The notes under the pieces: model-generated
The model's input: the letters and a program-made list of their open reading frames with translations, nothing else
Told to the model about the DNA's origin: nothing
Databases searched by the model: none
Source of the DNA: a virus
Virus record (IMG/VR): IMGVR_UViG_3300035671_000001
Coordinates: 1 to 64,000 of that record
Reading direction: 5' to 3' (one strand)
DNA: 64,000 nucleotides
Shown here: positions 1 through 64,000 of the stretch, in pieces
Layout of the letters: every line of letters begins with the position of its first letter
How positions within the stretch are numbered: position 1 is the stretch's first letter
Position numbers and translations under genes: made by a program

Positions 1-1435
1 TGGTGGCTCCGGTACGGTGGCCAGCGATGCAATGACTGCTAACTTCGGGCAGTCGGCATACATTTATACCCGACCGATTGGGTTCGGCGACTGGCAAGCT
101 ACGATCACGACAGTTGTTGTGCCAACCTCGTTCAACGGCGTTCCCGTCAATACTGTATTGTCGAACAGTAATCTGACCGCGACGCATTCCAGCACCACTG
201 GCTCTTCGGGCGCGCGCAGCGCGATCAACAAGACCAATGGCAAATACTACTTCGAAGTCACGGTCGGGGAGACGAGGGGGCGCTTCGACTGCGTCGGACT
301 CATGTATTCTGGCGGCAACTTTTCCGGTATCGGTTCTGCCATCAATGTGACAGTTACCTATTGCTCCTTTGGGGGTGGCGGCATTTGGTATTACAGCAGT
401 GACACTGGAAAGAACGTCGAGGGCAACATCGTTGCCGGGGACATCATCGGCATTGCGACCGATTTGGACAACTTAAGAACTTGGTTTCGCAAGAACGGTG
501 GCCCCTGGAACGGGGACCCAACCGCTGATCCGGTGGTTGGAATCGGCTCAGTGGGCACGCCATCGAATCCCAGTCCATTCGTGGGGTTCGATGGTGTAGG
601 CACGGCGGTGGGAGACAACTTCACCGGCAACTTCGGGCAACTGCCCTTCACTTTTCCTGCACCGTCCGGTTACGGCATTTGGACAGTGCCTGCGATCCTG
701 CAGACGATAATTCCGAATATATGGATCGATAACGACGTGTTCTTTTTACCCACCTACGTCGCGGATCACGTGATACTTCAGGCGATCTCGGCCGTCATGA
801 GCAACGACGACGCTGTTTATGCGCCATCGGTAACGCAAGTGTCTGCTCCCGCTGTGTTCGCTAGTCCAGCAGCTACGGACATGGCGATAACGAACAACAG
901 TCTGACGGCGACTCGATCGGCGGTCACGATCGACGCCAGCGGTGCGGTTGGCAACGTCGTGCAGTCCACCGGCAAGTTCTACTGCGAGTTCGTCCGGGGT
1001 GCCTCGCACGGCGGCTCGGACAGCGTCGGACTCATGCTGAGCGGCCAGAGCGGGACCACCGGCTACACCAACATGCGCAACGGCCAGCTCTGCGCGACCT
1101 TCTTCACCAACTTCGGCCCCGGACAGATCTACGCCAACAACGGCAACCCGGGCTCGATCCCTGGAAGCCCGGTGGCTGGCGATGTCGTCGGTTGTGCCGT
1201 CGATCTCGGTGCGCACCTCGTCTGGTTCCGCAAGAACGGTGGGCTCTGGAACAACAGTGGCACGGCTAATCCCGCGACCGGTGTTGGTGGCTTCACTATC
1301 GCTGCCGGCAGTTACACCGCTGCCATCACCCTAGCGAACACGTCCACGATCGGCGACACGGTGACGGCAAATTTCGGGACAACGGCCTATCGCGACGCTG
1401 CGCCGAGCGGCTTCGCCAACTGGATGACACCATGA
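1..1435 (+). CDS. SPRY/concanavalin-like repeat virion (tail/receptor-binding) protein, 5'-truncated by the window edge
   Basis: Two copies of a G-K-[YF]-Y-x-E ... GD[IV][IV]G.A.DL...WFRKNGG.WN SPRY-like module; the frame is open upstream of position 17; a similar module sits inside 59583-62450. Confidence 0.65.
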   Translation, partial: GGSGTVASDAMTANFGQSAYIYTRPIGFGDWQATITTVVVPTSFNGVPVNTVLSNSNLTATHSSTTGSSGARSAINKTNGKYYFEVTVGETRGRFDCVGLMYSGGNFSGIGSAINVTVTYCSFGGGGIWYYSSDTGKNVEGNIVAGDIIGIATDLDNLRTWFRKNGGPWNGDPTADPVVGIGSVGTPSNPSPFVGFDGVGTAVGDNFTGNFGQLPFTFPAPSGYGIWTVPAILQTIIPNIWIDNDVFFLPTYVADHVILQAISAVMSNDDAVYAPSVTQVSAPAVFASPAATDMAITNNSLTATRSAVTIDASGAVGNVVQSTGKFYCEFVRGASHGGSDSVGLMLSGQSGTTGYTNMRNGQLCATFFTNFGPGQIYANNGNPGSIPGSPVAGDVVGCAVDLGAHLVWFRKNGGLWNNSGTANPATGVGGFTIAAGSYTAAITLANTSTIGDTVTANFGTTAYRDAAPSGFANWMTP

Positions 1436-2031
1436 CGGACGCGCCCATTATGACTGCGACGAGCGGCGACGATGGCCCCCCGATCGCGCCCGGCCGCTCG
1501 TGCGGTAAGTGCTCGATGTGTTGCAAGCTCCTGCACGTGATCGAACTTGATAAACCAGCGAACAAATGGTGCGAGCATTGTCGACCAGGATACGGCGGCT
1601 GCAAAATTTACGACACGCGCCCACATATCTGTCGAAGCTTTGCTTGCGGTTGGTTGATGTCACCGACGGTCGGGCCGGAATGGTATCCGCTGCTTTCGCA
1701 CATGATTCTCTCGCTGGGTGTGTTCAATGGCGTACAGACGGTGACAGTAACAGTCGACCCAAGATTTCCCTGGGTGTGGAAAGAATATCCGTACTACCAG
1801 CAACTCAAACAAATGGCGACTCGCGGCTTGCACGTTAAGTCACCCGACGACATTCTGATCGTGCATGTGCGGGTTGATAATCGCGTCTGGCTGGTATTGC
1901 CGAACGAAGATGTCGAGATCACAAATGGTTCGTACATCGTGAAGCTGGTTGCCGACAGTGCGTGGGGAATCGAACAGTTCACCTCGCCCGAGCAAGCTGC
2001 TGAGCGCGTCAACGAGTTGTTGAATTCCTGA
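1432..2031 (+). CDS. YkgJ-like CxxCxxCC cysteine-cluster protein
   Basis: RSCGKCSMCCK ... C.IYDTRPHICRSFAC motif. Confidence 0.7.
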   Translation: MTDAPIMTATSGDDGPPIAPGRSCGKCSMCCKLLHVIELDKPANKWCEHCRPGYGGCKIYDTRPHICRSFACGWLMSPTVGPEWYPLLSHMILSLGVFNGVQTVTVTVDPRFPWVWKEYPYYQQLKQMATRGLHVKSPDDILIVHVRVDNRVWLVLPNEDVEITNGSYIVKLVADSAWGIEQFTSPEQAAERVNELLNS

Positions 2032-2099
2032 TATTTCCGAGGTGCCTCAGCGCCATCCGGTCCCGGCATTGCGCTGAACACGAAGGCTCGCAGTTAGCT

Positions 2100-2136
2100 A
2101 AGGCCCTTACGGCTAGCTGCGGGCCTTTTCTATTTT
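2100..2136. terminator. Hairpin between convergent genes, probable intrinsic terminator
   Basis: AAGGCCC...GGGCCTTTTCTATTTT. Confidence 0.5.
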
Positions 2137-2642
2137 GGCGGCACCATCTCACGCACTTCGACGCGCAGCGCCGGCTTATCGGAATAGCGCTTGATGCAGC
2201 GTGCATCTATTACGCGGGCGTCGTCGCCCCAGACAATTCCCTTCACGGAATCCGCCGCGAGTTTGAGGAGGTTGTCGCAATCCGGTACTCCGATGGGAAG
2301 GATCACGCCAGCACGTGCGGCTTGCTTGCTCTTCCAATGCCAGCTCGGAGGGATCGGCAGGAAGGCGTGCACGAGCAATGCTACAGGCTGATCGGTAGGC
2401 TTGCGTCGATAACTGAGCATGGCGGCTTTTGCTGTCCAGGCGATTGCTTCGCGATATTGCGCCTCTTCCGATCTGACGTACCAATGAATGTAAGGCCCGT
2501 GCTTGCCTTTTCGGATCGTCGCACCTGCGCGCTCCCACGCCCGTGGCTCGCCGAGCAGCTCGAACACAACGAATGGATTGGTGGCCACCACCAGCGGTGC
2601 GGCCTCGGCAATCAGCGCGAGCTGGACGTCGGGCTCGGTCAG
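2130..2642 (-). CDS. rusA: RusA-family Holliday junction resolvase (start uncertain)
   Basis: PDCDNLLK...D...GIVWGDDARV matches the RusA catalytic motif. Confidence 0.85.
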   Translation of the reverse strand: MTEPDVQLALIAEAAPLVVATNPFVVFELLGEPRAWERAGATIRKGKHGPYIHWYVRSEEAQYREAIAWTAKAAMLSYRRKPTDQPVALLVHAFLPIPPSWHWKSKQAARAGVILPIGVPDCDNLLKLAADSVKGIVWGDDARVIDARCIKRYSDKPALRVEVREMVPPK

Positions 2643-3451
2643 AATAACGATCCTTGCGTTGGCTCCAGTGGTGCCGGTTCCTGCCGCTCGGGCTCCGGCT
2701 TCGGCGGCTCGGGCTGCGGCTTGTGGGCGGCACAGTACCAAGTACCGAGCTTGCCCCTCAATTGGCTGACGCCGAATCCAAACGCGCCCCATTCGCCGCA
2801 GTGGCAGTAATGGACGAAGTGGCCATCCTTGTCATAGCCGACGAAGCCAGCGCGATATCTCAAATCAATCAGCTCGGACATTGGTCGCAACTTGTCTTCG
2901 TGCATGACCCAATTGCCTTCTGTCATGTTCTCGTCTGAACTTACGACGCGGTGCTGCTCCTTGAACTGGCGCTTCGTCGCCCAGCCGGCAGGAAACCATT
3001 GATCGTCATGTGTGTGCTTCATCAATACGAGCGCGTCAAAAATCTTCTTGTCGTAGGTTCGCACTTTGTTGGCCGGCCAGAGCAAATGTCGTGAAGTGAA
3101 CTTCGTGGATTTTACATCGAGCACCCAACCGCGCCAAGGCACATCGCCTCCGTTATCTGGACCGGCAAGCCACTGCACATGATCTTCTGGGTTGCTGTAA
3201 CCGCACCAGACAGCGAAGGCGCATTCCGCCATCTTACTGTAGAACCAGCCCTCAAAATTTTTCTCGAAGTTGTGCGTCGAGTAGAATCGCGATTCCGGCC
3301 AATCGCCTTTTGCGTAGCCGTCGATCACTTGTTGAGCGTAATTACGGCAACGTTCTTTCAGCGCATCATTGAGCGCTATCAGCTTCGTAACCACGACAGG
3401 TCCATCCTTCGGTCGTTCCACGAGCGAACAATTCAAGACGTGTCTTTTCAT
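2639..3451 (-). CDS. Putative PD-(D/E)XK nuclease-like protein with C-terminal Zn finger (start uncertain)
   Basis: AE.AF ... PDNGGD ... LDVKS pattern; HYCHCG...WYCAAH. Confidence 0.5.
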   Translation of the reverse strand: MKRHVLNCSLVERPKDGPVVVTKLIALNDALKERCRNYAQQVIDGYAKGDWPESRFYSTHNFEKNFEGWFYSKMAECAFAVWCGYSNPEDHVQWLAGPDNGGDVPWRGWVLDVKSTKFTSRHLLWPANKVRTYDKKIFDALVLMKHTHDDQWFPAGWATKRQFKEQHRVVSSDENMTEGNWVMHEDKLRPMSELIDLRYRAGFVGYDKDGHFVHYCHCGEWGAFGFGVSQLRGKLGTWYCAAHKPQPEPPKPEPERQEPAPLEPTQGSLF

Positions 3452-4454
3452 TCTTGAAGTGCGGATACATCTTCTCGATCTCAGCGCGTATCTCTGGCGG
3501 CTTCACGCTGTGTTCGGTACGTGGAATGTGAAACAGCGATGGCGGCTTATAGAGCGGCCCAGGCATCTTGCCGCGCGTTCCGTAGAGAAGAATTTCGTGC
3601 CAGTTGATGAACACCAAGCCAAGCCCCGACTTCATCTTGTCCCACGCCGCACTTGCTCTGAATGTGAAGCCCCACGCTTCCATCACCTGCAATGCCTGCT
3701 CGATATTCGACGATGTGCACCAGAGCAGGAGCGCCGCATCCTTCGCTGCAAGCTCTAGGACGGATTGCTTGCCTACCTTGAACGATTTGATCTTGCCCAG
3801 ATCGAGCGTCGGATAGTGCATGTCGGGAGCACTGCCTTTGCCGGTCCAGTTGTAGGTGTCGAACGGCCACGGAGGATCGGCATAAATCAATGGGAATGGT
3901 CCGATCTTACCGGGTGGCTGTTGCTGTCCTGCTTTGGCGGCAATGTCCAAATGCTTGCGTTCTCGATTATCTAGTTGCCACCATGGTCGAGCGTGCCTCA
4001 GCAACCCGGAGATGGTCAGTGGTTCATCGGCCTTGTGCGCTGCTGTTACGGCCTTCTGCATTGCTGCATCTGGCATTGCACCAACACGTTGACGTTCCTT
4101 GGCGCTGGTCGCGGCAAGCGGCGGATTGAGAGCGGTGAGGAAGGCGCTGAACGTCGGGCGGGCTCCGCCCGACGTTAGATCGGTCTTCTTTATCCCCTTT
4201 AATCCTTGTGCTCGCTCGATGACTTTCAACAACTTACCGAGCTTCCAGAAGGCCCACATGCGAACTTCATTGATCTTCCTGAGCTGATCATTGGTATAGA
4301 GGCCGGATTCCCGCATTAGATTCTCGGCCTGTTCCAGTTTTGCCTCAAGCGGCCTGAGTGCTTCAGGCCGCTTGGCAGAGAAAATCGCCGTCTCCGCCTT
4401 GCTGATATTGATCGGCAACTTGGCAAGCGGCCGTCTCTTGACGATGTCGTGCAT
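3366..4454 (-). CDS. MT-A70-family N6-adenine methyltransferase
   Basis: IYADPPW, LLLWCT, HSVKP, RLELFARG..GW motifs. Confidence 0.9.
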   Translation of the reverse strand: MHDIVKRRPLAKLPINISKAETAIFSAKRPEALRPLEAKLEQAENLMRESGLYTNDQLRKINEVRMWAFWKLGKLLKVIERAQGLKGIKKTDLTSGGARPTFSAFLTALNPPLAATSAKERQRVGAMPDAAMQKAVTAAHKADEPLTISGLLRHARPWWQLDNRERKHLDIAAKAGQQQPPGKIGPFPLIYADPPWPFDTYNWTGKGSAPDMHYPTLDLGKIKSFKVGKQSVLELAAKDAALLLWCTSSNIEQALQVMEAWGFTFRASAAWDKMKSGLGLVFINWHEILLYGTRGKMPGPLYKPPSLFHIPRTEHSVKPPEIRAEIEKMYPHFKNEKTRLELFARGTTEGWTCRGYEADSAQ

Positions 4455-4909
4455 CAGGCGGCCCCGGCCTGCTCCTCGACTTCACGCGGATAGCTCACCA
4501 CGTTCTCCGATGATTCTCCGATCGGCCCGTCGTCCTCCTCGCTGATCGCCGGCAGGAGCTGTCCCTGTTCCTGTGCCAGCCGATCGAGTCCGGATTTCGC
4601 CCGCATGTCGTCAAAGTGTGCAAGCAATATCCAGAGCTTGCCCCGGTCCTTATTGCCGAGCCGATGGAGCCGTTTGATCAGGCCAAAGGCACCGGTGTGG
4701 AGATGCTTTTTATCGGCGTAATCCCGGATCAGTTCGCCCATGGAGCCGCTCGCGGTCGAGACTTTGTTTTGATAGATCAAACACTGTTCGAGCAGTCGGT
4801 TGAGATCGTTACGGGCGATCAAGGGGAAGGCTTTTTTAACCGCCTTGCCGCTCTTGCCGCCCTTGCTTGCCTTTGGTGCCGGTGCTCGCTTGATTGCCTT
4901 CTTCGCCAT
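4454..4909 (-). CDS. Hypothetical protein, possibly a distant GapR/DUF2312-like DNA-binding protein
   Basis: Basic N-terminus; helical core pattern resembles DUF2312; GGAGG-like RBS. Confidence 0.35.
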   Translation of the reverse strand: MAKKAIKRAPAPKASKGGKSGKAVKKAFPLIARNDLNRLLEQCLIYQNKVSTASGSMGELIRDYADKKHLHTGAFGLIKRLHRLGNKDRGKLWILLAHFDDMRAKSGLDRLAQEQGQLLPAISEEDDGPIGESSENVVSYPREVEEQAGAA

Positions 4910-4954
4910 AGGGGCCTCCTTTGCTTGGCCGAATCGGCCGCAGCGAGTAGGCGC

Positions 4955-5170
4955 CTATGGCGGTGGCGGTTCAAGGCGTCGGGACGTCCATTGCAAGAAG
5001 CCTGAGATGTGGGCGGCGAAATCCAAGGACGCTGCCAAGCGCAACCAGTGGCGCTCCAGGCGCCGATACTCGCGCTGCATTTGTGGAGTGGGGGCGGACA
5101 CGGCGCGGAGCCGTGCGAGCGACGCCTCCTCATGGCAGGCGACGATCTGATCACTGAGACGCGCTAACAT
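4955..5170 (-). CDS. Small hypothetical protein typical of Rhizobiales
   Basis: GAGGGA RBS before ATG; LERHWLRLAAS.DF pattern. Confidence 0.5.
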   Translation of the reverse strand: MLARLSDQIVACHEEASLARLRAVSAPTPQMQREYRRLERHWLRLAASLDFAAHISGFLQWTSRRLEPPPP

Positions 5171-5276
5171 TCCCTCGACCTCACGCACCCCGTCGGGACG
5201 TTAAGCGTGATTCGCAGATTTCGGCAAGAATAAAATGCGCCTTGTGCACTCGGACAATCTGGCCTACATACAGATG

Positions 5277-5352
5277 GCGAGCCTAGATCAGCGAGAGCAC
5301 CATATGCCGAGAGCGAGCCAGGAGACCTGAGAGCACCACGATCCGATAGCGC
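5277..5352 (+). ncRNA. TIGR mini-array, 2 units
   Basis: GCGAGCC-TAGATCAGC-GAGAGCACC-ATATGCCGA-GAGCGAGCC-AGGAGACCT-GAGAGCACC-ACGATCCGA. Confidence 0.85.
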
Positions 5353-5384
5353 CATTAACCCCAATAGACTGAAGAGGTAGAAAA

Positions 5385-6194
5385 ATGACAGACCCACGAA
5401 TGGGCGACAACGTCGACGCGCCCTACGCCGAAGGCATTGTTGATCGACTTGCGCAGGACTACGCCGAACTCATTACCAATAGCGCCGAAGCGATCCGAGA
5501 TGCTGAAGACCTGCCGCTGATCGTCGAGAGCACCATCGACGTAGCTACACTTTCCAGCATGGTCATCAAGCTGCGCGATCTTGCTGGCCGCATTGCCTCA
5601 CATCACAAGGCGGAAAAGGAGCCGTTTTTACGTGGCGGCACTGCCGTCGACAATTTCTTTCTGAAGCCGAAGGAGAAGCTCAACGGCAAGCGCAAAGAGC
5701 TGGAATCTCGCGTCGATGTTTTCCAGCAGCGCAAGCTGGCGGAGGAACGCGCTAAACGTGCGGCGGAGGCGGCGGCAGCTCGACAGCGACAGCTCGAAGC
5801 GGAGCGTGCCAGTCAGGCGGCAGAAGCGGCGGCACGGCGGGCGCGCTCGGCAGAGACTGCGGAGATTCGAAGGGCTGAGGCGGCACGTGCCAAGGTCGAG
5901 GAGGAGATGGCCACAGCCAAGGCGGACGAAACCAAGTTGGCCACCTTGGCAACAGGCGGCTCGCTGGTGCGCGAACGTTTTCAGGGCGACGATCGCTCTG
6001 GCATGGCCACGATGCGCAAGAAGAAAACGGCTATGGTGACTGACATTGCCGAACTCGATCTTGAGAAACTGCGCTTCTACTTCAAGCCCGAGCATCTTGA
6101 GCAAGCACTGCGTGCATGGGCGACTGCGACGGACTATAACGATCAGATGGCCGGCGCGATCGTCAGCAAGGGTGATACCACAATGATCCGTTGA
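5385..6194 (+). CDS. Coiled-coil phage protein of the recombination module
   Basis: GAGGT RBS; Ala/Glu/Arg-rich helix; EKEPFLRGG.AVD.FF motif. Confidence 0.6.
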   Translation: MTDPRMGDNVDAPYAEGIVDRLAQDYAELITNSAEAIRDAEDLPLIVESTIDVATLSSMVIKLRDLAGRIASHHKAEKEPFLRGGTAVDNFFLKPKEKLNGKRKELESRVDVFQQRKLAEERAKRAAEAAAARQRQLEAERASQAAEAAARRARSAETAEIRRAEAARAKVEEEMATAKADETKLATLATGGSLVRERFQGDDRSGMATMRKKKTAMVTDIAELDLEKLRFYFKPEHLEQALRAWATATDYNDQMAGAIVSKGDTTMIR

Positions 6195-6320
6195 GTTACC
6201 GGACGCGGGGCATTCTTCAGTCGGGCAGCGGCGGGCTCGACTTATCGAAAAATGGCCTGCGGGTCCTGCGTTCCGGTGCGTTATTTTCTCCGTTCAAGGC
6301 CATTGACCGCCGCTCTTTTC

Positions 6321-6460
6321 GAGCCACCCGCAGGGAGTGCACCAAAAGGCGAGAGCGAACCACGACAGTTGAGAGTACCAGATCATCCGAGTGAGCCACG
6401 ACACTAGAGAGCACCAGATCATTCGAGCGAGCCATAACTGAAGAGAGCACCACGACGAAG
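6321..6460 (+). ncRNA. TIGR mini-array, 4 units
   Basis: 36-nt period with alternating GAGCGAGCC and GAGAG[CT]ACC repeats and 9-nt spacers. Confidence 0.9.
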
Positions 6461-6560
6461 AATGAGCGCACAGCTCAAGTTTACAAAATGGTCGGGCGCG
6501 CTCAAGGTCGTCAACCGCCGCACCTTTTTCACTGAGATGATTAGAAAGGAGAAAACGCCT

Positions 6561-7559
6561 ATGCCGCGTTCAGCAGTATGGCCAACCCTACGATACGGCG
6601 ATCTAGAGCGGGTCCACTCAATTGTCGAACAGGTAACGCCGGAGATGGCCAACGCCAAGATTCCCGGCGCGCTGTTCGAACGACAGCGACCGCTGCGTAA
6701 AAGCAACATTCTCAGATTGACTAACGAGATGAGGGAGGACCGCTTCTTGCCGGGAACGCAGATCGTGTTCTGCGTCACGCCGGATAACAAGGAAAGACTG
6801 GTCAACGGGCAGCATACGCTGACGTGCATTATCGAATCCGATCGGCCGCAATGGCTCACGATCACCTACATGCGGGCCGACAATATCGAGGATGTGGCAC
6901 AAATCTACAGCGTCCTCGATACGCAAGCGGTTCGCACCGTAGGCGATGCTTGTCGCGCGCATGGAGAGGAGATCACCTCAATTCCATATTTCCGGCAGCT
7001 CGCTTCTGCTGTGGGCATCATCGAGAACAACATGGAGCAGAAGGTAAGTATCAAGGGGCCAGCCTCGCGCGCTGGCCGCATCGCGCTGATGAAAGAATAC
7101 GAGGTGGCGGCACGAATGTTCGCCGGCACGATTGAGAGCGGCGGGCATGAACCGAAAAGCCGTATTCTGCGTGCAGCCATTATGGCCGTTGCGTTGGTGA
7201 CATTTCAGTATCAACCGTCGCTTGCGGCAGAGTTTTGGTCGGGTGTTGCCGATGATGAGGGGCTGGAGCGAAGGTCACCTGAGAAGACTTTGCTCACATA
7301 CCTGCGGGATGCGGATCGAAAGAAGTACCAGCAAGCGGGCGGTTGGCTACAGCGACAGATGCGCGTGAAGGCTGCGACATTGTGCTGGAATGCCAAGTTT
7401 CGAAACGAAGAACTTGAATTCATCAAACTCAACGCTTTCAAGCGCTATCGCTTGCTGGGCACGCGCTTTCATCACGGACTCTTCGACGACGAAACCGAGA
7501 TGCCTGATCCCATCATGTCGGACGAAGACAGCGTCGCCGCTTATTCCACGGGGAGCTGA
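6561..7559 (+). CDS. ParB-like/DGQHR-like N-terminal domain protein (in-frame upstream ATG at 6462)
   Basis: RQRPL...LVNGQHTL motif; AAAGGAG RBS at 6546-6551. Confidence 0.55.
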   Translation: MPRSAVWPTLRYGDLERVHSIVEQVTPEMANAKIPGALFERQRPLRKSNILRLTNEMREDRFLPGTQIVFCVTPDNKERLVNGQHTLTCIIESDRPQWLTITYMRADNIEDVAQIYSVLDTQAVRTVGDACRAHGEEITSIPYFRQLASAVGIIENNMEQKVSIKGPASRAGRIALMKEYEVAARMFAGTIESGGHEPKSRILRAAIMAVALVTFQYQPSLAAEFWSGVADDEGLERRSPEKTLLTYLRDADRKKYQQAGGWLQRQMRVKAATLCWNAKFRNEELEFIKLNAFKRYRLLGTRFHHGLFDDETEMPDPIMSDEDSVAAYSTGS

Positions 7560-7569
7560 GAGGTGTGTG

Positions 7570-8532
7570 ATGACGGCGCAGCTCAAATTCACCAAGTGGT
7601 CGGGCGGCTCGGTGGGCCGCCCCGGCCTATACGAAGACATGAGACTTGATCACTACCATGGCCGCGATGTGTGCGACGGCGTCTCGATCAGCTCTAGCGG
7701 ACTTCGCACGATCTTTAATGAAAGCCCGGCGCATTATTGGTGCGGCAGCGTGTACAACAAGGAGCGTATCGAGGAAGAGCCGAGCCGAGAAATGGTGATT
7801 GGGCGGGCCATGCACCATCTGATGTTAGGTGAGCCGTATTTCGCTGAAATTTTCCGGCGCGCGCCCACCGAGGTGCCAGATGCCAAGGGCGTTCTCAAGC
7901 CGTGGAGCCTGCAGCTCAACTACGCCAAGGAGTGGCGAGACGCGCGCAAGCGGGAGGGCAAAGAGATTATCTTTCCGAAAGAGGTTGAGCTGATCGAGGG
8001 CATGGCGCGGGCGCTCGGTGCACACGAGATGGTGCAGGCGGGCGCTTTCGACGGCTATGTCGAGCGCTCCGGATTTTGGCGCGACAAGGAGACTGGGATA
8101 TGGCTCAAGATCAGGCCCGACGTGATCCCGTCCGATAGCGGTGACGTCTGCGATCTCAAGACCACAGCGAGTGTGCAATGGAAAGATTTGCAGCGCACCG
8201 TTGCCGAGCTGGGATACGTTCAACAATTTGCACTGATGCGAGAGGTGCTCCGAAATCTCGGATTTCCGTTTGCCAGTGCCACGTTGATCTTTGTGGAGCG
8301 CAAGCCGCCGCATTGCGTGCGTGTTGTCTCGCTGCGCTCTACCGATCTAGATCGTGGCCAGCAGATGAATCGGTATGCGCTGCGGACGTTTGTGCGCTGC
8401 TACAAGTCGAAGAAGTGGCCGGGGCCGGGCGGGACGCGCCGGGACGCCGAAGAAATTTGGCTGCCGGATTGGGCTCGTGAAAGCGTCGAGGCCAGATTGG
8501 CCTCTATGCAAGAGGATGAACAAGCCGCATAA
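7570..8532 (+). CDS. RecE/exonuclease VIII-like PD-(D/E)XK exonuclease
   Basis: YH....ISSSGLR, G.A.H..ML, K.RPD....DLKT, GY..QFA motifs. Confidence 0.85.
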   Translation: MTAQLKFTKWSGGSVGRPGLYEDMRLDHYHGRDVCDGVSISSSGLRTIFNESPAHYWCGSVYNKERIEEEPSREMVIGRAMHHLMLGEPYFAEIFRRAPTEVPDAKGVLKPWSLQLNYAKEWRDARKREGKEIIFPKEVELIEGMARALGAHEMVQAGAFDGYVERSGFWRDKETGIWLKIRPDVIPSDSGDVCDLKTTASVQWKDLQRTVAELGYVQQFALMREVLRNLGFPFASATLIFVERKPPHCVRVVSLRSTDLDRGQQMNRYALRTFVRCYKSKKWPGPGGTRRDAEEIWLPDWARESVEARLASMQEDEQAA

Positions 8533-8545
8533 TATGTTTGCGGAC

Positions 8546-8581
8546 AGCCATCTGGCATGAGTGCACCAAAATTTGGGAGCG
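8546..8581 (+). ncRNA. Solitary TIGR unit
   Basis: AGCC-ATCTGGCAT-GAGTGCACC-AAAATTTGG-GAGCG, followed by a hairpin at 8589-8618. Confidence 0.8.
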
Positions 8582-8588
8582 ACTACAG

Positions 8589-8618
8589 GCGAGCCCGGTG
8601 AAATGCCGGGCTCGCTTT
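8589..8618 (+). terminator. Intrinsic terminator-like hairpin
   Basis: GCGAGCCCGG-loop-CCGGGCTCGC-TTT. Confidence 0.55.
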
Positions 8619-8635
8619 AACCAAACGGAGAACAT

Positions 8636-8851
8636 ATGAAGAAGCCAGCAAAGCCGTCTCCCACGATGGCTCTGAGCAAGAAGGATAACGACGTGGTGAC
8701 TACCGAAGCGCGTGCACCGTTGTCGCTTGAGCATATCCGCTCGGACAGTTTGCGCGCGCGTGTTGATGCTGTGCGGACGATCTCGGAGCTGGAATCGTGG
8801 CGGGACGAGATCGAGGCAACCATCGCGTTCTTGAAGGCGCAAAAGAAATAA
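8636..8851 (+). CDS. Hypothetical protein
   Basis: GGAG RBS; fits the operon. Confidence 0.55.
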   Translation: MKKPAKPSPTMALSKKDNDVVTTEARAPLSLEHIRSDSLRARVDAVRTISELESWRDEIEATIAFLKAQKK

Positions 8852-8867
8852 GCAGCGGGGTGACGTC

Positions 8868-10145
8868 ATGGCTGACGAGCCGAGCGATATTCCTGAGGAC
8901 GTCACCGAGCCAGTGCAGCCGGAGCCGGAGCCCGCACCGAAGCCGCCGCCGTCGATGGAAGGCAACGGCAAGAGCGAAACCATCTCCGACAGTGTGCGCA
9001 GGGCGCGGGACGTTATCCCGGTTGGGGATCGCGGCGTCACTCCACAGACTTATGCCCAGTGGATCGATATCGCCAAGGACGTTTGCAAAGCGTACCTGAT
9101 GCTGCCGCAGCACCTGCACAACAACCCGCCGGTGATGGCGGGATTGTTGGAGATCGCTGCACGGTTTCAGCTCTCAGCCTATATGCTGGCCTCGCAGACC
9201 TACGTGCAGAATAACCGACTCTGTTTTCAGGCCCAGGCATTTGGCGCAATCCTTTACGCGTCCGGGCTATTGCGGGGGCGGCTGAAGTTCGAATTCTACG
9301 GCGAAGGCGAGGATATGACTTGCAGCGTCAGCGGGCGGTTCAAGGATGATCCGGACGCAATCTATAGCGCGACGACACCGCCAGTGAAGTTGATCCATCC
9401 CGGCCACACCCAGAAGGAGGGCAAAACCTTTGTTAAGGGCTCGCCACTTTGGGATCGCGATCCGGAGCAACAGCTTTCCTATTTCGCTGAGCGGCGTTGG
9501 ATCAGGCGCTATGCTCCGGATGCCTGCATGGGCATGTACACGCGGGAAGAGATTGACGAGATCGACGAATTCCGCGCCGGCCAGAAGGGGGCGATTCCGC
9601 TGACGGCCGATCGGCTCGGGCAGTTGGATACCGATGAGGGCTGGCGTGAGGGCGCTCATGTCGACATGGACTTGGCCGCCATTGCCCCGGAGCAGCCGGA
9701 GTCTCAGCCCGAGCCCGAGCCCGAGCCGCCTTCGCCGCCGCGAAAACCCCCACGCCGGCCAGCCAGGAAGACCACTGGTGGGCGCAAACCGGTGGCGAAG
9801 GCGAAGGCCACCCCAGCTCCGAAAGCCAGTCCAGGGAGGCCCGCAAAGCCCCGCCGGGGGCGGCCACCATCTCGCGCGGTGATCAAGGAAGTCGTCAAGC
9901 GGGCCGAGCTGCCGCCGCGCCGGGTGACGGCCATGCCTCCCAAGTGGCTGGACTACATCAGTGAGGCTGACGCCTGGATTGCGACCGTCACCAATGAGGA
10001 GAAGGCGGAGCTGAAGTGGGATGCCGAGCGTGAGGCCCGCGATAAACTGCAGGTGCCAATCGGGGAGCGTTCCAGATTGAGAGCCATGCTCGATCGTAAG
10101 ATAGCGCAGCTCCGTCCGAAGCCGAAGACGGAGGACGAGGCATGA
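8868..10145 (+). CDS. RecT-like single-strand annealing protein
   Basis: Follows the RecE-like gene; SPLWDRDPEQQL.Y...R.W.RRYAPD..MG.YT.EE motif. Confidence 0.75.
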   Translation: MADEPSDIPEDVTEPVQPEPEPAPKPPPSMEGNGKSETISDSVRRARDVIPVGDRGVTPQTYAQWIDIAKDVCKAYLMLPQHLHNNPPVMAGLLEIAARFQLSAYMLASQTYVQNNRLCFQAQAFGAILYASGLLRGRLKFEFYGEGEDMTCSVSGRFKDDPDAIYSATTPPVKLIHPGHTQKEGKTFVKGSPLWDRDPEQQLSYFAERRWIRRYAPDACMGMYTREEIDEIDEFRAGQKGAIPLTADRLGQLDTDEGWREGAHVDMDLAAIAPEQPESQPEPEPEPPSPPRKPPRRPARKTTGGRKPVAKAKATPAPKASPGRPAKPRRGRPPSRAVIKEVVKRAELPPRRVTAMPPKWLDYISEADAWIATVTNEEKAELKWDAEREARDKLQVPIGERSRLRAMLDRKIAQLRPKPKTEDEA

Positions 10146-10366
10146 GCATCGGCAAGCGGTATTGGGAATTCACTCATGGGGAGACGTCGCTGCACAAGTG
10201 GAGGAACAAGACGCTCTACATGCCCGACGGCCACGGCTTGTTCAAAGCTGGCGATGTTGTGGGCGTGGTGATTGATACCAGCGAGATGGTCATCGTCTGG
10301 AACCCAGCTAATTCCCCGGAGGGATTCGAGCCAATGGACCCAGAGGAGCCGAAAGGCGGAGAATGA
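10142..10366 (+). CDS. Hypothetical protein
   Basis: ATGA coupling to neighbouring genes. Confidence 0.5.
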   Translation: MSIGKRYWEFTHGETSLHKWRNKTLYMPDGHGLFKAGDVVGVVIDTSEMVIVWNPANSPEGFEPMDPEEPKGGE

Positions 10367-10585
10367 ATGATGCACCAGTCCACTTTCCAATATCTCATGC
10401 CGAACGACGAACAGAAAGAACAGATGGCAGAAGCGCGGCGGGCCGCATTGCAGTATGCCGACGTGCTCGACAAGGTGATCCCAGAGGGGCCGGACAAGAC
10501 TTTCATCATCCGGCAGCTCCGCACCGTCGCCATGTGGGTCAACGTAAGCATAACCAGGAATTCTGATGGAAGCCCACGAGCATGA
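10367..10585 (+). CDS. Acb2/Tad1-like helical hairpin protein (putative anti-defence nucleotide sponge)
   Basis: F.Y..P...Q...M...R......A..LD..IP.GPDK......L....MW.N.SI pattern, recalled as Acb2/Tad1-like. Confidence 0.55.
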   Translation: MMHQSTFQYLMPNDEQKEQMAEARRAALQYADVLDKVIPEGPDKTFIIRQLRTVAMWVNVSITRNSDGSPRA

Positions 10586-11016
10586 AGCTCGTCAGACCTC
10601 ACATTCCGCTCCGGGTGCGGCTTCATGTGATCGCGCAGCAATTGCATGAGCACGGCCAACTCATCGACGTGTTGGCAGCGATCTCTCTCCCGCAGGATAA
10701 AGATCGGCTCACCTTCATGCTCAAGCGGCTGTTTGGCGACGAGAAGGTGCATCTCGATCACGATCCGCCATTGTGCCTGCGAGAAATCATCGACGCCGAG
10801 TGCGGTCTCTACCGTCCCGATGCCAATGATGCGCGCTATCTGGCGTATCGCACCGAGGAAGAGCACCGGCTAAAGACCTTCGTGCGCGGTGATGGTGCGC
10901 AGCTCAGCGATGCGGGCAAGCGGCGCAAGGAGATCAGGCGCAAGCGGAGGGAGATACCGCGTCCATCTCGCTGGCCACCGCGCGGCTCGCGCCCGCTGCA
11001 ATGGAGGCCACGTTGA
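10582..11016 (+). CDS. HNH-like endonuclease
   Basis: HLDHDPPL ... N...YL......H..KT. Confidence 0.55.
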   Translation: MKLVRPHIPLRVRLHVIAQQLHEHGQLIDVLAAISLPQDKDRLTFMLKRLFGDEKVHLDHDPPLCLREIIDAECGLYRPDANDARYLAYRTEEEHRLKTFVRGDGAQLSDAGKRRKEIRRKRREIPRPSRWPPRGSRPLQWRPR

Positions 11017-11227
11017 GGGCGCCCGGCATCCCACCTCCGGTGCGTGGTTGGCGCATGCAGCAACATGAGATCGACGATAACAGTGAGTTCATTGCAGAAT
11101 GTCTGCGGCTATGGGATCAAGGATGCGATACCAAGGACATCGCGACGACCTTGTTCCAACCGGAATCCATTGTGGAAACTGCCGTTCGGCTTGGTCGTGA
11201 GCGACGTCGACGAATGGAGGACTAACA

Positions 11228-11503
11228 ATGGTGGTGAGGAAGAAGCGGCCCGTTTCAAAACGCAAGCGTGTCGCGAAGCCGCCGTATGTCAAGCGAGCGC
11301 GTGAATACCAAAAGCTGATGGAGCAGCTTGGGCTCAATCAGTTGGAAACCGGCCGGATGTTCGAATATTCCGGTCGCGCCTCGCGTCGCTATAAGCGCGG
11401 CGATGGCAAGGTGCCGATGACGGCATTGATCTTGATGCGACTGATGGCGAGCGGCGATCTGACCAAGCGCCAAGTGATGCAGGCGAGCGCGCTTCAGGCT
11501 TGA
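11228..11503 (+). CDS. XRE/Cro-like HTH protein
   Basis: LGLNQ....RMF..SGRASRRY; paralogous to 35388-35603. Confidence 0.65.
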   Translation: MVVRKKRPVSKRKRVAKPPYVKRAREYQKLMEQLGLNQLETGRMFEYSGRASRRYKRGDGKVPMTALILMRLMASGDLTKRQVMQASALQA

Positions 11504-11536
11504 CGACACCCGGACAATATGGCCTAGTCTGCCATC

Positions 11537-12148
11537 GTGTACAGCAGCCGCACCACGATCGTAGTACGCGCGCTGGTTTGCCTGGCGTTGCTCGCAGCCA
11601 TTCTTTTCATTCTCTTTGTGTTGGTGCGGCCAGTTATCGGCGCCGATGTTGTCACCCGGTGCAGTGCAACGCGAGGATCTGATCGCGGGCATTGGGCATG
11701 GCGTGAAGTTGCTGGCCGCAAGTGTTGGTACATAGGCGAGACAGGGCGGGCAAAGGAATTGCTGCGTTGGATCGATGTCGTATCCCCGTCGTCCAACACA
11801 GCGGTGGGACGGCCCGAGGTCGCGGAGAAAGACACCCCGCGTAGGAGTACTCCCGACTTCGTGGCCGAACCCACTATCGAATCGGAATCGAATACAGCGG
11901 AGGCTGTCCCATGGCAAGCGACACCCGAGGATCAGTTCCTAGCCTTCACGTGTTGCTGGCCCGAGCTAACGACGCCATCGGCGCTTTCAACGCCGTCACC
12001 GACGCCGTTAATGAAGAGTCAGGACCGTCTCGGCGTCCCGGAGCTGCCGCGAGCGACGCCGCCGAGTCAGACAATCTGGCCTCTTATATTCCTGCCCGTC
12101 ATCGTGATCGCGGTGTCGGTGTTGTTCGCGAAAAGGAGACTCACATGA
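11537..12148 (+). CDS. Membrane-anchored hypothetical protein
   Basis: Hydrophobic helices at both termini; HWAWR.V.GRKCWY. Confidence 0.55.
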   Translation: MYSSRTTIVVRALVCLALLAAILFILFVLVRPVIGADVVTRCSATRGSDRGHWAWREVAGRKCWYIGETGRAKELLRWIDVVSPSSNTAVGRPEVAEKDTPRRSTPDFVAEPTIESESNTAEAVPWQATPEDQFLAFTCCWPELTTPSALSTPSPTPLMKSQDRLGVPELPRATPPSQTIWPLIFLPVIVIAVSVLFAKRRLT

Positions 12149-12480
12149 GCATGGAAGAAGAATTCGAAAAGATAGTGCCAACATATCGTGCACCTGAACA
12201 ACGAAGCAACGGGCGCACTGACTTCGTGCATCTAGCTGAGCAAGTTGCACAAGCGATGATCCAATCCTGCGAGGAGCAGGTTGCTAAGGCGCAAACTACA
12301 TTGGAGCGGACCCGTAAGGATGCCGAGGAGCTTCTGGCAGCGGTCAAGAGCAAGGATCGTGAGATAGTCGACATGACGAATCGGATCGCAGCGTTAGGCG
12401 AGCAGGTACTTGAAGCAAACCGTGCCTTTCATGCTACGATAGACGCAAGCCAGGAAGATCGAGAGCACCATAAGAGTTGA
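12145..12480 (+). CDS. Coiled-coil hypothetical protein whose 3' end lies in a TIGR unit
   Basis: AAGGAG RBS; stop codon at 12478-12480 falls inside the array. Confidence 0.6.
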   Translation: MSMEEEFEKIVPTYRAPEQRSNGRTDFVHLAEQVAQAMIQSCEEQVAKAQTTLERTRKDAEELLAAVKSKDREIVDMTNRIAALGEQVLEANRAFHATIDASQEDREHHKS

Positions 12481-12809
12481 GCGAGTCATTCCCTCCGAGA
12501 GCACCAAACAAGCCGAGCGAGCCACGAGCGCTGAGTGTGCCCATACACCGGAGCGAGCCAAAGTAGAGGAGAGCACCATTTCCGAGGAGCGAGCCAAGAG
12601 CGGCTAGAGCACCACGCGAGAGGAGCGAGCCAAAAAGCAGAGAGCACCAAATAAGCTGAGCGTTAAGCCAGTGAACGGGTGAGCACCAAGTCGCGCGAGC
12701 GAGCCACGGGCTGGGAGAGCACCACCGAAACTGAGCGAGCCACTTCTACGGAGAGCACCAGACACGTTGAGCGAACCATGACTTCAGAGAGCACCCGAGA
12801 AATTGAGCG
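12445..12809 (+). ncRNA. TIGR array, 10 units
   Basis: 36-nt dual-repeat periodicity. Confidence 0.9.
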
Positions 12810-13122
12810 AGCGTTGCTTCTGTCAATCGAAGAAGATGACTGGAGTAAACGCTCGCTCACTGACGCCAGCGGCAAGGTGATTGGATTCTTCTTGCACCCG
12901 GAGGATCGCGATCTCGCAGTGAGCGCGCTCGAAGCGCAGAGCAACGTGCTCACTATGATGGACACATTCGTCGAGGCGCTATCCTACATTGCCAATCCAG
13001 ATACTGATCCGGAAGCGGCACGCGCGGTCGCTGCCAAGTGCGCTGACAATGCGAAGCGCTATGCCGACTTGTTCTGCAAGATTACGCCCGTCGAATTTAT
13101 AACAACCATAGTGCCATCATAA
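12778..13122 (+). CDS. Hypothetical protein, probably starting within the last TIGR unit
   Basis: In-frame ATG at 12778; a guide matches its DTFVE codons synonymously, supporting this frame. Confidence 0.5.
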   Translation: MTSESTREIERALLLSIEEDDWSKRSLTDASGKVIGFFLHPEDRDLAVSALEAQSNVLTMMDTFVEALSYIANPDTDPEAARAVAAKCADNAKRYADLFCKITPVEFITTIVPS

Positions 13123-13421
13123 GCATGAGCACGTACATGGCGCCGCCAAGCAGGGCGCCGTGCCAGTCTGTTGTCCACCAATAATAACCGACGCAAAAGA
13201 CACCAGCGAGCAAGAGCAGCACGTCGAGGCGGCGGACTTCGAAGCGTCCGAGCTTGTAGATCGGCACGTTGGCCCATTCGCCGAAGCCGTCCCACGCGGT
13301 TGTCACTACTCGCGGAATGCGGATTATCATGTTGCCCTCTGCCACGGCCATCTGCCGGTGAAGCCTCGGTACGCCAGCGTGAACAGTACCACGCCGATCG
13401 CGAACTCAGCCACGGTGTCCA

Positions 13422-13610
13422 TCACCATGGACGCGGTGGAAGTGGCCGCGCTACACCTTTGAAGATGCGGTAGGCGAGCTGCTTGCGTGCGTCCCGAACC
13501 ATCTGCTGAGCGCGTTGATTGGTGACTCCGAACTCTTGCGCGATGTCCGAGAGCAGCGCGCCGCTGAGCCGCATGTCGAGTGCGCGGGCGTAACGGGGCC
13601 AATCCTTCAC
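13422..13610 (-). CDS. Sigma70 region-4-like HTH protein
   Basis: G..LSDIAQEFGVT.QRAQQM. Confidence 0.55.
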   Translation of the reverse strand: MKDWPRYARALDMRLSGALLSDIAQEFGVTNQRAQQMVRDARKQLAYRIFKGVARPLPPRPW

Positions 13611-13930
13611 GACCCGGGCTCCGGTACTGCTATATTTGCTTCACCAAGCAATCCCTCCAGCGTGTCAATTCGCCGTTGCAGTCGCTCGATCTCGCGGCCG
13701 GCAGCGAGCATCACATCATGATTGATGATCATTTGCTTGTTGGCTGCCTCTAAGCGCATGACATCGTTTTCCAAGCGCCTCACATACTCGGAGTCAGAGA
13801 TCTCGGTCACAGCTTGCCCTCCCGTCAGGAACGTCACGATCTGCTCTGATGTTGCTTCAACCACGGCCTTGGGCCGCCTGCGCGGTTGATGGCGCGTGCG
13901 TTCGCTCGGCTTCCAATTGTCAGTAGTCAT
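13607..13930 (-). CDS. Hypothetical coiled-coil protein
   Basis: ORF coupled to 13422-13610. Confidence 0.45.
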   Translation of the reverse strand: MTTDNWKPSERTRHQPRRRPKAVVEATSEQIVTFLTGGQAVTEISDSEYVRRLENDVMRLEAANKQMIINHDVMLAAGREIERLQRRIDTLEGLLGEANIAVPEPGS

Positions 13931-14090
13931 GTCCCCCCACAAGATGGTCGCGGCAGTCAGCCGCGACCGTTGTTAGGTGGGGGCCGTGCCTACCGCGCGA
14001 ATAACGGTCACAGGCCGTGCCCCCTTGCTTTCCCTGATCGCTCCCACTGTCGCTCCATCCGGGGCTGACGTGGGCAGGTTCCGCAAGTGG

Positions 14091-14765
14091 TTAGGAAGCG
14101 AGCTGCTTACGCCGCCGCCAGAACTTAAAGCCGCCGAGGCCGAGCATTCCGAGCAAGCCCGGAAGACCAGCGCCGACGACAGGACCCGGTACCGCTACTG
14201 GCGTTGCCGAGACGACGATACCGAGATTGGTGTTACCGGCAACGCCGTTGGTCGTGATGTCCCAATGCGCCGACAGGTTGAACGGCGACGAGACGTTCCG
14301 CACGTCAAAGAAGTCAGCACCGATGGAGGTGCCGCCGGTGAATGGCCCGGCAGCGTGCAGTGTCACACCGTTGATGTCGGTGAACCCTGACGTCGACCAT
14401 TGCGGAGTCTGCCCGGTCACGTCGAAGTGTGACAGGAAGTCTTGTAGTCCCGTGATGCCGACGATACCCGTAGCATCCACCTCAAGATGCAGGGTATGGC
14501 TGGTGCCCACCGTCGACGACACAGTGACGTTCTGTGCGTTCAACAAGTCGGGGGGAGGCAGAAACCCCTGCGTCGATCCCGATACCAGGAACGAGAAGTC
14601 CGGGGTCAACGCCGGGTTGATGGGACCAACACTAGCCGAGCTTTGGCCGGTGTTGATCGTGGTCGAGCCGCCGCCATCTTCGCTCGCGGTGAACGAGATG
14701 GTTGCCGCCGAGGCGATGGCCGTGGTGGCCAACAGCGCGGCGGTAGCAAGAAGTGCTTTTCGCAT
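14091..14765 (-). CDS. Secreted protein with a PEP-CTERM/VPxP-CTERM-like sorting signal
   Basis: Signal peptide; C-terminal VPGPVVGAGLPGL-TM-RRRK. Confidence 0.85.
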   Translation of the reverse strand: MRKALLATAALLATTAIASAATISFTASEDGGGSTTINTGQSSASVGPINPALTPDFSFLVSGSTQGFLPPPDLLNAQNVTVSSTVGTSHTLHLEVDATGIVGITGLQDFLSHFDVTGQTPQWSTSGFTDINGVTLHAAGPFTGGTSIGADFFDVRNVSSPFNLSAHWDITTNGVAGNTNLGIVVSATPVAVPGPVVGAGLPGLLGMLGLGGFKFWRRRKQLAS

Positions 14766-14796
14766 GTGTGTTTTAGTCCTTTCCTATGAAGAGGAA

Positions 14797-14834
14797 CGCT
14801 CAACTTTCGATGGTACTCTCACCCCATGTGGCTC
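14797..14834 (-). ncRNA. Solitary TIGR unit on the minus strand
   Basis: Reverse complement reads GAGCC-ACATGGGGT-GAGAGTACC-ATCGAAAGTT-GAGCG. Confidence 0.8.
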
Positions 14835-14879
14835 CCACGGCGCGTGCGCCGTGGGGTAACTTTTATAGGGCCTTACGAG

Positions 14880-15623
14880 TTACGCAGGCAGAGCGCCGCC
14901 ATTGCGACGACGACGCCAGAAGTTGAGCCCGAACATGCCGCCACAAGCGGCGACCAATCCGGGAATGCCGGCACCGACGATCGGGCTGGGAACTGCCGAC
15001 ACTTGGGGCACGATGTAGAAAGACTCGCCACCGTCGGATGCGCCGGACCAATCCGCCCGAAACAATAAGCGATGACCGTCAGGGATGCCTGACAAATCAA
15101 AGCCGCTGATCAGATAGTCGGCCTTTCCATTCCCGTTATCAATGACCGGCATGTCCCTGTTACGGAGATCGAAGACGATCCGCGAGCCCGCAGCCGCATC
15201 CAGATCGATCAACTGGAAGAAGTTCAGGTGCTCGTTGTTGTGCGCGGTGTTGATGTCCACCGCGATACCGAACGTGAGGTTGAAGTCGTTAATGGTCGGA
15301 AGCTCCAAGAACGATCGCAAGAACCCTCTCGTATAGGGCGTGACGGTCGTATTATCGTTGTTCGCAAACGCGCCGGTGATCTGACTTGAGAACAAGTTGA
15401 ATGAGTCGTCGTTGCCTTGGCTGTTGAAGTTGTTGTAGCCGAACAGCACGCCGGCGATGGTGGGATTGTGAGCCTGCGTAGTGGCGCAGATCACGCAGGG
15501 GTCGCTGGCCGATTGCGGCACCGGGTTTGGCAATGCGCCAAACGTCAAGTTGTTGACCGCATCGGCCTTGGCTGGAAGTGCGAGCGCCGTCAGCATGCTC
15601 GCGGCAAGTAAGAACTTCTTCAT
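14880..15623 (-). CDS. Secreted protein with a PEP-CTERM/VPxP-CTERM-like sorting signal
   Basis: MKKFLLAA signal peptide; VPSPIVGAGIPGL-TM-RRRR; GAGGAG RBS. Confidence 0.85.
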   Translation of the reverse strand: MKKFLLAASMLTALALPAKADAVNNLTFGALPNPVPQSASDPCVICATTQAHNPTIAGVLFGYNNFNSQGNDDSFNLFSSQITGAFANNDNTTVTPYTRGFLRSFLELPTINDFNLTFGIAVDINTAHNNEHLNFFQLIDLDAAAGSRIVFDLRNRDMPVIDNGNGKADYLISGFDLSGIPDGHRLLFRADWSGASDGGESFYIVPQVSAVPSPIVGAGIPGLVAACGGMFGLNFWRRRRNGGALPA

Positions 15624-15982
15624 ACGTGCTCCTCTGGATGTGGGGGAATCCACCCATATCACCTTACCGAAAATTAAGGTGCCGGCTACAAGTCTTTTTT
15701 GGATTTCACATCTTGATAAAGTGGCAAGTTTGGCCGTCGGCCAAAATGGCCGTTGACGGGATGGCCCTCAAGGGCGGATGGTGCGGTGCTGCAACCGTGG
15801 AGGATGAATATGCAGAGCCTGGCCCCATTGATCGCCAAGTACACCAAGCCCCCGTATAACAACACGCCGGAAGACGTTGAGGAGTGGTGGAAATCGCACC
15901 GCAGTTTGGGCGCTGTGGCTGCGAACCACAAGAAGAAGACGAAAAAAATTCTGAAGCCAAAACCAACTACTGGTACGATGAA

Positions 15983-16059
15983 GTGCGAGCCAGCGAAAAC
16001 GAGAGCACCACAGCAGGAGAGCGAGCCATCGAGGCCGACAGTACCATAAACGACGAGCG
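15983..16059 (+). ncRNA. TIGR mini-array, 2 units
   Basis: GTGCGAGCC-AGCGAAAAC-GAGAGCACC-ACAGCAGGA-GAGCGAGCC-ATCGAGGCC-GACAGTACC-ATAAACGAC-GAGCG. Confidence 0.85.
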
Positions 16060-16365
16060 AAATTTATTTTCGTCGTGACGAACCCAAGCAACACGGGCAC
16101 TTATTGAATCGGAAGGCGGGATCGGTGCCGTACTTGTGCCGGTCCCGCCTAGAGTCAAGTCAGCGAATTGCCGCGAGAAAGCACTGTGCCGCAACGGCTT
16201 CTTGCATTCGACTCGCCGCAAGTCGCAAAAGTCGCGGACCCCATATGCTAGGATGTAAGCGTCGATCGGGAATGAGCCCGAGCGACGGGCTGTTTGATAG
16301 GTGAAGCCCGAATGAGGAAGGCGCGCCAGCCGCGAGCTGACGCGCCTTAGAGGAGAACCAATGCG

Positions 16366-16767
16366 ATGCTTAAGCTAACAGCACGTGAAAGACGTCACAA
16401 GGCCGTCCTTAACAAGATTGCTCGACTGACGCGGGCGCGCAACGAGGGCATCAGAGCCATCGTCGCCGCCGAGACCCAGCTCCCGAAGTTGGAGCGGCAG
16501 GCGCGCCGGAATGAATTGTCGGTGAAGTCAAGGAAGCCGAAGGAGCAGCCGACAAGCCCGGCCTTCGAACGGCACAAAGGTGAGGCGGCCACGATGGTGG
16601 CGATCAAACCGAAGCGGCAGCGCAAACCGAAGGCCAACTACGACGAGGCGCTTTCGCCGGATGCACACATCGCTGACATTCGGACGGCGGAGGCCGATCG
16701 CGAGAAGCGAATGGAGGCTCTCGGCTTCCGCAAGATCAAGCGGAAGAGTGCCTCACCCAGCCTCTAA
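16366..16767 (+). CDS. Basic hypothetical protein
   Basis: GAGGAG RBS; followed by a terminator. Confidence 0.6.
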   Translation: MLKLTARERRHKAVLNKIARLTRARNEGIRAIVAAETQLPKLERQARRNELSVKSRKPKEQPTSPAFERHKGEAATMVAIKPKRQRKPKANYDEALSPDAHIADIRTAEADREKRMEALGFRKIKRKSASPSL

Positions 16768-16776
16768 TTCAAAGTG

Positions 16777-16809
16777 AAGCCGCCGCCCTTAACGGGGCGG
16801 CGGTTTTTT
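16777..16809. terminator. Probable bidirectional terminator between 16366-16767 and the minus-strand array
   Basis: AAGCCGCCGCCC-TTAAC-GGGGCGGCGG-TTTTTT. Confidence 0.75.
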
Positions 16810-16812
16810 GTG

Positions 16813-17178
16813 GGCTCGCTCCTGCGCCTTGGTACTCTCTACAGCGCTGGCTCGCTCATGCAATGTGGTGCTGTCACTTCTTTTGGCTCGCTCTCAAAAC
16901 GTGGTGCTGTCTCTTGATGTGGCTCGCTCGTCCGACTTGGTGCTCTCCACCAATATGGCTCGCTCCGCCGATATGGTGCTCTCAGACTCCACGGCTCGCT
17001 CTCGACCTATGGCGCTCTCAACGGGCGTGGCTCGCTCCGGCGATCTGGTGCTCTCGCGCTGGTTGGCTCGCTCCGGATTTCTGGTGCTCACAGATCACGT
17101 GGCTCGCTCGCTAAGCGTGGTACTCTCGTCTCGTATGGCTCGCTCTCCCGGCTTGGTGCTCTCAGAGACTTTGGCTCG
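16813..17178 (-). ncRNA. TIGR array, 10 units, minus strand
   Basis: Plus strand shows GGCTCGCTC-N9-GGTGCTCTC-N9 repeated ten times. Confidence 0.9.
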
Positions 17179-17293
17179 TCAGCGCCCTCTTTACATTTGC
17201 GGCCATTATGGCCTATGGAGGGACAGCCGCCCCGGCTCGCCGCGCTAACGGACGAGCCAGGACTTGCAAAGGTGACCGTTGGAGGCGGTCGCA

Positions 17294-17797
17294 ATGCCGA
17301 AGCAATCTTTACCAGACTTCCCCTCAAAAGCCAGCATCGATCTAGCGCGCGAGCTGATCGCTGCGGCGAGGAAGTTGCTCGCCGAGGGTGAGGCGATCGT
17401 CCAGAGAGCGCGCGACGTCTACGGCATCACTGCCGAGCCCCGAAATCCGGGACGTGCATGGCCGGGGCCGCCGCCGCCCGAACCTGTGCCCGACTATTAC
17501 CTGAGCGAGCGCGACAAGGCGGACGTCGTTGCCGTCGTCACCATGCTGGGGCTGGCGCGGGTGACGAAGCGGCCGGGCACTCTTAATGCTGCGTTGCGGG
17601 ACGTGGGGGTTCATCTTCAGCGACTGCGGGACGGGGAAGGCCGCGACAAGGTGGCGTGGCTAGAGATCGTCAAATGCGAGTGCGGCTTGGGCAAAAACCG
17701 TGCTTACGAGATCATGGCGTTTTCGAGAAAAACTTTTGCAGAGAAATCAAATGCTTCGCCGGAAAACAGCTCCAAAACAGGGGGTAAGGAGGGCTAA
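17294..17797 (+). CDS. Hypothetical protein
   Basis: GGAGG RBS; C-terminal G..RAYEIM pattern. Confidence 0.5.
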   Translation: MPKQSLPDFPSKASIDLARELIAAARKLLAEGEAIVQRARDVYGITAEPRNPGRAWPGPPPPEPVPDYYLSERDKADVVAVVTMLGLARVTKRPGTLNAALRDVGVHLQRLRDGEGRDKVAWLEIVKCECGLGKNRAYEIMAFSRKTFAEKSNASPENSSKTGGKEG

Positions 17798-18148
17798 ACC
17801 ACTGAAAGAAAACCCAGCAGAATCAAGAGCCGAAAAGGCACCGGGACGGCTCCCTGGCTGCGACGTCGACTGGGAATTGGACCCGGAATTCGATGGCGAG
17901 CCCGAGCATCTCCTACGAGCCCGCGCCATGGAGTGGCAGCTCTCGGAGCTGCGTCGACTGGGCGGCCGCGATTGCGCTTTGCTGCGGCGCGGTACGCTGG
18001 CCGGCGAGATCAAGGACGAGCACCTGCGGGGGCTCAAGAAGGCCGCCGAGATCATCCTCGAAACCTACAATGAGCTTGCGCGCCGGAGCAAACGTGAGGC
18101 GGCGCGGAGAAGGCTGAAGATCGCAACTAAATAGAGGAGGACGCAACC

Positions 18149-18685
18149 ATGCCGAAGAAGACCAAGAAACTGTACACGGCCGACGATGGCAGTGACTTCA
18201 TTCACGTCGAGTTCACCGACGCGCGTTGGCCGGTGGACTTCACGCTCAAGCTTGACGATCACTTCGTGGGCACCGGCAGGAAGGGCCGGCCATGGGAATG
18301 CCTGCTCGTGGTTGGAGCGCAGCTCGCGGCGGCGGGCGATCCGAATCTGTTTCAGCATCCGGTGCTGTACGGCTACGCCGAGGGTTCTGATCTCTACATC
18401 ATGACGGCGAAGTCACGGCGGGCACGCGAGCTGCACCAGTGCGTGCGCTATCATCACAACTTCACCAAGCGACTACGTGCATTCGACACGTTCTCGAAGG
18501 CCAAGTTTCTGCAACAGTTCGGCGCCGATGGTGTGGAGATCAAGCTTACACCACCGCGTCAGCGACGTCCGGGACGTGTGGCTGATCGTGTGCCTGTGGC
18601 TCAGGGGCCGCGCGTGCGGCGAAAGCGGACTTATCGTGGCGCCCGTCGGCGCGCGATCGATGCTGGCTTAGTGGTTCCGGTTTAG
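18149..18685 (+). CDS. Hypothetical protein
   Basis: GAGGAGG RBS. Confidence 0.6.
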   Translation: MPKKTKKLYTADDGSDFIHVEFTDARWPVDFTLKLDDHFVGTGRKGRPWECLLVVGAQLAAAGDPNLFQHPVLYGYAEGSDLYIMTAKSRRARELHQCVRYHHNFTKRLRAFDTFSKAKFLQQFGADGVEIKLTPPRQRRPGRVADRVPVAQGPRVRRKRTYRGARRRAIDAGLVVPV

Positions 18686-18695
18686 GGAGGACGAC

Positions 18696-19424
18696 ATGAG
18701 TTTACATCAACAGATCGCCGAGAAGGGGCACAACATTATGCCGTCGCGTGCTGTCTTCGCTAAGCGCATCAAGGAGCTGATGCACGACTGGACGGAGAAC
18801 ACATTGGCGCTGGCGGCTGAGCTGAGCATGGCGGCGGAGACTTTCCCGCCCAATCCCAAGCGGCCAGATAGTCGGCCGGGTTTCGCTTTCTGGGCGCGAC
18901 AGCAGACTGGCCTCTCTACCGGCCAGATCATTTCTCTACTGCGAGTGCACAAGAAGCTTGCCCATCGCAGTCATGGACGCATCAAAATGAGCCAGCAGGT
19001 TATGCGACTGCTGATTGCCAAAGAGGTGCCGGAATCGGCTCGACAGGAAGTGTTCGGTAGAGCCGAACGTGGTGAGCACATTGCTCCTCCGGAAGCCAAG
19101 AAGATCATTGCCAAGCACAAGCTGCCGACGCCGAAGGCAGCTAATCAGCTAGCGAAGGAAGAAGGCCGTCCCGTCTTTGCCAGCGATGGCAACATCTATT
19201 TCGGCACTGATCCAGCTAGAGCCAAGGAAGGGCAGGAGCGTCGGGCCATGGTGTTCGGCGTGCGCGACGCGCTCAACCATCTCGGCAACATCCACCTCAC
19301 CGGACGGGAGTTTCTCGACTACGCATTCCCCCATCAATTGTGGAGCGAGGACGAAGCCTCGGTGATTAAGAAGGCGTTGCGTTGGTTGACTGATCTCGAC
19401 CGCGCCTGGGACGCGCGTTCATGA
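18696..19424 (+). CDS. Hypothetical protein
   Basis: GGAGG RBS; operonic. Confidence 0.6.
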   Translation: MSLHQQIAEKGHNIMPSRAVFAKRIKELMHDWTENTLALAAELSMAAETFPPNPKRPDSRPGFAFWARQQTGLSTGQIISLLRVHKKLAHRSHGRIKMSQQVMRLLIAKEVPESARQEVFGRAERGEHIAPPEAKKIIAKHKLPTPKAANQLAKEEGRPVFASDGNIYFGTDPARAKEGQERRAMVFGVRDALNHLGNIHLTGREFLDYAFPHQLWSEDEASVIKKALRWLTDLDRAWDARS

Positions 19425-19921
19425 CAGCACCCCAATTATTGATCGACGCCGTGCATCACGTGCTCAGCATCAAAGCAAGAGAAGGTAAGACAACGAAGCA
19501 TGACGCGACTTTGATGGTACATGGCAAGATCGAGAAGGCCGGCGGCCCGACCAAGTTCGGAATCGGCGCTGCCGCATTGCGCATGGCGCTTCTGCACGTC
19601 ATTGAGACCGAGGTGGCGCGGCAACTGAAGCAGATGCTGACTGAGCATGAGTATCTTCACCGGCTGCCGGCAGGCACGCCGATGGAGATCATTGCAGCCC
19701 TCGGTAAGACACCGCGATGGATCGCGGTTAGTGAAGGCACGGACGCGCAGTGGGTGTTCGCGTTGATGGCCTCACCGGAGCAGTGGATGGCGAATGCCCA
19801 GCTCAAATATAAGAAGGCAGCACAGACCAAGGACAGGGCGCGAGAGAGCGAGGAAATTAGTTTATTCCTGAAGGCACACAGGTTCGCTTCGTTGGCTGAG
19901 GCGATGTCATTGGGGGTTTGA
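19421..19921 (+). CDS. Hypothetical protein
   Basis: ATGA coupling. Confidence 0.6.
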   Translation: MTAPQLLIDAVHHVLSIKAREGKTTKHDATLMVHGKIEKAGGPTKFGIGAAALRMALLHVIETEVARQLKQMLTEHEYLHRLPAGTPMEIIAALGKTPRWIAVSEGTDAQWVFALMASPEQWMANAQLKYKKAAQTKDRARESEEISLFLKAHRFASLAEAMSLGV

Positions 19922-20419
19922 ATGGCGCACATGTTTCGCGTGGACTACATTACCAATCACGTCTCCGGCTTGGTGGAGACTGGCAAGGTTATCGTCGTGG
20001 CTGAGAGTCACGAGCAGGCGCATGATGTCGTCACCACGCAATTGAATCTGCCGCCCTCGCGGACGCGCTGCGAGAGTTCGAAGATCAAGCCGCCGTGCTT
20101 TGTAGCAGAGACGAGCCAGTATTATCCGCAGGCCAAAGTCTCGGTGCGCTCGCAGCGTGACGCACCGCTGGCGCCGACGCATCGCTTCCACATCACAGTG
20201 GACGCCAACACCCATGGCCAGTCGGAGCAACAGGTCCTGCGCAAGATCGGCGAGGAGCTGCAAGCACGCGGAGCGCAGACTAAGCTGCGGCACAACATCC
20301 CGATGTCGATCGCGTGTGAGACTATCAGCCCGTCGTCGAGTCCGCCGAGCGGGCTGGAGAAGATCGAGATGTACGGTGCGCGTGGCAAGGTGCAGGGCGG
20401 GCAAGTGCGAGGCAAGTGA
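19922..20419 (+). CDS. Hypothetical protein
   Basis: Abuts the previous stop codon. Confidence 0.55.
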   Translation: MAHMFRVDYITNHVSGLVETGKVIVVAESHEQAHDVVTTQLNLPPSRTRCESSKIKPPCFVAETSQYYPQAKVSVRSQRDAPLAPTHRFHITVDANTHGQSEQQVLRKIGEELQARGAQTKLRHNIPMSIACETISPSSSPPSGLEKIEMYGARGKVQGGQVRGK

Positions 20420-20617
20420 TGCGGACAATACGAAAAAACTTGCCCGTGCCTCTCGTCAAGAATTCGCTGGAATCTCTCGGCCGAGCCAGCGATCCGCATT
20501 GCCACGAATGGCAACATGGCACGCACATCGACAGCTTGCCGAGAGAACAGCCGCAAGATTACTCGTCGCAAGATTACTCGCTCGATCGCTGGCGGCTGAA
20601 GGTGCGAGGAAAGTGAG

Positions 20618-21709
20618 ATGGCAAAACGTCCTACTCATAAGAAGTGTCGGCAGTGCGGCGAATGGTTCATGCTCGGTAAGTACGAGCGCCTCACGCGGAA
20701 GTTCTGCACTTATAGCTGCGCGTCCACACATCGCAACGCGCAGCCGAAGTGGAAAAAGCGTCAGAGTAAACTGATGAAAAAGTTGGCGACGCCGGAAGTC
20801 ATGCGCGAACGCTCGCTCAAGATGTGGCGTGATCCTGCCATGCGTGCTCACCTGTCGGAGAAATCACGACAGCAGGCCAACACCAAAGAGCATCACGCCT
20901 GGATGATAGAGCACAATAAGAAACTGTGGACGGCTCCAGAGTACGCCGAATTTCGACAGCAGCACAGTGAGCGCACTCGCAAGACGGCCAAGAAACAATG
21001 GGATGATCCGGCGTTTCGCGAGAAGATTAGTGCCTTGACGACCGAGGCGAATAAGAAGCGCTGGGCCGATCCGGAATACAAAAAGCGAGTCGGCTTCAAG
21101 ATCCGTATCGCATTCGCTCAGCCGTTGTCAAAAGCAAAGCGTTCAAAGAGTTCACGCAAACAGATGATGAGACCGGAGCAGCGAACGCGGATAAGTAAGC
21201 TATCGAAAGAGCTGTGGCAGAATCCGGAGTACCGCGCCCTCGTAACCGAAAGCAGCCGAGCTGCAGCAATCAGGAATTATCGCAATCCATTTTACCGAGT
21301 AAAGAAACTTGCGGCGTTACGAAAATGGGTGCAGTCGCCAGAAGGCCGCGCACAGATGTCCGAACTCAATAAGAAACGTTGGGAGGACCCGGAATATCGT
21401 GCGCGGCAAAAAGCTCTATGGACGCCAGAAAAGAGCGCCGCGCTAAGTGAACTGAATAGAAAACGATGGGCTGATCCCAAGTTCAAAAAGCGCGTGGCAA
21501 AGAAGATTAGTAAGGCGAGACTCGAGAACACCAAGACACTCAGTGAGCAGAGCGAGCGAAGCAAAAAGCAATGGGCCGATCCAGAATTTAAGGCGCGTGT
21601 GAGTAAAAAAATCAGTAAGGGAAAGCGAGCCAAAAAAAAAAACGAGAACACCATCCAAGTTGAGCGAGCCACCAGAACTGAGAGTACCCGAAAAGGCGAG
21701 CGAGCCTAG
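20618..21709 (+). CDS. Zn-finger plus W-x-D-P-E-[YF]-R repeat (NUMOD3-like) basic nucleic-acid-binding protein
   Basis: KCRQCG...KFCTYSCA; about 10 K[KR]xWxDPE[YF][RK]-like repeats; C-terminus reads into the TIGR array. Confidence 0.65.
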   Translation: MAKRPTHKKCRQCGEWFMLGKYERLTRKFCTYSCASTHRNAQPKWKKRQSKLMKKLATPEVMRERSLKMWRDPAMRAHLSEKSRQQANTKEHHAWMIEHNKKLWTAPEYAEFRQQHSERTRKTAKKQWDDPAFREKISALTTEANKKRWADPEYKKRVGFKIRIAFAQPLSKAKRSKSSRKQMMRPEQRTRISKLSKELWQNPEYRALVTESSRAAAIRNYRNPFYRVKKLAALRKWVQSPEGRAQMSELNKKRWEDPEYRARQKALWTPEKSAALSELNRKRWADPKFKKRVAKKISKARLENTKTLSEQSERSKKQWADPEFKARVSKKISKGKRAKKKNENTIQVERATRTESTRKGERA

Positions 21710-22066
21710 CAGACGGACAGCATCATAATAGACGAGCGAGCCAAGATTAGTGAGAGCACCACGTCCGACGAGCGAGCCACGAAAGTTGAGAGCACCAAAG
21801 TGGCAGAGCGTAGCCAGAGAAAGTGAGAGCACCATTTTGAGCGAGCGAGCCATGTCCTGTGAGAGTACCAGACAAGACGAGCGTTAAGCCACTTGAAGCG
21901 AGAGTACCAAAACGAGTGAGCGAGCCAAGCGCGAAGAGAGCACCATGCAAGTTGAGCGAGCCATGTCCCATGAGAGTACCAAAAATCAGGAGCGAGCCAA
22001 GCGAGCCGAGAGCACCAATAGTCAAGAGCGAGCCATAACTACAGTGAGTACCAGAACAGGAGAGCG
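21623..22066 (+). ncRNA. TIGR array upstream of tas, about 12 units
   Basis: 36-nt dual-repeat periodicity ending 3 nt before the tas ATG. Confidence 0.9.
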
Positions 22067-22069
22067 AAA

Positions 22070-22858
22070 ATGACAGACGTTGCAGCAGTCCAAGCCTTAA
22101 CGCGTGATCTACGAAACGCCGCCGCGACAATGACGCGAGACGAAGCGCGATTCCTCGTTGATGCGTATTACATCATTCAAGACGATCGGAAGCGATCGGC
22201 CAACCAAGTGCGTTCTATGAAGGAGGAGCCACACGCCGTCCTTCAGTGGTTCTTCGATCAGAACGTCACGCTTGAAGGACAAATCAAGCGCGCCCTCGAT
22301 TCGTATTCCGACGCCAGCAAGATCGGCCTTTGGATGAAAGGAGTTTACGGAATCGGCCCGGTGATCGCGGCCGGGCTGCTCGCGCATATTGAGATCGACG
22401 ACAGCACTCCAACCGTGGGTCACATCTGGCGCTTTGCCGGACTTGATCCGACGGTGAAGTGGGAGAAGGGCCAGAAGCGGCCGTGGAATACTCAGCTCAA
22501 GACGCTGTGCTGGCACATCGGGCAGAGCTTCATGAAATTCTCAGGCCGCGACGAATGCCGCTATGGTAAGTTCTACCTTGCCCGGAAAAAGTTTGAAGTC
22601 GAGCGCAACGACTCAGGCGAGAACGCTGAGCTGGCGAAGACGCTGTTGCCGAAGTTCAACAAGAGCACCGACGCATACAAACATCTGCTCGGTGGGAAGC
22701 TGCCGCCGGCACAGATCGATGGGCGTGCACGTCGGTGGGCGGTGAAGCTTTTTCTCTCCCACATGCATGCTCAGTGGTTTAGATTGGAATTGGGCAAGGA
22801 GCCCCCCAAGCCATACGCGATTACGCAGCTCGGACATGGACACATGATTGAGCCATAG
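22070..22858 (+). CDS. tasA: TasA-like Nop-domain RNA-guided DNA-binding protein (IS110/IS116 Tnp_20-related; no RuvC or HNH domain)
   Basis: Coiled coil followed by GIGPVIAAGLL ... IWRFAGLDP ... WN..LKTLCW.IGQSF ... Y..RK ... ARRWAVKLFL; lacks a DEDD RuvC domain and the IS110 catalytic SG loop; embedded in dual-spacer arrays. Confidence 0.85.
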   Translation: MTDVAAVQALTRDLRNAAATMTRDEARFLVDAYYIIQDDRKRSANQVRSMKEEPHAVLQWFFDQNVTLEGQIKRALDSYSDASKIGLWMKGVYGIGPVIAAGLLAHIEIDDSTPTVGHIWRFAGLDPTVKWEKGQKRPWNTQLKTLCWHIGQSFMKFSGRDECRYGKFYLARKKFEVERNDSGENAELAKTLLPKFNKSTDAYKHLLGGKLPPAQIDGRARRWAVKLFLSHMHAQWFRLELGKEPPKPYAITQLGHGHMIEP

Positions 22859-24779
22859 GGTTTGAGAGCACCATCGAAGTCGAGCGAGCCACACGGACAG
22901 AGAGCACCACGATCATGGAGCGAGCCACGGACCTAGAGAGCACCACATAGGCGGAGCGAGCCAGAACACTTGAGAGCATCACGCGTGAGGAGCGAGCCAG
23001 ACGAGACGAGAGCATCATCCTCGATGAGCGAGCCACTGCGGCTGACTGTACCTATAGGAACGAGCGAGCCATTCTACACGAGAGTACCAAGCGAGCCGAG
23101 CGTTTCAGCCATGTAGAACGACAGCATCAGAGCCGAAGAGCGAGCCATGGGAGATGAGAGCACCACGTTGACAAAGCAAGCCATGATCTTTGAGAGCACC
23201 AAGCGAGCCGAGCGTTAAGCCAAGGAGCAAGAGTGCACCACATTGTGCGAGCGAGCCAGAAAACGCGAGAGTACCAAGGCTAGAGAGCGAGCCAAACCGT
23301 AAGAGAGCACCACAAAAAGCGAGCGAGCCGAGGGAGCTGAGAGTACCATATATGAGGAGCGAGCCATAAAGCGCGAGAGCACCATCCTCGACGTGCGAGC
23401 CATGCTCACTGAGAGTACCAAAATGAGCGAGCGAGCCAGAGCCCAAGAGAGCACCATCTGCTCAGAGCGTAGCCAAATGAGCAGAGTCGTACCAACATAG
23501 GAGAGCGTAGCCAAGATCGACGAGCGTACCCTGTCGGAGGAGCGAGCCAAAGACGATGAGAGCACCATGGTGAATGAGCGTAGCCACAAGACAGGACAGC
23601 ATCATGCGATTTGAGCGAGCCACTTCCCAAGAGAGTACCAAGCGAGCCGTGCGAGCCATGGGTAGCGACAGCACCATATGAAGAGAGCGAGCCACCGTTG
23701 ATGAGAGCGCCATGCCAAGCGAGCGAGCCACAGAACTTGCGAGTACCATGTCGTAGGAGCGAGCCAGCGGTAACGAGAGTACCATGGCGACGGAGCGAGT
23801 CATCGCCGCAGAGAGCACCACACGAAGTAAGCGAGCCAATGCGCGTCGAGAGTACCAAATAAGATGAGCGAGCCATGCAGGACGAGAGCACCATCACGCC
23901 AGAGCGCAGCCACAGCCACAGAGAGCACCATCGCTTAAGAGCGAGCCTTACCAGACGAGAGTACCCTACGATCAGAGCGAGCCAAGTCACAGGAGAGCAC
24001 CAAGCAAGGAGAGCGAGCCAGGGCGAGAGAGAGCACCACTACGCGCGAGCGAGCCACGGCGATTGTGAGTACCACGAAAAATGAGCGAGCCTTGTAAGAG
24101 GAGTGCACCAAATCATATGAGCGAGCCTTCGGCCGGGTGAGTACCATTGAACATGAGCGAGCCGGAAAACGCGAGAGTACCAAAAAGCGTGAGCGAACCA
24201 ATGACGAAGAGAGTACCAAAAGGAATAAGTGAGCCAGGGTGTGAGAGAGTACCAAGCGGGCCGAGCGTAGCCATCGGCAGGGAGCGTGCCATATGATCAG
24301 AGCGCTAGCCACGTATGATGAGAGCACCAAGCGCAGTGAGCGAGCCAGTAGCCAAGGGAGCACCAAGTCGGCCGAGCGTTTCAGCCATGCTGATGGAGTT
24401 GCACCACATCAGACGAGCGAGCCTTCCCGCCGGAGAGTACCAAGCAAGCTGAGTGAGCCGTGAAGTCTGAGAGCACCATATCGGCGGAGCGAGCCACGCC
24501 GAACGACAGTACCAAACCCGCCGAGCGAGCCAACGCGATCGAGAGTACCAAGCTGACCGCGCGAGCCATCGACCGCGAGAGCACCATTGCGCATGAGCGA
24601 GCCACGTCGATCGAGAGGACCAAACCACAAGAGCGAGCCAACCAGCGCGAGAGCACCAGATCGCCGGAGCGAGCCATACCGTTTGAGAGCACCACAGAAG
24701 CTGAGCGAGCCTGCGCAGTAGAGAGCACCAACGCAAGAGAGTGAGCCACCCACGATGAGAGTACCACGCCCCGTGAGCG
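22850..24779 (+). ncRNA. Main TIGR array, about 53 units
   Basis: GAGCGAGCC-N9-GAGAG[CT]ACC-N9, period 36 nt, with occasional 1-4 nt insertions in the GAGCG/AGCC repeat. Confidence 0.95.
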
Positions 24780-24849
24780 TCCTCCGAGAATAGCGGGGAG
24801 AACGTAAGCAATCGGACTCGACTCTAACGGCCGAATCGTTTTCAAAGAG

Positions 24850-24886
24850 AAGGCCCGCTCGGGCGGCGAACCCCGGCGGGCCTTTA
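24850..24886 (+). terminator. Hairpin closing the main array transcript
   Basis: AAGGCCCGC...GCGGGCCTTT. Confidence 0.5.
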
Positions 24887-25573
24887 ACGCGAGCAACCTA
24901 TTATTCTAAGGCGGGTTGCTGCGCTCCTCGAACACCTGTGAGGCAGGTGCCGATGCACAATACCTACATTGCGATTCGGTTCCGCGCAAGATTTTGTGCA
25001 CAGGGTTATGCCCTGTCCACAAAGTGTTGTGTCTGATTTGCGACATTAACGGGCTGCTAGCGAAAGCTGGTGGCCCTTTTTGCGTTTGCTGGAGCCTCGA
25101 ACGTGCCGCACGTCGGTAGAGAGGCGGCCAGCGCCCGGACCATCTAGGGCGATCTGAGGGATGCTGAGGCCGGTCAACAGATGGGCGATGAGCCCTGAGC
25201 AATACGGTCGGAGGCGCCTGGACCCTAGAGTCGCCGGGAAGGAGGCCGGGAGGCGGTGGTCTGGTGTTCGAACGCCCACTGCCGCCTCCTCGGTCCACTG
25301 CCCTGTGAGGCGGTGCGGAGCCGGGTGTGAGCGCCCTCTCGGAGGGAGTGCTGGCCGCAGGGCGCCGATAGCAAAATCATGTGGCCATGGACCGTGGCGG
25401 AGTGACGACCGTCATAGGTGCCCGTAAGGGCGGGACAGTCGTCCCCAGCACCGGATGACTTCTCAGCTCATGGTAGCTGAGCCTCATCCGGGTGTTGGAG
25501 GACTCTAGAAGGATTCGTAGCCGAGCAGAAAGCTCTCTTAGAGAACACTCTCTCAAAGGAAATGGATGGATTG

Positions 25574-27211
25574 ATGAAGACACTCCGCACCGATCAGACT
25601 GAGGCGATCGAGAACCTACGCGGTGCCATGCGGGAGACGCGGCGAGTCGTGGTTTCAGGCCCGACGGGCATGGGCAAGACGGTGATCCTCGCCGACATCG
25701 TCAGCCGGGCGCGGGAGAAGGATAAGAAAACGCTAATCACGGTGCCGGCGATCTCGCTGGTCGATCAGACGGTGATTGCGCTAGCGGCGCAGGGCATCAT
25801 GGATGTTGGCGTGATCCAAGCTCAACACCCGATGACGGATTGGAGCAGGCCCGTCCAGGTGGCGTCCATTCAGACGCTGCAACACCGCTGGAAAGAACGG
25901 AAGATGCCGAGCGCTGATCTGGTGTTGGTGGACGAAGTGCATCGATGGTTCAAGATATTTCCCGAGTGGATGCTGAGCCCGGACTGGCTGAAGGTGCCGT
26001 TCATTGGCTTCTCCGCGACGCCGTGGACGAAAGGACTGGGCAGGCTTTACGAACAGATGATCACTGCCAACAACATCAAGGCGCTGATCGACGCCAAGGT
26101 GTTGGTGTCGTTCCGAACGTTCGCACCTGACATGCCCGATCTTACTGGCGTGCGATCGGCAATCGACACCACGGGCGTGACTGACTTCGTGGCTGCCGAT
26201 CTTGACGAGATCATGCGGCCGAAGAAGCTGGTGGCGAACATCGTCAAGACATGGCTAGAGCTGGCGCAGGATCGGCCGACAGTGTGTTTCTGCTGCTCAC
26301 GCGCACATGCTGATCAGCTCACCAAGGAGTTCAATGAGGCGACTGTAGGGGCGGCGTATCTTGATTGCGACACACCGCTGAGCGAGCGCAACGAAGTGCG
26401 ACGACGGATGCTTGCTGGCGATGTGCAGGTGGTTTGTAATGTTGATGTGATCGGGCTCGGTGTTGATTGGCCTGAGGTGAGCTGCATCGTGTATGCGCGG
26501 CCGACTATGAGCGATATCCGTTTTGTGCAGAACGTGGGACGCGGACTGCGTGCGGCGGGCGGTAAGGAAGACTTGCTGATCCTGGATCACTCAACGACGA
26601 CGGCTCGGCTCGGATTCGTTGACGAGATATACGGCTATCATCCGACGCTCGACGACGGCAAGACGAAGGTGCCAGTGCAGGCAGTGCTACTGCCGAAGGA
26701 ATGCCCAGCGTGTCATCTGATGAAACCGCCGCGCGTTGCGGTCTGTCCGCACTGTGGGCACAAGGTCGAGCAGCATGTCGAGGCGGTTGCGGTCGAGCGC
26801 GGCACGTTGCGTGAGATCAAGCCGGGTGAGGACATGGCGCTGTTGCGCAAGCAGTTGCCGGGCAAGGAGTACGTGTTCGGGCAGCTCGTCTGGTACGGGC
26901 GCAAGAAGGGCTACAATCAATGGTGGCCCAACATGAAGTTCAAGGACATCTACGGCGTGACGTTTCCTCGGTTGCAATACGAGGACAAGATCACCTCGCC
27001 ATGTCCGGAGTTGATGACTTATATTTTTGACTCGACGGAGAAGTGGAAGAGCAAACAGAATTACGCGCGACGCAAGGCGCAACGGAAGACGAACGGCAAT
27101 GGCCATGGCAACGGCCACGACAGCGGCGCGTTGAGCGAGCGTGAGCAGGCGATCATCGATCGGGCACGTGACACCTTGATGAAAGACGAGGACTGGGAGG
27201 AGATGCGCTGA
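25574..27211 (+). CDS. SF2 DEAD/DEAH-box helicase (RadD/YejH-like) with Zn finger
   Basis: GPTGMGKT, DEVH, SATP, QNVGRGLR, CPAC...CPHC. Confidence 0.9.
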   Translation: MKTLRTDQTEAIENLRGAMRETRRVVVSGPTGMGKTVILADIVSRAREKDKKTLITVPAISLVDQTVIALAAQGIMDVGVIQAQHPMTDWSRPVQVASIQTLQHRWKERKMPSADLVLVDEVHRWFKIFPEWMLSPDWLKVPFIGFSATPWTKGLGRLYEQMITANNIKALIDAKVLVSFRTFAPDMPDLTGVRSAIDTTGVTDFVAADLDEIMRPKKLVANIVKTWLELAQDRPTVCFCCSRAHADQLTKEFNEATVGAAYLDCDTPLSERNEVRRRMLAGDVQVVCNVDVIGLGVDWPEVSCIVYARPTMSDIRFVQNVGRGLRAAGGKEDLLILDHSTTTARLGFVDEIYGYHPTLDDGKTKVPVQAVLLPKECPACHLMKPPRVAVCPHCGHKVEQHVEAVAVERGTLREIKPGEDMALLRKQLPGKEYVFGQLVWYGRKKGYNQWWPNMKFKDIYGVTFPRLQYEDKITSPCPELMTYIFDSTEKWKSKQNYARRKAQRKTNGNGHGNGHDSGALSEREQAIIDRARDTLMKDEDWEEMR

Positions 27212-27858
27212 TGTCCCAAAAGAAGCTCACGTGCGACATCTGTGGGAAGCTCTATGAGACGCTTGGCAGCTATGGGAATCATACTGATGACGAATGGTGG
27301 ATGTGTCTGAAATGCTTTGGGAAGGCGGATGAGTTGGCCGCAAAGGAGGACAGGTGGCCTGATGCGCGCGACTTTAAGACGGTGAAGGAGGAGATGCGCT
27401 GATGATGGGTGACTTCGACATCAAATGGATTGATCGCAAGCACGAACCGCAGTGCGCGCCGAATCCGGCCTATCCTCTCGGCATTGACATCGATCTATCC
27501 CAAGGCGCGACGAAGGCGTGCAAGTCGGAGTTGCCCTATCCGGCGAAGCGGATCGGATTTTATATGGTCAAGTGCAATATCTGCGGTCTCACGACGGTGA
27601 TTACCACGGCTGGGCGGAGTGACGATCCGCGCAGCATTACCTTGGCTTGCGGGGAGAAGACGCAATGAGTGACGAACCTGAATTTCATCTCGACTTCTCA
27701 GAGCAAGATCCTGAACTTCCCGAGGTTCATCCCGACGAGTGCCCGGATTGCAAAGTGCCTGCCGAGGTGGCCTACGGCATGGCGGGAGGCGGCATCGGCG
27801 CATATTCCTATTGTCCGCAATGCTACAAAATCCTCGCGAAGACACAGGACGAACAGTG

Positions 27859-28131
27859 ATGGCAGAGCGATTAGGTGATGCACCAATTGAGCCGGCCTAC
27901 ATCAAACAGATGAAAGCCATAGCGAGCGTTATCGACGAGACGTTCAACGGAGGGGCGAAAGGCAAGGATCGCAAGACGGGGTTCGTGCTGATGGTGTTTC
28001 CGTTCAACGAAGTAACCGAAGGCGGCCGCGCCAACTACATCAGCAACGCTGATCGCAAGGACATCGTGGTGATGTTGAAGGAGCAGCTCAAGCGCTTCGA
28101 AGGCCAACCCGATGTGACGGGGCACGCATGA
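27859..28131 (+). CDS. Hypothetical phage protein
   Basis: GFVLMVFPF...NYISNA.R.D motif. Confidence 0.55.
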   Translation: MAERLGDAPIEPAYIKQMKAIASVIDETFNGGAKGKDRKTGFVLMVFPFNEVTEGGRANYISNADRKDIVVMLKEQLKRFEGQPDVTGHA

Positions 28132-28297
28132 GCTTTACCGCTGAGGAGAAATACATCGAAGCCATGCGCGAGGTGAAGATGCGCAGGACGGTTTACGCGC
28201 GCACCGGCATTGATCCAAGCGAGGCCAAGCGCAGGATTGCGATAATGGAGGCCATCGCCGAAGATTATGAAAAGCTGGCGGAATCCGAGCGGCTGCT

Positions 28298-28576
28298 ATG
28301 ACTGTCCACACATTGAAATCGTGGCCCGAATTTTTTGAGCCTGTGTTGTCGGGCCAGAAGCAATTCGAGCTTCGGAAAAATGATCGCGACTTTCAAGTTG
28401 GTGATCATGTGGTGTTGCGCGAGTGGGAGCCGAATGGGGATCGCTACACCGGGCGCGAGATCAACAAGCGGGTGACGTATGTGCTGCGCGGCCTTGGCAG
28501 TGTCGGCACCATCGCGCCCTATAAGGGACTCTCGATGGGGTACGCCATCCTCGGGCTCGCGGATACTGACTGGTGA
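28298..28576 (+). CDS. DUF3850/ASCH (PUA-like) domain protein
   Basis: H.LKSWPEFF..V.SG.K.FELRKNDRDFQVGD...LREW. Confidence 0.85.
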   Translation: MTVHTLKSWPEFFEPVLSGQKQFELRKNDRDFQVGDHVVLREWEPNGDRYTGREINKRVTYVLRGLGSVGTIAPYKGLSMGYAILGLADTDW

Positions 28577-29988
28577 AGTGTAGAGGTTGCTTATGACAGC
28601 CGAAGAGTTGGGTACGCTGATTGCCACATTGCGGGCTGATGCCCAGAGTTTGCAACAGATCGAAAAGACGCTGGTTGAAATGAAGGATCAGATGCTCTGT
28701 GTGCATCTGAAGCTCAATGATTTAGCCACAGCCCTTGCAAGGGCCTTAGAGAAAAAGAAAAAGAAGTGACGCCAGACAAGCTGCAGGCATTTCGGATCAA
28801 GCTCACCAACGAGCTGTGGAAGTCCTTTCCACGTGCCGATGCGGCGTCGATCTGGAAAGCTGCAAACGTGTTGCTGCCTTTGATCATGCGCGAGAGCTTC
28901 AATCTTGTGGACATGCCACACGAAGCCGACTGCGTCTGTTGGAATTGCGTCATGGCGTTGCATAGTGATGCAGCGCGGCGACTCGCCGAGTGGCGGACGG
29001 CGCAGGAGGCGGCCGATGAGCATGACTGAATTGCAGCTCAAATTGTTTCGGATACCAGCCAGCAAGCGGATCAAGTTGACGCCCACGCAGCGTGAAGTGT
29101 TGGCGTGGGTGGAGTACAGCGGCGGCCGGTTCGCGGCATGGCCGCGCAGGTTTCAGGCGCGCACGCTGCGGGTGCTGATGCAGCATCGGCTCGTGCAATG
29201 CACAGGCCATTCGCCGGCGCGCTACGTGGTGACGCCGCTCGGGCGCGCAGTCCGAGGACGTCATGAGTCGGGCCGGCCGGGGGCAGCTCCGAAGATCACT
29301 AGCCAATTTTTGCCGGATACGGCGGAGGAGTAGGGAATTCGGCCTTCTGGCGGGGCTGGGGAGGCCACCGGTGAGGCGCAGCGGCGCCCCGCTAGTCCAG
29401 CCCCGAGCAGGCTCGAAAATGACGCCCACGGGCTCCCCACGGGCTCGCCAAAGCAGCGGAGTTAACCTGCCAAAATAATTAAAATGGCGTTGATATTGCT
29501 GGTGTTTTCGTTGCCAATTATTGCTTTCAAGCTTGATATTTAGGAAGCAGTTTCCTATACTACTTGGACTGCCCCATCGCATGCGGCCGCAAATGGCCCC
29601 CGAGACGGGCGGGAAAGGACCGGGAGCGGCCCTGTCGGCATCGATCGCCAGATCAGCCTTATTTCGAAATGCTCCCGCAGCCTGACGGCAGACTTCCAGG
29701 GGCCGTGTATCGCAGAATAACCCGAGGTGCGACGCGTCGCGCCCTGGTGGCTATCAGTCGATCAAGTTGCCGGCGAGTGCCCTTTGCGGCCGCTGTAGTT
29801 GGCCCTGATTTGATCGCGTGCTGCTGACGCGCTTGTGCCTCGGGACAAAAAACATCTGCGCACGACTCCAATAACGAAATTGCACCGCTTGCAAGGCGGT
29901 GCATTCCCAAGCGGCGGCTCGCTCCGCCGTTTCGGAATTCAGTGCACGTCGCTGCAACGGCGTTTCTCAAACCAACGGAGTCCCCATC

Positions 29989-30270
29989 ATGACTACTACC
30001 AATCTCACCACGACTATCGATCGGCTCGGCGTCATTCTAGCGCAAAAGGCCGAGTTGATAGCCGAAGAAAAGTTGCTCAAGGGCGTGCTCGTCGACAACG
30101 GCGCGGGCGCTTACGAGGGCGACTTCTACCGCGCCACCGTCAGCATCGCTGAGCGTGGCACGCTCGACATGAAAGCGGTACGCGAGAAGCTTACCGCGCA
30201 GTTCATTCGCGCCCACACCAACGTCACCGAAGTTACGACAGTGAAAGTCGTGGCTCGAAACGGAAAGTGA
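29989..30270 (+). CDS. Hypothetical early protein
   Basis: GGAG RBS within the repeated module. Confidence 0.6.
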   Translation: MTTTNLTTTIDRLGVILAQKAELIAEEKLLKGVLVDNGAGAYEGDFYRATVSIAERGTLDMKAVREKLTAQFIRAHTNVTEVTTVKVVARNGK

Positions 30271-30552
30271 ATGGGCCATGTACTGCACAGTCGTTTGCGT
30301 GGGGCTCGTATGCTCTGCGCTCTGCTCCACTCCCGATCCGTTGACTCGGCAAATTCAAACCGAGCAATATCTACAGCGGTTCGGGCCGTGCTCGCTGGGT
30401 ACATGTCCGCCGTTCAATCCTGGCGATCACATCCGCACCAACCCTTATACGAAGTGAATGCCGTCGGGCCGCGCTTTCGAGCGCGGTCCCGCAGTGTTCA
30501 TCTCTGAATGCTCGCCGCTTGCAACGGTGTCCCTCTCTAACGGAGTCACTCA

Positions 30553-31569
30553 ATGTCTCTTATTCTAGAGCATGAAATCACCATCGCTGACGCGGCGGTG
30601 ATGTTGGAAATCCTCACTGATGCCGGTGATCCGGTCATGATGTGGGGCAAGCCCGGTATCGGCAAGTCTGACATCGTGCACCAACTCGGCGCCAAGAAGC
30701 AGCGCAAGGTAATCGAGTTTCACGCGGCGTTGCGTGAGACTGTCGACTTGCGCGGTATTCCAATCGCTGATCCGGCGACGGGCACAACGAAGTGGTTGGT
30801 GCCCGCCGAGCTTCCGCAGGCAGAACGTGATGGCGAATTCGGCTATTTGTTCTGCGACGAGATCAACCAAGCGTCTCCCCAGATGCAAGGCGTTCTCGGT
30901 GGTTTGATACTTTACGGCGTCATCGGCGACTATCGCTTGCCTCCGGGCTGGCGCGTCATCGCTGCCGGCAACCGGGTATCCGATCGGGCGGCCGCTCAGC
31001 GTATGCCGACGCACATGCGAAACCGGTTCGCGCACTTGTTCATCATGCCTGATGTAAACGCATGGTGCGTGTGGGCGAACGCTAACAAGGTTGCGCCCGA
31101 GGTTGTCGCTTTCGTTCGGCTGCGGCGCGAGTTGCTGCACATGATGCCGAAGGGCGACGAGAACGCGTTCCCGACACCGCGCTCGCTGACGAAAGCTGCA
31201 AAGTATGTCAACGCGCCGACAGAACATCGGCTGCGTTTGTTTGCTGCTCACGTTGGTGACGCAGTTGCGGCGGAGCTGGACGGCTTTATCGAGCTTTACC
31301 GGTCACTCGGTTCGCTCGACGATATCGTCGCTGATCCAGACGGCGCTAAGGTTCCCACCGAACCGAGCTGCCGTTACGCGGTCTGCACCGGGCTCGGCCG
31401 CATCGCCACGCGCAAGAATTTCCCGAATATCATCCGGTATGCCAAACGGCTCAACCGGGAGTCGGAAGTGCTTGTCGTGACTGATGCGACTGGCCGCGAT
31501 GCCAGCCTCAAGGACACCACTGCCTATGGAAAGTGGGCGGTAGCCAACCAGGACTTAACGGTCCAGTGA
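30553..31569 (+). CDS. MoxR-like AAA+ ATPase
   Basis: GKPGIGKS, LFCDEINQA, AAGNR, RNRF, FPTPRS. Confidence 0.9.
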   Translation: MSLILEHEITIADAAVMLEILTDAGDPVMMWGKPGIGKSDIVHQLGAKKQRKVIEFHAALRETVDLRGIPIADPATGTTKWLVPAELPQAERDGEFGYLFCDEINQASPQMQGVLGGLILYGVIGDYRLPPGWRVIAAGNRVSDRAAAQRMPTHMRNRFAHLFIMPDVNAWCVWANANKVAPEVVAFVRLRRELLHMMPKGDENAFPTPRSLTKAAKYVNAPTEHRLRLFAAHVGDAVAAELDGFIELYRSLGSLDDIVADPDGAKVPTEPSCRYAVCTGLGRIATRKNFPNIIRYAKRLNRESEVLVVTDATGRDASLKDTTAYGKWAVANQDLTVQ

Positions 31570-31658
31570 GTACTGCAGAGGGCCGCGCGTTGCGGCCCTC
31601 GACAGTGTTTATCCGAACGCTCCTGCCTTGCAAGCGGGCACTCTTAGGAGTCACCACC

Positions 31659-31832
31659 ATGTCACTCAACGAAGCAATCGCCGTTGTAAAGGCGAATGGC
31701 TACCGCGTGAGCAAGCCGAAGGCGACGAAGAAAGTTGCCCCGCGCTTGAACGCAGTCGGTCGGCCGTTCTCGTCGTCCTACGATCCCAACTACAAAATGA
31801 AATACAAGCCAAAGCGCTACGCCTACCCGTGA
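31659..31832 (+). CDS. Small hypothetical protein
   Basis: GGAG RBS within the repeated module. Confidence 0.5.
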   Translation: MSLNEAIAVVKANGYRVSKPKATKKVAPRLNAVGRPFSSSYDPNYKMKYKPKRYAYP

Positions 31833-31925
31833 ACAGCGCAGAAGGCAGCCGCGTGCTGCCTTCGACAGTGTTCATTCGAACGCTACGCCTCTTGCAAATT
31901 GGCGTCCCTCACTGGAGTCACTACA

Positions 31926-32822
31926 ATGAATAAACCAATCAAAATCGCAACGCCGCTCTCTCGAAAGGCGGTGCTTGTCTCTGTGAATATCTCGCAGTGG
32001 ACGGCGCGAAAGTTGGATCGCAAGGTCACCGACGAAGTTAACCGCGCGCACAACGCGGCCAAGGACGCCGGGCGATACAACAAGCTCTTGATCGAGGCCG
32101 AGCACTTGGCCGAAGTCAACAAGCTGGTTTCGAGTGCCAGGAGCTTGCACTACAGCATGACGCGGCCGTGGGCGGACGAGGGTCCGCGCATTCTGCCAAA
32201 CGCGCTCTACTCGAAGTTCACTGACGCATTCCGTAACTTGAAGCGTGAGTTTCAGATTGCGGCTGATGCGTTCTGCGCCGGCTATCCGAGCTTCGTTGAA
32301 GAGCGGAAGAAATCTTTGAACGGCTTGTTCAAAGAAGCGGACTATCCGTCAGCGAACGACATCCGCAACAAGTTCAAGCTTGAATTGAACGTGTTGCCAT
32401 TGCCAGACGCAGAGGACTTCCGCACCGATCTTGATCCCGACACGCTCGCGGACATCAAACGCGAGATGAGCGAGACTTCCGGCAAGGTGCTTGACGATGC
32501 AATGAAACAAACATTCGTTGAGATCACCGAGCTGGTCGGCCACATGGCCAAGAAGTTGAACGAGCAAACGGCCAAGACCAAGCAGAAAGGCGAGCGCAAA
32601 TTCTATCTCGACTCGCTCGTCAACAACGTGCGCGACTTGGCTGACTTGTTGCCTGCCTTCAATCTGACTGACGATCCGAAGCTCACCGCTATCACCAACC
32701 GCATTGCTAAGGAGCTATGCGTGGAAGATGCGAAGGAGCTGCGGAAGAATGACGAAGCTGCCAAGACAGTCGCCAAAAGCGCTGACGAGATCGTGGCCGA
32801 GGTGGCCAAATTCCTCGGCTGA
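31926..32822 (+). CDS. DUF3150-like protein
   Basis: KAVLVSVNISQW.ARKLD ... T.PW...G.RILP ... LF...DYPS; typical partner of the AAA and vWA genes. Confidence 0.65.
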   Translation: MNKPIKIATPLSRKAVLVSVNISQWTARKLDRKVTDEVNRAHNAAKDAGRYNKLLIEAEHLAEVNKLVSSARSLHYSMTRPWADEGPRILPNALYSKFTDAFRNLKREFQIAADAFCAGYPSFVEERKKSLNGLFKEADYPSANDIRNKFKLELNVLPLPDAEDFRTDLDPDTLADIKREMSETSGKVLDDAMKQTFVEITELVGHMAKKLNEQTAKTKQKGERKFYLDSLVNNVRDLADLLPAFNLTDDPKLTAITNRIAKELCVEDAKELRKNDEAAKTVAKSADEIVAEVAKFLG

Positions 32823-32840
32823 TGATACTCTGGTGCTCGC

Positions 32841-32877
32841 GAGCCACTGCCTCGGAGAGTACCAAAGAACGAGAGCG
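32841..32877 (+). ncRNA. Solitary TIGR unit
   Basis: GAGCC-ACTGCCTCG-GAGAGTACC-AAAGAACGA-GAGCG. Confidence 0.85.
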
Positions 32878-32972
32878 ATACTAAGTGGGCCGTCCGAAAG
32901 CGCGGCCCATCATAGTGTTGCGGACTGCAACATTCCCCGCTGCAACGGGGCAATTTAATACGGAGTCACCAA

Positions 32973-34436
32973 ATGCATAACGACAAACATGCGATGGATC
33001 GTGTCCTAAAGGCGCGCTCCGCGCTGATATTGGCCCGCCGTTTTTACGGCGTACTGGTGTCGAATGTTGAGCCCGTTCTTTCGCATGACGTTCCGACGGC
33101 CGCGACGAACGGCAAGAAGCATTTCTGGAATCCCGATTTCATCGCTGAACTGACGCAGGCACGTCTTGAGTTTGTGCAAGCGCATGAGAGCGAACACGAT
33201 GCGCGCCACCATGGTACGCGTCGCGGCGATCGCGATCCGAAAAAGTGGAATGAGGCCACCGACTTTGGGATCAATATCGATCTCAAGGACGAGGGCTTTG
33301 ATGTTCCGCCATGGGCGTTGCTTGACGAGCGATTCCGAGGCATGAGCGCCGAGGATATCTACCGCATGCGCGAGCTTGACGAACAGAACAACAAGCCGCA
33401 GCCGCAGCCCGAGCCTGAGCCCGAACAGGGTGAGGATGAGGGCGACGACGCCGACACCGACGAGGACAAGGGCGACGAGCCTGAAGCTTCCGACGAGGAA
33501 GGTGACGAGGAAGGCGACGAGGGCCAAGGCGACGACGGTGAAGACGGCGACGAAGAAGGCAAGGGTGAAGGCCCGGCCGACGACGGCGATGAGGAAACCG
33601 ACGGCGGCCAAGGCGCTGGCGACAGCGAAGCGGAAGGCGACGGCACGGGCGAAGGCACGGGCAGCGCTGACGGCGACGCTGATGGTGAGCCCGGCGAGGG
33701 CCAGCCGCAATCGTCCGGTGATCCCGGCCGCTGCGGTGAGGTGCTCGACGCGGCTGAAGACGCTGGCGATCTCGCTGAGATCGATCAGAAGTGGGAACGC
33801 ACGGTACGGCAGGCGGCTTCGATGGCGAAAGCGATCGGGCAGCTTCCGGGTCATGTCTCCCGCGACATCGAACGGGCCAACAATCCTGGCCAGGACTGGC
33901 GCGAAGTTCTCCGCGCTTGGTTCGATCAAGGCTCGCTGCAAGTCGAGACTTGGAACCGGCCGAACCGACGCTTTGTCGGGGCTGGCTTGTTCCTTCCCGG
34001 CAAGCGGCGGGACGGTATCAACCGGGTTGCGTTTCTGATCGATACGAGCGGATCGATGGACACCATCGCGCTGGCTTGTATCAGGAACGAAGCGCAGGCC
34101 GCGCTTGATGACGGTGCGATTGATGAGGTGATCGCCGTGTACGGTGACACGCAAGTCACTCGCGTCGACACTTGGCGCACGGGCGACGAGATCGAGTTCG
34201 ATCCCCGTGGTGGTGGCGGCACGCGCTTGCGTCCGCTGTTCGATTATGTGGCCGAGCAGGCTGACGATTGCTCTCTGATCGTTTGCTTTACGGATATGGA
34301 ATTCGAAGATTTGAATTCCACCGAGCCTCCGGCTTGTCCGGTGCTGTTCGCAGCGACGGGCTATCCCGACAAGGTTCGCAGATATCTTGCCGATGCTCCT
34401 TGGGGAGCGGCTGGCATTGATGTCGGCGCCCACTGA
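32973..34436 (+). CDS. DUF2201-type metallopeptidase plus vWA-like domain protein
   Basis: TAATNG...NP.F, HESEH, acidic linker, DWR.VL, IDTSGSM, GGGGT, FTD. Confidence 0.85.
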   Translation: MHNDKHAMDRVLKARSALILARRFYGVLVSNVEPVLSHDVPTAATNGKKHFWNPDFIAELTQARLEFVQAHESEHDARHHGTRRGDRDPKKWNEATDFGINIDLKDEGFDVPPWALLDERFRGMSAEDIYRMRELDEQNNKPQPQPEPEPEQGEDEGDDADTDEDKGDEPEASDEEGDEEGDEGQGDDGEDGDEEGKGEGPADDGDEETDGGQGAGDSEAEGDGTGEGTGSADGDADGEPGEGQPQSSGDPGRCGEVLDAAEDAGDLAEIDQKWERTVRQAASMAKAIGQLPGHVSRDIERANNPGQDWREVLRAWFDQGSLQVETWNRPNRRFVGAGLFLPGKRRDGINRVAFLIDTSGSMDTIALACIRNEAQAALDDGAIDEVIAVYGDTQVTRVDTWRTGDEIEFDPRGGGGTRLRPLFDYVAEQADDCSLIVCFTDMEFEDLNSTEPPACPVLFAATGYPDKVRRYLADAPWGAAGIDVGAH

Positions 34437-34535
34437 ATACTGAGCACGGCGGTAAGTCCCGCCGTGTCACAGTGTTCACGACGAACACACCCGCGCGGGC
34501 TTGCACCGCACGGCACTCAAATGGGAGTCACTCAA

Positions 34536-34733
34536 ATGAACAACGATGAAGTTCTCGCAACCATTAAAGGGCTGCGCAAGAACAAGGCCGAAGCCTATAA
34601 ATACTGGCAAACGAGCAAGAAGCAGATTCGCCCCAGTGAACGGGCGATGACACTTGCGAGCTACGCCCGCGAGATCGAGGCACTCGATCGCGTCATTATC
34701 AAGCTGCTGAATGAGCAGGCGGTGCAATCATGA
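34536..34733 (+). CDS. Hypothetical protein
   Basis: GGAGTCAC RBS module. Confidence 0.55.
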   Translation: MNNDEVLATIKGLRKNKAEAYKYWQTSKKQIRPSERAMTLASYAREIEALDRVIIKLLNEQAVQS

Positions 34734-35181
34734 ACCGACATGTAAAGCTAACCATCGCCACGCCGGAGGGCGTGGTGCTGGGCACGTTGTTCGTGTCTGT
34801 GCCTGCGAGCAAGCTTAGTGCAGCGGACGAGATTATCGATGTCATCCGCGAGAGCTTCGACAACTGCGCTGAGACGTTGCAAATCCTGCTCAAGCTTGAC
34901 GCAATTGACGACAAGGCCAGACGTTTACAGAAACAGGAGAAGTAGAAAATGAACTTGTTAGCCCATGCCCTGCGCGCCGAAACGCTCGACGTCGCGCTGA
35001 CACCCATCATGCGGGCGCTCGGCATCAAGACCGGCGACACCGCCGCCAACATCTTTAGCGGTATGGGCGACGATGAATGGCCCGAACTAACGCTCGAAGC
35101 TCGGCGTGACTGGCTGCTTCACTGGCTCAAATTCGAACTAATCGATGCCCAGGAAGAAGTGATGGAATGCCCATAACCACC

Positions 35182-35221
35182 AAGGCCCCGCGAGCTTCTG
35201 GCTCAGCGGGGCCTTTTTTTT
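35182..35221 (+). terminator. Intrinsic terminator ending the early cassette operon
   Basis: AGGCCCCGC...GCGGGGCC-T8. Confidence 0.8.
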
Positions 35222-35387
35222 GGCCTGCTTGCAACAAGCCAAATGTGGAGTCACCCACAAGCGGAATCTAACCACCTCGGATGGCCGGCGCAAGCGAAGA
35301 TGGCCAGTCACGCGCTGCGCCAACCTGCGCAAGTGCGGCACGAACTGCGACAACCAATAATTCTATGCACAGGAAAACGGTTCCGGT

Positions 35388-35603
35388 ATGCTGCCCGGCA
35401 TGACGAGCACCGGTTACCGAAAAGCAATCGCTGCGCTCGGCCTTAACCAGAGGCAGGCGGGGGAATTCTTGAACCTCACCGACCGCACCTCGCGGAGCTA
35501 CGCCGCTTATGGCCCGCCGGTGGTGGTGGCGATGTTGCTGCTCACGATGATCAAGCACGGCATCAGCGTCGATGACGTGAACGAACTAATGAAGAGGAAA
35601 TGA
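35388..35603 (+). CDS. XRE/Cro-like HTH protein
   Basis: LGLNQRQAGEFL..TDRTSRSY. Confidence 0.65.
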   Translation: MLPGMTSTGYRKAIAALGLNQRQAGEFLNLTDRTSRSYAAYGPPVVVAMLLLTMIKHGISVDDVNELMKRK

Positions 35604-36763
35604 CCATGGCAAAGCATTCAGGGATAACCGTGCACCTCGGGGAACTAGCCCAAGCCGTGCTCCTCGACTTGCTCGACAACATTGCGCGCCAGCTTGAGAG
35701 TGGTGTCGATCCGCTGCGAGTCGCGCAGCAAATTCGTGCCTTCACTGCGGCTGAGAAGTCTGATGTTCGCGAGGAGTTGCTGAGATGAAGCCGCTTATGG
35801 TCTGCGTCGCAACACTGTTTGCTTTCGGTGCATTGGGCGGCACCAAGGCCGAGAACGATCTTCAGGGAATAGCGGCGATGGTGGTGTACGATGCCAATTG
35901 CGTGGGCTATGCGCTCGTGCCAATTGAAGTCAAGTTATGGGTAAAGGCGTACAGCGAACTGTACCCGCGCGAGCTTCCGATGGCGGTCACCGAGATCAAG
36001 AGAACCATTTTTGATAAGATCGGCAAGGCCGAGTTCTGCACGTCCTTCGCCATGCCATTTTCGAGATGAGCGCTGTCATGAACTGGTTAGAACGGATCGT
36101 GGTGTGGTCGCTTGTGCTGGCGATCGGCATATCGATCTTCACCATCACAGCGTGTCAGGTGCCTGTGCGATGAAGCGAACCGTTGCTATTTTGGAGGCCA
36201 TGTGGCGTTCGTCCGATCAGGAGTGTGCTCGATTGGAAGCTGAAAACGAACGGCTGCTGGCTCTGGTCATGGAAGTCTGCAACGAGATTGATGAGTTGGG
36301 CTTTCCTGGGAAAGCAGATCAGTTCAAGCGCCGCGCGCTGGAGTCGAAGCCATGACCAGTCCGCTCCAAGCCGCTTACAACGAAGTTACTCTAACGAATA
36401 GCCGTCTGCGCGCGGCGCTAGAAATGAGCGAGCTTGCGCGGGATCGCGCGCTTGCCGAGGTCGAGCGGCTGAACGCTGAGCGTGCGGGTGACCAACAACG
36501 GCTCTTTCATTATGAGGCCGAGATCGAGCGGCTGAATCGCTATACTGAGCGATTGCGTGCCAATGCAGAGCGCGATGCTAATGAGATCGAGCGGCTGACG
36601 GCGCTGGTAGTGCAGCTAGAGTTCCGGCCCACCGACGGCGAAATCCGAGATGCCGTCAAGGCCGTCCAAGCGCTATTTCCTGGCATAAAGCCTTGACGCC
36701 GCCGGCCGAATCGAGGACCACCTCCTCCACCGGGACCGACCTCCGGGTAGGAGATCGGGTTGC

Positions 36764-37264
36764 ATGGATGCCAAATGGTACGTGGCTCAGCTCAAGAATG
36801 GGCGCGAACGGGTAGCGATACGCGGGCTTGGTGACCAGGGATTCGAGAGCTACTACCCGCAAATGCAGGTGACGCGAGCCCGCAATGGGCGCGTGATCGA
36901 TGACACTGAGCCGGTATTCCCCTGCTATTTATTCCTGCGATCACAGCCTGACGCCTACTCTTGGCGCTCCATCAACAACACCCGAGGCGTGATCCGGCTG
37001 CTGGGCAATGACCAGCCGTGCTCGCTCCCGGATCGCGACGTCGAGCACCTCAAACTGCGCGAGAAAACGGGACAACTGCGGCATCCGCACCGCCGCCAGA
37101 TCAGGGCTGGTGACGTGGTGGAGTTCAAGCTCGGCACCTTCGTCGGGCTCCAGGGCATCTGCCAGTGGACGCGGAGAGAGCGCATTTCCGTGTTGCTTCA
37201 AATTCTTGGCGGCAGTAGCGTCACCATCGCGCCACGCGATTGGCTCAAGCTCGCTGTTGCCTGA
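36764..37264 (+). CDS. NusG/RfaH-like antiterminator
   Basis: WYVAQ.K...E......L..QG.E.YYP ... FPCYLF ... I.NTRGV..L, and a KOW motif G.F.GLQG. Confidence 0.9.
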   Translation: MDAKWYVAQLKNGRERVAIRGLGDQGFESYYPQMQVTRARNGRVIDDTEPVFPCYLFLRSQPDAYSWRSINNTRGVIRLLGNDQPCSLPDRDVEHLKLREKTGQLRHPHRRQIRAGDVVEFKLGTFVGLQGICQWTRRERISVLLQILGGSSVTIAPRDWLKLAVA

Positions 37265-37348
37265 GGGATCTTGCCAAAGCTGGTCTGTCTGGAGCCTTCG
37301 GGGACAAAATCCGATTCAGCGTCAGTGCGGAAGCCGGGGAATAATCCC

Positions 37349-37726
37349 ATGCTCTACGATCCCAAAATAGACAAGCGCAATCAGCGTTTGGCCACCGTGC
37401 TTGACATCATGGCCGAGCGCATCGGCAAGAACGAACACGCTTGGTGCCAGGATTCGTTCCTAAAGTACGTTAAAGGCAATGACGACTTCGCCGTCTGTCT
37501 GGTCGAGGCGGTGTCACAGAGCACTGACAAAGGCGAGCGCAGAGAGCCATTCTACAATGCACTGGCGCGTGAGTTGCCTACCCGGATGGCCGGACTTCTC
37601 AGCCATAAGTCCATGAGTGCGCGTGACAAGCTAATTTTCTTCAACGACTACAAAAGCACCGATCTTCCCCAAGTGCTCGATCTGATTGCACGAGCACGCG
37701 CCAAAGTGCCGGTGCCATGCGATTAG
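37349..37726 (+). CDS. Hypothetical protein
   Basis: W.Q.......CLV.A ... FND pattern. Confidence 0.5.
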   Translation: MLYDPKIDKRNQRLATVLDIMAERIGKNEHAWCQDSFLKYVKGNDDFAVCLVEAVSQSTDKGERREPFYNALARELPTRMAGLLSHKSMSARDKLIFFNDYKSTDLPQVLDLIARARAKVPVPCD

Positions 37727-37776
37727 GGAATTATTGCCAGCCCAGAGTCTAAAGCAGGACGCGGATTTGGAAATCT

Positions 37777-38247
37777 ATGGATAGCGGCTACAAGAAACAA
37801 CACCGAAAGCCGGGTCCTAAAAAGAAGCGCGGAAGGCCCAAAGGCCGCCTAGATAAGCTTACCATCTACAAGCAGATCACCGCCCAACGCAACATGCTCG
37901 CGGCCGCTAACTACAAAGTCGCCACCGAGCATATGGATGAGCAAATCGGCTGGCTCGAAGGGCTAACCGCAGTGCTCAATCCATTCGACGACAAGGGCCA
38001 CGTGCTCAAGGGCATGAGCCCACAGCTCTACTTCAAAGCAGTCGAACTGTACCGCGATTTCCTCGGCCTGCGGGCGCCGTACCAATCGCCACGGCTGTCG
38101 GCAGTGCAGATTTCCCCACCGCAGCGACAGCGCGAAACAACGGTTAATGTCACCATTCTCAACGATCGCGGCGAGCAGGTGTATTCCGATGCGCCCGAGG
38201 ACATTAAGCAGATCGAGCACGTGCCCGGCGACGAGGAGGCAGCGTGA
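37777..38247 (+). CDS. Putative terminase small subunit
   Basis: RGRPKG N-terminus, APYQSPRL; lies upstream of TerL. Confidence 0.5.
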   Translation: MDSGYKKQHRKPGPKKKRGRPKGRLDKLTIYKQITAQRNMLAAANYKVATEHMDEQIGWLEGLTAVLNPFDDKGHVLKGMSPQLYFKAVELYRDFLGLRAPYQSPRLSAVQISPPQRQRETTVNVTILNDRGEQVYSDAPEDIKQIEHVPGDEEAA

Positions 38248-38987
38248 TGGAAACCACTGGCCTGTGCGATCTTTGCGGCATGGGTTGGTGTGGGCGCCCG
38301 TGTTTCCGCGATGCAAAGAAGCGTAACGGGCTGCTGTTTCATGCTGATGGGCGGGCCAAGACGCTCAAGGAGCGCGGGCTCGCTTGGGACAGCCCACCTC
38401 TAATTCAGACCGCGCCTAATCCGAAGCGGCGCGCGATTACTCCGCACCTCAAGTTGCTCTTAGGCAAGAAGGGCGTTGCAAAGGATGTCCCGAAAGTCGG
38501 GGCGGATGTCTCGAAAGTCCCAAATGTCTCGAAAGTCGAGAAGCCTGTCTCGAAAGTCGAGGAGCGTAAGATGGGCCGCCCTGCCTCGGGGCTCTCGCCT
38601 GCTGAGCGCAAGCGCCGGCAGCGCGAGGCGAAAAAGGGCAAGCCGCTCGACTTCAAGGGCTGAACCGTGCGTGATCCCCAGTCCGAACTCACAGCCATCA
38701 AGCTGCAGCTCATGCGCAGTGCGCTCACGCGAGTGACTTCACCTTATTCAATGGGCGGGCGGCCGAAGAGCTTACGTCCTGTCACGTTGCCGGAGTTGAA
38801 CGGTGCAGCAAGTCGAATGTCCATGTTGCCACGGCGAGCGCATGCTGTGGCTGTACCAGGAAGATGCTGAGCTGGGGCAGCTTGAGCCTGCGCGGGTGCA
38901 GTGCTGTCACTGCGAAGGCATCGGCACCGTTGAGGCTGAAGTTTCTGGTGCGCCTCCACCGCTGCGATCGTGGTGGCAGTGGCGGCT

Positions 38988-40265
38988 ATGATCGAGCCTG
39001 CTCAGCATAAGCTCAAGTACCAGAGGCCGAAGCTTTACGCCAAGCAGAGCGCGGCTATGTTCGATCCGCGCCGGATCTCGCTGATCGAGGCGTCGACTAA
39101 GAGCGGCAAGACAGTCAGCGGCATTGCGTGGCTGTACGAGCAAGCGATTAAAGGCAAGCCTGGACAGAATTATTGGTGGGTTGCGCCGGTGTCGATGCAA
39201 GCGCGCATCGCGTTCAATCGTATGCAGCGACACTTCACTGCCAAGGACACCGGGCTCTCGGTGTTCGGCGTCAACCGTACCGATCACACTCTCACTACGC
39301 ACAAGGAAACGGTGATTGCGTTTCGCTCGGGTGATCACCCTGACACGCTTTACGGTGAAGACGTCTATGCTTGTGTGATTGACGAGGCGTCGCGCTTCAA
39401 GGAAGAGAGCTGGCATGCGATCCGCTCAACGCTCACTGCTACGCGCGGGCCGATTCGAATAATTGGAAATGTCAAAGGCAGAAAAAATTGGTTCTACCAG
39501 CTTGCGCGTAGAGCTGAGCAGGGCTTTCCGAATCTCGGCTACCACAAGCTCACGGCCTATGACGCGATCGCGGCTGGTGTGCTCGACAAGAATGAGATCA
39601 GCGCGGCCAAGGCGACGCTGCCTGATCATGTGTTCCGCGAGCTGTACCTTGCCGAGCCGAGCGACGATGAGGGTAATCCGTTCGGTGCACAGCACGTGCG
39701 CAATTGCTTTGCGCCGCTGTCCAAGCGTCCTGCTGTAGCGTGGGGTTGGGATCTTGCGCGTAAGATGGATTGGACTGTGGGTATTGGGCTTGATGCCGAC
39801 GGCCGTGTGTGCGAAGCGCTACGGTTTCAGAAGCCGTGGCACGAGCAGGTAGATATCATCAAGAAGTTCGTGCAGAACACACCCGCGCTTGTGGACGAGA
39901 CGGGTGTTGGTGATCCGATTATCGAAGCCATCAAGCAGCCTGTGAAGAAGGGCGGCAATGGTGCTGAGGTGATTGAGCTGAGCTGCCCGAGGCTTGAGGG
40001 CTACCGGTTCACGATGGCCAGCAAGCAGATGTTGATGGAAGGGTTGGCGCTGGCGATCCACGAGCGCAAGATACGTTTTCCTGAGGGGCCGATCAGCATC
40101 GAGCTGCTGAACTTCGAGTATGAGTTCACGCGGCTCGGCATTCGTTACTCGGCGCCGTCTGGAATGCACGACGATTGTGTGTGTGCATTGGCTCTGGCAT
40201 GGCGATGCTTCGACAACAAGAAGCTGAATTACGATCTCGATCTGTCATGGATTGGCGGGGACTGA
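38988..40265 (+). CDS. terL: Terminase large subunit
   Basis: STKSGKT Walker A, VIDEAS Walker B, GWDLAR..D, DETGVG, HDDCV.ALALA. Confidence 0.92.
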   Translation: MIEPAQHKLKYQRPKLYAKQSAAMFDPRRISLIEASTKSGKTVSGIAWLYEQAIKGKPGQNYWWVAPVSMQARIAFNRMQRHFTAKDTGLSVFGVNRTDHTLTTHKETVIAFRSGDHPDTLYGEDVYACVIDEASRFKEESWHAIRSTLTATRGPIRIIGNVKGRKNWFYQLARRAEQGFPNLGYHKLTAYDAIAAGVLDKNEISAAKATLPDHVFRELYLAEPSDDEGNPFGAQHVRNCFAPLSKRPAVAWGWDLARKMDWTVGIGLDADGRVCEALRFQKPWHEQVDIIKKFVQNTPALVDETGVGDPIIEAIKQPVKKGGNGAEVIELSCPRLEGYRFTMASKQMLMEGLALAIHERKIRFPEGPISIELLNFEYEFTRLGIRYSAPSGMHDDCVCALALAWRCFDNKKLNYDLDLSWIGGD

Positions 40266-41270
40266 ATCCATTTGGACCGAGGAAGGTAGGGAGTTTGATG
40301 TGATTACATTACGAGAGTTTGTATGCAAGGAATGTGGCCACAAAGTTGTGGTGCATCCTCGTTTGCCCCTCGATTATACGCCTAACATTTGTTGTGAGTG
40401 CTACGAGCACGGCCAGCCAAAACGCCGAGATGCTGAGGCTAGGATTTTCAATAAGGCGGTAGAGATTATGCGTTTATGTGGGGAGGTGACTGACATGACA
40501 AAGGACTGTCAGCACGGGTTCAGCTCGCAAGCGCTGTGCCCGGTGTGTCAGCATTTCGGGAAGATTGCAGCCGCAGAGGCGGCTGAGCGTGAGCAGCGAG
40601 ATTTCAGCACTATCGTCGACGCGTCCCGGCCTCGCACGAATCCCGGCGCGCCCGACGAGGCCAGCAGCTCCGGCTGACAATTCCTCCTCAGCTCGGAGCC
40701 GTTCGGGCGATTAGACAGATAGCACGAATTGACGTGCTTCAAACTATCGGGGCGACTGTAAGCGCCCGCCTGTCTTGGTGATCAACAAAGAGGAGAAAGA
40801 CGGAGTAATGCCCGAAGAGACTCAGCTCGATCGTATCGAGGCGCTGTTGCGTCAGCTACTTGCGGCGCTGATCAAGATGAACATGCGCCTCGACGTTGTG
40901 TGCGGGCACGAGCTGAAGGAGCCCGAACAGCAGCTCCGCTTCTTCGGCGAGGTCCCGCTTTAGAAAGACATGAGAGCACGTGCGGGGACCTTCGGGGGAG
41001 GCGGGGACACATGCTCTCACGATCAAGCCGAGCTGTTACCGCTGTGGCGGTTGCTGCGGCTGATTGGGTGGTCTCGGTGCTCCGCCCGGAGGCGGCTTCT
41101 GTTCGGGTTGCGGGTTCTGCGTCGGGTTCGGGTTCTGCACCGGATCGTTCGGATTCGGATCAATTGGATTGTTGGGCATTTCGCTCCGTTACCTGTTCTT
41201 GACCCACCTGCCGCACAACAACACCGCGACAAGCTACTTCGTTCCTTGAGGGAAATGATGGGCGCTTAAG

Positions 41271-43469
41271 ATGGCGATGCAGTTCAGCACATGGATGACG
41301 CGTTGGGACCCGAACGAGTACACCTTGTTCCGGCATCGCCTGCGCGGCGTGCAGTTCATCGGCCCCGACGTCATGCGGCGCTGGGACGTCACGCTGGCGA
41401 CGAACAGCATCGACCTCAACGATCCGATTATTCCTGCCTTCAAGGACGCGCTGATCAAGGAGGGCATCCTCCTGCCCGCGCGCGCGGAGTTGATCTTCGC
41501 GGCGGAGACAGGAGGCGAGCCTCCAGCCGAAGGGCAAGGGCCGCAAGGTCCGGCGGGACCGCCCGGCGCGACTGGGCCAGCGGGGCCAGCAGGGCCAGCA
41601 GGGCCAGCAGGGCCAGCGGGTCCACCGGGCAGCGGAGCTGGTGGTGGAATCGAAGAGGCGCCGATCGACGGCCAGCTCTACGGCCGCAAGGATGCGGCGT
41701 GGTCGCAGGTCACTGGAACGGGCGGACAGCCGGGGCCGGCAGGGCCTCCGGGACCGGCAGGCGCGGACGGCAAGGACGGCAAGGACGGTAAGGACGGCAA
41801 AGACGGTGCGCAGGGGCCGCAAGGTGATCAGGGTCCGCAGGGCACGCAGGGACCGGCAGGACCGGCCGGGGCCGAGGGCGTGCAGGGTCCGGCAGGTCAA
41901 GGTGGCGTGCAGGGCGTGCAGGGTGAGCCGGGACCGCAGGGATCGCCTGGGCTGAATGGTGCGCCGGGGTTGCCGGGATCACCGGGTGCGCAAGGCCCGA
42001 CGGGCGCGGACGGCGCGCCAGGAGTTGGACTGCCGGGCGCGGCAGGGCCGCAAGGTTTACAGGGACCGGCGGGCGTGGACGGTGCGCAGGGTCCGGCTGG
42101 TCCCGAGGGCGCGGTCGGCCCGCAGGGCGTCGCGGGCGGAGTTGGTCCGCAGGGAATCCAAGGACCCGGAGGCCCGCAAGGCGTGCAAGGCGAGCCGGGG
42201 TCGATCGGCCCCGCCGGCGCGCAGGGTGCGCAGGGCATGCAGGGGCCGTCCGGTGACACTGTCACGATCATCGGCAGCTTCAGTAACAAAGCGATCGCTG
42301 ATCTACCGCCGTCAGGCTACGTGCCTGCGGATTGGGATTCGCCCGGCGTGCCGCCTCTGGGCAACCAGATGGCGAACGGCCAGGGCTTGTTGCACACGCC
42401 GACGCAAACGGTTTGCTTGTGGGTTGGTCCAACGCTCACGCCCTCGGGTTGGGTCGAGCTGGGGAATGTGCAAGGTCCGATTGGGCCGACTGGTGCGGCG
42501 GGGCCAGCAGGCGCGCAAGGTCCACAAGGTGTGCAAGGTCCGCCGGGAGCTGATGCTGCGCCGGGTCCAACGGGAGCAACCGGCGCGGCTGGTCCACAAG
42601 GGCCGCAAGGTGATCCGGGTGCGCAGGGTATTCAGGGCATACCGGGATCACCGGGCGCTGCCGGAGCGCAGGGCGCGCAAGGCCCGCAAGGCATCGCTGG
42701 TCCGCAGGGCGCCAAGGGCGATCCTGGAACGCCGGGCCTGACTGGCGCGCAGGGTCCGAAGGGCGATACCGGTGCGCAGGGAACGCCGGGATCGACGGGC
42801 GCGCAGGGTCCGGCCGGAACGCAAGGCGTGCAAGGCGTGCAGGGCGTGCCGGGTCCGACTGCGGTGTCGGCGAATGCAGGCAACACCGCGACGCTCGGCA
42901 CCGACAATCTGATCTATGTGCCGACGCTGCCTCCGGCCTCTAACGCTACGCCGACGATGGACGGCACGGCGACGGTTGGTGTTGCGACGGCCTGGGCGCG
43001 CGGCGACCATGTGCATCCGAGCGACACCTCGCGCATGGCGAAGGTCGGTACGACAGCCGTTGGCAACGCGGCGGCCGGCGAGATCGGCGAGGTGCTCTCG
43101 ACCAGCGTCACCACCGGCGTCACGCTGGCCAGCGGCACGGCGGCGAACGTCGGGACGCTGAGCCTGACCCCGGGCGACTGGGACGTGAGCGCGCAGCTCG
43201 TGTTCAACCCCGGCACCAACCTCACCATCATGGCGGCGGCGATCTCGCTGACCTCGGCGACACTGCCAACAGCAGCGCAGCTCGCAGCGGGCACCGGGGC
43301 GATGCAGCAGTTGCGCGCATCGTTCGCGGCCTCGGCGGCCGAGATGCTGCAGAGCGGGTCGTGCCGCGTGAACGTCAGCACGACCACGACCGTCTACATG
43401 GTGGCGATGGTGACCGGCACGGGGACGTGGACGGGGACCGGCTTCATCAGTGCGCGCAGGCGGCGCTGA
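41271..43469 (+). CDS. Collagen-like (G-X-Y repeat) fibre protein
   Basis: Long GPAGPQG repeats; EAP.DG..YGRKD..W; ARGDHVHP. Confidence 0.85.
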
Positions 43470-43491
43470 GCAATTTAGAAGGTTCTAAACT

Positions 43492-45078
43492 ATGACACGC
43501 CCAACAATCCGCAGAGGCGATCAGGGCTCGCTCGTGATTGATGTGCAGAATTGTCTACTGGAGACGGCCGACGTCGACGGCGATTTCGGTGCGCAGACCG
43601 AGCAGGCGGTGCGCGACTATCAGGAGTACGAACACATCAGTGTCGATGGTGTTGTTGGCCCAATGACGTGGGAGCACCTCGACACGGATTATGAGCTGTC
43701 GCCATACCCCCCAGCACTGCTACCGCCGCTTGAGCCGGCGACTGCAAAGAAAATCACTGATCTGGCCATGCAGTCGCCGGTCGCGGATTACAATTGGAGC
43801 GACAGAGGCATGTCGCCTCCGGGCTACACCAAGGGCATGGCGCTCGGTTATGCCACGTTGGTGCGTAAGTTGTATGTGGGAGACAGCGCTGCGCTCGACA
43901 TGGCGCAGGCCGACACCGGCGATGACGATAAGGATGCGCTCGCTTGGTATGCGGACGTGTACGAAGACCTTGAGATGGACAACGACGAGGACGGGCTGCC
44001 GACGTTGCGCCACTTGTATTGCCTGCTCTGGGGTCTCGGCATGCGCGAGAGCAGCGGGCGCCATTGCGAGGGTCGCGATCAAAGCGCTGAGAACACGAGC
44101 AGCACGACGGCAGAGGCGGGATTATTTCAGCAGAGCCAAAATTCGAGTTCGTGCTCGACTGAGATCCAGAAGCTACTCGACGAGTACATGTCCAACATTG
44201 GCTCCCAGCAATGCGCGCTTGATGTTTTCAAGGAAGGTGTTGGCTGCTCGTCGAGTGAGTGGGCTTGCTATGGCAGCGATGTTGGCTACGACTTTCAGGA
44301 CACCTGCAAGAAGTGCCCACAGTACGCCGTCGAGGCGTGCTTGATCGGGCTGCGCCATTTGCGTCAGCACTGGGGGCCAATCAACGAGCACGCCGCCGAG
44401 GTCAATCCGTATGTGGACGATCTTTTGATAGAGATCGAGCGCGTTCTTGCTGTATCGCCTGATGTGCCGATCGAGCCTGATGAGCCGGACGATCCGCTGC
44501 ATCATCCTGCGCCGAAGCCGCCCGAGGTGGAAGAAGTGCCGGAGCTGCCCAACCTACGCGCTATTTGCATTTCCAGTGGGCACGGTTTGAAGGTGCGCGG
44601 CGCGGCTGGGCCATCGCCGTGGGGCCTCGACGAGGTTGACGAAGCGAGGCGGGTAGTCTCGCGCGTTGTTGAATTGTTGGAGGAGGCTGGCGGTTCGGTG
44701 GTGGAATTCCACGACAACACTTCTACCACGCAGAGTCAGAATCTCTCGACCATTACAACGTTCCACAACAAGCAGCAGAGAGACCTGGACGTAAGCATTC
44801 ATTTCAACTGCTACGATCAGACGGCGCATGGGGTCGAGGTTCTCTATCTCACGCAGGAGAAACTTGCAGACAAGATTTCGAAAGCGATAGCCGATGCCGC
44901 CGGGCTCACCAACAGAGGTCCGAAGTATCGTGGCGATTTGGCTTTTCTAAACAACACGACCAAGCCGGCGGTGCTAATCGAGACCCTGTTCTGCGACAAC
45001 CAGGGGGACACGGACGCGTACCGTTCTGAGTTCAACGCGATCTGCGAAGCGATCGCGAGAAGCATCGCAGTCATCTGA
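43492..45078 (+). CDS. Modular endolysin: peptidoglycan-binding domain, uncharacterised central domain, Amidase_3
   Basis: DGDFG..TE.AV..YQ....VDGVVGP.TW; ISSGHG...E...DVSIHFN...AVLIE. Confidence 0.85.
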   Translation: MTRPTIRRGDQGSLVIDVQNCLLETADVDGDFGAQTEQAVRDYQEYEHISVDGVVGPMTWEHLDTDYELSPYPPALLPPLEPATAKKITDLAMQSPVADYNWSDRGMSPPGYTKGMALGYATLVRKLYVGDSAALDMAQADTGDDDKDALAWYADVYEDLEMDNDEDGLPTLRHLYCLLWGLGMRESSGRHCEGRDQSAENTSSTTAEAGLFQQSQNSSSCSTEIQKLLDEYMSNIGSQQCALDVFKEGVGCSSSEWACYGSDVGYDFQDTCKKCPQYAVEACLIGLRHLRQHWGPINEHAAEVNPYVDDLLIEIERVLAVSPDVPIEPDEPDDPLHHPAPKPPEVEEVPELPNLRAICISSGHGLKVRGAAGPSPWGLDEVDEARRVVSRVVELLEEAGGSVVEFHDNTSTTQSQNLSTITTFHNKQQRDLDVSIHFNCYDQTAHGVEVLYLTQEKLADKISKAIADAAGLTNRGPKYRGDLAFLNNTTKPAVLIETLFCDNQGDTDAYRSEFNAICEAIARSIAVI

Positions 45079-45102
45079 AGCAGCAAACTGGAGGTAAGTG
45101 TA

Positions 45103-45792
45103 ATGAATGGACAACCGTTTCTAGCTTTGATCACTCCCATTAGTGGAGGTGGAGGGCAGCCGCCTCCGTTGCAGCCGGGTTATCCGACGCATCCGTGGGT
45201 GCCGCCTTATGGACCGTCGCATCCGATCGCGCCGGGTGGCCCACCTCCGCAAATCTGGGGACCGATCGGTCCTTACCCGGACGCCGGCTTCCCGGGTCCG
45301 CAGCCCGGTGGCCCGACCTATCCTTCGCACCCGATCTATTATCCGGGCGCGCGCCCAGACCAAGGTCTGCCGGGACAGCAGCCGCGTCCCGACCAGAGCT
45401 TGCCGTGGCCGCAGCCGCATCCGTCGCACCCGATTGCGCCGGGAGGACAGCCGCCGTCACCAAGCCATCCTATCGTCTACCCGCCTTATGTTGACATCGG
45501 CTTCCCTGGACCGCAGCCGCATCCGTCGCACCCGATCGTGCTGCCGCCGATCCAGCCGGGCGGGCCACCGCTCGTTATTTGGGGAGGCCCGTTCCTGCCG
45601 CCTTACGTTGATATCGGATTCCCTCTTCCACAGCCGCATCCGGAGCATCCGATTGTGATCCCGCCGCTGCCGCCGGAGCCGCCCGGTGAGGCAGTCAAGC
45701 CGCCGCCTCCGGGTGGTGGTTGGGCTTATGCCCCTGGTTATGGCTGGGGCTATTTCCCTGGCACCGGAGGTGTAGCGGGGCCGAAGACCTAG
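45103..45792 (+). CDS. Pro/Gly-rich PxHPI-repeat protein
   Basis: Repeated HPSHPI and PPYVDIGFP; GGAGG RBS. Confidence 0.7.
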   Translation: MNGQPFLALITPISGGGGQPPPLQPGYPTHPWVPPYGPSHPIAPGGPPPQIWGPIGPYPDAGFPGPQPGGPTYPSHPIYYPGARPDQGLPGQQPRPDQSLPWPQPHPSHPIAPGGQPPSPSHPIVYPPYVDIGFPGPQPHPSHPIVLPPIQPGGPPLVIWGGPFLPPYVDIGFPLPQPHPEHPIVIPPLPPEPPGEAVKPPPPGGGWAYAPGYGWGYFPGTGGVAGPKT

Positions 45793-45871
45793 TGTAACGG
45801 CATGGACTTGTGACTTCGGGTGCCAATGCCGTCCCTGACCGTTGAGACCAGTCCGAAGGGGATGGCAACCA

Positions 45872-46231
45872 ATGTCTACGTGGGTCAACCGTAATCCGTT
45901 TATCTTTCTCGGCGGGTTATTGGCTCTGTGGCTCGGCGTTTTCTCGATCAGCTTTTATGCTTCGAGTGTTGGAGCACCGGCGCCTTCGTATCCGGCGCCG
46001 TTGCCACCGTCACAACACGACGAGCACTTGCTTGCGCTCGATCGCGCTGGCATCGAGGCCGCCTATCGCGAGCAGGTGACGTTGCTGTTTAAGAATTGGA
46101 TGAATGACCCGAGCACACATCAGCCAAATCGCGCACTGACAGGATTACGCAACGCCGCGAAGGCTTACGTCGAGGCCATGGACGGGGCCAATCGTCGGGA
46201 AGAGCAACTGAGGACCAGACAACAGAGATGA
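45872..46231 (+). CDS. Membrane protein with one N-terminal TM helix (possible lysis accessory)
   Basis: Hydrophobic N-terminal helix next to the endolysin. Confidence 0.45.
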   Translation: MSTWVNRNPFIFLGGLLALWLGVFSISFYASSVGAPAPSYPAPLPPSQHDEHLLALDRAGIEAAYREQVTLLFKNWMNDPSTHQPNRALTGLRNAAKAYVEAMDGANRREEQLRTRQQR

Positions 46232-48765
46232 CCGATAGCAACGTCGTGAACATGCCGACCACGGAAGTGCGTTGGTACGACAGCTTCATCAACTTGCTCG
46301 CGGGCCTCGGCGTGATGGGGCGCGATAAGTTCGCGCATCAGCAATACTCATTCTCGTTGATGACGGTGTTGGAGCAGGAGAACGCCTATCGTGGTGATTG
46401 GCTCGCGCGCAAGGCGGTGCAGATTCCGGCTTGGGACATGACCCGCGAGTGGCGCAATTGGCAGGCTGATCCCGATCAGATCAAGCTGCTGGAGGCGATG
46501 GAGCGCAAGCTGTTTCTACAGCAGAGGGTACAAGAAGCACTGATCAAATCACGGCTCTACGGTGGTGCGGTGATGATCATCGGCGTTGATGCCGGTAAGC
46601 CAGAGGAAGAGCTTGACCTTGAAACCGTGACGTTGGACTCGTTGAAGTTCCTGCACGTGGTGTCGAAGAACAATATCGGCGTCGGCCCGATCATCTATGA
46701 CATTACCTCGAAGTATTACGGTCAGCCTGAATATTACGAGGCGCGCACGCAGCCGGTCGGCAAGGACTTCGACCAGAAGGAGAGCCTGTCGAAGAGTTCT
46801 GCTTTCAACAAGGTCAATGTGAAATTACACCCGTCACGCGTGGTCAAGCTCATTGGCGTTGATACGGCCGACCAGCTTATAGCTAACGTGTGGGGCGATA
46901 GCGTGCTGCAGCCGGTCAATGATGCGATCAAGGCTTGCGGCTTGGTCAGCGGTTCGCTCGCCACGCTGTGCTCGGAGCTGAAGATTGACGTCATCAAGAT
47001 ACCCGAGCTGAAGTCGATCCTGTCGACCGATGTTGGCACGCGCAAGATGTTGGGCCGGTTCGAGGCTGCCAACGTGGCCAAGAGCACGGTCAACACCATC
47101 TTGATCGATGGCAACGAAGAATGGCAACGCATTCAGGCGTCGCTCGCGGGCGTACCGGAGATCATCGCGACTTATATGCAGGTGGTTTCTGGTGCGGTTG
47201 ATATACCTGCCGGAAGGTTTCTCGGCTTACCGCATAGGGGTTTGAATGTCACGGGAGAGGCCGATTTTCGCAACTACTACGATCGATTAGCCTCGGAGCA
47301 GAGCGTCACGCTGCAGCCAGCGATTAGCGTGCTCGACGAGGTACTGATCCGCTCGGCATTAGGTGATCGGCCGGAAGAGATTTTTTATGAGTGGAATTCG
47401 CTCTGGCAATTGAGCGATGGCGACAAGGCTGACATCGCGCTCAAGAAAGCACAGGCGTACCAAATCGACGTCAACGCTGCGCAGATTCCGCCGGTGGCGC
47501 TCGGCAACGCGCGCGCGAACCAGCTCATAGAGGATGGTTTCTATCCCGGCTTGGAGCAGGCGTTGGAGGACGCGGCGGCCGAGGGCGATACGATTGAGGA
47601 GCAAAACGTGCCCGCGCCGATGCCGATGATGCAGCCCGGTGTTGATCCCAACACTGGCCAGCCGCTCGATCCGAATGCGCCGCCTCCCAAGGGCGGAAAA
47701 GGCGGTGCGGTGGTGCCGTTCGGCAAGAAGCCCAAGTCGCCGCAGCCCGGTCAGACCGGACAACTTCCCGCTAACGCACGCAAGAGCACAGCGCCCGGCA
47801 TGAGGGGGTCCGGTGACAGTGACCCTTTTGATGATGAGGAGGACGCTGGCAACGAGTGTCACGATCCGAAGACAGGCGAGTTCTGTGGCGAGGGCGGTGG
47901 CGTTGGTGCTGGTGCGAGCGAGGGTGGTGCGGCCAAGGGTGAGGCCGGCGGCCATCCAGGCGAGGGTTATTCCAAGAGCGCCTACGTCGACAAGAATGGC
48001 GTGATCCAAACCACGAAAGTTGAGGATGCGCTGCGCGCGCTATACCAGAACCGCAGAGTCAATTTAGATCAGCCGCGCAAGGTCTCGACGCTGATCAAGC
48101 GGCTTGGTCAAGATGTGATCGCAGCAGTTGAGAAGGGCGATAAGGCGCCTAATCTCAACATGTGCAACGTGTCGGTTTCCGGCACGAACTTGTTTTGTGC
48201 TGAGAGCAAAGGCATTCCGCGCATCAAGATGCCGCAGCTCGACGAGGTGCAGACCAAGGCGCTACTCAAGAGCTTGAAGGACGACGGCTACACGGTCACC
48301 AAGGAGAAGGAAGAGGCATCGCACTTAAAGGCGACGCAGGACGAGCTGTCGGGTGTCAAGGTGTGGCAGCAAGTGCAGAAGGCTAAGCTCGATCCCAAGC
48401 GGTTGGACAAGCGGCTAGTGGTGTCGAAGGACGGTTATATCTTGGACGGCCATCATCACTGGGCGGCTAAGATTGGGATCGACGCCAAGGACAACAAGCT
48501 CACCGGTAAGATGCGGATCTCGCGGGTGAACATCAGCATCACGGATTTGCTGCAGCGGGCCAAGGCGTTCTCCGGGCCGGCCAAGTCGGCGACGCAAGAG
48601 GTGAAGATTTATTTCAAGAAGAAGAAGGACGGCGCTCCCGAAGTCAGTGACGGCATCTTCGATCTTGATGATCACTTCGATCGACTAGGCGATTTCCATT
48701 TTGATGCAGCATCGGCGGCCGAGGAGGACGCCGATCTCGCTCCCTTTCGACTTCGAGCCCGCTGA
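46228..48765 (+). CDS. Portal protein (DUF1073 type) with C-terminal extension and ParB-like domain
   Basis: AYRGDWLARK.V..PA.DMTREWR, SRLYGGA, HPSRV, DFRNYYD; tail contains ILDGHHHWAA. Confidence 0.85.
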   Translation: MTDSNVVNMPTTEVRWYDSFINLLAGLGVMGRDKFAHQQYSFSLMTVLEQENAYRGDWLARKAVQIPAWDMTREWRNWQADPDQIKLLEAMERKLFLQQRVQEALIKSRLYGGAVMIIGVDAGKPEEELDLETVTLDSLKFLHVVSKNNIGVGPIIYDITSKYYGQPEYYEARTQPVGKDFDQKESLSKSSAFNKVNVKLHPSRVVKLIGVDTADQLIANVWGDSVLQPVNDAIKACGLVSGSLATLCSELKIDVIKIPELKSILSTDVGTRKMLGRFEAANVAKSTVNTILIDGNEEWQRIQASLAGVPEIIATYMQVVSGAVDIPAGRFLGLPHRGLNVTGEADFRNYYDRLASEQSVTLQPAISVLDEVLIRSALGDRPEEIFYEWNSLWQLSDGDKADIALKKAQAYQIDVNAAQIPPVALGNARANQLIEDGFYPGLEQALEDAAAEGDTIEEQNVPAPMPMMQPGVDPNTGQPLDPNAPPPKGGKGGAVVPFGKKPKSPQPGQTGQLPANARKSTAPGMRGSGDSDPFDDEEDAGNECHDPKTGEFCGEGGGVGAGASEGGAAKGEAGGHPGEGYSKSAYVDKNGVIQTTKVEDALRALYQNRRVNLDQPRKVSTLIKRLGQDVIAAVEKGDKAPNLNMCNVSVSGTNLFCAESKGIPRIKMPQLDEVQTKALLKSLKDDGYTVTKEKEEASHLKATQDELSGVKVWQQVQKAKLDPKRLDKRLVVSKDGYILDGHHHWAAKIGIDAKDNKLTGKMRISRVNISITDLLQRAKAFSGPAKSATQEVKIYFKKKKDGAPEVSDGIFDLDDHFDRLGDFHFDAASAAEEDADLAPFRLRAR

Positions 48766-50080
48766 CTTCAATCCCAGTCACGATCCGCATAGCGGTGAGT
48801 TCACTAGCGAAGGCGGTGGCAGTGGCGGCGGTGCTGCTGTCGAGCATGGCATGCATGAGGCGTCGGCACGGGCGTTTGTCGAGTCGCGCGATGTGTCAAC
48901 TCGTCAGCAGTTTCTGTCCCCACATCCGGCTGAGGAGATGGGCGGGCATACGATGCTCACCAACAAGGATGGCACAGTCGGTGTCTCAGTTGATCCGCAC
49001 GGCGATATTCAGAATGTTTTCAACAATGGCGGCCCGAAAGGCGGCGCTGCGAAGGCGATGGTGGCTGCGATCGAGCACGGCGGAAAGACGTTGGATTGTT
49101 ACGACGGCTTCTTGCCGAGCTACTACCACCAGTTCGGATTTCAAGAAGATCAGCGGATGAAATTTAATCGCGACTTTGCTCCGAAAAACTGGGATTATGC
49201 CAAGCACAACGAACCTGACATCGTATTCATGTCGTGGCGTGGATACGGTGCAGGTGGCGCCAAGGGTGCGCTGACACAAGTGGCCAATCGCAAGGACTGG
49301 TCGAAGCCAACAAGGGCAACAAAATATGGTGACAACTGGGATGCCGCCAAAGCCGCCAGCAGAACAGCAGCGCACAGCGGAAGAGCAAGAGATCATCGAC
49401 TTGCTGACGACAACTACTGGGCACGAATTGAGCGAGCAGGAGATCGAATTGGCGTTGGAGCAGGCGCGCGCTCTGGGCGAACTTTAATTGACGAGAACGA
49501 ATGCCACGATCCAGGTAGCGGGGAGTTTTGCAGCACGGGTGGTGGTGGCGCGAGCACCGAAGTCGATCCGGCCAAGCCCATCGATCCCGGCACCAGCGAT
49601 GTCATTAGTCCGAACGAAAAGAAGTCCCTCGACAAGTATCAGAGCAAGAATGGGTTCAAGAAGTTCAACAAGCCGTTGCGCGAGGGGGCTGCTCCTAGTG
49701 CGGACGCCAACAACCTGAGCAGCGCGATTGCTAAGCACAGTCTAGCGAAGGATGTGACGGTGTACCGTGGGATGGGCAACACCGTGTCGGCCCAGCTCGC
49801 GACCGCGTGGGACAACAAGAAGTCGGGCGAGTCGGTCACGTTCACGGAGAAGGGTTTCCTCAGCACGTCGCGAAGCAGAGGGGCAGCCGCGACGTTTAGC
49901 AACCAACTGCTCGAACTCAAGGTCCCGAAGGGGTACAGGGCGCTGCCGATGGCGCGAGCGAAAGGTATGGGTGGTGAAGCAGAAATCCTGCTCGATCGGA
50001 ATACCAAGTTCAAGGTGATCGGCGTCGGCCCTGGTGTCACGAAGGGCAGTAGGCTTTTTAGGGTGGAGCTGGTGCAATGA
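48701..50080 (+). CDS. Head-associated polyvalent protein: GNAT-like domain plus VIP2-like ADP-ribosyltransferase; possibly made as a frameshift fusion to portal
   Basis: LDCYDGFLP.YY.QFGF; ART triad VYRG / FLSTS / EAEILL. Confidence 0.75.
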   Translation: MMQHRRPRRTPISLPFDFEPADFNPSHDPHSGEFTSEGGGSGGGAAVEHGMHEASARAFVESRDVSTRQQFLSPHPAEEMGGHTMLTNKDGTVGVSVDPHGDIQNVFNNGGPKGGAAKAMVAAIEHGGKTLDCYDGFLPSYYHQFGFQEDQRMKFNRDFAPKNWDYAKHNEPDIVFMSWRGYGAGGAKGALTQVANRKDWSKPTRATKYGDNWDAAKAASRTAAHSGRARDHRLADDNYWARIERAGDRIGVGAGARSGRTLIDENECHDPGSGEFCSTGGGGASTEVDPAKPIDPGTSDVISPNEKKSLDKYQSKNGFKKFNKPLREGAAPSADANNLSSAIAKHSLAKDVTVYRGMGNTVSAQLATAWDNKKSGESVTFTEKGFLSTSRSRGAAATFSNQLLELKVPKGYRALPMARAKGMGGEAEILLDRNTKFKVIGVGPGVTKGSRLFRVELVQ

Positions 50081-50216
50081 TCGACAAGAAGCCAGAGCCA
50101 GGGCGCTTCAACTGGGAGGAGGGCGACAAGGTGGAGGTTGTCGTCGAGTCCGAGCACAGTAAGACGAGCAAGACTACCAAAGACACCACCGACACCCATC
50201 GCAGGCGGGACGAGGA

Positions 50217-51059
50217 GTGAGCGATCCAACGGGCACCGCTAGACTGCGGCGCTCGTTTCAGGCTGAGGGCAATCGCCGTCTCGCGCGCGTGCGCTCGTTG
50301 ACGCACACCGTCTTGGTCGAGCACGATCTGATGGCGGCGCGTAACGATCCGTTGGTGGCGCTGCTACCTCCTCCTGGCCATCGACTGGCGACGTTCACTC
50401 AGTGGTTCGAGCGCACGATTAACGAGCAGCTCGTCAACACGCCGTGGTGGGAGAAGTTTCTCGAACGCGCCTACGAGTCTGGGGTCGCTGCTGGCGGTGA
50501 GCTGACGCGGAGCCCTCCTCGCAGCTACACACCAGTTCCGGCGGTGTACCGCGAGTTTGCCAAACGCGAATTCGCGGGCATCGCTGCCGCCACGATGCAA
50601 CAGGTGAGCAGGCAGGCGGCGGCTGCAGCGATTGGCAGGCGCAAGCCGCTCCCGATGTATCAGCGGGTGCTCGCTGTGCTGCGCAAGATCGGGCATACGC
50701 GCATGAAGGCGGCGGCCAATACGATGGCGGTGCAACTGCACAATGCGGGACGGTTGGCGGCGTTTCGTGAGGCTGGGATTACGCAGGTTGGTATCGATCC
50801 GGAGCGGTTAGAGCCAGCACGGCCGTCACGTTTCATCAAGCACGATCATCGCCTGCACGATCAAACGGAAGAGGAAGAAGTTGACTGGGTGACTGCCGGT
50901 GATGAGCTGGTGTGTCCGATCTGTGAATCGTTGGCGGAGCAAAGCCCTTACAAGATCGATCTCGCGGAGGCGCTGCTACCAGCTCACATCAATTGCAGAT
51001 GCAGTCTACTTCCCGCTGGGCTGCTGTCGCTGGAGGAGCGCCTTGGAGAGTCGGAATGA
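50217..51059 (+). CDS. MuF/SPP1 gp7-like minor head protein
   Basis: W.TAGDE.VCPIC ... PAHINCRC. Confidence 0.75.
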   Translation: MSDPTGTARLRRSFQAEGNRRLARVRSLTHTVLVEHDLMAARNDPLVALLPPPGHRLATFTQWFERTINEQLVNTPWWEKFLERAYESGVAAGGELTRSPPRSYTPVPAVYREFAKREFAGIAAATMQQVSRQAAAAAIGRRKPLPMYQRVLAVLRKIGHTRMKAAANTMAVQLHNAGRLAAFREAGITQVGIDPERLEPARPSRFIKHDHRLHDQTEEEEVDWVTAGDELVCPICESLAEQSPYKIDLAEALLPAHINCRCSLLPAGLLSLEERLGESE

Positions 51060-51745
51060 TCGTCGAGTTCAACATCATGCGGATCGATGATCGCTTCTTC
51101 GCGGTCGCGATCATGAATGATGGCCCGGTGATCGAGATCGGCTTGTTCGACGAGTTCGATGATGCCGAGCTGGCCTGCGCGCGCTTCCGATTGGAGTACG
51201 ACAGGCGGCTGCACTGAGGGAGGAAACCATGACGCTCGGGCTTTGCTTCTGGATCATCATGCTGATCTGGTTCGTGTTCGGATTGGCAATCCACTTCGCC
51301 TTCGTGGCCGGCACGTACGGCGCGATCGGCGGCACGCTGCTGTTGTTCATCTTGTTCTTGATCCTCGGTTGGCAGGTCTTCGGGCCGCCGCTGCGCCGGG
51401 GATCGTGATGGACCGCTCGACCAAGGCAGCCATCGTCATCTTCGTGGTCGTGGTGGTTTTCGTCCTGGCTCTCGCCACCTACGGCTATTGGAGCGGGGCG
51501 TGGGACACCGAGCTGTCGCCGCCATGAGCTGGAACAACCACGACGCCATCCACCGCCACGCCTGCCACGCGCACGAGGACTTCCGCGCGCTGCGCCACGA
51601 CCGCGACAACGAGGCGCTCTGGCACTCGATGTCGCATCATTTACGCCACGTTGTCTTCCGCTCCGGCCATGAGGTCGATCAACCCAGGCGTCGTCACGTC
51701 CGCCGCGCGCACGTAGACAAATCGCACAGATAGGAGAGCTGCCCC

Positions 51746-53572
51746 ATGCCCTACAGCTCGACGAAGAGTCTGCCGTCTGCGGCTAAGAATCTGCCCGAGG
51801 CTGCCAAGAAAATTTGGCTTTCAGCGTTCAACGCTGCAAGCAAAAGCGGAAAGTACACCGAGGAACAAGCCTTCGCTATAGCGATGGCGGCAGTGAAAAA
51901 TCGGTATAAGCAGGTGCAGGGCAAGTGGGTGGCGAAGACCGACAGCGAGCCGCTGTTGCCGCTGTCAGACGAGGAGTTTCCGCTTGAAGTCAAATCCATG
52001 CCTGCGGCTGCCAAGAGCATTTTCAAGGCAGCATTCCGCAAGGCGCGAAAGGAGAAGCCCGACAGTCTGGCTGCCATTCTCGCTCTCACAGCGGTGAAGA
52101 AGCATTTCACGCGGATCGAGGGTGAAGAGGGCGAGGAGTGGGTGAAGAAGGAGGAGGCCGAATCCGCGCGGGAGGAAGAGATTGCTTCGATTCTTGCTGC
52201 CGTCGAGAGCGCAGGAGGAAACGAAGGTGAGGGCGAAGGCGACGACGAGGGCGGAGGTGAGGGCGGCGGAGGTGGTGGCAGTGAGAGCGCTGATCCTAAG
52301 AAGAAGCGCACAGGCGAGACTGCTGAGCCCGGATACACCAAGACCACCAAGACGACAGAGACGACGGAGAGTAGGGCCGCTGGCGCGACGGACAGTATTC
52401 AGCTCACCGAGATGTTCACGCTCGATGCCGATACGTCCAAGCGCTTCGGGATGCACGTCACACCGAACGGTTATCTCGTTGCCGAGCCGCGCGTCGCGCG
52501 CACTGGCATTCAGCTTTACAAGGGCTTCGAAGTCGGTCTTCCGAACATCGATGTGATCCGGATTTATCGGCCCGATGCTGAGGTGTTCGACAAGCGCGCT
52601 ATGGCGTCGCTCGCGCACCGGCCGATCACGCTCGATCATCCCAACGAGAGCGTCGATCCTTCGAATTGGAAAAAGTATGCCGTCGGGCATTCGACTGGCG
52701 ACATCGCGCGCGATGGCGAATTCATTCGAGTGCCGCTGACGCTGATGGATGCAACCGCCATCAATGCGGTGAAGTCCGGCACCACGCAGCTCTCTGTTGG
52801 CTACGGCGCCAAGCTGGTCTGGGGCCAAGGCGAGACCAGCGACGGCCAGCTCTACGACGCAATGCAGACGGACATCAGAGCGAATCACATTGCTCTAGTG
52901 CGAGCCGCACGTGGCGGCGACAAGCTCCGAATGGGAGACAGTCATGAAAGGAGAAAACCTATGACTGAGCGAACATTGAACCTCGATGGCGTTAACATCG
53001 CCCTTGAGGATAAAGACGGACAAATTCTGGAGCGTCATCTTAAGACGCTCAACGATAGTACGGCTGATTTGCGTAAGCTGCTCACCGACGCTCAAGCCGA
53101 GAAAGTCTCGCTCGACGCCAAGGTAGCGGAGCTGACCAAGTCAGTCGGGCTGAAGGACGGTGAGATCGAGGCGCTCAAGCAGAAGCTTGAGGACAACAAG
53201 ATCACGCCGCAGAAGGTCGACGAGGAGATCAACATCCGGATGGATGTGGTTGATCGCGCCACGAGCTTTTTCTCTGACACTAAGTACGTGTGGAAGGGCA
53301 AGAGCAACGAGCAAATCCGGCGTGACGTTGTTGCAGCTCGTATGGGCGACCAGCGGGCCAAGGCAATGGACGATCCGCGCGTCGAGGGTGCATTCCTGAG
53401 CATCACCGATCAGCCGGGTGAGCAGGACGGTTTCCGTCGTATGGCGGACTCGTTCTCGGGGCGGCCAGCCAATGGCGGCTACAACGACAAGGCGGCGGCG
53501 GCCTACGACAAGCGCAACGAAGAGCTTTCGACTCGTTGGATGCGCAACAAGGGCAAGGCCGCTTCCGTCTAA
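51746..53572 (+). CDS. ChaB-like domains fused to a DUF2213 prohead protease/scaffold
   Basis: MPYSS...LP ... LPE.A..IW..AFN ... A.AAVK..Y; ARTGIQ.Y, T.DHP, LSVGY, NHIALV..ARGG. Confidence 0.85.
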   Translation: MPYSSTKSLPSAAKNLPEAAKKIWLSAFNAASKSGKYTEEQAFAIAMAAVKNRYKQVQGKWVAKTDSEPLLPLSDEEFPLEVKSMPAAAKSIFKAAFRKARKEKPDSLAAILALTAVKKHFTRIEGEEGEEWVKKEEAESAREEEIASILAAVESAGGNEGEGEGDDEGGGEGGGGGGSESADPKKKRTGETAEPGYTKTTKTTETTESRAAGATDSIQLTEMFTLDADTSKRFGMHVTPNGYLVAEPRVARTGIQLYKGFEVGLPNIDVIRIYRPDAEVFDKRAMASLAHRPITLDHPNESVDPSNWKKYAVGHSTGDIARDGEFIRVPLTLMDATAINAVKSGTTQLSVGYGAKLVWGQGETSDGQLYDAMQTDIRANHIALVRAARGGDKLRMGDSHERRKPMTERTLNLDGVNIALEDKDGQILERHLKTLNDSTADLRKLLTDAQAEKVSLDAKVAELTKSVGLKDGEIEALKQKLEDNKITPQKVDEEINIRMDVVDRATSFFSDTKYVWKGKSNEQIRRDVVAARMGDQRAKAMDDPRVEGAFLSITDQPGEQDGFRRMADSFSGRPANGGYNDKAAAAYDKRNEELSTRWMRNKGKAASV

Positions 53573-53636
53573 TCCCTTTCCGACGTTCTCCTGACTTCCC
53601 CAAACATTCGTAGCTACTAGCAAAGGAGGCATAACA

Positions 53637-54107
53637 ATGCCTGCTGTTCAGACGACTTATGCAGCCACGATGCAGCCGGGCCTTGAGGGTCAGATTGCAA
53701 CGATGCTCGACGACGATGATGTGGAAACCCGCATTGTCGAAACGGCGGCCGGAATCGCCTTTGGCCGCGCAGTCTCGGAGGGCGCCAACGCGCGCGGCGC
53801 CATCCTCGGCGGGGCCACGAAGTTCATCGGCCTCTCTGCACGTAGCGTCACCGAGGTCATCACGGCCGTGCAGACGGTCGATATGTACCAACGCTACCAG
53901 AACATGGGCGTGATGCTGGAAGGTGACATGTGGGTGCGGCCAGTCGCGGCCGTCACGCACGGTGCACCGGCAACTTACGACTCGACCACCGGGCAGCTCA
54001 ACCCGGCCTCCGCTGGCGTGGCCATCGCGAACTCACGCTACCTCACCTCGGCGGGCGCGGGTGCGTTGGCCCTGCTCCGGCTGACGGCGACTGCGGCGGG
54101 CGCGTAA
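53637..54107 (+). CDS. Capsid decoration/cement protein
   Basis: Lies between scaffold and MCP; I.FG.AV ... V...G..WV. Confidence 0.7.
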   Translation: MPAVQTTYAATMQPGLEGQIATMLDDDDVETRIVETAAGIAFGRAVSEGANARGAILGGATKFIGLSARSVTEVITAVQTVDMYQRYQNMGVMLEGDMWVRPVAAVTHGAPATYDSTTGQLNPASAGVAIANSRYLTSAGAGALALLRLTATAAGA

Positions 54108-54146
54108 GTCGTTCGCTTCCCCACGCACACGCAAGGAGATATCACG

Positions 54147-55103
54147 ATGAACTATCACGCCTCATTCCATGATGCTCAGTCGGCTCTGAGTTTCATGCAG
54201 CAACAGGCTTCCTACATAGAGCCGGTTGTTTACGCCACGCAGTACCCCGAGATTCAATATCCGGACCTCGTGCCCGTAGACACCTCTGGCAACGAGTGGG
54301 CGAAATCCAAAACGTTTTACAGCTCCGACAAAGTCGGGCAGGCGGCTTGGTTTCATCACTTGGCCAATGACGTTCCGATGGCCGACATCGTGCGAAGCAA
54401 GTTCGAGATGGGCCTCGAAATGGCGGCGATCGGCTACTATTACACGCTCGAAGAGATCGGTGTAGCGCAGCAAATTCCCAACATGAACCTCACCACCGAA
54501 CGTGCTGATGCGGCACGGCGGGCCTACGAGGAGTTCATGGAGCGGATCGTCTTCACCGGTGACACGACCAAGAACTGGACCGGGTTGACCAACGACACCA
54601 CCGTCACCGCCGGCAACGCCATCGCAGATGGCACTGGTTCGTCGGCGCTGTGGACGGCCAAGGTGGCCAACCCCGATCTGATTATTCGGGACGTCAACTC
54701 GATCCTGACCGGCATCTACACCGCATCGAACACGGTGGAAATGGCGGACACGCTGCTGTTGCCGATCAACAGCTTCACTCTGCTAGCGAACACACGCTTG
54801 CCTAACACGACGGCGAACGTGCTCGGTTGGCTCCAGCAATACAATACCTACACCGCGATCACGAACCAGCAGCTCACCATCCGCGCGGTGCGGGGCCTCG
54901 ATACGGCAGGCGCCGGCGCCACCGCGCGCATTGTGGCGTATCGCAACGACCCGTCGATCCTCAAGCTGCATCTGCCGATGCCGCACAAGTTCCTCGGTGT
55001 CATGCAAGTGACGGCACTGCGCTATGACATCCCCGGAATCTTCCGCACTGGTGGACTTGAGATCAGGCGGCCGGGGAGCGTTCGCTACCTAGACGGAATC
55101 TAG
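54147..55103 (+). CDS. Major capsid protein (DUF2184 type)
   Basis: IE..VY...YP.I.Y..LVPV, GY.Y.LEE, R.GG.EIRRP....YLDGI. Confidence 0.9.
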   Translation: MNYHASFHDAQSALSFMQQQASYIEPVVYATQYPEIQYPDLVPVDTSGNEWAKSKTFYSSDKVGQAAWFHHLANDVPMADIVRSKFEMGLEMAAIGYYYTLEEIGVAQQIPNMNLTTERADAARRAYEEFMERIVFTGDTTKNWTGLTNDTTVTAGNAIADGTGSSALWTAKVANPDLIIRDVNSILTGIYTASNTVEMADTLLLPINSFTLLANTRLPNTTANVLGWLQQYNTYTAITNQQLTIRAVRGLDTAGAGATARIVAYRNDPSILKLHLPMPHKFLGVMQVTALRYDIPGIFRTGGLEIRRPGSVRYLDGI

Positions 55104-55163
55104 CGCCCGCGAAAACAGTAAGGGCAAAGCTGATCGTTTCGGTTTTTCACAAGGAGCACAGCC

Positions 55164-55616
55164 ATGGCTGAGCAAGAAGTTGCAAAGCGTAAGATCAAGG
55201 TGAAGAACGTCAGTCCGAATGGGCAGCGTTTCCTATTCGACGCGACCGGCAAGCAGCATCTGCTTGGCCCCGGTCAAGAGGCCGAAGTCGAAGTTGCGGA
55301 GCCGGTGGCAAAGCAGATGGAGGAGCAATCCAAAGCTGGCTCCGATCTCCGCATTGATGGTCATGATCCTGAGGAGCCGCCGAAGAACGAGGCAGCGCCA
55401 GAGGTGCCGAAGGAGCACGAGAGCCGCGTTGCTCTGGCGGAAAAGGAGCGCGATCTGATGGAGGCTGGCCAGGAGGCCGATAAGGATCGGCGCGAGAAGG
55501 ACGCCAAGAAGTCCGGCCCGCAGCGTAGGGCCGAGACCGGCATCCACATGTACGCGGATGGGGTTGAGCCAGAAGTCATTGCTTCCCCGCCGGACGCTCC
55601 TCCGAAAAAGAAGTAA
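55164..55616 (+). CDS. Hypothetical virion-associated protein
   Basis: AAGGAG RBS; follows the MCP. Confidence 0.6.
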   Translation: MAEQEVAKRKIKVKNVSPNGQRFLFDATGKQHLLGPGQEAEVEVAEPVAKQMEEQSKAGSDLRIDGHDPEEPPKNEAAPEVPKEHESRVALAEKERDLMEAGQEADKDRREKDAKKSGPQRRAETGIHMYADGVEPEVIASPPDAPPKKK

Positions 55617-55640
55617 GCGCCGCCCAGGCGTTTTCGTTGA

Positions 55641-55666
55641 GGGGCGGCTACCTCGCCCCGTTTTTC
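55641..55666 (+). terminator. Intrinsic terminator after the head genes
   Basis: GGGGCG-loop-CGCCCCG-TTTTT. Confidence 0.6.
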
Positions 55667-55694
55667 TATTCCTAACGCACAGGAGGCCATCCCC

Positions 55695-56372
55695 ATGGCT
55701 AATGCGGTCTATCCACGTTGGAAACAAAGTCTCATGACCGAGGCAGACACCAACAAGTCGCTCGATCAGAGCAGCACCAGCGCGCCGTTCGCGGCACTCG
55801 TCACCACGTCGGGCGGCTACACCTACAGTGCCTCGCACCAGTTCTACAACTCACTCACCAATATCGTCGGCACCGACGTCGCCATTACTACACCCACCGT
55901 GTTGAACGGACTGTTCGATGGCGACGACGTCACCTTTACTTCGGTGACCGGCACGGTGGTCGGTGCGATTGTGATCTATCGCAAGAACGCTGGCGCCAAC
56001 ACGACGTGGCGGCTGGTGCTGTACGAGGACACGAGCGTCACTGGGTTGCCGGTCACGCCGAATGGAGGAAACATAGTTATTACCTGGAATGCGAGTGGTA
56101 TCTTCCAACTTAGCGACAAAGTTGTAAAAGAAAACATTCATAGTCTCGGCTTCTTCGGTCCTGCCGAGCTTGTCGCATACAAGTATCGTGATCACGACGA
56201 GTTGCAGATTGGCTTCATCGCGCAACAGGTAGAGACCTTCGCTCCGCATGCCGTGCGTGAGTTGGGCGGCCTGCGCCACGTGGACTATGCTTCCGCCTTC
56301 GCGGCCGCTGCCGCGTTGGGAGGGATGCATGATCGCGACGGAATGGCTGTACTGGATCGCCGGGTTGCTTGA
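55695..56372 (+). CDS. Virion structural protein with C-terminal peptidase S74-like chaperone domain
   Basis: LPVTPNGG.I.I.W...GIF followed by SD...KENI ... GFIAQ.VE ... VDY. Confidence 0.7.
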   Translation: MANAVYPRWKQSLMTEADTNKSLDQSSTSAPFAALVTTSGGYTYSASHQFYNSLTNIVGTDVAITTPTVLNGLFDGDDVTFTSVTGTVVGAIVIYRKNAGANTTWRLVLYEDTSVTGLPVTPNGGNIVITWNASGIFQLSDKVVKENIHSLGFFGPAELVAYKYRDHDELQIGFIAQQVETFAPHAVRELGGLRHVDYASAFAAAAALGGMHDRDGMAVLDRRVA

Positions 56373-56802
56373 AGGCGAGGGCTGCTTTCAACATCGACGC
56401 AACGGTGACTTGCTTGTTCAAGTCGTCATGACCGATGGCGACATCATCGGTCGTCTACAGACGCTTCTCGGCTTTGGTACATTGAGACAGTCGCGTCTGC
56501 CGTCAGGTAAGACCGGCTTTCGATGGACCTCCACGCATCAGGCAAACACCGCTGGCTTGCTGATGACGGTGCTTCCTTTGATGGGAGCGCGTCGCGCCGA
56601 CAAGATCAGAGAGTGCCTCAAGGCTTGGGGAGCGAAGCCGCTTCGCAAGGCGATGTGGACGCACTGCAAGAACGGTCACGAGCTTTCTGGTGACAACTTG
56701 TGGCTCATTCATGAAGGCAAGTATGAGAAACGTCGTTGCCGTGAATGCGCGCGGCTGCGTCAGATCAAATACAAACAATCGAAACGACCGGAGACCGCAT
56801 GA
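56329..56802 (+). CDS. Free-standing LAGLIDADG-like homing endonuclease with C-terminal Zn finger
   Basis: WIAGLLEGEGCF; THCKNGH...NL...R.CREC. Confidence 0.75.
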   Translation: MIATEWLYWIAGLLEGEGCFQHRRNGDLLVQVVMTDGDIIGRLQTLLGFGTLRQSRLPSGKTGFRWTSTHQANTAGLLMTVLPLMGARRADKIRECLKAWGAKPLRKAMWTHCKNGHELSGDNLWLIHEGKYEKRRCRECARLRQIKYKQSKRPETA

Positions 56803-57116
56803 TTCCTGGTGATCCATTCCGAGGCCTGCCGGAGCAGGAGCGGGCGCTGTTTGAAATCTTCAAGCAGGCGTCCGCCGGCAAGAATGTCGATGCCGTGATC
56901 GGGGCGTCGCTCAATCTTCTGATCAATGTGTTGCGGCAGATGGAGCCGACGCGGGCGGAGGCCGAAGCGCGCTTCGACATGCTGTTCGGCCGCGCCAAGT
57001 CGCTACTGCTCGATCGGCACTACGACAGCGTGACCGGAAAACGCAAGACCGTGTTTCCTTTCACCCAGCAGGTTCGCCTGCCGTTGCACTGGGAAGACGA
57101 CAAGGTGCACGGCTAG
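56799..57116 (+). CDS. Hypothetical protein
   Basis: ATGA coupling. Confidence 0.55.
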   Translation: MIPGDPFRGLPEQERALFEIFKQASAGKNVDAVIGASLNLLINVLRQMEPTRAEAEARFDMLFGRAKSLLLDRHYDSVTGKRKTVFPFTQQVRLPLHWEDDKVHG

Positions 57117-57150
57117 AGACTTTCCTTCTCACGACAAAAGGACAGAAGCC

Positions 57151-57588
57151 ATGGCAATCGCCGGCACGACAGAACAGGCAATCCTCGCTCTCATCTACAA
57201 CGCGACGGCCTGGGCCAATTACGCGGACAATGCCGTCACTTCTCCGCAGGCCAGTATCGCGGTGGCGCTGCATACGGCTGACCCCGGGACCGGCGGCTCG
57301 CAGTCAACCAGCGAGGTCGTCTACACCAGCTATGCCAGGGCCAGCGTCGCTCGCACGACTGGTGGATGGACGATCTCGGGGACGGGTCCGGCGAGCTGCT
57401 CGCCGGTCAGCAACATCACGTTCCCGGCGGGTACCGGCGGCTCCGGCACGGTGACCAACTTCAGCACCGGCAAGACCGGGGGCGGCACCACTCCTATCCT
57501 CTGGTCCGGCACCGTGACGCCGTCGATCGCGGTCGGCAGTGGGGTGACACCGGTTCTCACCAACGCCACGACCATCACGCTGTCATGA
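57151..57588 (+). CDS. Virion structural protein
   Basis: VALHTADPG...E..Y..YAR..V.R ... ITFP motif common in phage tail-associated proteins. Confidence 0.7.
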   Translation: MAIAGTTEQAILALIYNATAWANYADNAVTSPQASIAVALHTADPGTGGSQSTSEVVYTSYARASVARTTGGWTISGTGPASCSPVSNITFPAGTGGSGTVTNFSTGKTGGGTTPILWSGTVTPSIAVGSGVTPVLTNATTITLS

Positions 57589-58016
57589 ACCATGCCGCAG
57601 CGTTCCGGCGCTGCCTCGTCGACCTCGACGTGGTCGGGGTCTGTGAACTGTGGTTTCACGTCGCGCCAGGACTGCCGCAGCCGAGGAACAACGAGGAGGC
57701 GCTCGTCACCCTGCACCACGCGCGCACGCAGGCTCACTCAATACCGCACAGGCTGCGTTGCTACTCGCACGCGTGGCTGCGTGAGCGCGGCCTGCCGTCG
57801 GGGCTGCCCGATGGGCTGAGGGCGAAAGCGGATCGCATGTACCCGCGCCGGGTAGAGGCGGTGGGTATCGCGGTGAAGGCGCTGTCGGGCGACCATGAGC
57901 GGGCGCGCGCGGTCGAGCGGGCGATGTCCGACGCCGTGGCCGAGTGCTACGCGGCCGGCGTCACCGATCCCGTTGTCGTCAAGGCTCGAATGGACGCGGC
58001 GCGGCGCGGCATGTGA
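57585..58016 (+). CDS. Hypothetical protein
   Basis: ATGA coupling. Confidence 0.55.
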   Translation: MNHAAAFRRCLVDLDVVGVCELWFHVAPGLPQPRNNEEALVTLHHARTQAHSIPHRLRCYSHAWLRERGLPSGLPDGLRAKADRMYPRRVEAVGIAVKALSGDHERARAVERAMSDAVAECYAAGVTDPVVVKARMDAARRGM

Positions 58017-58022
58017 GCGGAC

Positions 58023-59582
58023 ATGGCAGACTGGTACGTCAGCTCCGCCGCTTATGCCGCCGTCCCGGCTTGGCAGGCGACGCACGCGTACACCGTCGGG
58101 CAGTTCGTCAGGCCAACGGCGGGGGCTATTGGAACGTCGTGGGTGTACCGCTGCACGACGGCTGGGACGTCCAGTGGGACAGAGCCGGTTTGGGGCACGG
58201 TAGCTGGCGCCAACAACGATCCTTTCACCGACGGCACGGCAGGCTTCACCAACGTCACCGGGCAGTCCGCCTACGGCTGGAGCGCGGCGGCTGGCACGCT
58301 CTACACCTTGACTGGCGGCAACGCGCGAGTACGACTGACCACGCCGACGGAACGAGTCTTCCTCTCCAGCGACCACAGCGAGAGCAGCGTCAGCCCGGGC
58401 AGCTCGTACACCCAAAACAACGGTGGGTTCATCGCTTTCGGTCTTACGCAATTTATCTCGGTGAACCGCGCAGGCTCGGTACCGCCGGTCGCGGCCGACG
58501 TCCAGTCCGGCGCCTCGATCACGGTGACCGGCGCGAGCCTTGTGATAGACGCCTGCACCGAAGTTTTTTGGCAAGGCATAACCTTCACCGTTGCCGGTGG
58601 AGCGACGAACTACAACCTTTATTTCTGCGGGGGCAGCACCGGGTACAAGCAGCACTACTTCAAGAACTGCGCGCTCGTGATCTCGAACACGAACGTCAAC
58701 TCGCGCATGGGGCCGAATGGCACCGCTCCCAAGGTGGTGTTCGACAATACAACCGTTCAGTTCGGCAACGCCAGCCAATCCATCACGGTCGGCTTTTCAA
58801 TAGAGTACATTTGGATTAACACGCCGTCCGCGATCCAGGGCGCGACGTTGCCGACCTCGTTGTTCACTACTTCATCAAACACCTTCTTGTTGGTGACTGC
58901 TCGTGGCGTTGACTTCAGTGCACTTACTGGGAGCTTCGTGACCGGCAGCACCGTCAGCGGTGGCACCCCCTACAAAATCCTGCTGGATAGCTGCAGAATC
59001 AATTCGGCGCTCAATCGTGCGGGCACGAACGTCGCGTTGGTCTCTGACGAGATCGAACTGGTGAATTGCTTCGACGGCACCAACGTCCTCAACGAGCGTT
59101 ACACGCCAGCGGGTGTCGTCATCACCGACCGCAGCACCACGCTGAGCGGCGGGGCGCAGGACGATGCCGGTGCATACAGCATTAAACTGGTATCGAGCAC
59201 CCGCTCCGAGAAGCAGGTCATGCTCCTGGACAGCTTCTGGCTGGACGTCGAGAACGCGCTGGTCGGCTCCGCGCGCACGGCAACGGTGGAGATCATCTCG
59301 TCGGCGTCGCTCAACAACGACGACATCCGGTTGTTCCTGGAATACATGGGGACGGGTGGATCGGCCGTCGCGTCGTTCGCCGACAGCCTCGCGTCGGTGC
59401 TGACCGCGTCGGCGGCGCTGACCACCTCCGCCAACACCTGGAACAACCCGCCGAGCACGCCGGTCAAGCAGCTCCTGCAGATGACGTTCACCCCGCAGGC
59501 GGCCGGGCGGGTGCGCGGGCTGGTGCGACTAGGTAAGGTCTCGGCCACGGTCTGGGTCAACCCGCAGCTCACGATCACCTAG
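58023..59582 (+). CDS. Tail-associated protein, paralog 1
   Basis: Begins MADWYVSS; shared ELVNCFDGTN and GRVRGLVRLGK motifs. Confidence 0.7.
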   Translation: MADWYVSSAAYAAVPAWQATHAYTVGQFVRPTAGAIGTSWVYRCTTAGTSSGTEPVWGTVAGANNDPFTDGTAGFTNVTGQSAYGWSAAAGTLYTLTGGNARVRLTTPTERVFLSSDHSESSVSPGSSYTQNNGGFIAFGLTQFISVNRAGSVPPVAADVQSGASITVTGASLVIDACTEVFWQGITFTVAGGATNYNLYFCGGSTGYKQHYFKNCALVISNTNVNSRMGPNGTAPKVVFDNTTVQFGNASQSITVGFSIEYIWINTPSAIQGATLPTSLFTTSSNTFLLVTARGVDFSALTGSFVTGSTVSGGTPYKILLDSCRINSALNRAGTNVALVSDEIELVNCFDGTNVLNERYTPAGVVITDRSTTLSGGAQDDAGAYSIKLVSSTRSEKQVMLLDSFWLDVENALVGSARTATVEIISSASLNNDDIRLFLEYMGTGGSAVASFADSLASVLTASAALTTSANTWNNPPSTPVKQLLQMTFTPQAAGRVRGLVRLGKVSATVWVNPQLTIT

Positions 59583-62450
59583 ATGGCCGACTGGTACGTC
59601 TCCAGCGCCGTCTACGCGACGATCCCGGTCTGGGCTGCGACGACGGCTTATAACGTGGGTCAGTTCGTCAAGCCGACGGTATCCGCTTTTGACACGCAAT
59701 ATGTGTTCCGCTGCACGGTGGCGGGCACCTCGGGTGCGACAGAACCAACCTGGAGCGGTGCGGCTACCAACAATTCGACCATCGCTTCGGGTGGTGCGAC
59801 GTTCGCCAACGTTACTGGGCAGTCGACCTATGGTTGGAGTGCGTCGTCCGGAACTCTCTACACTGTTGCCAATCGTCGTGTGCTTGTTGGCGACCGTGTG
59901 TTTGCGTCGAGTGATCATGCCGAGAGTTCGTCAGCAGCGGTAGCATACGATTTCAATAACGGCACGGTCGCATTTGGCTTGGTTCAAATTGTTTCGGTCA
60001 GTCGTGCCGGATCGGTGCCTCCTACGGCAAGCGACACCCAATCTGGTGCCAGCATCACCAACACAAGTGGTTCCAGTGTGGCTCTGAATGCTTGGTGCAA
60101 TTTGTTTTGGCAAGGAATCACAATCACGATTGGTGGCAGCAGTGCGATCAATCTGTTTTTCAACGTTGGAGCTGGTGCGCGGAAGTCGCATTATTTGAAA
60201 AACTGCGCGATAGTTTTTACTACTGCACAGGCTGCTTCAAGAATAAGTACCAACAACGTGGCGAAGGTTACGCTCGACAACACGACGGTCAAGTTTGCCA
60301 ACGTCGCGCAGGCCATTGATGGTCAGGCGCCGTTCGACTTCAACTGGATCAACACGCCGTCCGCCATCCAGGGCGCCACAATCCCGACGACGCTGTTCAA
60401 GTGCGGGACCAACGCGCCGCCATTGTCCATGATCTGTCGCGGCGTCGACCTCAGCGCCATCACCGGGACGCTGTGCAGCGGCACTACCGGCTCGAACGGC
60501 GGCAGCATGAAAGCGCTGTTCGATAGCTGCAAGATCGCTCCCGGCGTCACGCGATTGGCCGCGCCCGCGACCATCACCAACGCGGGCGATGAAGTCGAGC
60601 TGATGAACTGCTTCGATGGGACCAACATTATCAACGAACGCTACGCCTACGGCGGCTCGGTAGTCATCGACCGCAGCACGACGCTGAGCGGTGGCGCTCA
60701 GGACGATGTGGGAGCCTATAGCCTCAAGCTGGCGTCGAGCACGCGCGCCGATTTCCAGACCATGCCGCTAGATGCGTTCTGGCTCGACGTCGAGAATATC
60801 GCGATCGGCGTGGCGAAGACGGCAACGGTGGAGATCATCGGCTCGGCCTCGCTCAACAACACCGACATTCGGCTACAGCTTGAATACACGGGAACTTCTA
60901 TCCAGAGTTGGAATCCTGCCGATAAAAATGACGTCACGTTTAGCAACGGGAATTTAACTGCTACTGGAGTTACATCCTCACAAGGAGGAGTGCGAGCTTA
61001 TCCTTATTTCAGCTCTGGTAAGTATTACTGGGAGTGCAAGGTTGACGTGATTAGTTCGAACAATTGGGGTGTGGGTGTGGCTATTGCATCTTGCGATTTG
61101 GATGCGGTGGGAAACACTCCAAACAATGCTGCGGTGATTTTTAAGAGCGGCAATATCTATGTCAACAACGTCTATACGGGTACTTCACTTGGGGCACGCG
61201 CAGCCAACGATATTTTCAGTGTTGCGGTAGATGCAACCGCTCGATTGATTTGGTTCCGGGTTGCGCCATCAGGAAACTGGAACGCTAGTGGTACGGCCGA
61301 TCCGGCAACTGGAGTAGGTGGCATCAGCATTAGCGCCCTGAGTGGTGCTCTTTTTCCAGTGTTTAGTTCAATTGGCGCAGACCAAACGACGATCAATCTT
61401 GGTGCTACTACTTTCAGTGGAAGCATTCCTTCCGGCTTCGTGACAACTGCGCTTTTGATTAACTATGGCTCATTCATCGAAAGCCTGGCTTCGGTGTTGA
61501 CGCCGGCGGCGGCGTTGCCGACATCGCTCGTCACTTGGCTCAACCCGCCGAGCACGCCGGTCAAACAACAGTTGCAAGCCACGTTCACGCCGCGCACAGT
61601 CGGTCGCGTGCGCGGCCTCGTTCGACTCGGGAAGACTTCGGCCACGGCCTGGGTCAACCCGCAGATCGCCATCACCATTCCTCCGCTTTCCGCAGAAGCC
61701 TCGCAATTCTTGGCGCGGACGTCTTCGCTTGATGCGACGCACACCAATGCTTACACGGCTTTGATCGATGGGCTAGTGACTGACGGCATTTGGTCGAAGC
61801 TGGACGTGCTTCATGTCTACGCGACGCAGAACAGCACTACGGCGCTGCTGAATTTGAAATCGAATAGTTACACCGGCACAGCCAATGGCTCACCGGCATT
61901 CGTGGCGGATCGTGGCTTTACCGGCGTCGATGCCAGTGCGACGGTTTACATCGATACCGGGTTTAATCCGGCAACTGCCGGCGGCAATTATTCGCAGGAT
62001 TCCGCGCATATCTCGGCATGGAGTAATACCACTCCAGCAAATTCTGGCCCTTCGGGCGGCGTCGTCATTGGTTCTGAAATTTCGGCATCTCATACTGCTG
62101 TTTACTCGCGATATAACGACGGGTTTAGTTATTTCGGTGTCAACGCAAGCGCCACCAACTTTACTTCTACTGGTACTCCATCCAATGGTCATTTCCTTGC
62201 CAACCGTTCGTCTAGTAGCGCCCTTCAAGGTTACAAGAATGGGACTTCTGTTTTAACGTGGACTAATACGTCGGTCGCTCCGGCATCGCAAAATATTTAT
62301 GCATTAGCAAACCATGGTCCTTCTGGTGCTAATCTTGGTACCGCGTTTCAGCTACCCGCGATAAGTATTGGCTCATCGTTGAGTTCGACTGATGTCACCA
62401 ACTTCTACAATCGCCTGCGAACCTACATGACTGCCGTTGGGGTGCCCTGA
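59583..62450 (+). CDS. Tail-associated protein, paralog 2, with SPRY insertion and lectin-like C-terminal extension
   Basis: Same core; SPRY-like GKYYWE insertion; extra C-terminal domain. Confidence 0.7.
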   Translation: MADWYVSSAVYATIPVWAATTAYNVGQFVKPTVSAFDTQYVFRCTVAGTSGATEPTWSGAATNNSTIASGGATFANVTGQSTYGWSASSGTLYTVANRRVLVGDRVFASSDHAESSSAAVAYDFNNGTVAFGLVQIVSVSRAGSVPPTASDTQSGASITNTSGSSVALNAWCNLFWQGITITIGGSSAINLFFNVGAGARKSHYLKNCAIVFTTAQAASRISTNNVAKVTLDNTTVKFANVAQAIDGQAPFDFNWINTPSAIQGATIPTTLFKCGTNAPPLSMICRGVDLSAITGTLCSGTTGSNGGSMKALFDSCKIAPGVTRLAAPATITNAGDEVELMNCFDGTNIINERYAYGGSVVIDRSTTLSGGAQDDVGAYSLKLASSTRADFQTMPLDAFWLDVENIAIGVAKTATVEIIGSASLNNTDIRLQLEYTGTSIQSWNPADKNDVTFSNGNLTATGVTSSQGGVRAYPYFSSGKYYWECKVDVISSNNWGVGVAIASCDLDAVGNTPNNAAVIFKSGNIYVNNVYTGTSLGARAANDIFSVAVDATARLIWFRVAPSGNWNASGTADPATGVGGISISALSGALFPVFSSIGADQTTINLGATTFSGSIPSGFVTTALLINYGSFIESLASVLTPAAALPTSLVTWLNPPSTPVKQQLQATFTPRTVGRVRGLVRLGKTSATAWVNPQIAITIPPLSAEASQFLARTSSLDATHTNAYTALIDGLVTDGIWSKLDVLHVYATQNSTTALLNLKSNSYTGTANGSPAFVADRGFTGVDASATVYIDTGFNPATAGGNYSQDSAHISAWSNTTPANSGPSGGVVIGSEISASHTAVYSRYNDGFSYFGVNASATNFTSTGTPSNGHFLANRSSSSALQGYKNGTSVLTWTNTSVAPASQNIYALANHGPSGANLGTAFQLPAISIGSSLSSTDVTNFYNRLRTYMTAVGVP

Positions 62451-64000
62451 TGGCTGACTGGTACGTCTCGTCCGTCGCCTACGCCGCCCTCCCGGCCTGG
62501 GCGGCGACGACGGCGTACACGGTCGGGCAGATCATCCGGCCGACTACAGCCGCGATCGGTACGCACCATGTACTTCGGTGCACTACAGCAGGAACGAGCG
62601 CAGCGTCTGAGCCGACATGGGCGGTTGGAAATAATGCGACGACCACATCCAACACTGCTGTTTTTACCAATGTTGGTGGTCAATCCGCCTATGGCTGGGG
62701 CGCCGCCTCTGGCTCTTTGTTGACCATTGGCCGGAGCCGTGTCGTAGTTGGTGATCGGGTGTTTCTGTCGAGCGATCACAGCGAAAGTGGCAACGCAAGT
62801 TGGGACTTCAACAATCTCACGAGTGCCTTTGGATTGATCCAGCTTATCTCAGTCAACCGGGCTGGTTCGGTGCCGCCGGTCGCTGCCGATATTTTGAATG
62901 GGGCCAGCATTACCAATGCCGCGGGCGCTAACTTCCAAGTAGATGCTCATTGCAATTTGCTCTGGCAGGGAATTACATTCACCAGTGTAAATGGTTTTGC
63001 CTTCAATACAAGCGCAACCAAGTCATACTATTTCAAAAACTGTGCTTTCGTGTTAAGCGCCGTTTCAAACGCTACTTTCAGAACTGCTGCGCCCTGTAAG
63101 ATCATTCTTGATAACACGACGATACAGTTTGGTCATATTGGTCAGGTTATTACTGCTGGTACCTTCGGCCAAGGTGAACTTTCTTGGATCAACACGCCAA
63201 ACGCCATTATTGGAGCTACGCTGCCAACCTTCTTATTTAGTAACGGTGGTACATCTCTGACGGTTACCTGTCGCGGTGTCGACCTCAGCGCCATCGTCGG
63301 GACGTTGCTAAAAACCGCGTCTGCCGGCGTGATTACAAAGGTGTTGCTCGACAGCTGCAAGATCGCTCCCGGCGTGACGCGCTACGCCTTGACCTCGACC
63401 ACGGGCGATCCTGCCTACGACGAGATCGAGCTGGTGAATTGTTTCGATGGAACGAACATCATCAACGAGCGGCACACTGCGGCCGGCGACGTCATCACCG
63501 ACGCCACTACCACGCTGAGCGGAGGGACGCGGGACAACGTCGGCGGCTACAGCCACAAGCTCGTTTCCAGCGCGCGCTCCGACGTCTGCACCATGCCGCT
63601 CGACGGCTTTTGGCTCGATGTCGGGAACACCGGGGTAGGTGTGGCGAAGACCGCGACGGTGGAGATCGTCTCGTCCGCCGTGCTCAACAACAACGACATC
63701 AAGCTCCAACTCGAATACATGGGCATATCTGGTTCGGCGCTGGCGTCGTTTGGCGAGAGCTTGGCATCGATGTTAACCGCTGCAGCAGCGTTGCCGTCGT
63801 CGTCGGCGAGTTGGAATAATCCGCCCAGCACGCCGCAAAAGCAGTTCTTGCAGGTGTCGTTCACTCCGCAGACTGCTGGTCGCGTCAAAGGTCTGGTGCG
63901 GTTGGGCAAACCCTCGACGACGGTGTGGGTCAATCCGCAAGTTGCTGTCGCTGCGGTGCCACAGCCAACGTCGCTGACGGCCGCGTTGTTTGACGACAGT
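62450..64000 (+). CDS. Tail-associated protein, paralog 3 (runs off the window; absent from the ORF track)
   Basis: TGATG coupling; ATGGCTGACTGGTACGTCTCG = MADWYVS; same motifs through WVNPQ. Confidence 0.75.
   Translation, partial: MADWYVSSVAYAALPAWAATTAYTVGQIIRPTTAAIGTHHVLRCTTAGTSAASEPTWAVGNNATTTSNTAVFTNVGGQSAYGWGAASGSLLTIGRSRVVVGDRVFLSSDHSESGNASWDFNNLTSAFGLIQLISVNRAGSVPPVAADILNGASITNAAGANFQVDAHCNLLWQGITFTSVNGFAFNTSATKSYYFKNCAFVLSAVSNATFRTAAPCKIILDNTTIQFGHIGQVITAGTFGQGELSWINTPNAIIGATLPTFLFSNGGTSLTVTCRGVDLSAIVGTLLKTASAGVITKVLLDSCKIAPGVTRYALTSTTGDPAYDEIELVNCFDGTNIINERHTAAGDVITDATTTLSGGTRDNVGGYSHKLVSSARSDVCTMPLDGFWLDVGNTGVGVAKTATVEIVSSAVLNNNDIKLQLEYMGISGSALASFGESLASMLTAAAALPSSSASWNNPPSTPQKQFLQVSFTPQTAGRVKGLVRLGKPSTTVWVNPQVAVAAVPQPTSLTAALFDDS

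Follow-up and report, generated by a model that had tools for sequence, protein, structure and literature searches.

Three units of a TIGR array in a soil phage genome encode guides that refer to the array itself. In each of them, spacer B is the edge repeat of the array, spacer A resembles the reverse complement of the next spacer A, and the repeat in between is altered. These sequence relations exceed chance expectation and recur in two phage lineages, and filled and empty alleles of such units are present among kin. We regard the units, with moderate confidence, as tigRNAs of working format that have a TIGR array as their cognate target, the arrays of rival kin being the likely targets. The three units lie in a window of 64,000 nt, which is the whole stretch of viral DNA analysed here.

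The TIGR-Tas system of the phage

The tasA gene (22070..22858, + strand) encodes a 262-aa Nop-domain protein without a nuclease domain. In phmmer searches against PDB chains, the protein matches the Nop part of TasR (9mty, residues 125-260; E 1.5e-10) and that of TasH (21kl/9w03; E 5.8e-7), and both matches are confined to this part. The Pfam search returned Transposase_20 alone, as a weak match, and no nuclease family. According to these Pfam and PDB sequence matches, fused RuvC or HNH is absent from the protein, as is characteristic of the TasA subtype. Homologues of this TasA number 5865 at E<=1e-20, the best non-self homologue sharing 72% identity, and no match was found in the phage GenBank collection.

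Behind tasA lies the main TIGR array, a7 (22846..24783, + strand), with 53 units of 36 nt; its first edge repeat is truncated and shares bases with the stop codon of tasA. Its units are made up of the edge repeat GAGCGAGCC, the loop repeat GAGAG[CT]ACC and two 9-nt spacers. The upstream array a6 (21623..22064, + strand) contains 12 units and ends at the tasA start codon, and five more TIGR arrays were identified in the genome. The two repeats have covarying box D/box C ends in common, GAG...CC followed by A (GAGCGAGCC(A) and GAGAGCACC(A)); in kin arrays with CC+G, the CC+G is found in edge and loop repeats alike. With two alternating repeats, 9-nt spacers, a 36-nt unit and an adjoining tas gene for a nuclease-free Nop protein, the system is assigned on sequence to the dual-repeat TIGR-Tas systems with TasA. 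It resembles published dual-repeat TIGR-TasA systems (PMC12045711; preprint 10.64898/2026.09.09.750476) in its nuclease-free Nop TasA, its phage-borne location, its 36-nt period, its alternating edge and loop repeats, its two 9-nt spacers and the tandem-spacer rule.

Self-referential guides and altered junctions in array a7

Under the tandem-spacer rule, the target of a tigRNA is B + revcomp(A) (Faure et al. 2025, PMC12045711), and the C-5 rule and 8-nt 3' overhang described in the same work imply an 18-bp target reading 5'-B + revcomp(A)-3'. Applied to the three units, the rule specifies as the site an edge repeat that runs without interruption into the next spacer A. This junction exists in arrays, and the opposite order, spacer A then edge repeat, does not.

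The original prediction held that three a7 units have an edge-repeat spacer B, that the reverse complement of each spacer A resembles the next spacer A, and that the intervening repeats are non-canonical; all of this was borne out. Unit 1 (23062..23097, + strand) has spacer A ATTCTACAC at 23071-23079 and spacer B AAGCGAGCC, the edge repeat, at 23089-23097, and its revcomp(A) matches the next spacer A, ATGTAGAAC, at 7/9 positions. Its target, AAGCGAGCC+GTGTAGAAT, scores 15/18 on the uninterrupted junction, with mismatches confined to the spacer ends. On the resident junction (23098..23119, + strand), where the edge repeat GAGCGTTTCAGCC reads GAGCG-TTTC-AGCC (23098-23110) before ATGTAGAAC, the score is 11/18 and the spacer-B seed is broken. 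Unit 2 (23174..23209, + strand) has spacer A ATGATCTTT, matching the next spacer A, AAGGAGCAA, at 6/9, and the same spacer B AAGCGAGCC at 23201-23209. Its guide scores 14/18 on the uninterrupted junction and 10/18 on the resident one (23210..23230, + strand), which reads GAGCG-TTA-AGCC and then AAGGAGCAA. Unit 3 (23613..23648, + strand) combines spacer A ACTTCCCAA with spacer B AAGCGAGCC at 23640-23648 and matches the next spacer A, ATGGGTAGC, at 6/9. Its resident junction (23649..23666, + strand) consists of the edge repeat GTGCGAGCC, with one substitution and no insertion, followed by ATGGGTAGC. With one substitution only, protection at 23649 is weak (13/18 on the resident junction against 14/18 with the canonical repeat). 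The spacer A of unit 3 recurs in L001/L101 beside an ordinary spacer B.

The extra bases of junctions 1 and 2 split the repeat at GAGCG|AGCC, which breaks the spacer-B seed. An insertion at this point separates the pairing partners of B5 and B6, and in 4/5 modules it breaks the seed (B4-B5). GAGCG-N(1-4)-AGCC is the standard edge repeat of other phage arrays, indicating that this position tolerates extra length. The spacer-A seed is also mismatched at two of the three resident neighbours, so the guides there may be decaying. Elsewhere in the genome, the best targets for the three guides score 15/18 (junction at 23540) and 14/18, which is the chance yield of about 93 junctions.

Empirically, the probability in this genome that revcomp(A) of one unit matches spacer A of another at >=6/9 is 0.0115 per pair. 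This level is reached by 5/79 adjacent pairs, and three of these five are exactly the three units. Among 1465 adjacent pairs from 202 arrays of this repeat family, an edge-like B is associated with a revcomp(A) matching the next A at >=6/9 ([[4,1],[20,1440]]; Fisher p 2.7e-7). An edge-like B is also associated with an insertion-bearing next edge repeat ([[3,2],[39,1725]]; p 1.2e-4). A spacer B with an exact 8-nt match to the edge repeat occurs 6 times in about 2000 units, with about 0.03 expected. The self-referential guide pattern is confirmed as real and far beyond chance. The accompanying caveat that non-canonical repeats also follow ordinary units was accurate: 12/93 edge repeats in this genome bear insertions, most of them after ordinary units.

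A fourth unit, put forward as a weaker example, is present in a6 (21999-22025 within 21990..22043, + strand; A = AAGCGAGCC, B = AATAGTCAA), but it matches its neighbour at 5/9 only, as expected by chance (P about 0.06), and is followed by a canonical edge repeat. Its inclusion with the three units is therefore not supported. A further edge-like unit in a7 (24227..24272, + strand) has B = AAGCGGGCC, which is edge-like at 8/9, followed by GAGCG-T-AGCC. The complementarity of its spacer A to the neighbour is 1/9, and this unit has possibly decayed or been rearranged.

Some other guides in this genome adjoin near-matching, partly synonymously recoded sites, with control geometries at <=13/18. For example, the first full a7 unit (22882-22917) and its near-target occupy 22834..22917 (+ strand); the 15/18 site at 22834-22851 lies in the tasA 3' end, and its two internal mismatches are synonymous (GHGHMI kept). 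A solitary guide unit (8546-8581) lies with its near-target in 8452..8581 (+ strand), the 15/18 site at 8452-8469 being inside a PDDEXK/DUF3799 gene about 80 nt upstream of the unit; the phage has a RecT/PDDEXK pair at 7390-10145. In a shifted-register unit (23429..23486, + strand; A = AGAGCCCAA, B = ATCTGCTCA, with GAGCG-T-AGCC as the edge repeat between), the target A+revcomp(B) scores 14/18 on the next junction with a 3-nt shift (site 23469-23486). Own-genome targets outside arrays show no excess (5 at >=15/18 vs 3-6 in controls), so general self-regulation is not supported. A family-wide test for local near-targets was non-discriminating, as control geometries show a similar excess owing to duplicated units nearby; its only standouts are the edge-like subclass and a few single cases.

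Filled and empty alleles and modules in other phages

An empty allele, which the original prediction had proposed to seek in relatives, is present in L372 and L371. In both, the unit orthologous to L023:7376 has an uninterrupted edge repeat (AAGCGAGCC+ATCCACAAC) and the guide unit is missing. The L023 guide scores 17/18 on the L372/L371 junction vs 13/18 on its own. Aligned to L372 and L371, the filled allele of L023 carries 38 additional nt, one 36-nt unit plus TT, at AAGCG|AGCC; the recognition site is intact in L372/L371 and broken in L023. In a second filled/empty pair, L372 vs L089, the guide is centred on the loop repeat, and the L372 guide scores 15/18 on L089 vs 11/18 on its own junction. 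Both guides fit a related virus better than their own site. What separates the alleles in both pairs is a single unit of tigRNA size (AGCC-A-loop-B-GAGCG) with 2 further nt, TT or CC, at GAGCG|AGCC; identity in the flanks is 80-93%. Filled and empty alleles at one position, with the site spanning the insertion point destroyed when filled, resemble those of homing elements, although TasA itself has no nuclease domain. The 38-nt difference between L023 and L372, whose contig names carry an identical IMG sample number, may be a gain or a loss.

No close kin of the window's phage were found in collections (best TasA 72% identical), hence no empty allele was seen for its own three modules. The contigs of one soil sequencing run, probably the source, displayed neither variants nor alternative junctions, an outcome that weighs neither way. 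For the claim that the guides are aimed at the junction of a rival array, the geometry and the empty alleles of L372 and L371 speak in favour, and the part concerning the window's three units is without a matching kin allele. The reading of these units as anti-array guides is supported.

A second phage lineage, represented by L023 and L058, shares the module type with different spacers. The module at L023:7340 has an 8/9 neighbour match and GAGCG-TT-AGCC as the next edge repeat, and that at L058:2034 has a 9/9 match and GAGCG-TC-AGCC. The L058 guide also scores 15/18 on a canonical junction within its own array. Other registers were found as well. L045:3980 combines a loop-like B (ATGAGCACC) with a revcomp(A) that agrees with the next B at 7/9, and three positions of the resident loop repeat are changed. 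In the unit after L372:5248, the predicted target is A[7-9]+loop+B[1-6], and L058:1960 aims upstream at 'previous B + edge repeat', with an insertion in the repeat between. The predicted targets of L045 and L372:5248 do not include the inserted edge repeat, so escape does not always explain the insertion.

Neighbour-directed units make up about 0.5% of all units. A scan of bacterial and archaeal genome contigs yielded no module, chance matches only, and the 119 matches of a metagenome pattern scan all lie outside arrays and are all attributable to chance. A scan of viral contigs for perfect targets gave one match, L381:2130 (GAGCGAGCC+AAAGATCAT), whose array uses a different loop repeat; it is not counted as evidence, because about 0.3-1 such match is expected by chance.

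Possible roles of array-directed guides

Under our preferred explanation of guides against arrays, a tigRNA combining the edge repeat as spacer B with the complement of the following spacer as spacer A would direct TasA to the uninterrupted junction. The carrier's own downstream junction is altered, either by substitutions or by 1-4 additional bases at GAGCG|AGCC, where the apex of the edge repeat tolerates extra length. Such a change breaks the spacer-B seed and spares boxes C and D, so the altered repeat could still act as a repeat, and the guide and its adjacent protected junction would form a tightly linked poison/antidote-like cassette. Related phages with the same unit, an uninterrupted repeat and no guide would be the likely targets. 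TasA proteins are RNA-guided repressors (Xu et al. 2026, preprint 10.64898/2026.09.09.750476), and binding would block transcription or replication of the rival array. Since TasA has no nuclease, 'attack' can mean only binding, repression or fork blockage. Recombinational repair from a co-infecting guide carrier could turn an empty site into a filled one in a homing-like drive, although no conversion mechanism is known for nuclease-free TasA. From the sequence relations, we infer TasA binding at these junctions, its block by the insertion and its effect, with repression, exclusion or driven conversion as possible outcomes. The insertion in the edge repeat may represent escape, or it may merely accompany the arrival of a unit.

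The modules could also be footprints of TIGR unit birth or insertion, a record of array growth without present function as a weapon, which we consider rather unlikely. Such a record would fit the two filled/empty pairs, where the difference at GAGCG|AGCC is precisely one unit of tigRNA size and 2 nt, the guide that always directly adjoins its own target unit, and the insertions found even where the edge repeat is outside the predicted target (L045, L372:5248); the expansion of TIGR arrays is itself an open question (PMC12045711). However, neighbour-directed units are too rare to be the general route for new spacers, no reverse transcriptase was found in the phage and TasA has no recombinase domain. 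Moreover, inserted edge repeats stay with the downstream unit whatever unit lies upstream (L089 vs L372), and a similar unit, ACTTG[AC]AGC, has differing insertions in G000 (TTA) and L023 (TC), which looks like repeated protection. It is unlikely, in our estimate, that single 36-nt TIGR units are mobile selfish elements whose tigRNA, reading the edge repeat and the neighbouring spacer, directs its own unit plus 1-4 filler bases into the middle of this edge repeat in the arrays of kin. If true, this would offer the first view of how TIGR arrays gain units, by RNA-guided, nuclease-free homing or integration.

A role in cis within the resident array, either weak throttling of downstream units by TasA or spacer-spacer pairing in the precursor that, together with the enlarged edge repeat, alters processing and gives a double unit, appears improbable. 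The window's three modules fold no better than shuffles (z 0.2, 0.2 and 0.7), their stems being 2-4 bp runs around a loop of about 30 nt with no compensatory changes, which speaks against a spacer-spacer hairpin there, whereas the L058 module beats shuffles at z -2.8. The guide does lie upstream of its own site on the transcribed strand, spacer A still matches the resident site at 9/9 (L058) and 8/9 (L023), and spacer A has been reported to engage first (preprint 10.64898/2026.08.11.744272). But inserted edge repeats are a normal, presumably processed, repeat elsewhere, and kin alleles that lack the guide but have the junction intact would not be expected from a role in cis. Tandem repeats are slippage-prone, L090 and L010/L050 contain a plain doubled edge repeat with no clear neighbour complementarity, and the fourth unit in a6 is at chance level, all of which would agree with chance resemblance, slippage duplication or local template-switch inversion without any guide logic. 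This is very improbable in view of the Fisher p of 2.7e-7 and the recurrence of modules with different spacers. Template-switch inversion, named in the original prediction as the refuting alternative, is rejected: no flanking complementarity or inverted repeat able to promote it is present, the complementarity is bounded at exactly 9 nt, and spacer B is in direct orientation.

Guides against arrays have parallels in other systems. Virus-borne mini-CRISPR arrays engaged in interviral conflicts (Medvedeva et al. 2019, PMC6858448) likewise have targets close to the array, and the carrier's orthologous loci are mutated, preventing self-targeting. Here, in contrast, the guides are TIGR guides used with the virus's own effector without cleavage, the target is the repeat-spacer junction of a rival guide array and not a protein gene, and protection comes through repeat lengthening. 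Free-standing homing endonucleases of T-even phages (SegB, PMC2330249; MobE, PMC2790892), known for intronless homing and marker exclusion, also adjoin the site they recognise in genomes lacking the element, the carrier site being immune via sequence differences and kin having filled and empty alleles. Recognition here would be by a 36-nt RNA unit and a shared protein with no dedicated nuclease gene, and a break is not expected from a TasA without a nuclease domain. The IS110/IS621 bridge-RNA recombinases (PDB 8wt6) have a related Nop-like RNA-binding domain (weak sequence match), a guide RNA that reads both DNA strands and a unit-sized insertion at a defined target position; the 262-aa TasA is without their DEDD and serine catalytic parts.

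Published TIGR-TasA work leaves open what TIGR-Tas systems naturally target, what nuclease-free TasA does and how arrays grow by gaining units (PMC12045711; preprint 10.64898/2026.09.09.750476), and the split guide has been proposed to avoid targeting of the own array (same sources). Unlike the guides described there, some guides here are made out of the repeat and so point to an array junction, which is altered in the resident array. No earlier description of array-directed or self-referential tigRNAs was found in the literature searched. In these modules, a natural pair of guide and target is legible in the sequence itself; the altered resident junction serves as an internal negative control, and kin phages supply both filled and empty alleles. 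The split-guide design is in itself no protection of arrays from targeting. For array dynamics, the first concrete clue is an insertion of unit size in the middle of the edge repeat. The combination of guide, altered junction and empty allele resembles warfare, or a gene drive, among guide arrays, and phages appear to aim guides at one another's guide arrays.

TIGR arrays and tasA of the phage genome

The virus record behind the window is 82.5 kb long, with overlapping ends and a G+C content of 58.9%. Seven TIGR arrays, with 93 units in total, and one tas gene were identified, all within the first 25 kb of the window. The 262-aa protein encoded at 22070-22858 matches the Nop parts of TasR (9mty, E 1.5e-10) and TasH (E 5.8e-7), and no nuclease domain was found in it; because of these two features, it was assigned as TasA. 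Its closest homologue shares 72% identity.

The main array, located 3' of tasA, contains 53 units, each with edge repeat GAGCGAGCC, a 9-nt spacer A, loop repeat GAGAG[CT]ACC and a 9-nt spacer B. Five further small arrays of 2-10 units each (5275-5346, 6317-6460, 12443-12815, 15983-16054 and, on the minus strand, 16818-17181) are interspersed among early genes. The array on the minus strand terminates in a hairpin and T-run terminator and has an identical unit (AACCAGCGC/AGATCGCCG) and a near-identical unit (GTGGAGTCT/ATATCGGCG) in common with the main array. The 3' end of ORF 20618-21709 passes into degenerate array units (21500-21709), with its stop codon directly after an edge repeat (GAGCGAGCC TAG); this stretch is either an array decaying into a gene or a gene extended into an array. 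The phage also encodes RecT-like and PDDEXK proteins. Long runs of GGN-type repeats with a 9-nt period (41500-42850) point to a collagen-like protein that is probably a tail fibre.

Units predicted to target array junctions

The original prediction described three units whose spacer B resembles the edge repeat, whose spacer A, when reverse-complemented, is similar to the spacer A found in the next unit, and which are followed by an altered repeat. All three features were recovered. Spacer B is AAGCGAGCC at 23089, 23201 and 23640, a sequence that differs from the edge repeat only at the first base, where it has the A found after every repeat; the neighbouring spacers match at 7/9, 6/9 and 6/9; and the intervening edge repeats are GAGCG-TTTC-AGCC, GAGCG-TTA-AGCC and GTGCGAGCC. 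A proposed fourth unit (21999-22025) is present but is not supported as a further case: its 5/9 match is no better than chance, and the repeat of its neighbour is canonical. Unrelated spacers in the window genome match at ≥6/9 in that orientation with a probability of 0.0115. This level is reached by 5 of 79 adjacent pairs, three of which involve the units with edge-like spacer B. A scan of viral contigs found 114 loci with the same repeats, which after parsing and removal of duplicates gave 202 arrays. Across these arrays, edge-like spacer B is associated with complementarity to the neighbour (counts 4, 1; 20, 1440; p 2.7e-7) and with an inserted next edge repeat (counts 3, 2; 39, 1725; p 1.2e-4).

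Each TIGR spacer pairs with one DNA strand, and nuclease-bearing relatives cut on the 5' side of the base opposite spacer position 5, giving 8-nt 3' overhangs (PMC12045711, Faure et al.). Each DNA strand is then paired through its 3' half, because only this arrangement yields such an overhang. The target derived here from the overhang and cut positions (PMC12045711) is 5'-B + revcomp(A)-3', which on the opposite strand reads A + revcomp(B). For the three window guides, this predicts "edge repeat + next spacer A" as the target, which is a real array junction; spacer A followed by edge repeat, needed by the opposite order, never occurs. The insertions fall between the bases pairing with B5 and B6, beside the seed (B4-B5), at the bond where TasR or TasH would cleave. 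For guide 23062, the insertion disrupts the seed and leaves 11/18 matches in place of 15/18; the effect is the same for guide 23174 and for the guides in viral contigs L023 and L058. This position tolerates extra length, because GAGCG-N(1-4)-AGCC is the regular edge repeat of other phage arrays, and the altered edge repeats probably still function as repeats. A unit behind a second GAGCG-TTTC-AGCC (24374-24414) has largely mutually complementary spacers (ATGCTGATGG / ACATCAGAC), so that a direct repeat of CATCAG is predicted as its target.

Guides in general show no excess of matches to the phage's own genome over controls. Three window guides do have near-matches beside them. One, the main array's first full unit (A = ACACGGACA, B = ACGATCATG), shares the stretch 22834-22917 with its 15/18 near-target in the tasA 3' end; both internal mismatches are synonymous and leave GHGHMI unchanged, a pattern that would suit a guide directed against a different tasA allele. 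The solitary unit 8546-8581 has a 15/18 near-match (8452-8469) in the adjacent PDDEXK/DUF3799 gene, and the solitary unit 32842-32877 has a 13/18 near-match (32744-32761) in its adjacent gene, with peptide KNDEA kept. Both solitary units are outside any array, carry full half-edge repeats and lie about 80-100 nt from the near-match. Control geometries reach 13/18 at most. The same pattern is found in virus-borne mini-CRISPR arrays, which carry spacers against kin, with the carrier loci mutated and the targets near the array (PMC6858448).

Recurrence and allelic states in other phages

The same module, a guide unit with a repeat-like spacer and a neighbouring altered junction, occurs with different spacers in a second phage lineage. 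At L023:7340, TTTGTGGAT / AAGCGAGCC is followed by GAGCG-TT-AGCC and ATCCACAAC (8/9), and at L058:2034, GATCTTCTT / AAGCGAGCC is followed by GAGCG-TC-AGCC and AAGAAGATC (9/9). Variants on other registers obey the same rule: at L045:3980, spacer B is loop-like, the next spacer B is matched by revcomp(A) at 7/9 and the resident loop repeat has three changes; in the window, unit 23429 matches the junction that follows it at 14/18, shifted by 3 nt; and L058:1960 is predicted to aim at the junction upstream of it, with an inserted repeat in between. The syntenic flanks of L023, L058, L045, L372, L371 and L089 are 73-93% identical, and the second lineage counts as one replicate because these six contigs are kin. 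The modules within it are separate events. A putative array-directed arrangement of greater complexity is found at L058:1921-1997. Of two neighbouring units there, one has an edge-like spacer A (AAGCTAGCC) and the other an antisense edge-like spacer A (ACTCGCTCG); their B spacers are near-identical but shifted, and inserted edge repeats flank both.

Orthologous array positions were compared via units common to several arrays. In L372 and L371, an ordinary unit lies upstream of the unit ATCCACAAC / ACAGAAGGC, and the edge repeat between them, AAGCGAGCC, is uninterrupted. At this position, L023 is longer by 38 bases, AGCC-TTTGTGGAT-GAGAGCACC-AAGCGAGCC-GAGCG + TT, which sit between AAGCG and AGCC and amount to two bases more than one tigRNA-sized unit. 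Against the L372/L371 junction, the L023 guide matches at 17/18, its sole mismatch being the position fixed by box C, versus 13/18 on its own junction. L023 and L372 bear the same sample number in their names. In a second pair, the match of guide L372:5248 (ATCCTTTGC / AATGAGAGC) is 15/18 to the orthologue of its neighbour in L089 and 11/18 to its own neighbour; L089 lacks this guide, and the alleles again differ by 36+2 nt. The empty alleles that the original prediction proposed to look for were found in relatives of a relative (L372/L371, L089) but not for the window's own units, and no variants were seen in the one sequencing run. The array in viral contig L381 (2021-2750), with the same edge repeat and a different loop repeat (GAGNCACCC), contains GAGCGAGCC+AAAGATCAT, a perfect (17/18) target of window guide 23174; this match may be chance, as about 0.3-1 such hits are expected.

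Origin of the extra bases and proposed role

The extra bases may be escape changes or filler left by unit insertion. Inserted repeats remain with the downstream unit regardless of the upstream unit, and a similar unit has different insertions in the two lineages, both favouring escape; the 36+2 structure of the allele differences and the two modules whose insertions fall outside the predicted target favour filler. The similar units, 21879-21917 in the window (ACTTGAAGC/AAAACGAGT) and L023:7594-7631 (ACTTGCAGC/AAAACCCAT), each lie behind an inserted edge repeat (TTA and TC, respectively), with an edge-like guide upstream only in L023. Template switching is a poor match to the anatomy of the modules, and an RNA hairpin between the spacers fails for the window modules (z 0.2 to 0.7).

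TIGR-TasA, kin-targeting by virus-borne arrays and the homing logic are already known. The literature searched contained no guides made from their own array repeat and aimed at array junctions, combined with protection of the resident repeat and a unit-sized difference between filled and empty alleles.

These modules are best read as cassettes of a guide and a protected target aimed at kin arrays. For the nuclease-free TasA, binding is the predicted effect at array junctions. Once directed to DNA by their guides, TasA proteins repress transcription (preprint 10.64898/2026.09.09.750476), so binding within a rival array would shut off the guides downstream in that array. Selection in a recombining phage population would keep a guide closely linked to its protected junction, and a homing-like drive would likewise need such linkage.

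Follow-up and report, generated by a model that had tools for sequence, protein, structure and literature searches.

The closest described systems are the dual-repeat TIGR-TasA loci of FpTasA (Faure et al. 2025, PMC12045711) and MbTasA (Xu et al. 2026, bioRxiv 10.64898/2026.09.09.750476), which are phage-borne and carry arrays on both sides of tas; in published assays with such other TasA proteins (MbTasA), TasA is an RNA-guided repressor (Xu et al. 2026). The natural targets and biological role of TIGR-Tas are stated as open questions in both reports, and the targets are open because guides of 16-18 nt give many false matches. The locus described here is a new case of this known RNA-guided DNA-binding kind, a phage-borne dual-repeat TIGR-TasA. 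The phage genome is 82,505 bp long (about 82.5 kb), of which the window (the stretch of DNA presented here) is the first 64 kb, and the system in the window consists of one nuclease-free Tas gene of 262 aa, eight arrays and approximately 74 two-part guides (Table 1). As in the FpTasA and MbTasA systems, arrays lie on both sides of tas and the carrier is a phage; the locus differs from them in its unusually large load (the approximately 74 guides of its eight arrays are spread over 27 kb), in having one array inverted and one solitary unit between unrelated genes, and in that candidate natural targets are proposed for it here.

We compared TasA with the protein chains of the PDB (using phmmer), which returned 9mty (E=1.5e-10, with residues 37-173 of TasA aligned to 125-260 of the chain), TasH chains (E=5.8e-7) and the IS621 transposase (E=0.017). 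Entry 9mty is a 331-aa chain deposited under the name IS116/IS110/IS902 C-terminal domain protein, which we take to be the published TasR. TasR (9mty) and the TasH of Salicola phage CGphi29 (9vzx and others; this phage also gives a tblastn match to TasA) have a homologous Nop/IS110 C-terminal-type domain and the same two-spacer targeting geometry; the TasA of our phage differs from both in having no RuvC or HNH domain. A Pfam scan gave a weak Transposase_20 match and no RuvC/HNH or other nuclease domain in the 262 residues. Because the alignment begins at residue 37 of TasA and at residue 125 of 9mty, the N-terminal nuclease part appears to be missing, and binding without cutting is the expected activity of a protein of this composition. 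The IS110/IS621 bridge-RNA recombinases resemble the system in a distantly homologous RNA-binding domain and a two-part guide, but here there is no DEDD/RuvC recombinase domain, there are no transposon ends, and guide arrays take the place of a single bridge RNA. Relatives of TasA were confirmed by tblastn in metagenomes (at least 271) and genomes (11). No near relative of the phage was found among GenBank phages (the Tunturi phages of Acidobacteriota were considered and rejected as not the same), and no integrase was found among its scanned ORFs; the nearest complete relative, G001 (75.7 kb, with terminal repeats and approximately 72% nucleotide identity), has no tas.

The array unit is 36 nt long (GAGCGAGCCA, 8 nt, GAGAGCACCA, 8 nt), so that two 10-nt repeats alternate with 8-nt spacers at an exact 18/36-nt period in all eight arrays. 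In 69 loci, tas homologues have this repeat pattern (GANNGANNCA and GAGAGNACCA) beside them, and across the family both repeats keep GA dinucleotides and a terminal CA, which are candidates, at the level of sequence, for box C/box D-like motifs. The inverted array has guides in common with positions 24451-24676 of the main array, and near-identical strains have spacers that are distinguished by point mutations. We read each guide as spacer A and then spacer B reverse-complemented, a geometry with which the 3' overhangs reported for TIGR-Tas agree (PMC12045711). Of the 18 positions, two belong to the repeats and are constant, and the 16/18 match of unit 24523 is therefore 14/16 in the variable core. 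Alternative geometries (reversed half order, gaps of 1-2 nt, wrong repeat phase) produced no enrichment in any target set, and palindromic, operator-like targets were rejected as well, spacers A and B being no more alike than in controls.

Table 1. Coordinates in the window of the TIGR-TasA components, the cassette genes and the near-matches of guides to them
Feature	Position	Strand	Details
tasA	22070..22858	+	262-aa TIGR-associated protein, Nop/IS110 C-terminal-type domain, no nuclease domain
Upstream TIGR array	21623..22053	+	36-nt units; begins within 3' end of ORF 20618-21709
Main downstream TIGR array	22846..24766	+	~53 units, including 23866, 24119, 24415, 24523, 24559
Inverted TIGR array	16812..17190	-	~10 units
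TIGR array	12442..12814	+	~9 units
Mini TIGR array	15983..16060	+	
Mini TIGR array	6335..6452	+	
Mini TIGR array	5276..5354	+	
Solitary guide unit	32837..32872	+	Between DUF3150 and VWA genes; target AAGAACGACGAGGCAG (KNDEA)
AAA_5 (MoxR-like) ATPase gene	30553..31569	+	Pfam AAA_5 E=4.7e-6
DUF3150-like gene	31899..32822	+	Pfam DUF3150 E=4e-4, below curated cut-off
DUF2201_N metallopeptidase-like + VWA-like gene	32973..34436	+	Pfam DUF2201_N E=1.3e-36, DUF2201 E=5e-11; main candidate target gene
Unit 24559 near-match	33357..33374	+	15/18; non-synonymous (DRMR vs YRMR, our codon reading)
Unit 24523 near-match	33828..33845	+	16/18, core 14/16; complete codons AIGQ identical
Unit 23866 near-match	33888..33905	+	13/18, core 13/16; codons QDWR identical

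The first-pass annotation had listed six near-matches of guides to genes of this phage, four of them in the AAA/DUF3150/VWA cassette, and had read them as a sign that early genes of related phages are preferred targets, giving most weight to a 16/18 match and to the clustering of the sites. All six guide/site pairs are confirmed at their listed positions and with their listed scores (16, 13, 12, 14, 14 and 14 of 18). We evaluated such matches against re-paired guides, in which the half-spacers are kept and the A/B pairing is broken. Over the whole 82.5-kb genome (arrays masked), a best hit of at least 14/18 was found for 43% of the real and 44% of the re-paired guides, and 16/18 was reached by 1 of 58 guides, against 0.12 expected. 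Within the cassette, real guides had 93 sites at 12/18 or better (control 109), 14 at 13/18 (16.6), two at 14/18 (1.7) and two at 15/18 (0.13; P=0.009, at a threshold picked post hoc), and 5.5% of re-paired sets placed two matches of at least 15/18 within 500 bp. The 16/18 match and the nucleotide-level clustering thus do not rise above re-paired controls, and most of the reported near-matches to the phage's own genes are at chance level; those in the AAA gene (30800), the DUF3150 gene (31961) and RecE (8250) have no support beyond chance, and the match in the HTH gene (11348; 14/16, with four identical codons) is a single one that is not judgeable alone.

At the nucleotide level, no enrichment over re-paired guides was found in the phage's own genome, in G001, in 80 cassette loci or in 92 tas loci (0 perfect matches in the latter, 0.39 expected). 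Targeting of kin in tas-flanking DNA was rejected (for 531 guides set against 870 kb, perfect matches numbered 0 where 0.39 would be expected, and matches with no more than one mismatch numbered 16 where 13.5 would be expected), as was self-targeting, no guide reaching 15/16 anywhere in the phage's own genome. Two 15/16 matches at gene starts in another locus (L001) were treated as chance, because L001 shares tas and array alone with this phage. On an explanation by chance, with approximately 74 guides of 16 variable bases set against 165,000 positions, every guide should have a best match of 12-14/16, and the cluster and the silent-site pattern described below would be products of post hoc selection. 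The likeness of the real and re-paired best-hit distributions and the 5.5% of controls that cluster as tightly agree with this explanation, and so do the homologous sites in four closer VWA homologues, to which the guides are no better matched (at the 16/18 site of unit 24523 the scores are 13, 10, 6 and 10).

Evidence against chance comes from a codon-aware version of the re-paired control, which is the more powerful of the two where alleles have diverged. With the true reading frames of the cassette, we counted near-matches that are in frame, score 13/16 or better and leave the residue of every complete codon unchanged. Three real guides have such a match in the phage's own cassette (3.45 kb), against 0.17+-0.41 for re-paired guides (P=0.0007); the region was picked after seeing the data, and correction for approximately 20 equivalent regions raises P to about 0.015. 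The guides are unit 23866 (QDWR, VWA gene), unit 24523 (AIGQ, VWA gene; one synonymous change, GGT vs GGG) and the solitary unit 32837 (KNDEA, DUF3150 gene), the last absent from the first-pass list; it matches positions 32745-32760 at 13/16 with all three differences synonymous, and lies 85 bp away from this near-match, which also speaks against chance. Among 67 VWA homologues there are 27 peptide-identical sites, against 8.8+-4.7 (P=0.001), an excess that stems from unit 23866 and the conserved QDWR motif (this guide scores 14/16 in three of the homologues); counted by guide, peptide-identical matches are not raised (6 guides vs 5.5). Over the whole genome, where gene calls were rough (for the VWA gene the antisense frame was called), peptide-identical near-matches number 6, compared with 2.45 (P=0.038). 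Synonymous changes make up an equal share of all mismatches in real guides and controls (0.149 vs 0.155), in line with chance, and 66 AAA homologues hold no excess of guide matches. The proposed link between guides and cassette is supported for the VWA gene and perhaps for DUF3150, and unsupported for AAA. The idea that spacers are samples of coding DNA was rejected: family spacers have neither lag-3 GC periodicity nor cross-junction correlation (those of this phage alone give z=1.9 in the expected class), whereas random coding 16-mers of this genome do show codon periodicity, so that most guides are unlike samples of GC-rich coding DNA.

We looked for exact targets in other phages and in hosts. 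Unit 24559 has an exact 16-mer match within a distant VWA homologue (in L143/L173), at a site other than that of its own near-match; it occurs in one lineage only, and its rough chance probability is 0.02-0.05. Four array guides have 148 exact IMG/VR matches, of which only those in L143/L173 fall in a cassette homologue, and the solitary guide has 22, with a DUF3150 homologue in 0 of the 13 searchable records. No perfect target for units 24523, 23866, 24415 and 32837 was found among approximately 85 cassette homologues and the exact IMG/VR matches, and the majority of the approximately 74 guides are without an identifiable target. Targeting of host chromosomes was rejected in an alphaproteobacterial MAG (0 of 10 guides matched) and in Halomonas NO4 (1 of 4 matched, in GC-rich sequence within a host ORF of 477 aa and only when a 1-nt gap is allowed; chance probability about 0.03).

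Another exact match was found in the cultured isolate Acidobacteriaceae KBS 96, which carries two related prophage-like elements, one of them with a tas gene of this family and an array. One guide of this array has a 16/16 match, 25 nt inside an early HTH_17 gene (6,329,742-6,330,002) of the second element that adjoins a cI-like HTH_3 gene and an integrase. The match fits the gapless A plus reverse-complement-B geometry with GAGCGAGCCA as the edge repeat (the sole geometry searched genome-wide), and three wrong-phase control patterns gave no match. Two further guides of the same array have their best matches in the same 1 kb (14/16 and 13/16), where the allele of the tas-bearing prophage itself scores 9/16 and 5/16; re-paired controls reach a maximum of 13 anywhere in 40 kb.

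The three in-frame peptide-identical matches, the independent exact match of unit 24559 and the KBS 96 precedent make chance an unlikely explanation, if one of real weight, and they lend moderate support to the proposal that guides are directed against the versions of resident genes carried by other phages. Whether the locus binds without cutting, with a small subset of its guides aimed at the VWA and DUF3150 spellings of rival phages, we regard as an evenly balanced question; rival-phage targeting by this phage is plausible but unproven. In this mechanism 36-nt guides would be cut from transcripts of the arrays, the two 8-9-nt spacers of each guide would base-pair with a single 16-18-bp site, one spacer on each strand, and a dimer of the nuclease-free TasA would bind the site and block transcription or replication. 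Approximately four guides would be aimed at conserved VWA and DUF3150 coding motifs as spelled in other phages, and the resident copies, which differ at synonymous positions, would be spared, provided that mismatches are not tolerated. The likely use, to the benefit of the phage, would be to interfere with rivals that share its host, whether phages, prophages or satellites. The earlier view of the cassette as early genes, and of superinfection exclusion by a roadblock, is an extrapolation from the nuclease-free TasA and from published repression with other TasA proteins.

Virus-borne CRISPR systems directed against rivals or satellites are found in the mini-arrays of archaeal viruses and in Vibrio phage ICP1, which acts against PLE. 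The likeness is that a mobile element's guides aim at close competitors and its own copy is spared; the differences are another effector family, guides of 16-18 nt in two halves, no PAM, no known spacer acquisition machinery and an outcome that is probably repression rather than cleavage. More broadly, and with slightly less than even confidence, TIGR-TasA guides may be allele-specific tools against rival mobile elements, the carrier's own copy being silently recoded: in KBS 96 the tas-bearing prophage would keep its related co-resident's early HTH regulator silent, and the targets of the phage described here would be the VWA and DUF3150 genes of its rivals.

Improbable, though compatible with several observations, is that the guides are relics, their spacers having been copied from genes of the phage's own ancestors or of a close relative; spacer and gene would since have diverged under coding constraint, with no target left today. 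Shared ancestry with purifying selection yields synonymous-only divergence, point mutations do separate the spacers of near-identical strains, and no perfect target was found for the four units named above; but an array spacer is free of coding constraint and its own drift would ignore codons, so that the changes must be on the gene side or the guide must track another real allele, and the exact L143/L173 and KBS 96 matches indicate that live targets exist. That TasA with imperfect guides binds and tunes the phage's own VWA and DUF3150 genes is more doubtful still, for although TasA proteins repress transcription in reporter assays and the guides sit in the same genome, one of them right beside its own near-match, a regulator of its own genes should match exactly, no guide does so even at 15/16, and seed mismatches and double edge mismatches abolish the activity of TasR (PMC12045711).

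Keeping the half-spacers and breaking their pairing is a contribution to the search for targets of such short guides, and the cultured isolate KBS 96 offers a concrete case for testing. If the targeting of rival mobile elements is true, these would be the first natural targets for the TIGR-TasA family, together with a culturable test case, and TasA would be an RNA-guided tool of phage-phage conflict, not of host defence.

Residues 37-173 of the predicted product of the tasA open reading frame (ORF) align to residues 125-260 of PDB 9mty, the Nop/IS110 C-terminal-type part (E = 1.5e-10), and the ORF also aligns to TasH (E = 5.8e-7); the N-terminal nuclease part of TasH and of 9mty, which we take to be TasR, is absent. 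The window, the first 64 kb of a single 82,505-bp virus record, holds eight arrays built from a 36-nt unit, in which the repeats GAGCGAGCCA and GAGAG[C/T]ACCA alternate and each is followed by 8 variable bases. The locus is a dual-repeat TIGR-TasA system, of the type described by Faure et al. 2025 (PMC12045711).

Coordinates of the arrays, genes and candidate guide target sites (window positions unless a contig is named)
Feature	Position	Strand	Detail
TIGR array	5276-5354	+	
TIGR array	6335-6452	+	
TIGR array	12442-12814	+	
TIGR array	15983-16060	+	
TIGR array	16812-17190	-	sole array on this strand
TIGR array	21623-22053	+	
tasA ORF	22070-22858		262 aa, between the two largest arrays
TIGR array	22846-24766	+	about 53 units
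Solitary TIGR unit	32837-32872	+	
AAA_5 ATPase gene	30553-31569		cassette
DUF3150-like gene	31899-32822		cassette
DUF2201_N + VWA-like gene	32973-34436		cassette
Near-match, solitary unit 32837	32745-32760		13/16, KNDEA; all 3 differences synonymous
Near-match, unit 24523	33829-33844		14/16, AIGQ
Near-match, unit 23866	33889-33904		13/16, QDWR
KBS 96 tas prophage array	L086 10789-10996		
KBS 96 guide target	L107 1501-1516		G005:C1:6329962-6329977

Homologues of tas are common in contigs from soil, freshwater and marine sources, and the repeats are conserved among their loci, with the consensus GANNGANNCA / GAGAGNACCA kept across all three sources (arrays of the window and 69 related loci). Across the family, spacers show no codon periodicity, are depleted in T and have a GC content below that of their genomes; those of the phage are 53% GC (genome 59%), with T at 18% (down to 9% at inner positions). 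Guides common to the minus-strand array and the main array (24451-24676, +) suggest a duplication followed by point mutation; the pair ACCAGCGC/GATCGCCG is the same in both, and TGGAGTCT/TATCGGCG of one is the counterpart of TGAAGTCT/TATCGGCG in the other. The edge repeat itself, AGCGAGCC, fills four spacers (21999-22007, 23089-23098, 23201-23210 and 23640-23648), and the repeat that follows is frequently in an expanded form (GAGCGTTTCAGCC or GAGCGTTAAGCC). In an alphaproteobacterial metagenome-assembled genome (MAG; L084 10787-11174) the edge-type repeat alternates between GATCGAACCA and GAGTGAGACA, giving a 72-nt super-period. The 363-aa ORF 20618-21709, without a Pfam family, reaches into the initial units of the upstream array, which begins at 21623; the array overlaps the 3' end of a coding region, or else the ORF is over-extended. 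Further downstream, a 732-aa ORF (41271-43469) lies in a stretch at 68% GC and has 9-nt tandem repeats of collagen-like type (Gly-X-Y); it probably encodes a fibre protein.

Guide targets were modeled as 18-mers in which spacer A precedes the reverse complement of spacer B and each half carries the terminal constant A of the preceding repeat; this order is consistent with published 3' overhangs (deduced from PMC12045711). The null was built by re-pairing A and B half-spacers among units, which preserves the composition of each half-site. Over the whole 82,505-bp genome, with arrays masked, the share of guides with a best match of at least 14/18 was 43% in the real set and 44% in re-paired controls; at least 15/18 was reached by six of 58 guides (3.1 expected) and at least 16/18 by one (0.12 expected). 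Alternative geometries, the insertion of gaps and a wrong repeat phase gave the same picture. Within the cassette, sites at 12-13/18 were fewer for real guides than for controls and those at 14/18 equal, and two matches at 15/18 compared with 0.13 for controls (P = 0.009, at a threshold picked post hoc). Both lie in the VWA gene and come from neighbouring units (24523 and 24559), and 5.5% of re-paired sets also give two such matches within 500 bp. The six guide/site pairs from which the first-pass annotation had argued that early genes of related phages are targeted all exist at the scores it reported; there is nevertheless no enrichment over re-paired controls, the outcome fixed beforehand as counting against the claim, and the nucleotide-level evidence, clustering included, fails.

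In relatives, too, real guides matched no more closely than re-paired controls. No close relative was found among GenBank phages. Across 92 tas loci (870 kb, 531 guides) there were no perfect matches (0.39 expected from re-paired controls) and 16 with at most one mismatch (13.5 expected); across 80 cassette-bearing loci (651 kb) none was perfect (0.00 expected) and three reached at least 15/16 (1.04 expected). A complete relative (G001; 75.7 kb, terminal repeats present, nucleotide identity to the phage about 72% over 24 kb) had no guide match of at least 16/18 (0.19 expected) and two of at least 15/18 (3.1 expected). It lacks both tas and arrays, and no homology to it was found for about 11-25.5 kb of the phage (window 10982-25573; compared with L097-L100). 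The closest Tas (L001, 68% identity) has neighbouring genes unrelated to those of the phage. To judge by sequence comparison, the tas-array module is mobile. At homologous positions in four closer VWA homologues, guide scores did not exceed those at the resident allele.

Nucleotide tests of this kind are weak where alleles have diverged, since a homologous site sharing about 75% identity reaches 12/16, no higher than the chance background; we therefore also counted in-frame near-matches in which the amino acid of every complete codon is unchanged, using an extended set of 74 guides and the re-paired null. In the true frames of the phage's own cassette, three guides reached at least 13/16 (0.17 ± 0.41 expected, P = 0.0007, or about 0.015 once corrected for some 20 equivalent regions, the cassette having been picked after the data were seen). 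A whole-genome run on rough gene calls gave six peptide-unchanged near-matches (2.45 expected, P = 0.038), one of them a wrong-frame VWA site; these calls read the VWA gene in its antisense frame, and the run therefore missed the AIGQ and QDWR sites. Among 67 non-identical VWA homologues there were 27 peptide-identical sites (8.8 ± 4.7 expected, P = 0.001), with no rise in the number of guides involved (6 versus 5.5); most of the excess is due to matches of unit 23866 to the conserved QDWR motif (14/16 in L202, L215 and L249). The case for targeting of related phages' genes is partly sustained, by the silent-difference cassette sites and the VWA homologues, and not by the AAA and DUF3150 homologue sets, in which no excess of peptide-identical sites was found. 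Elsewhere, guide 24011 (GGGCGAGA/CTACGCGC) scores 13/16 in the phage's own NusG-like gene (36764-37264; site 36800-36815) and 14/16 at position 50169 of G001, with the peptide GRERV unchanged at both.

For five guides, IMG/VR was searched for exact copies of the 16-mer. There were 29 for unit 24523, 29 for unit 23866, 30 for unit 24415 and 22 for the solitary unit, none in a cassette homologue; for the solitary unit, 13 records were searched for a DUF3150 homologue. Unit 24559 gave 60, including two closely related contigs (L143 and L173) in which the site lies inside a VWA homologue (33% identity to the phage protein; peptide LDRMRK). By our own reading, anchored on the common PGH...P motif rather than on a computed alignment, this site would fall at about 33860-33880, between the two VWA sites of the first-pass annotation. 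A rough estimate of the probability that chance would place any of the four array guides' 148 matches in a gene of this type is 0.02-0.05. Chance, by which all these coding matches would be coincidental, is the strongest rival, and we regard it as possible on the whole but doubtful.

Cellular genomes hold three tas loci, in Acidobacteriaceae KBS 96, Halomonas NO4 and an alphaproteobacterial MAG. Of the five KBS 96 guides, one, with target TAAAAGCAGAATCGAA, matches perfectly (16/16) at just one place in 6.7 Mb (first-order Markov expectation 0.004 for that guide, 0.015 for all five), 25 nt into an HTH_17 gene (86 aa) and so in its 5' part. This gene adjoins an integrase gene and a divergently oriented cI-like HTH_3 gene, with HK97-type capsid and S78 protease genes 2-4 kb away, in a second prophage-like element related to the tas prophage (capsid 74% amino-acid identity; C-terminal part of a 257-aa protein 62%). 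For guides 4 and 5 of that array the best matches, 14/16 and 13/16, fall within the same 1-kb stretch; against the allele of the tas prophage itself these guides score 9/16 and 5/16. The highest score of re-paired guides anywhere in 40 kb is 13, and three wrong-phase control patterns gave no match. In this one case there is good support for targeting of a related element resident in the same cell. Halomonas NO4 has one match with a 1-nt gap, in GC-rich sequence within a host ORF (chance probability about 0.03), and the ten guides of the MAG have none; from these three genomes, general silencing of host genes is unlikely.

By homology and from the literature, the arrays would yield 36-nt guides with which TasA would bind DNA without cutting it; in reporter assays, TasA proteins repress transcription (bioRxiv 10.64898/2026.09.09.750476). 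We put it at about an even chance that a few of the phage's guides spell VWA and DUF3150 motifs in the version carried by rival phages, the resident alleles escaping through silent differences. That the matches are relics of spacer origin seems improbable, and self-regulation of the phage's own genes more improbable still. No target emerged for the phage's roughly 70 other guides. Since spacers across the family are low in GC, T-depleted and without codon periodicity, most may be directed at early regions that are non-coding or richer in AT, such as the KBS 96 site. The natural targets of TIGR-TasA have been stated to be undetermined (bioRxiv 10.64898/2026.09.09.750476); what goes beyond the literature here is how large and how scattered the guide load is, the use of re-paired and codon-aware controls, and a set of candidate natural targets.
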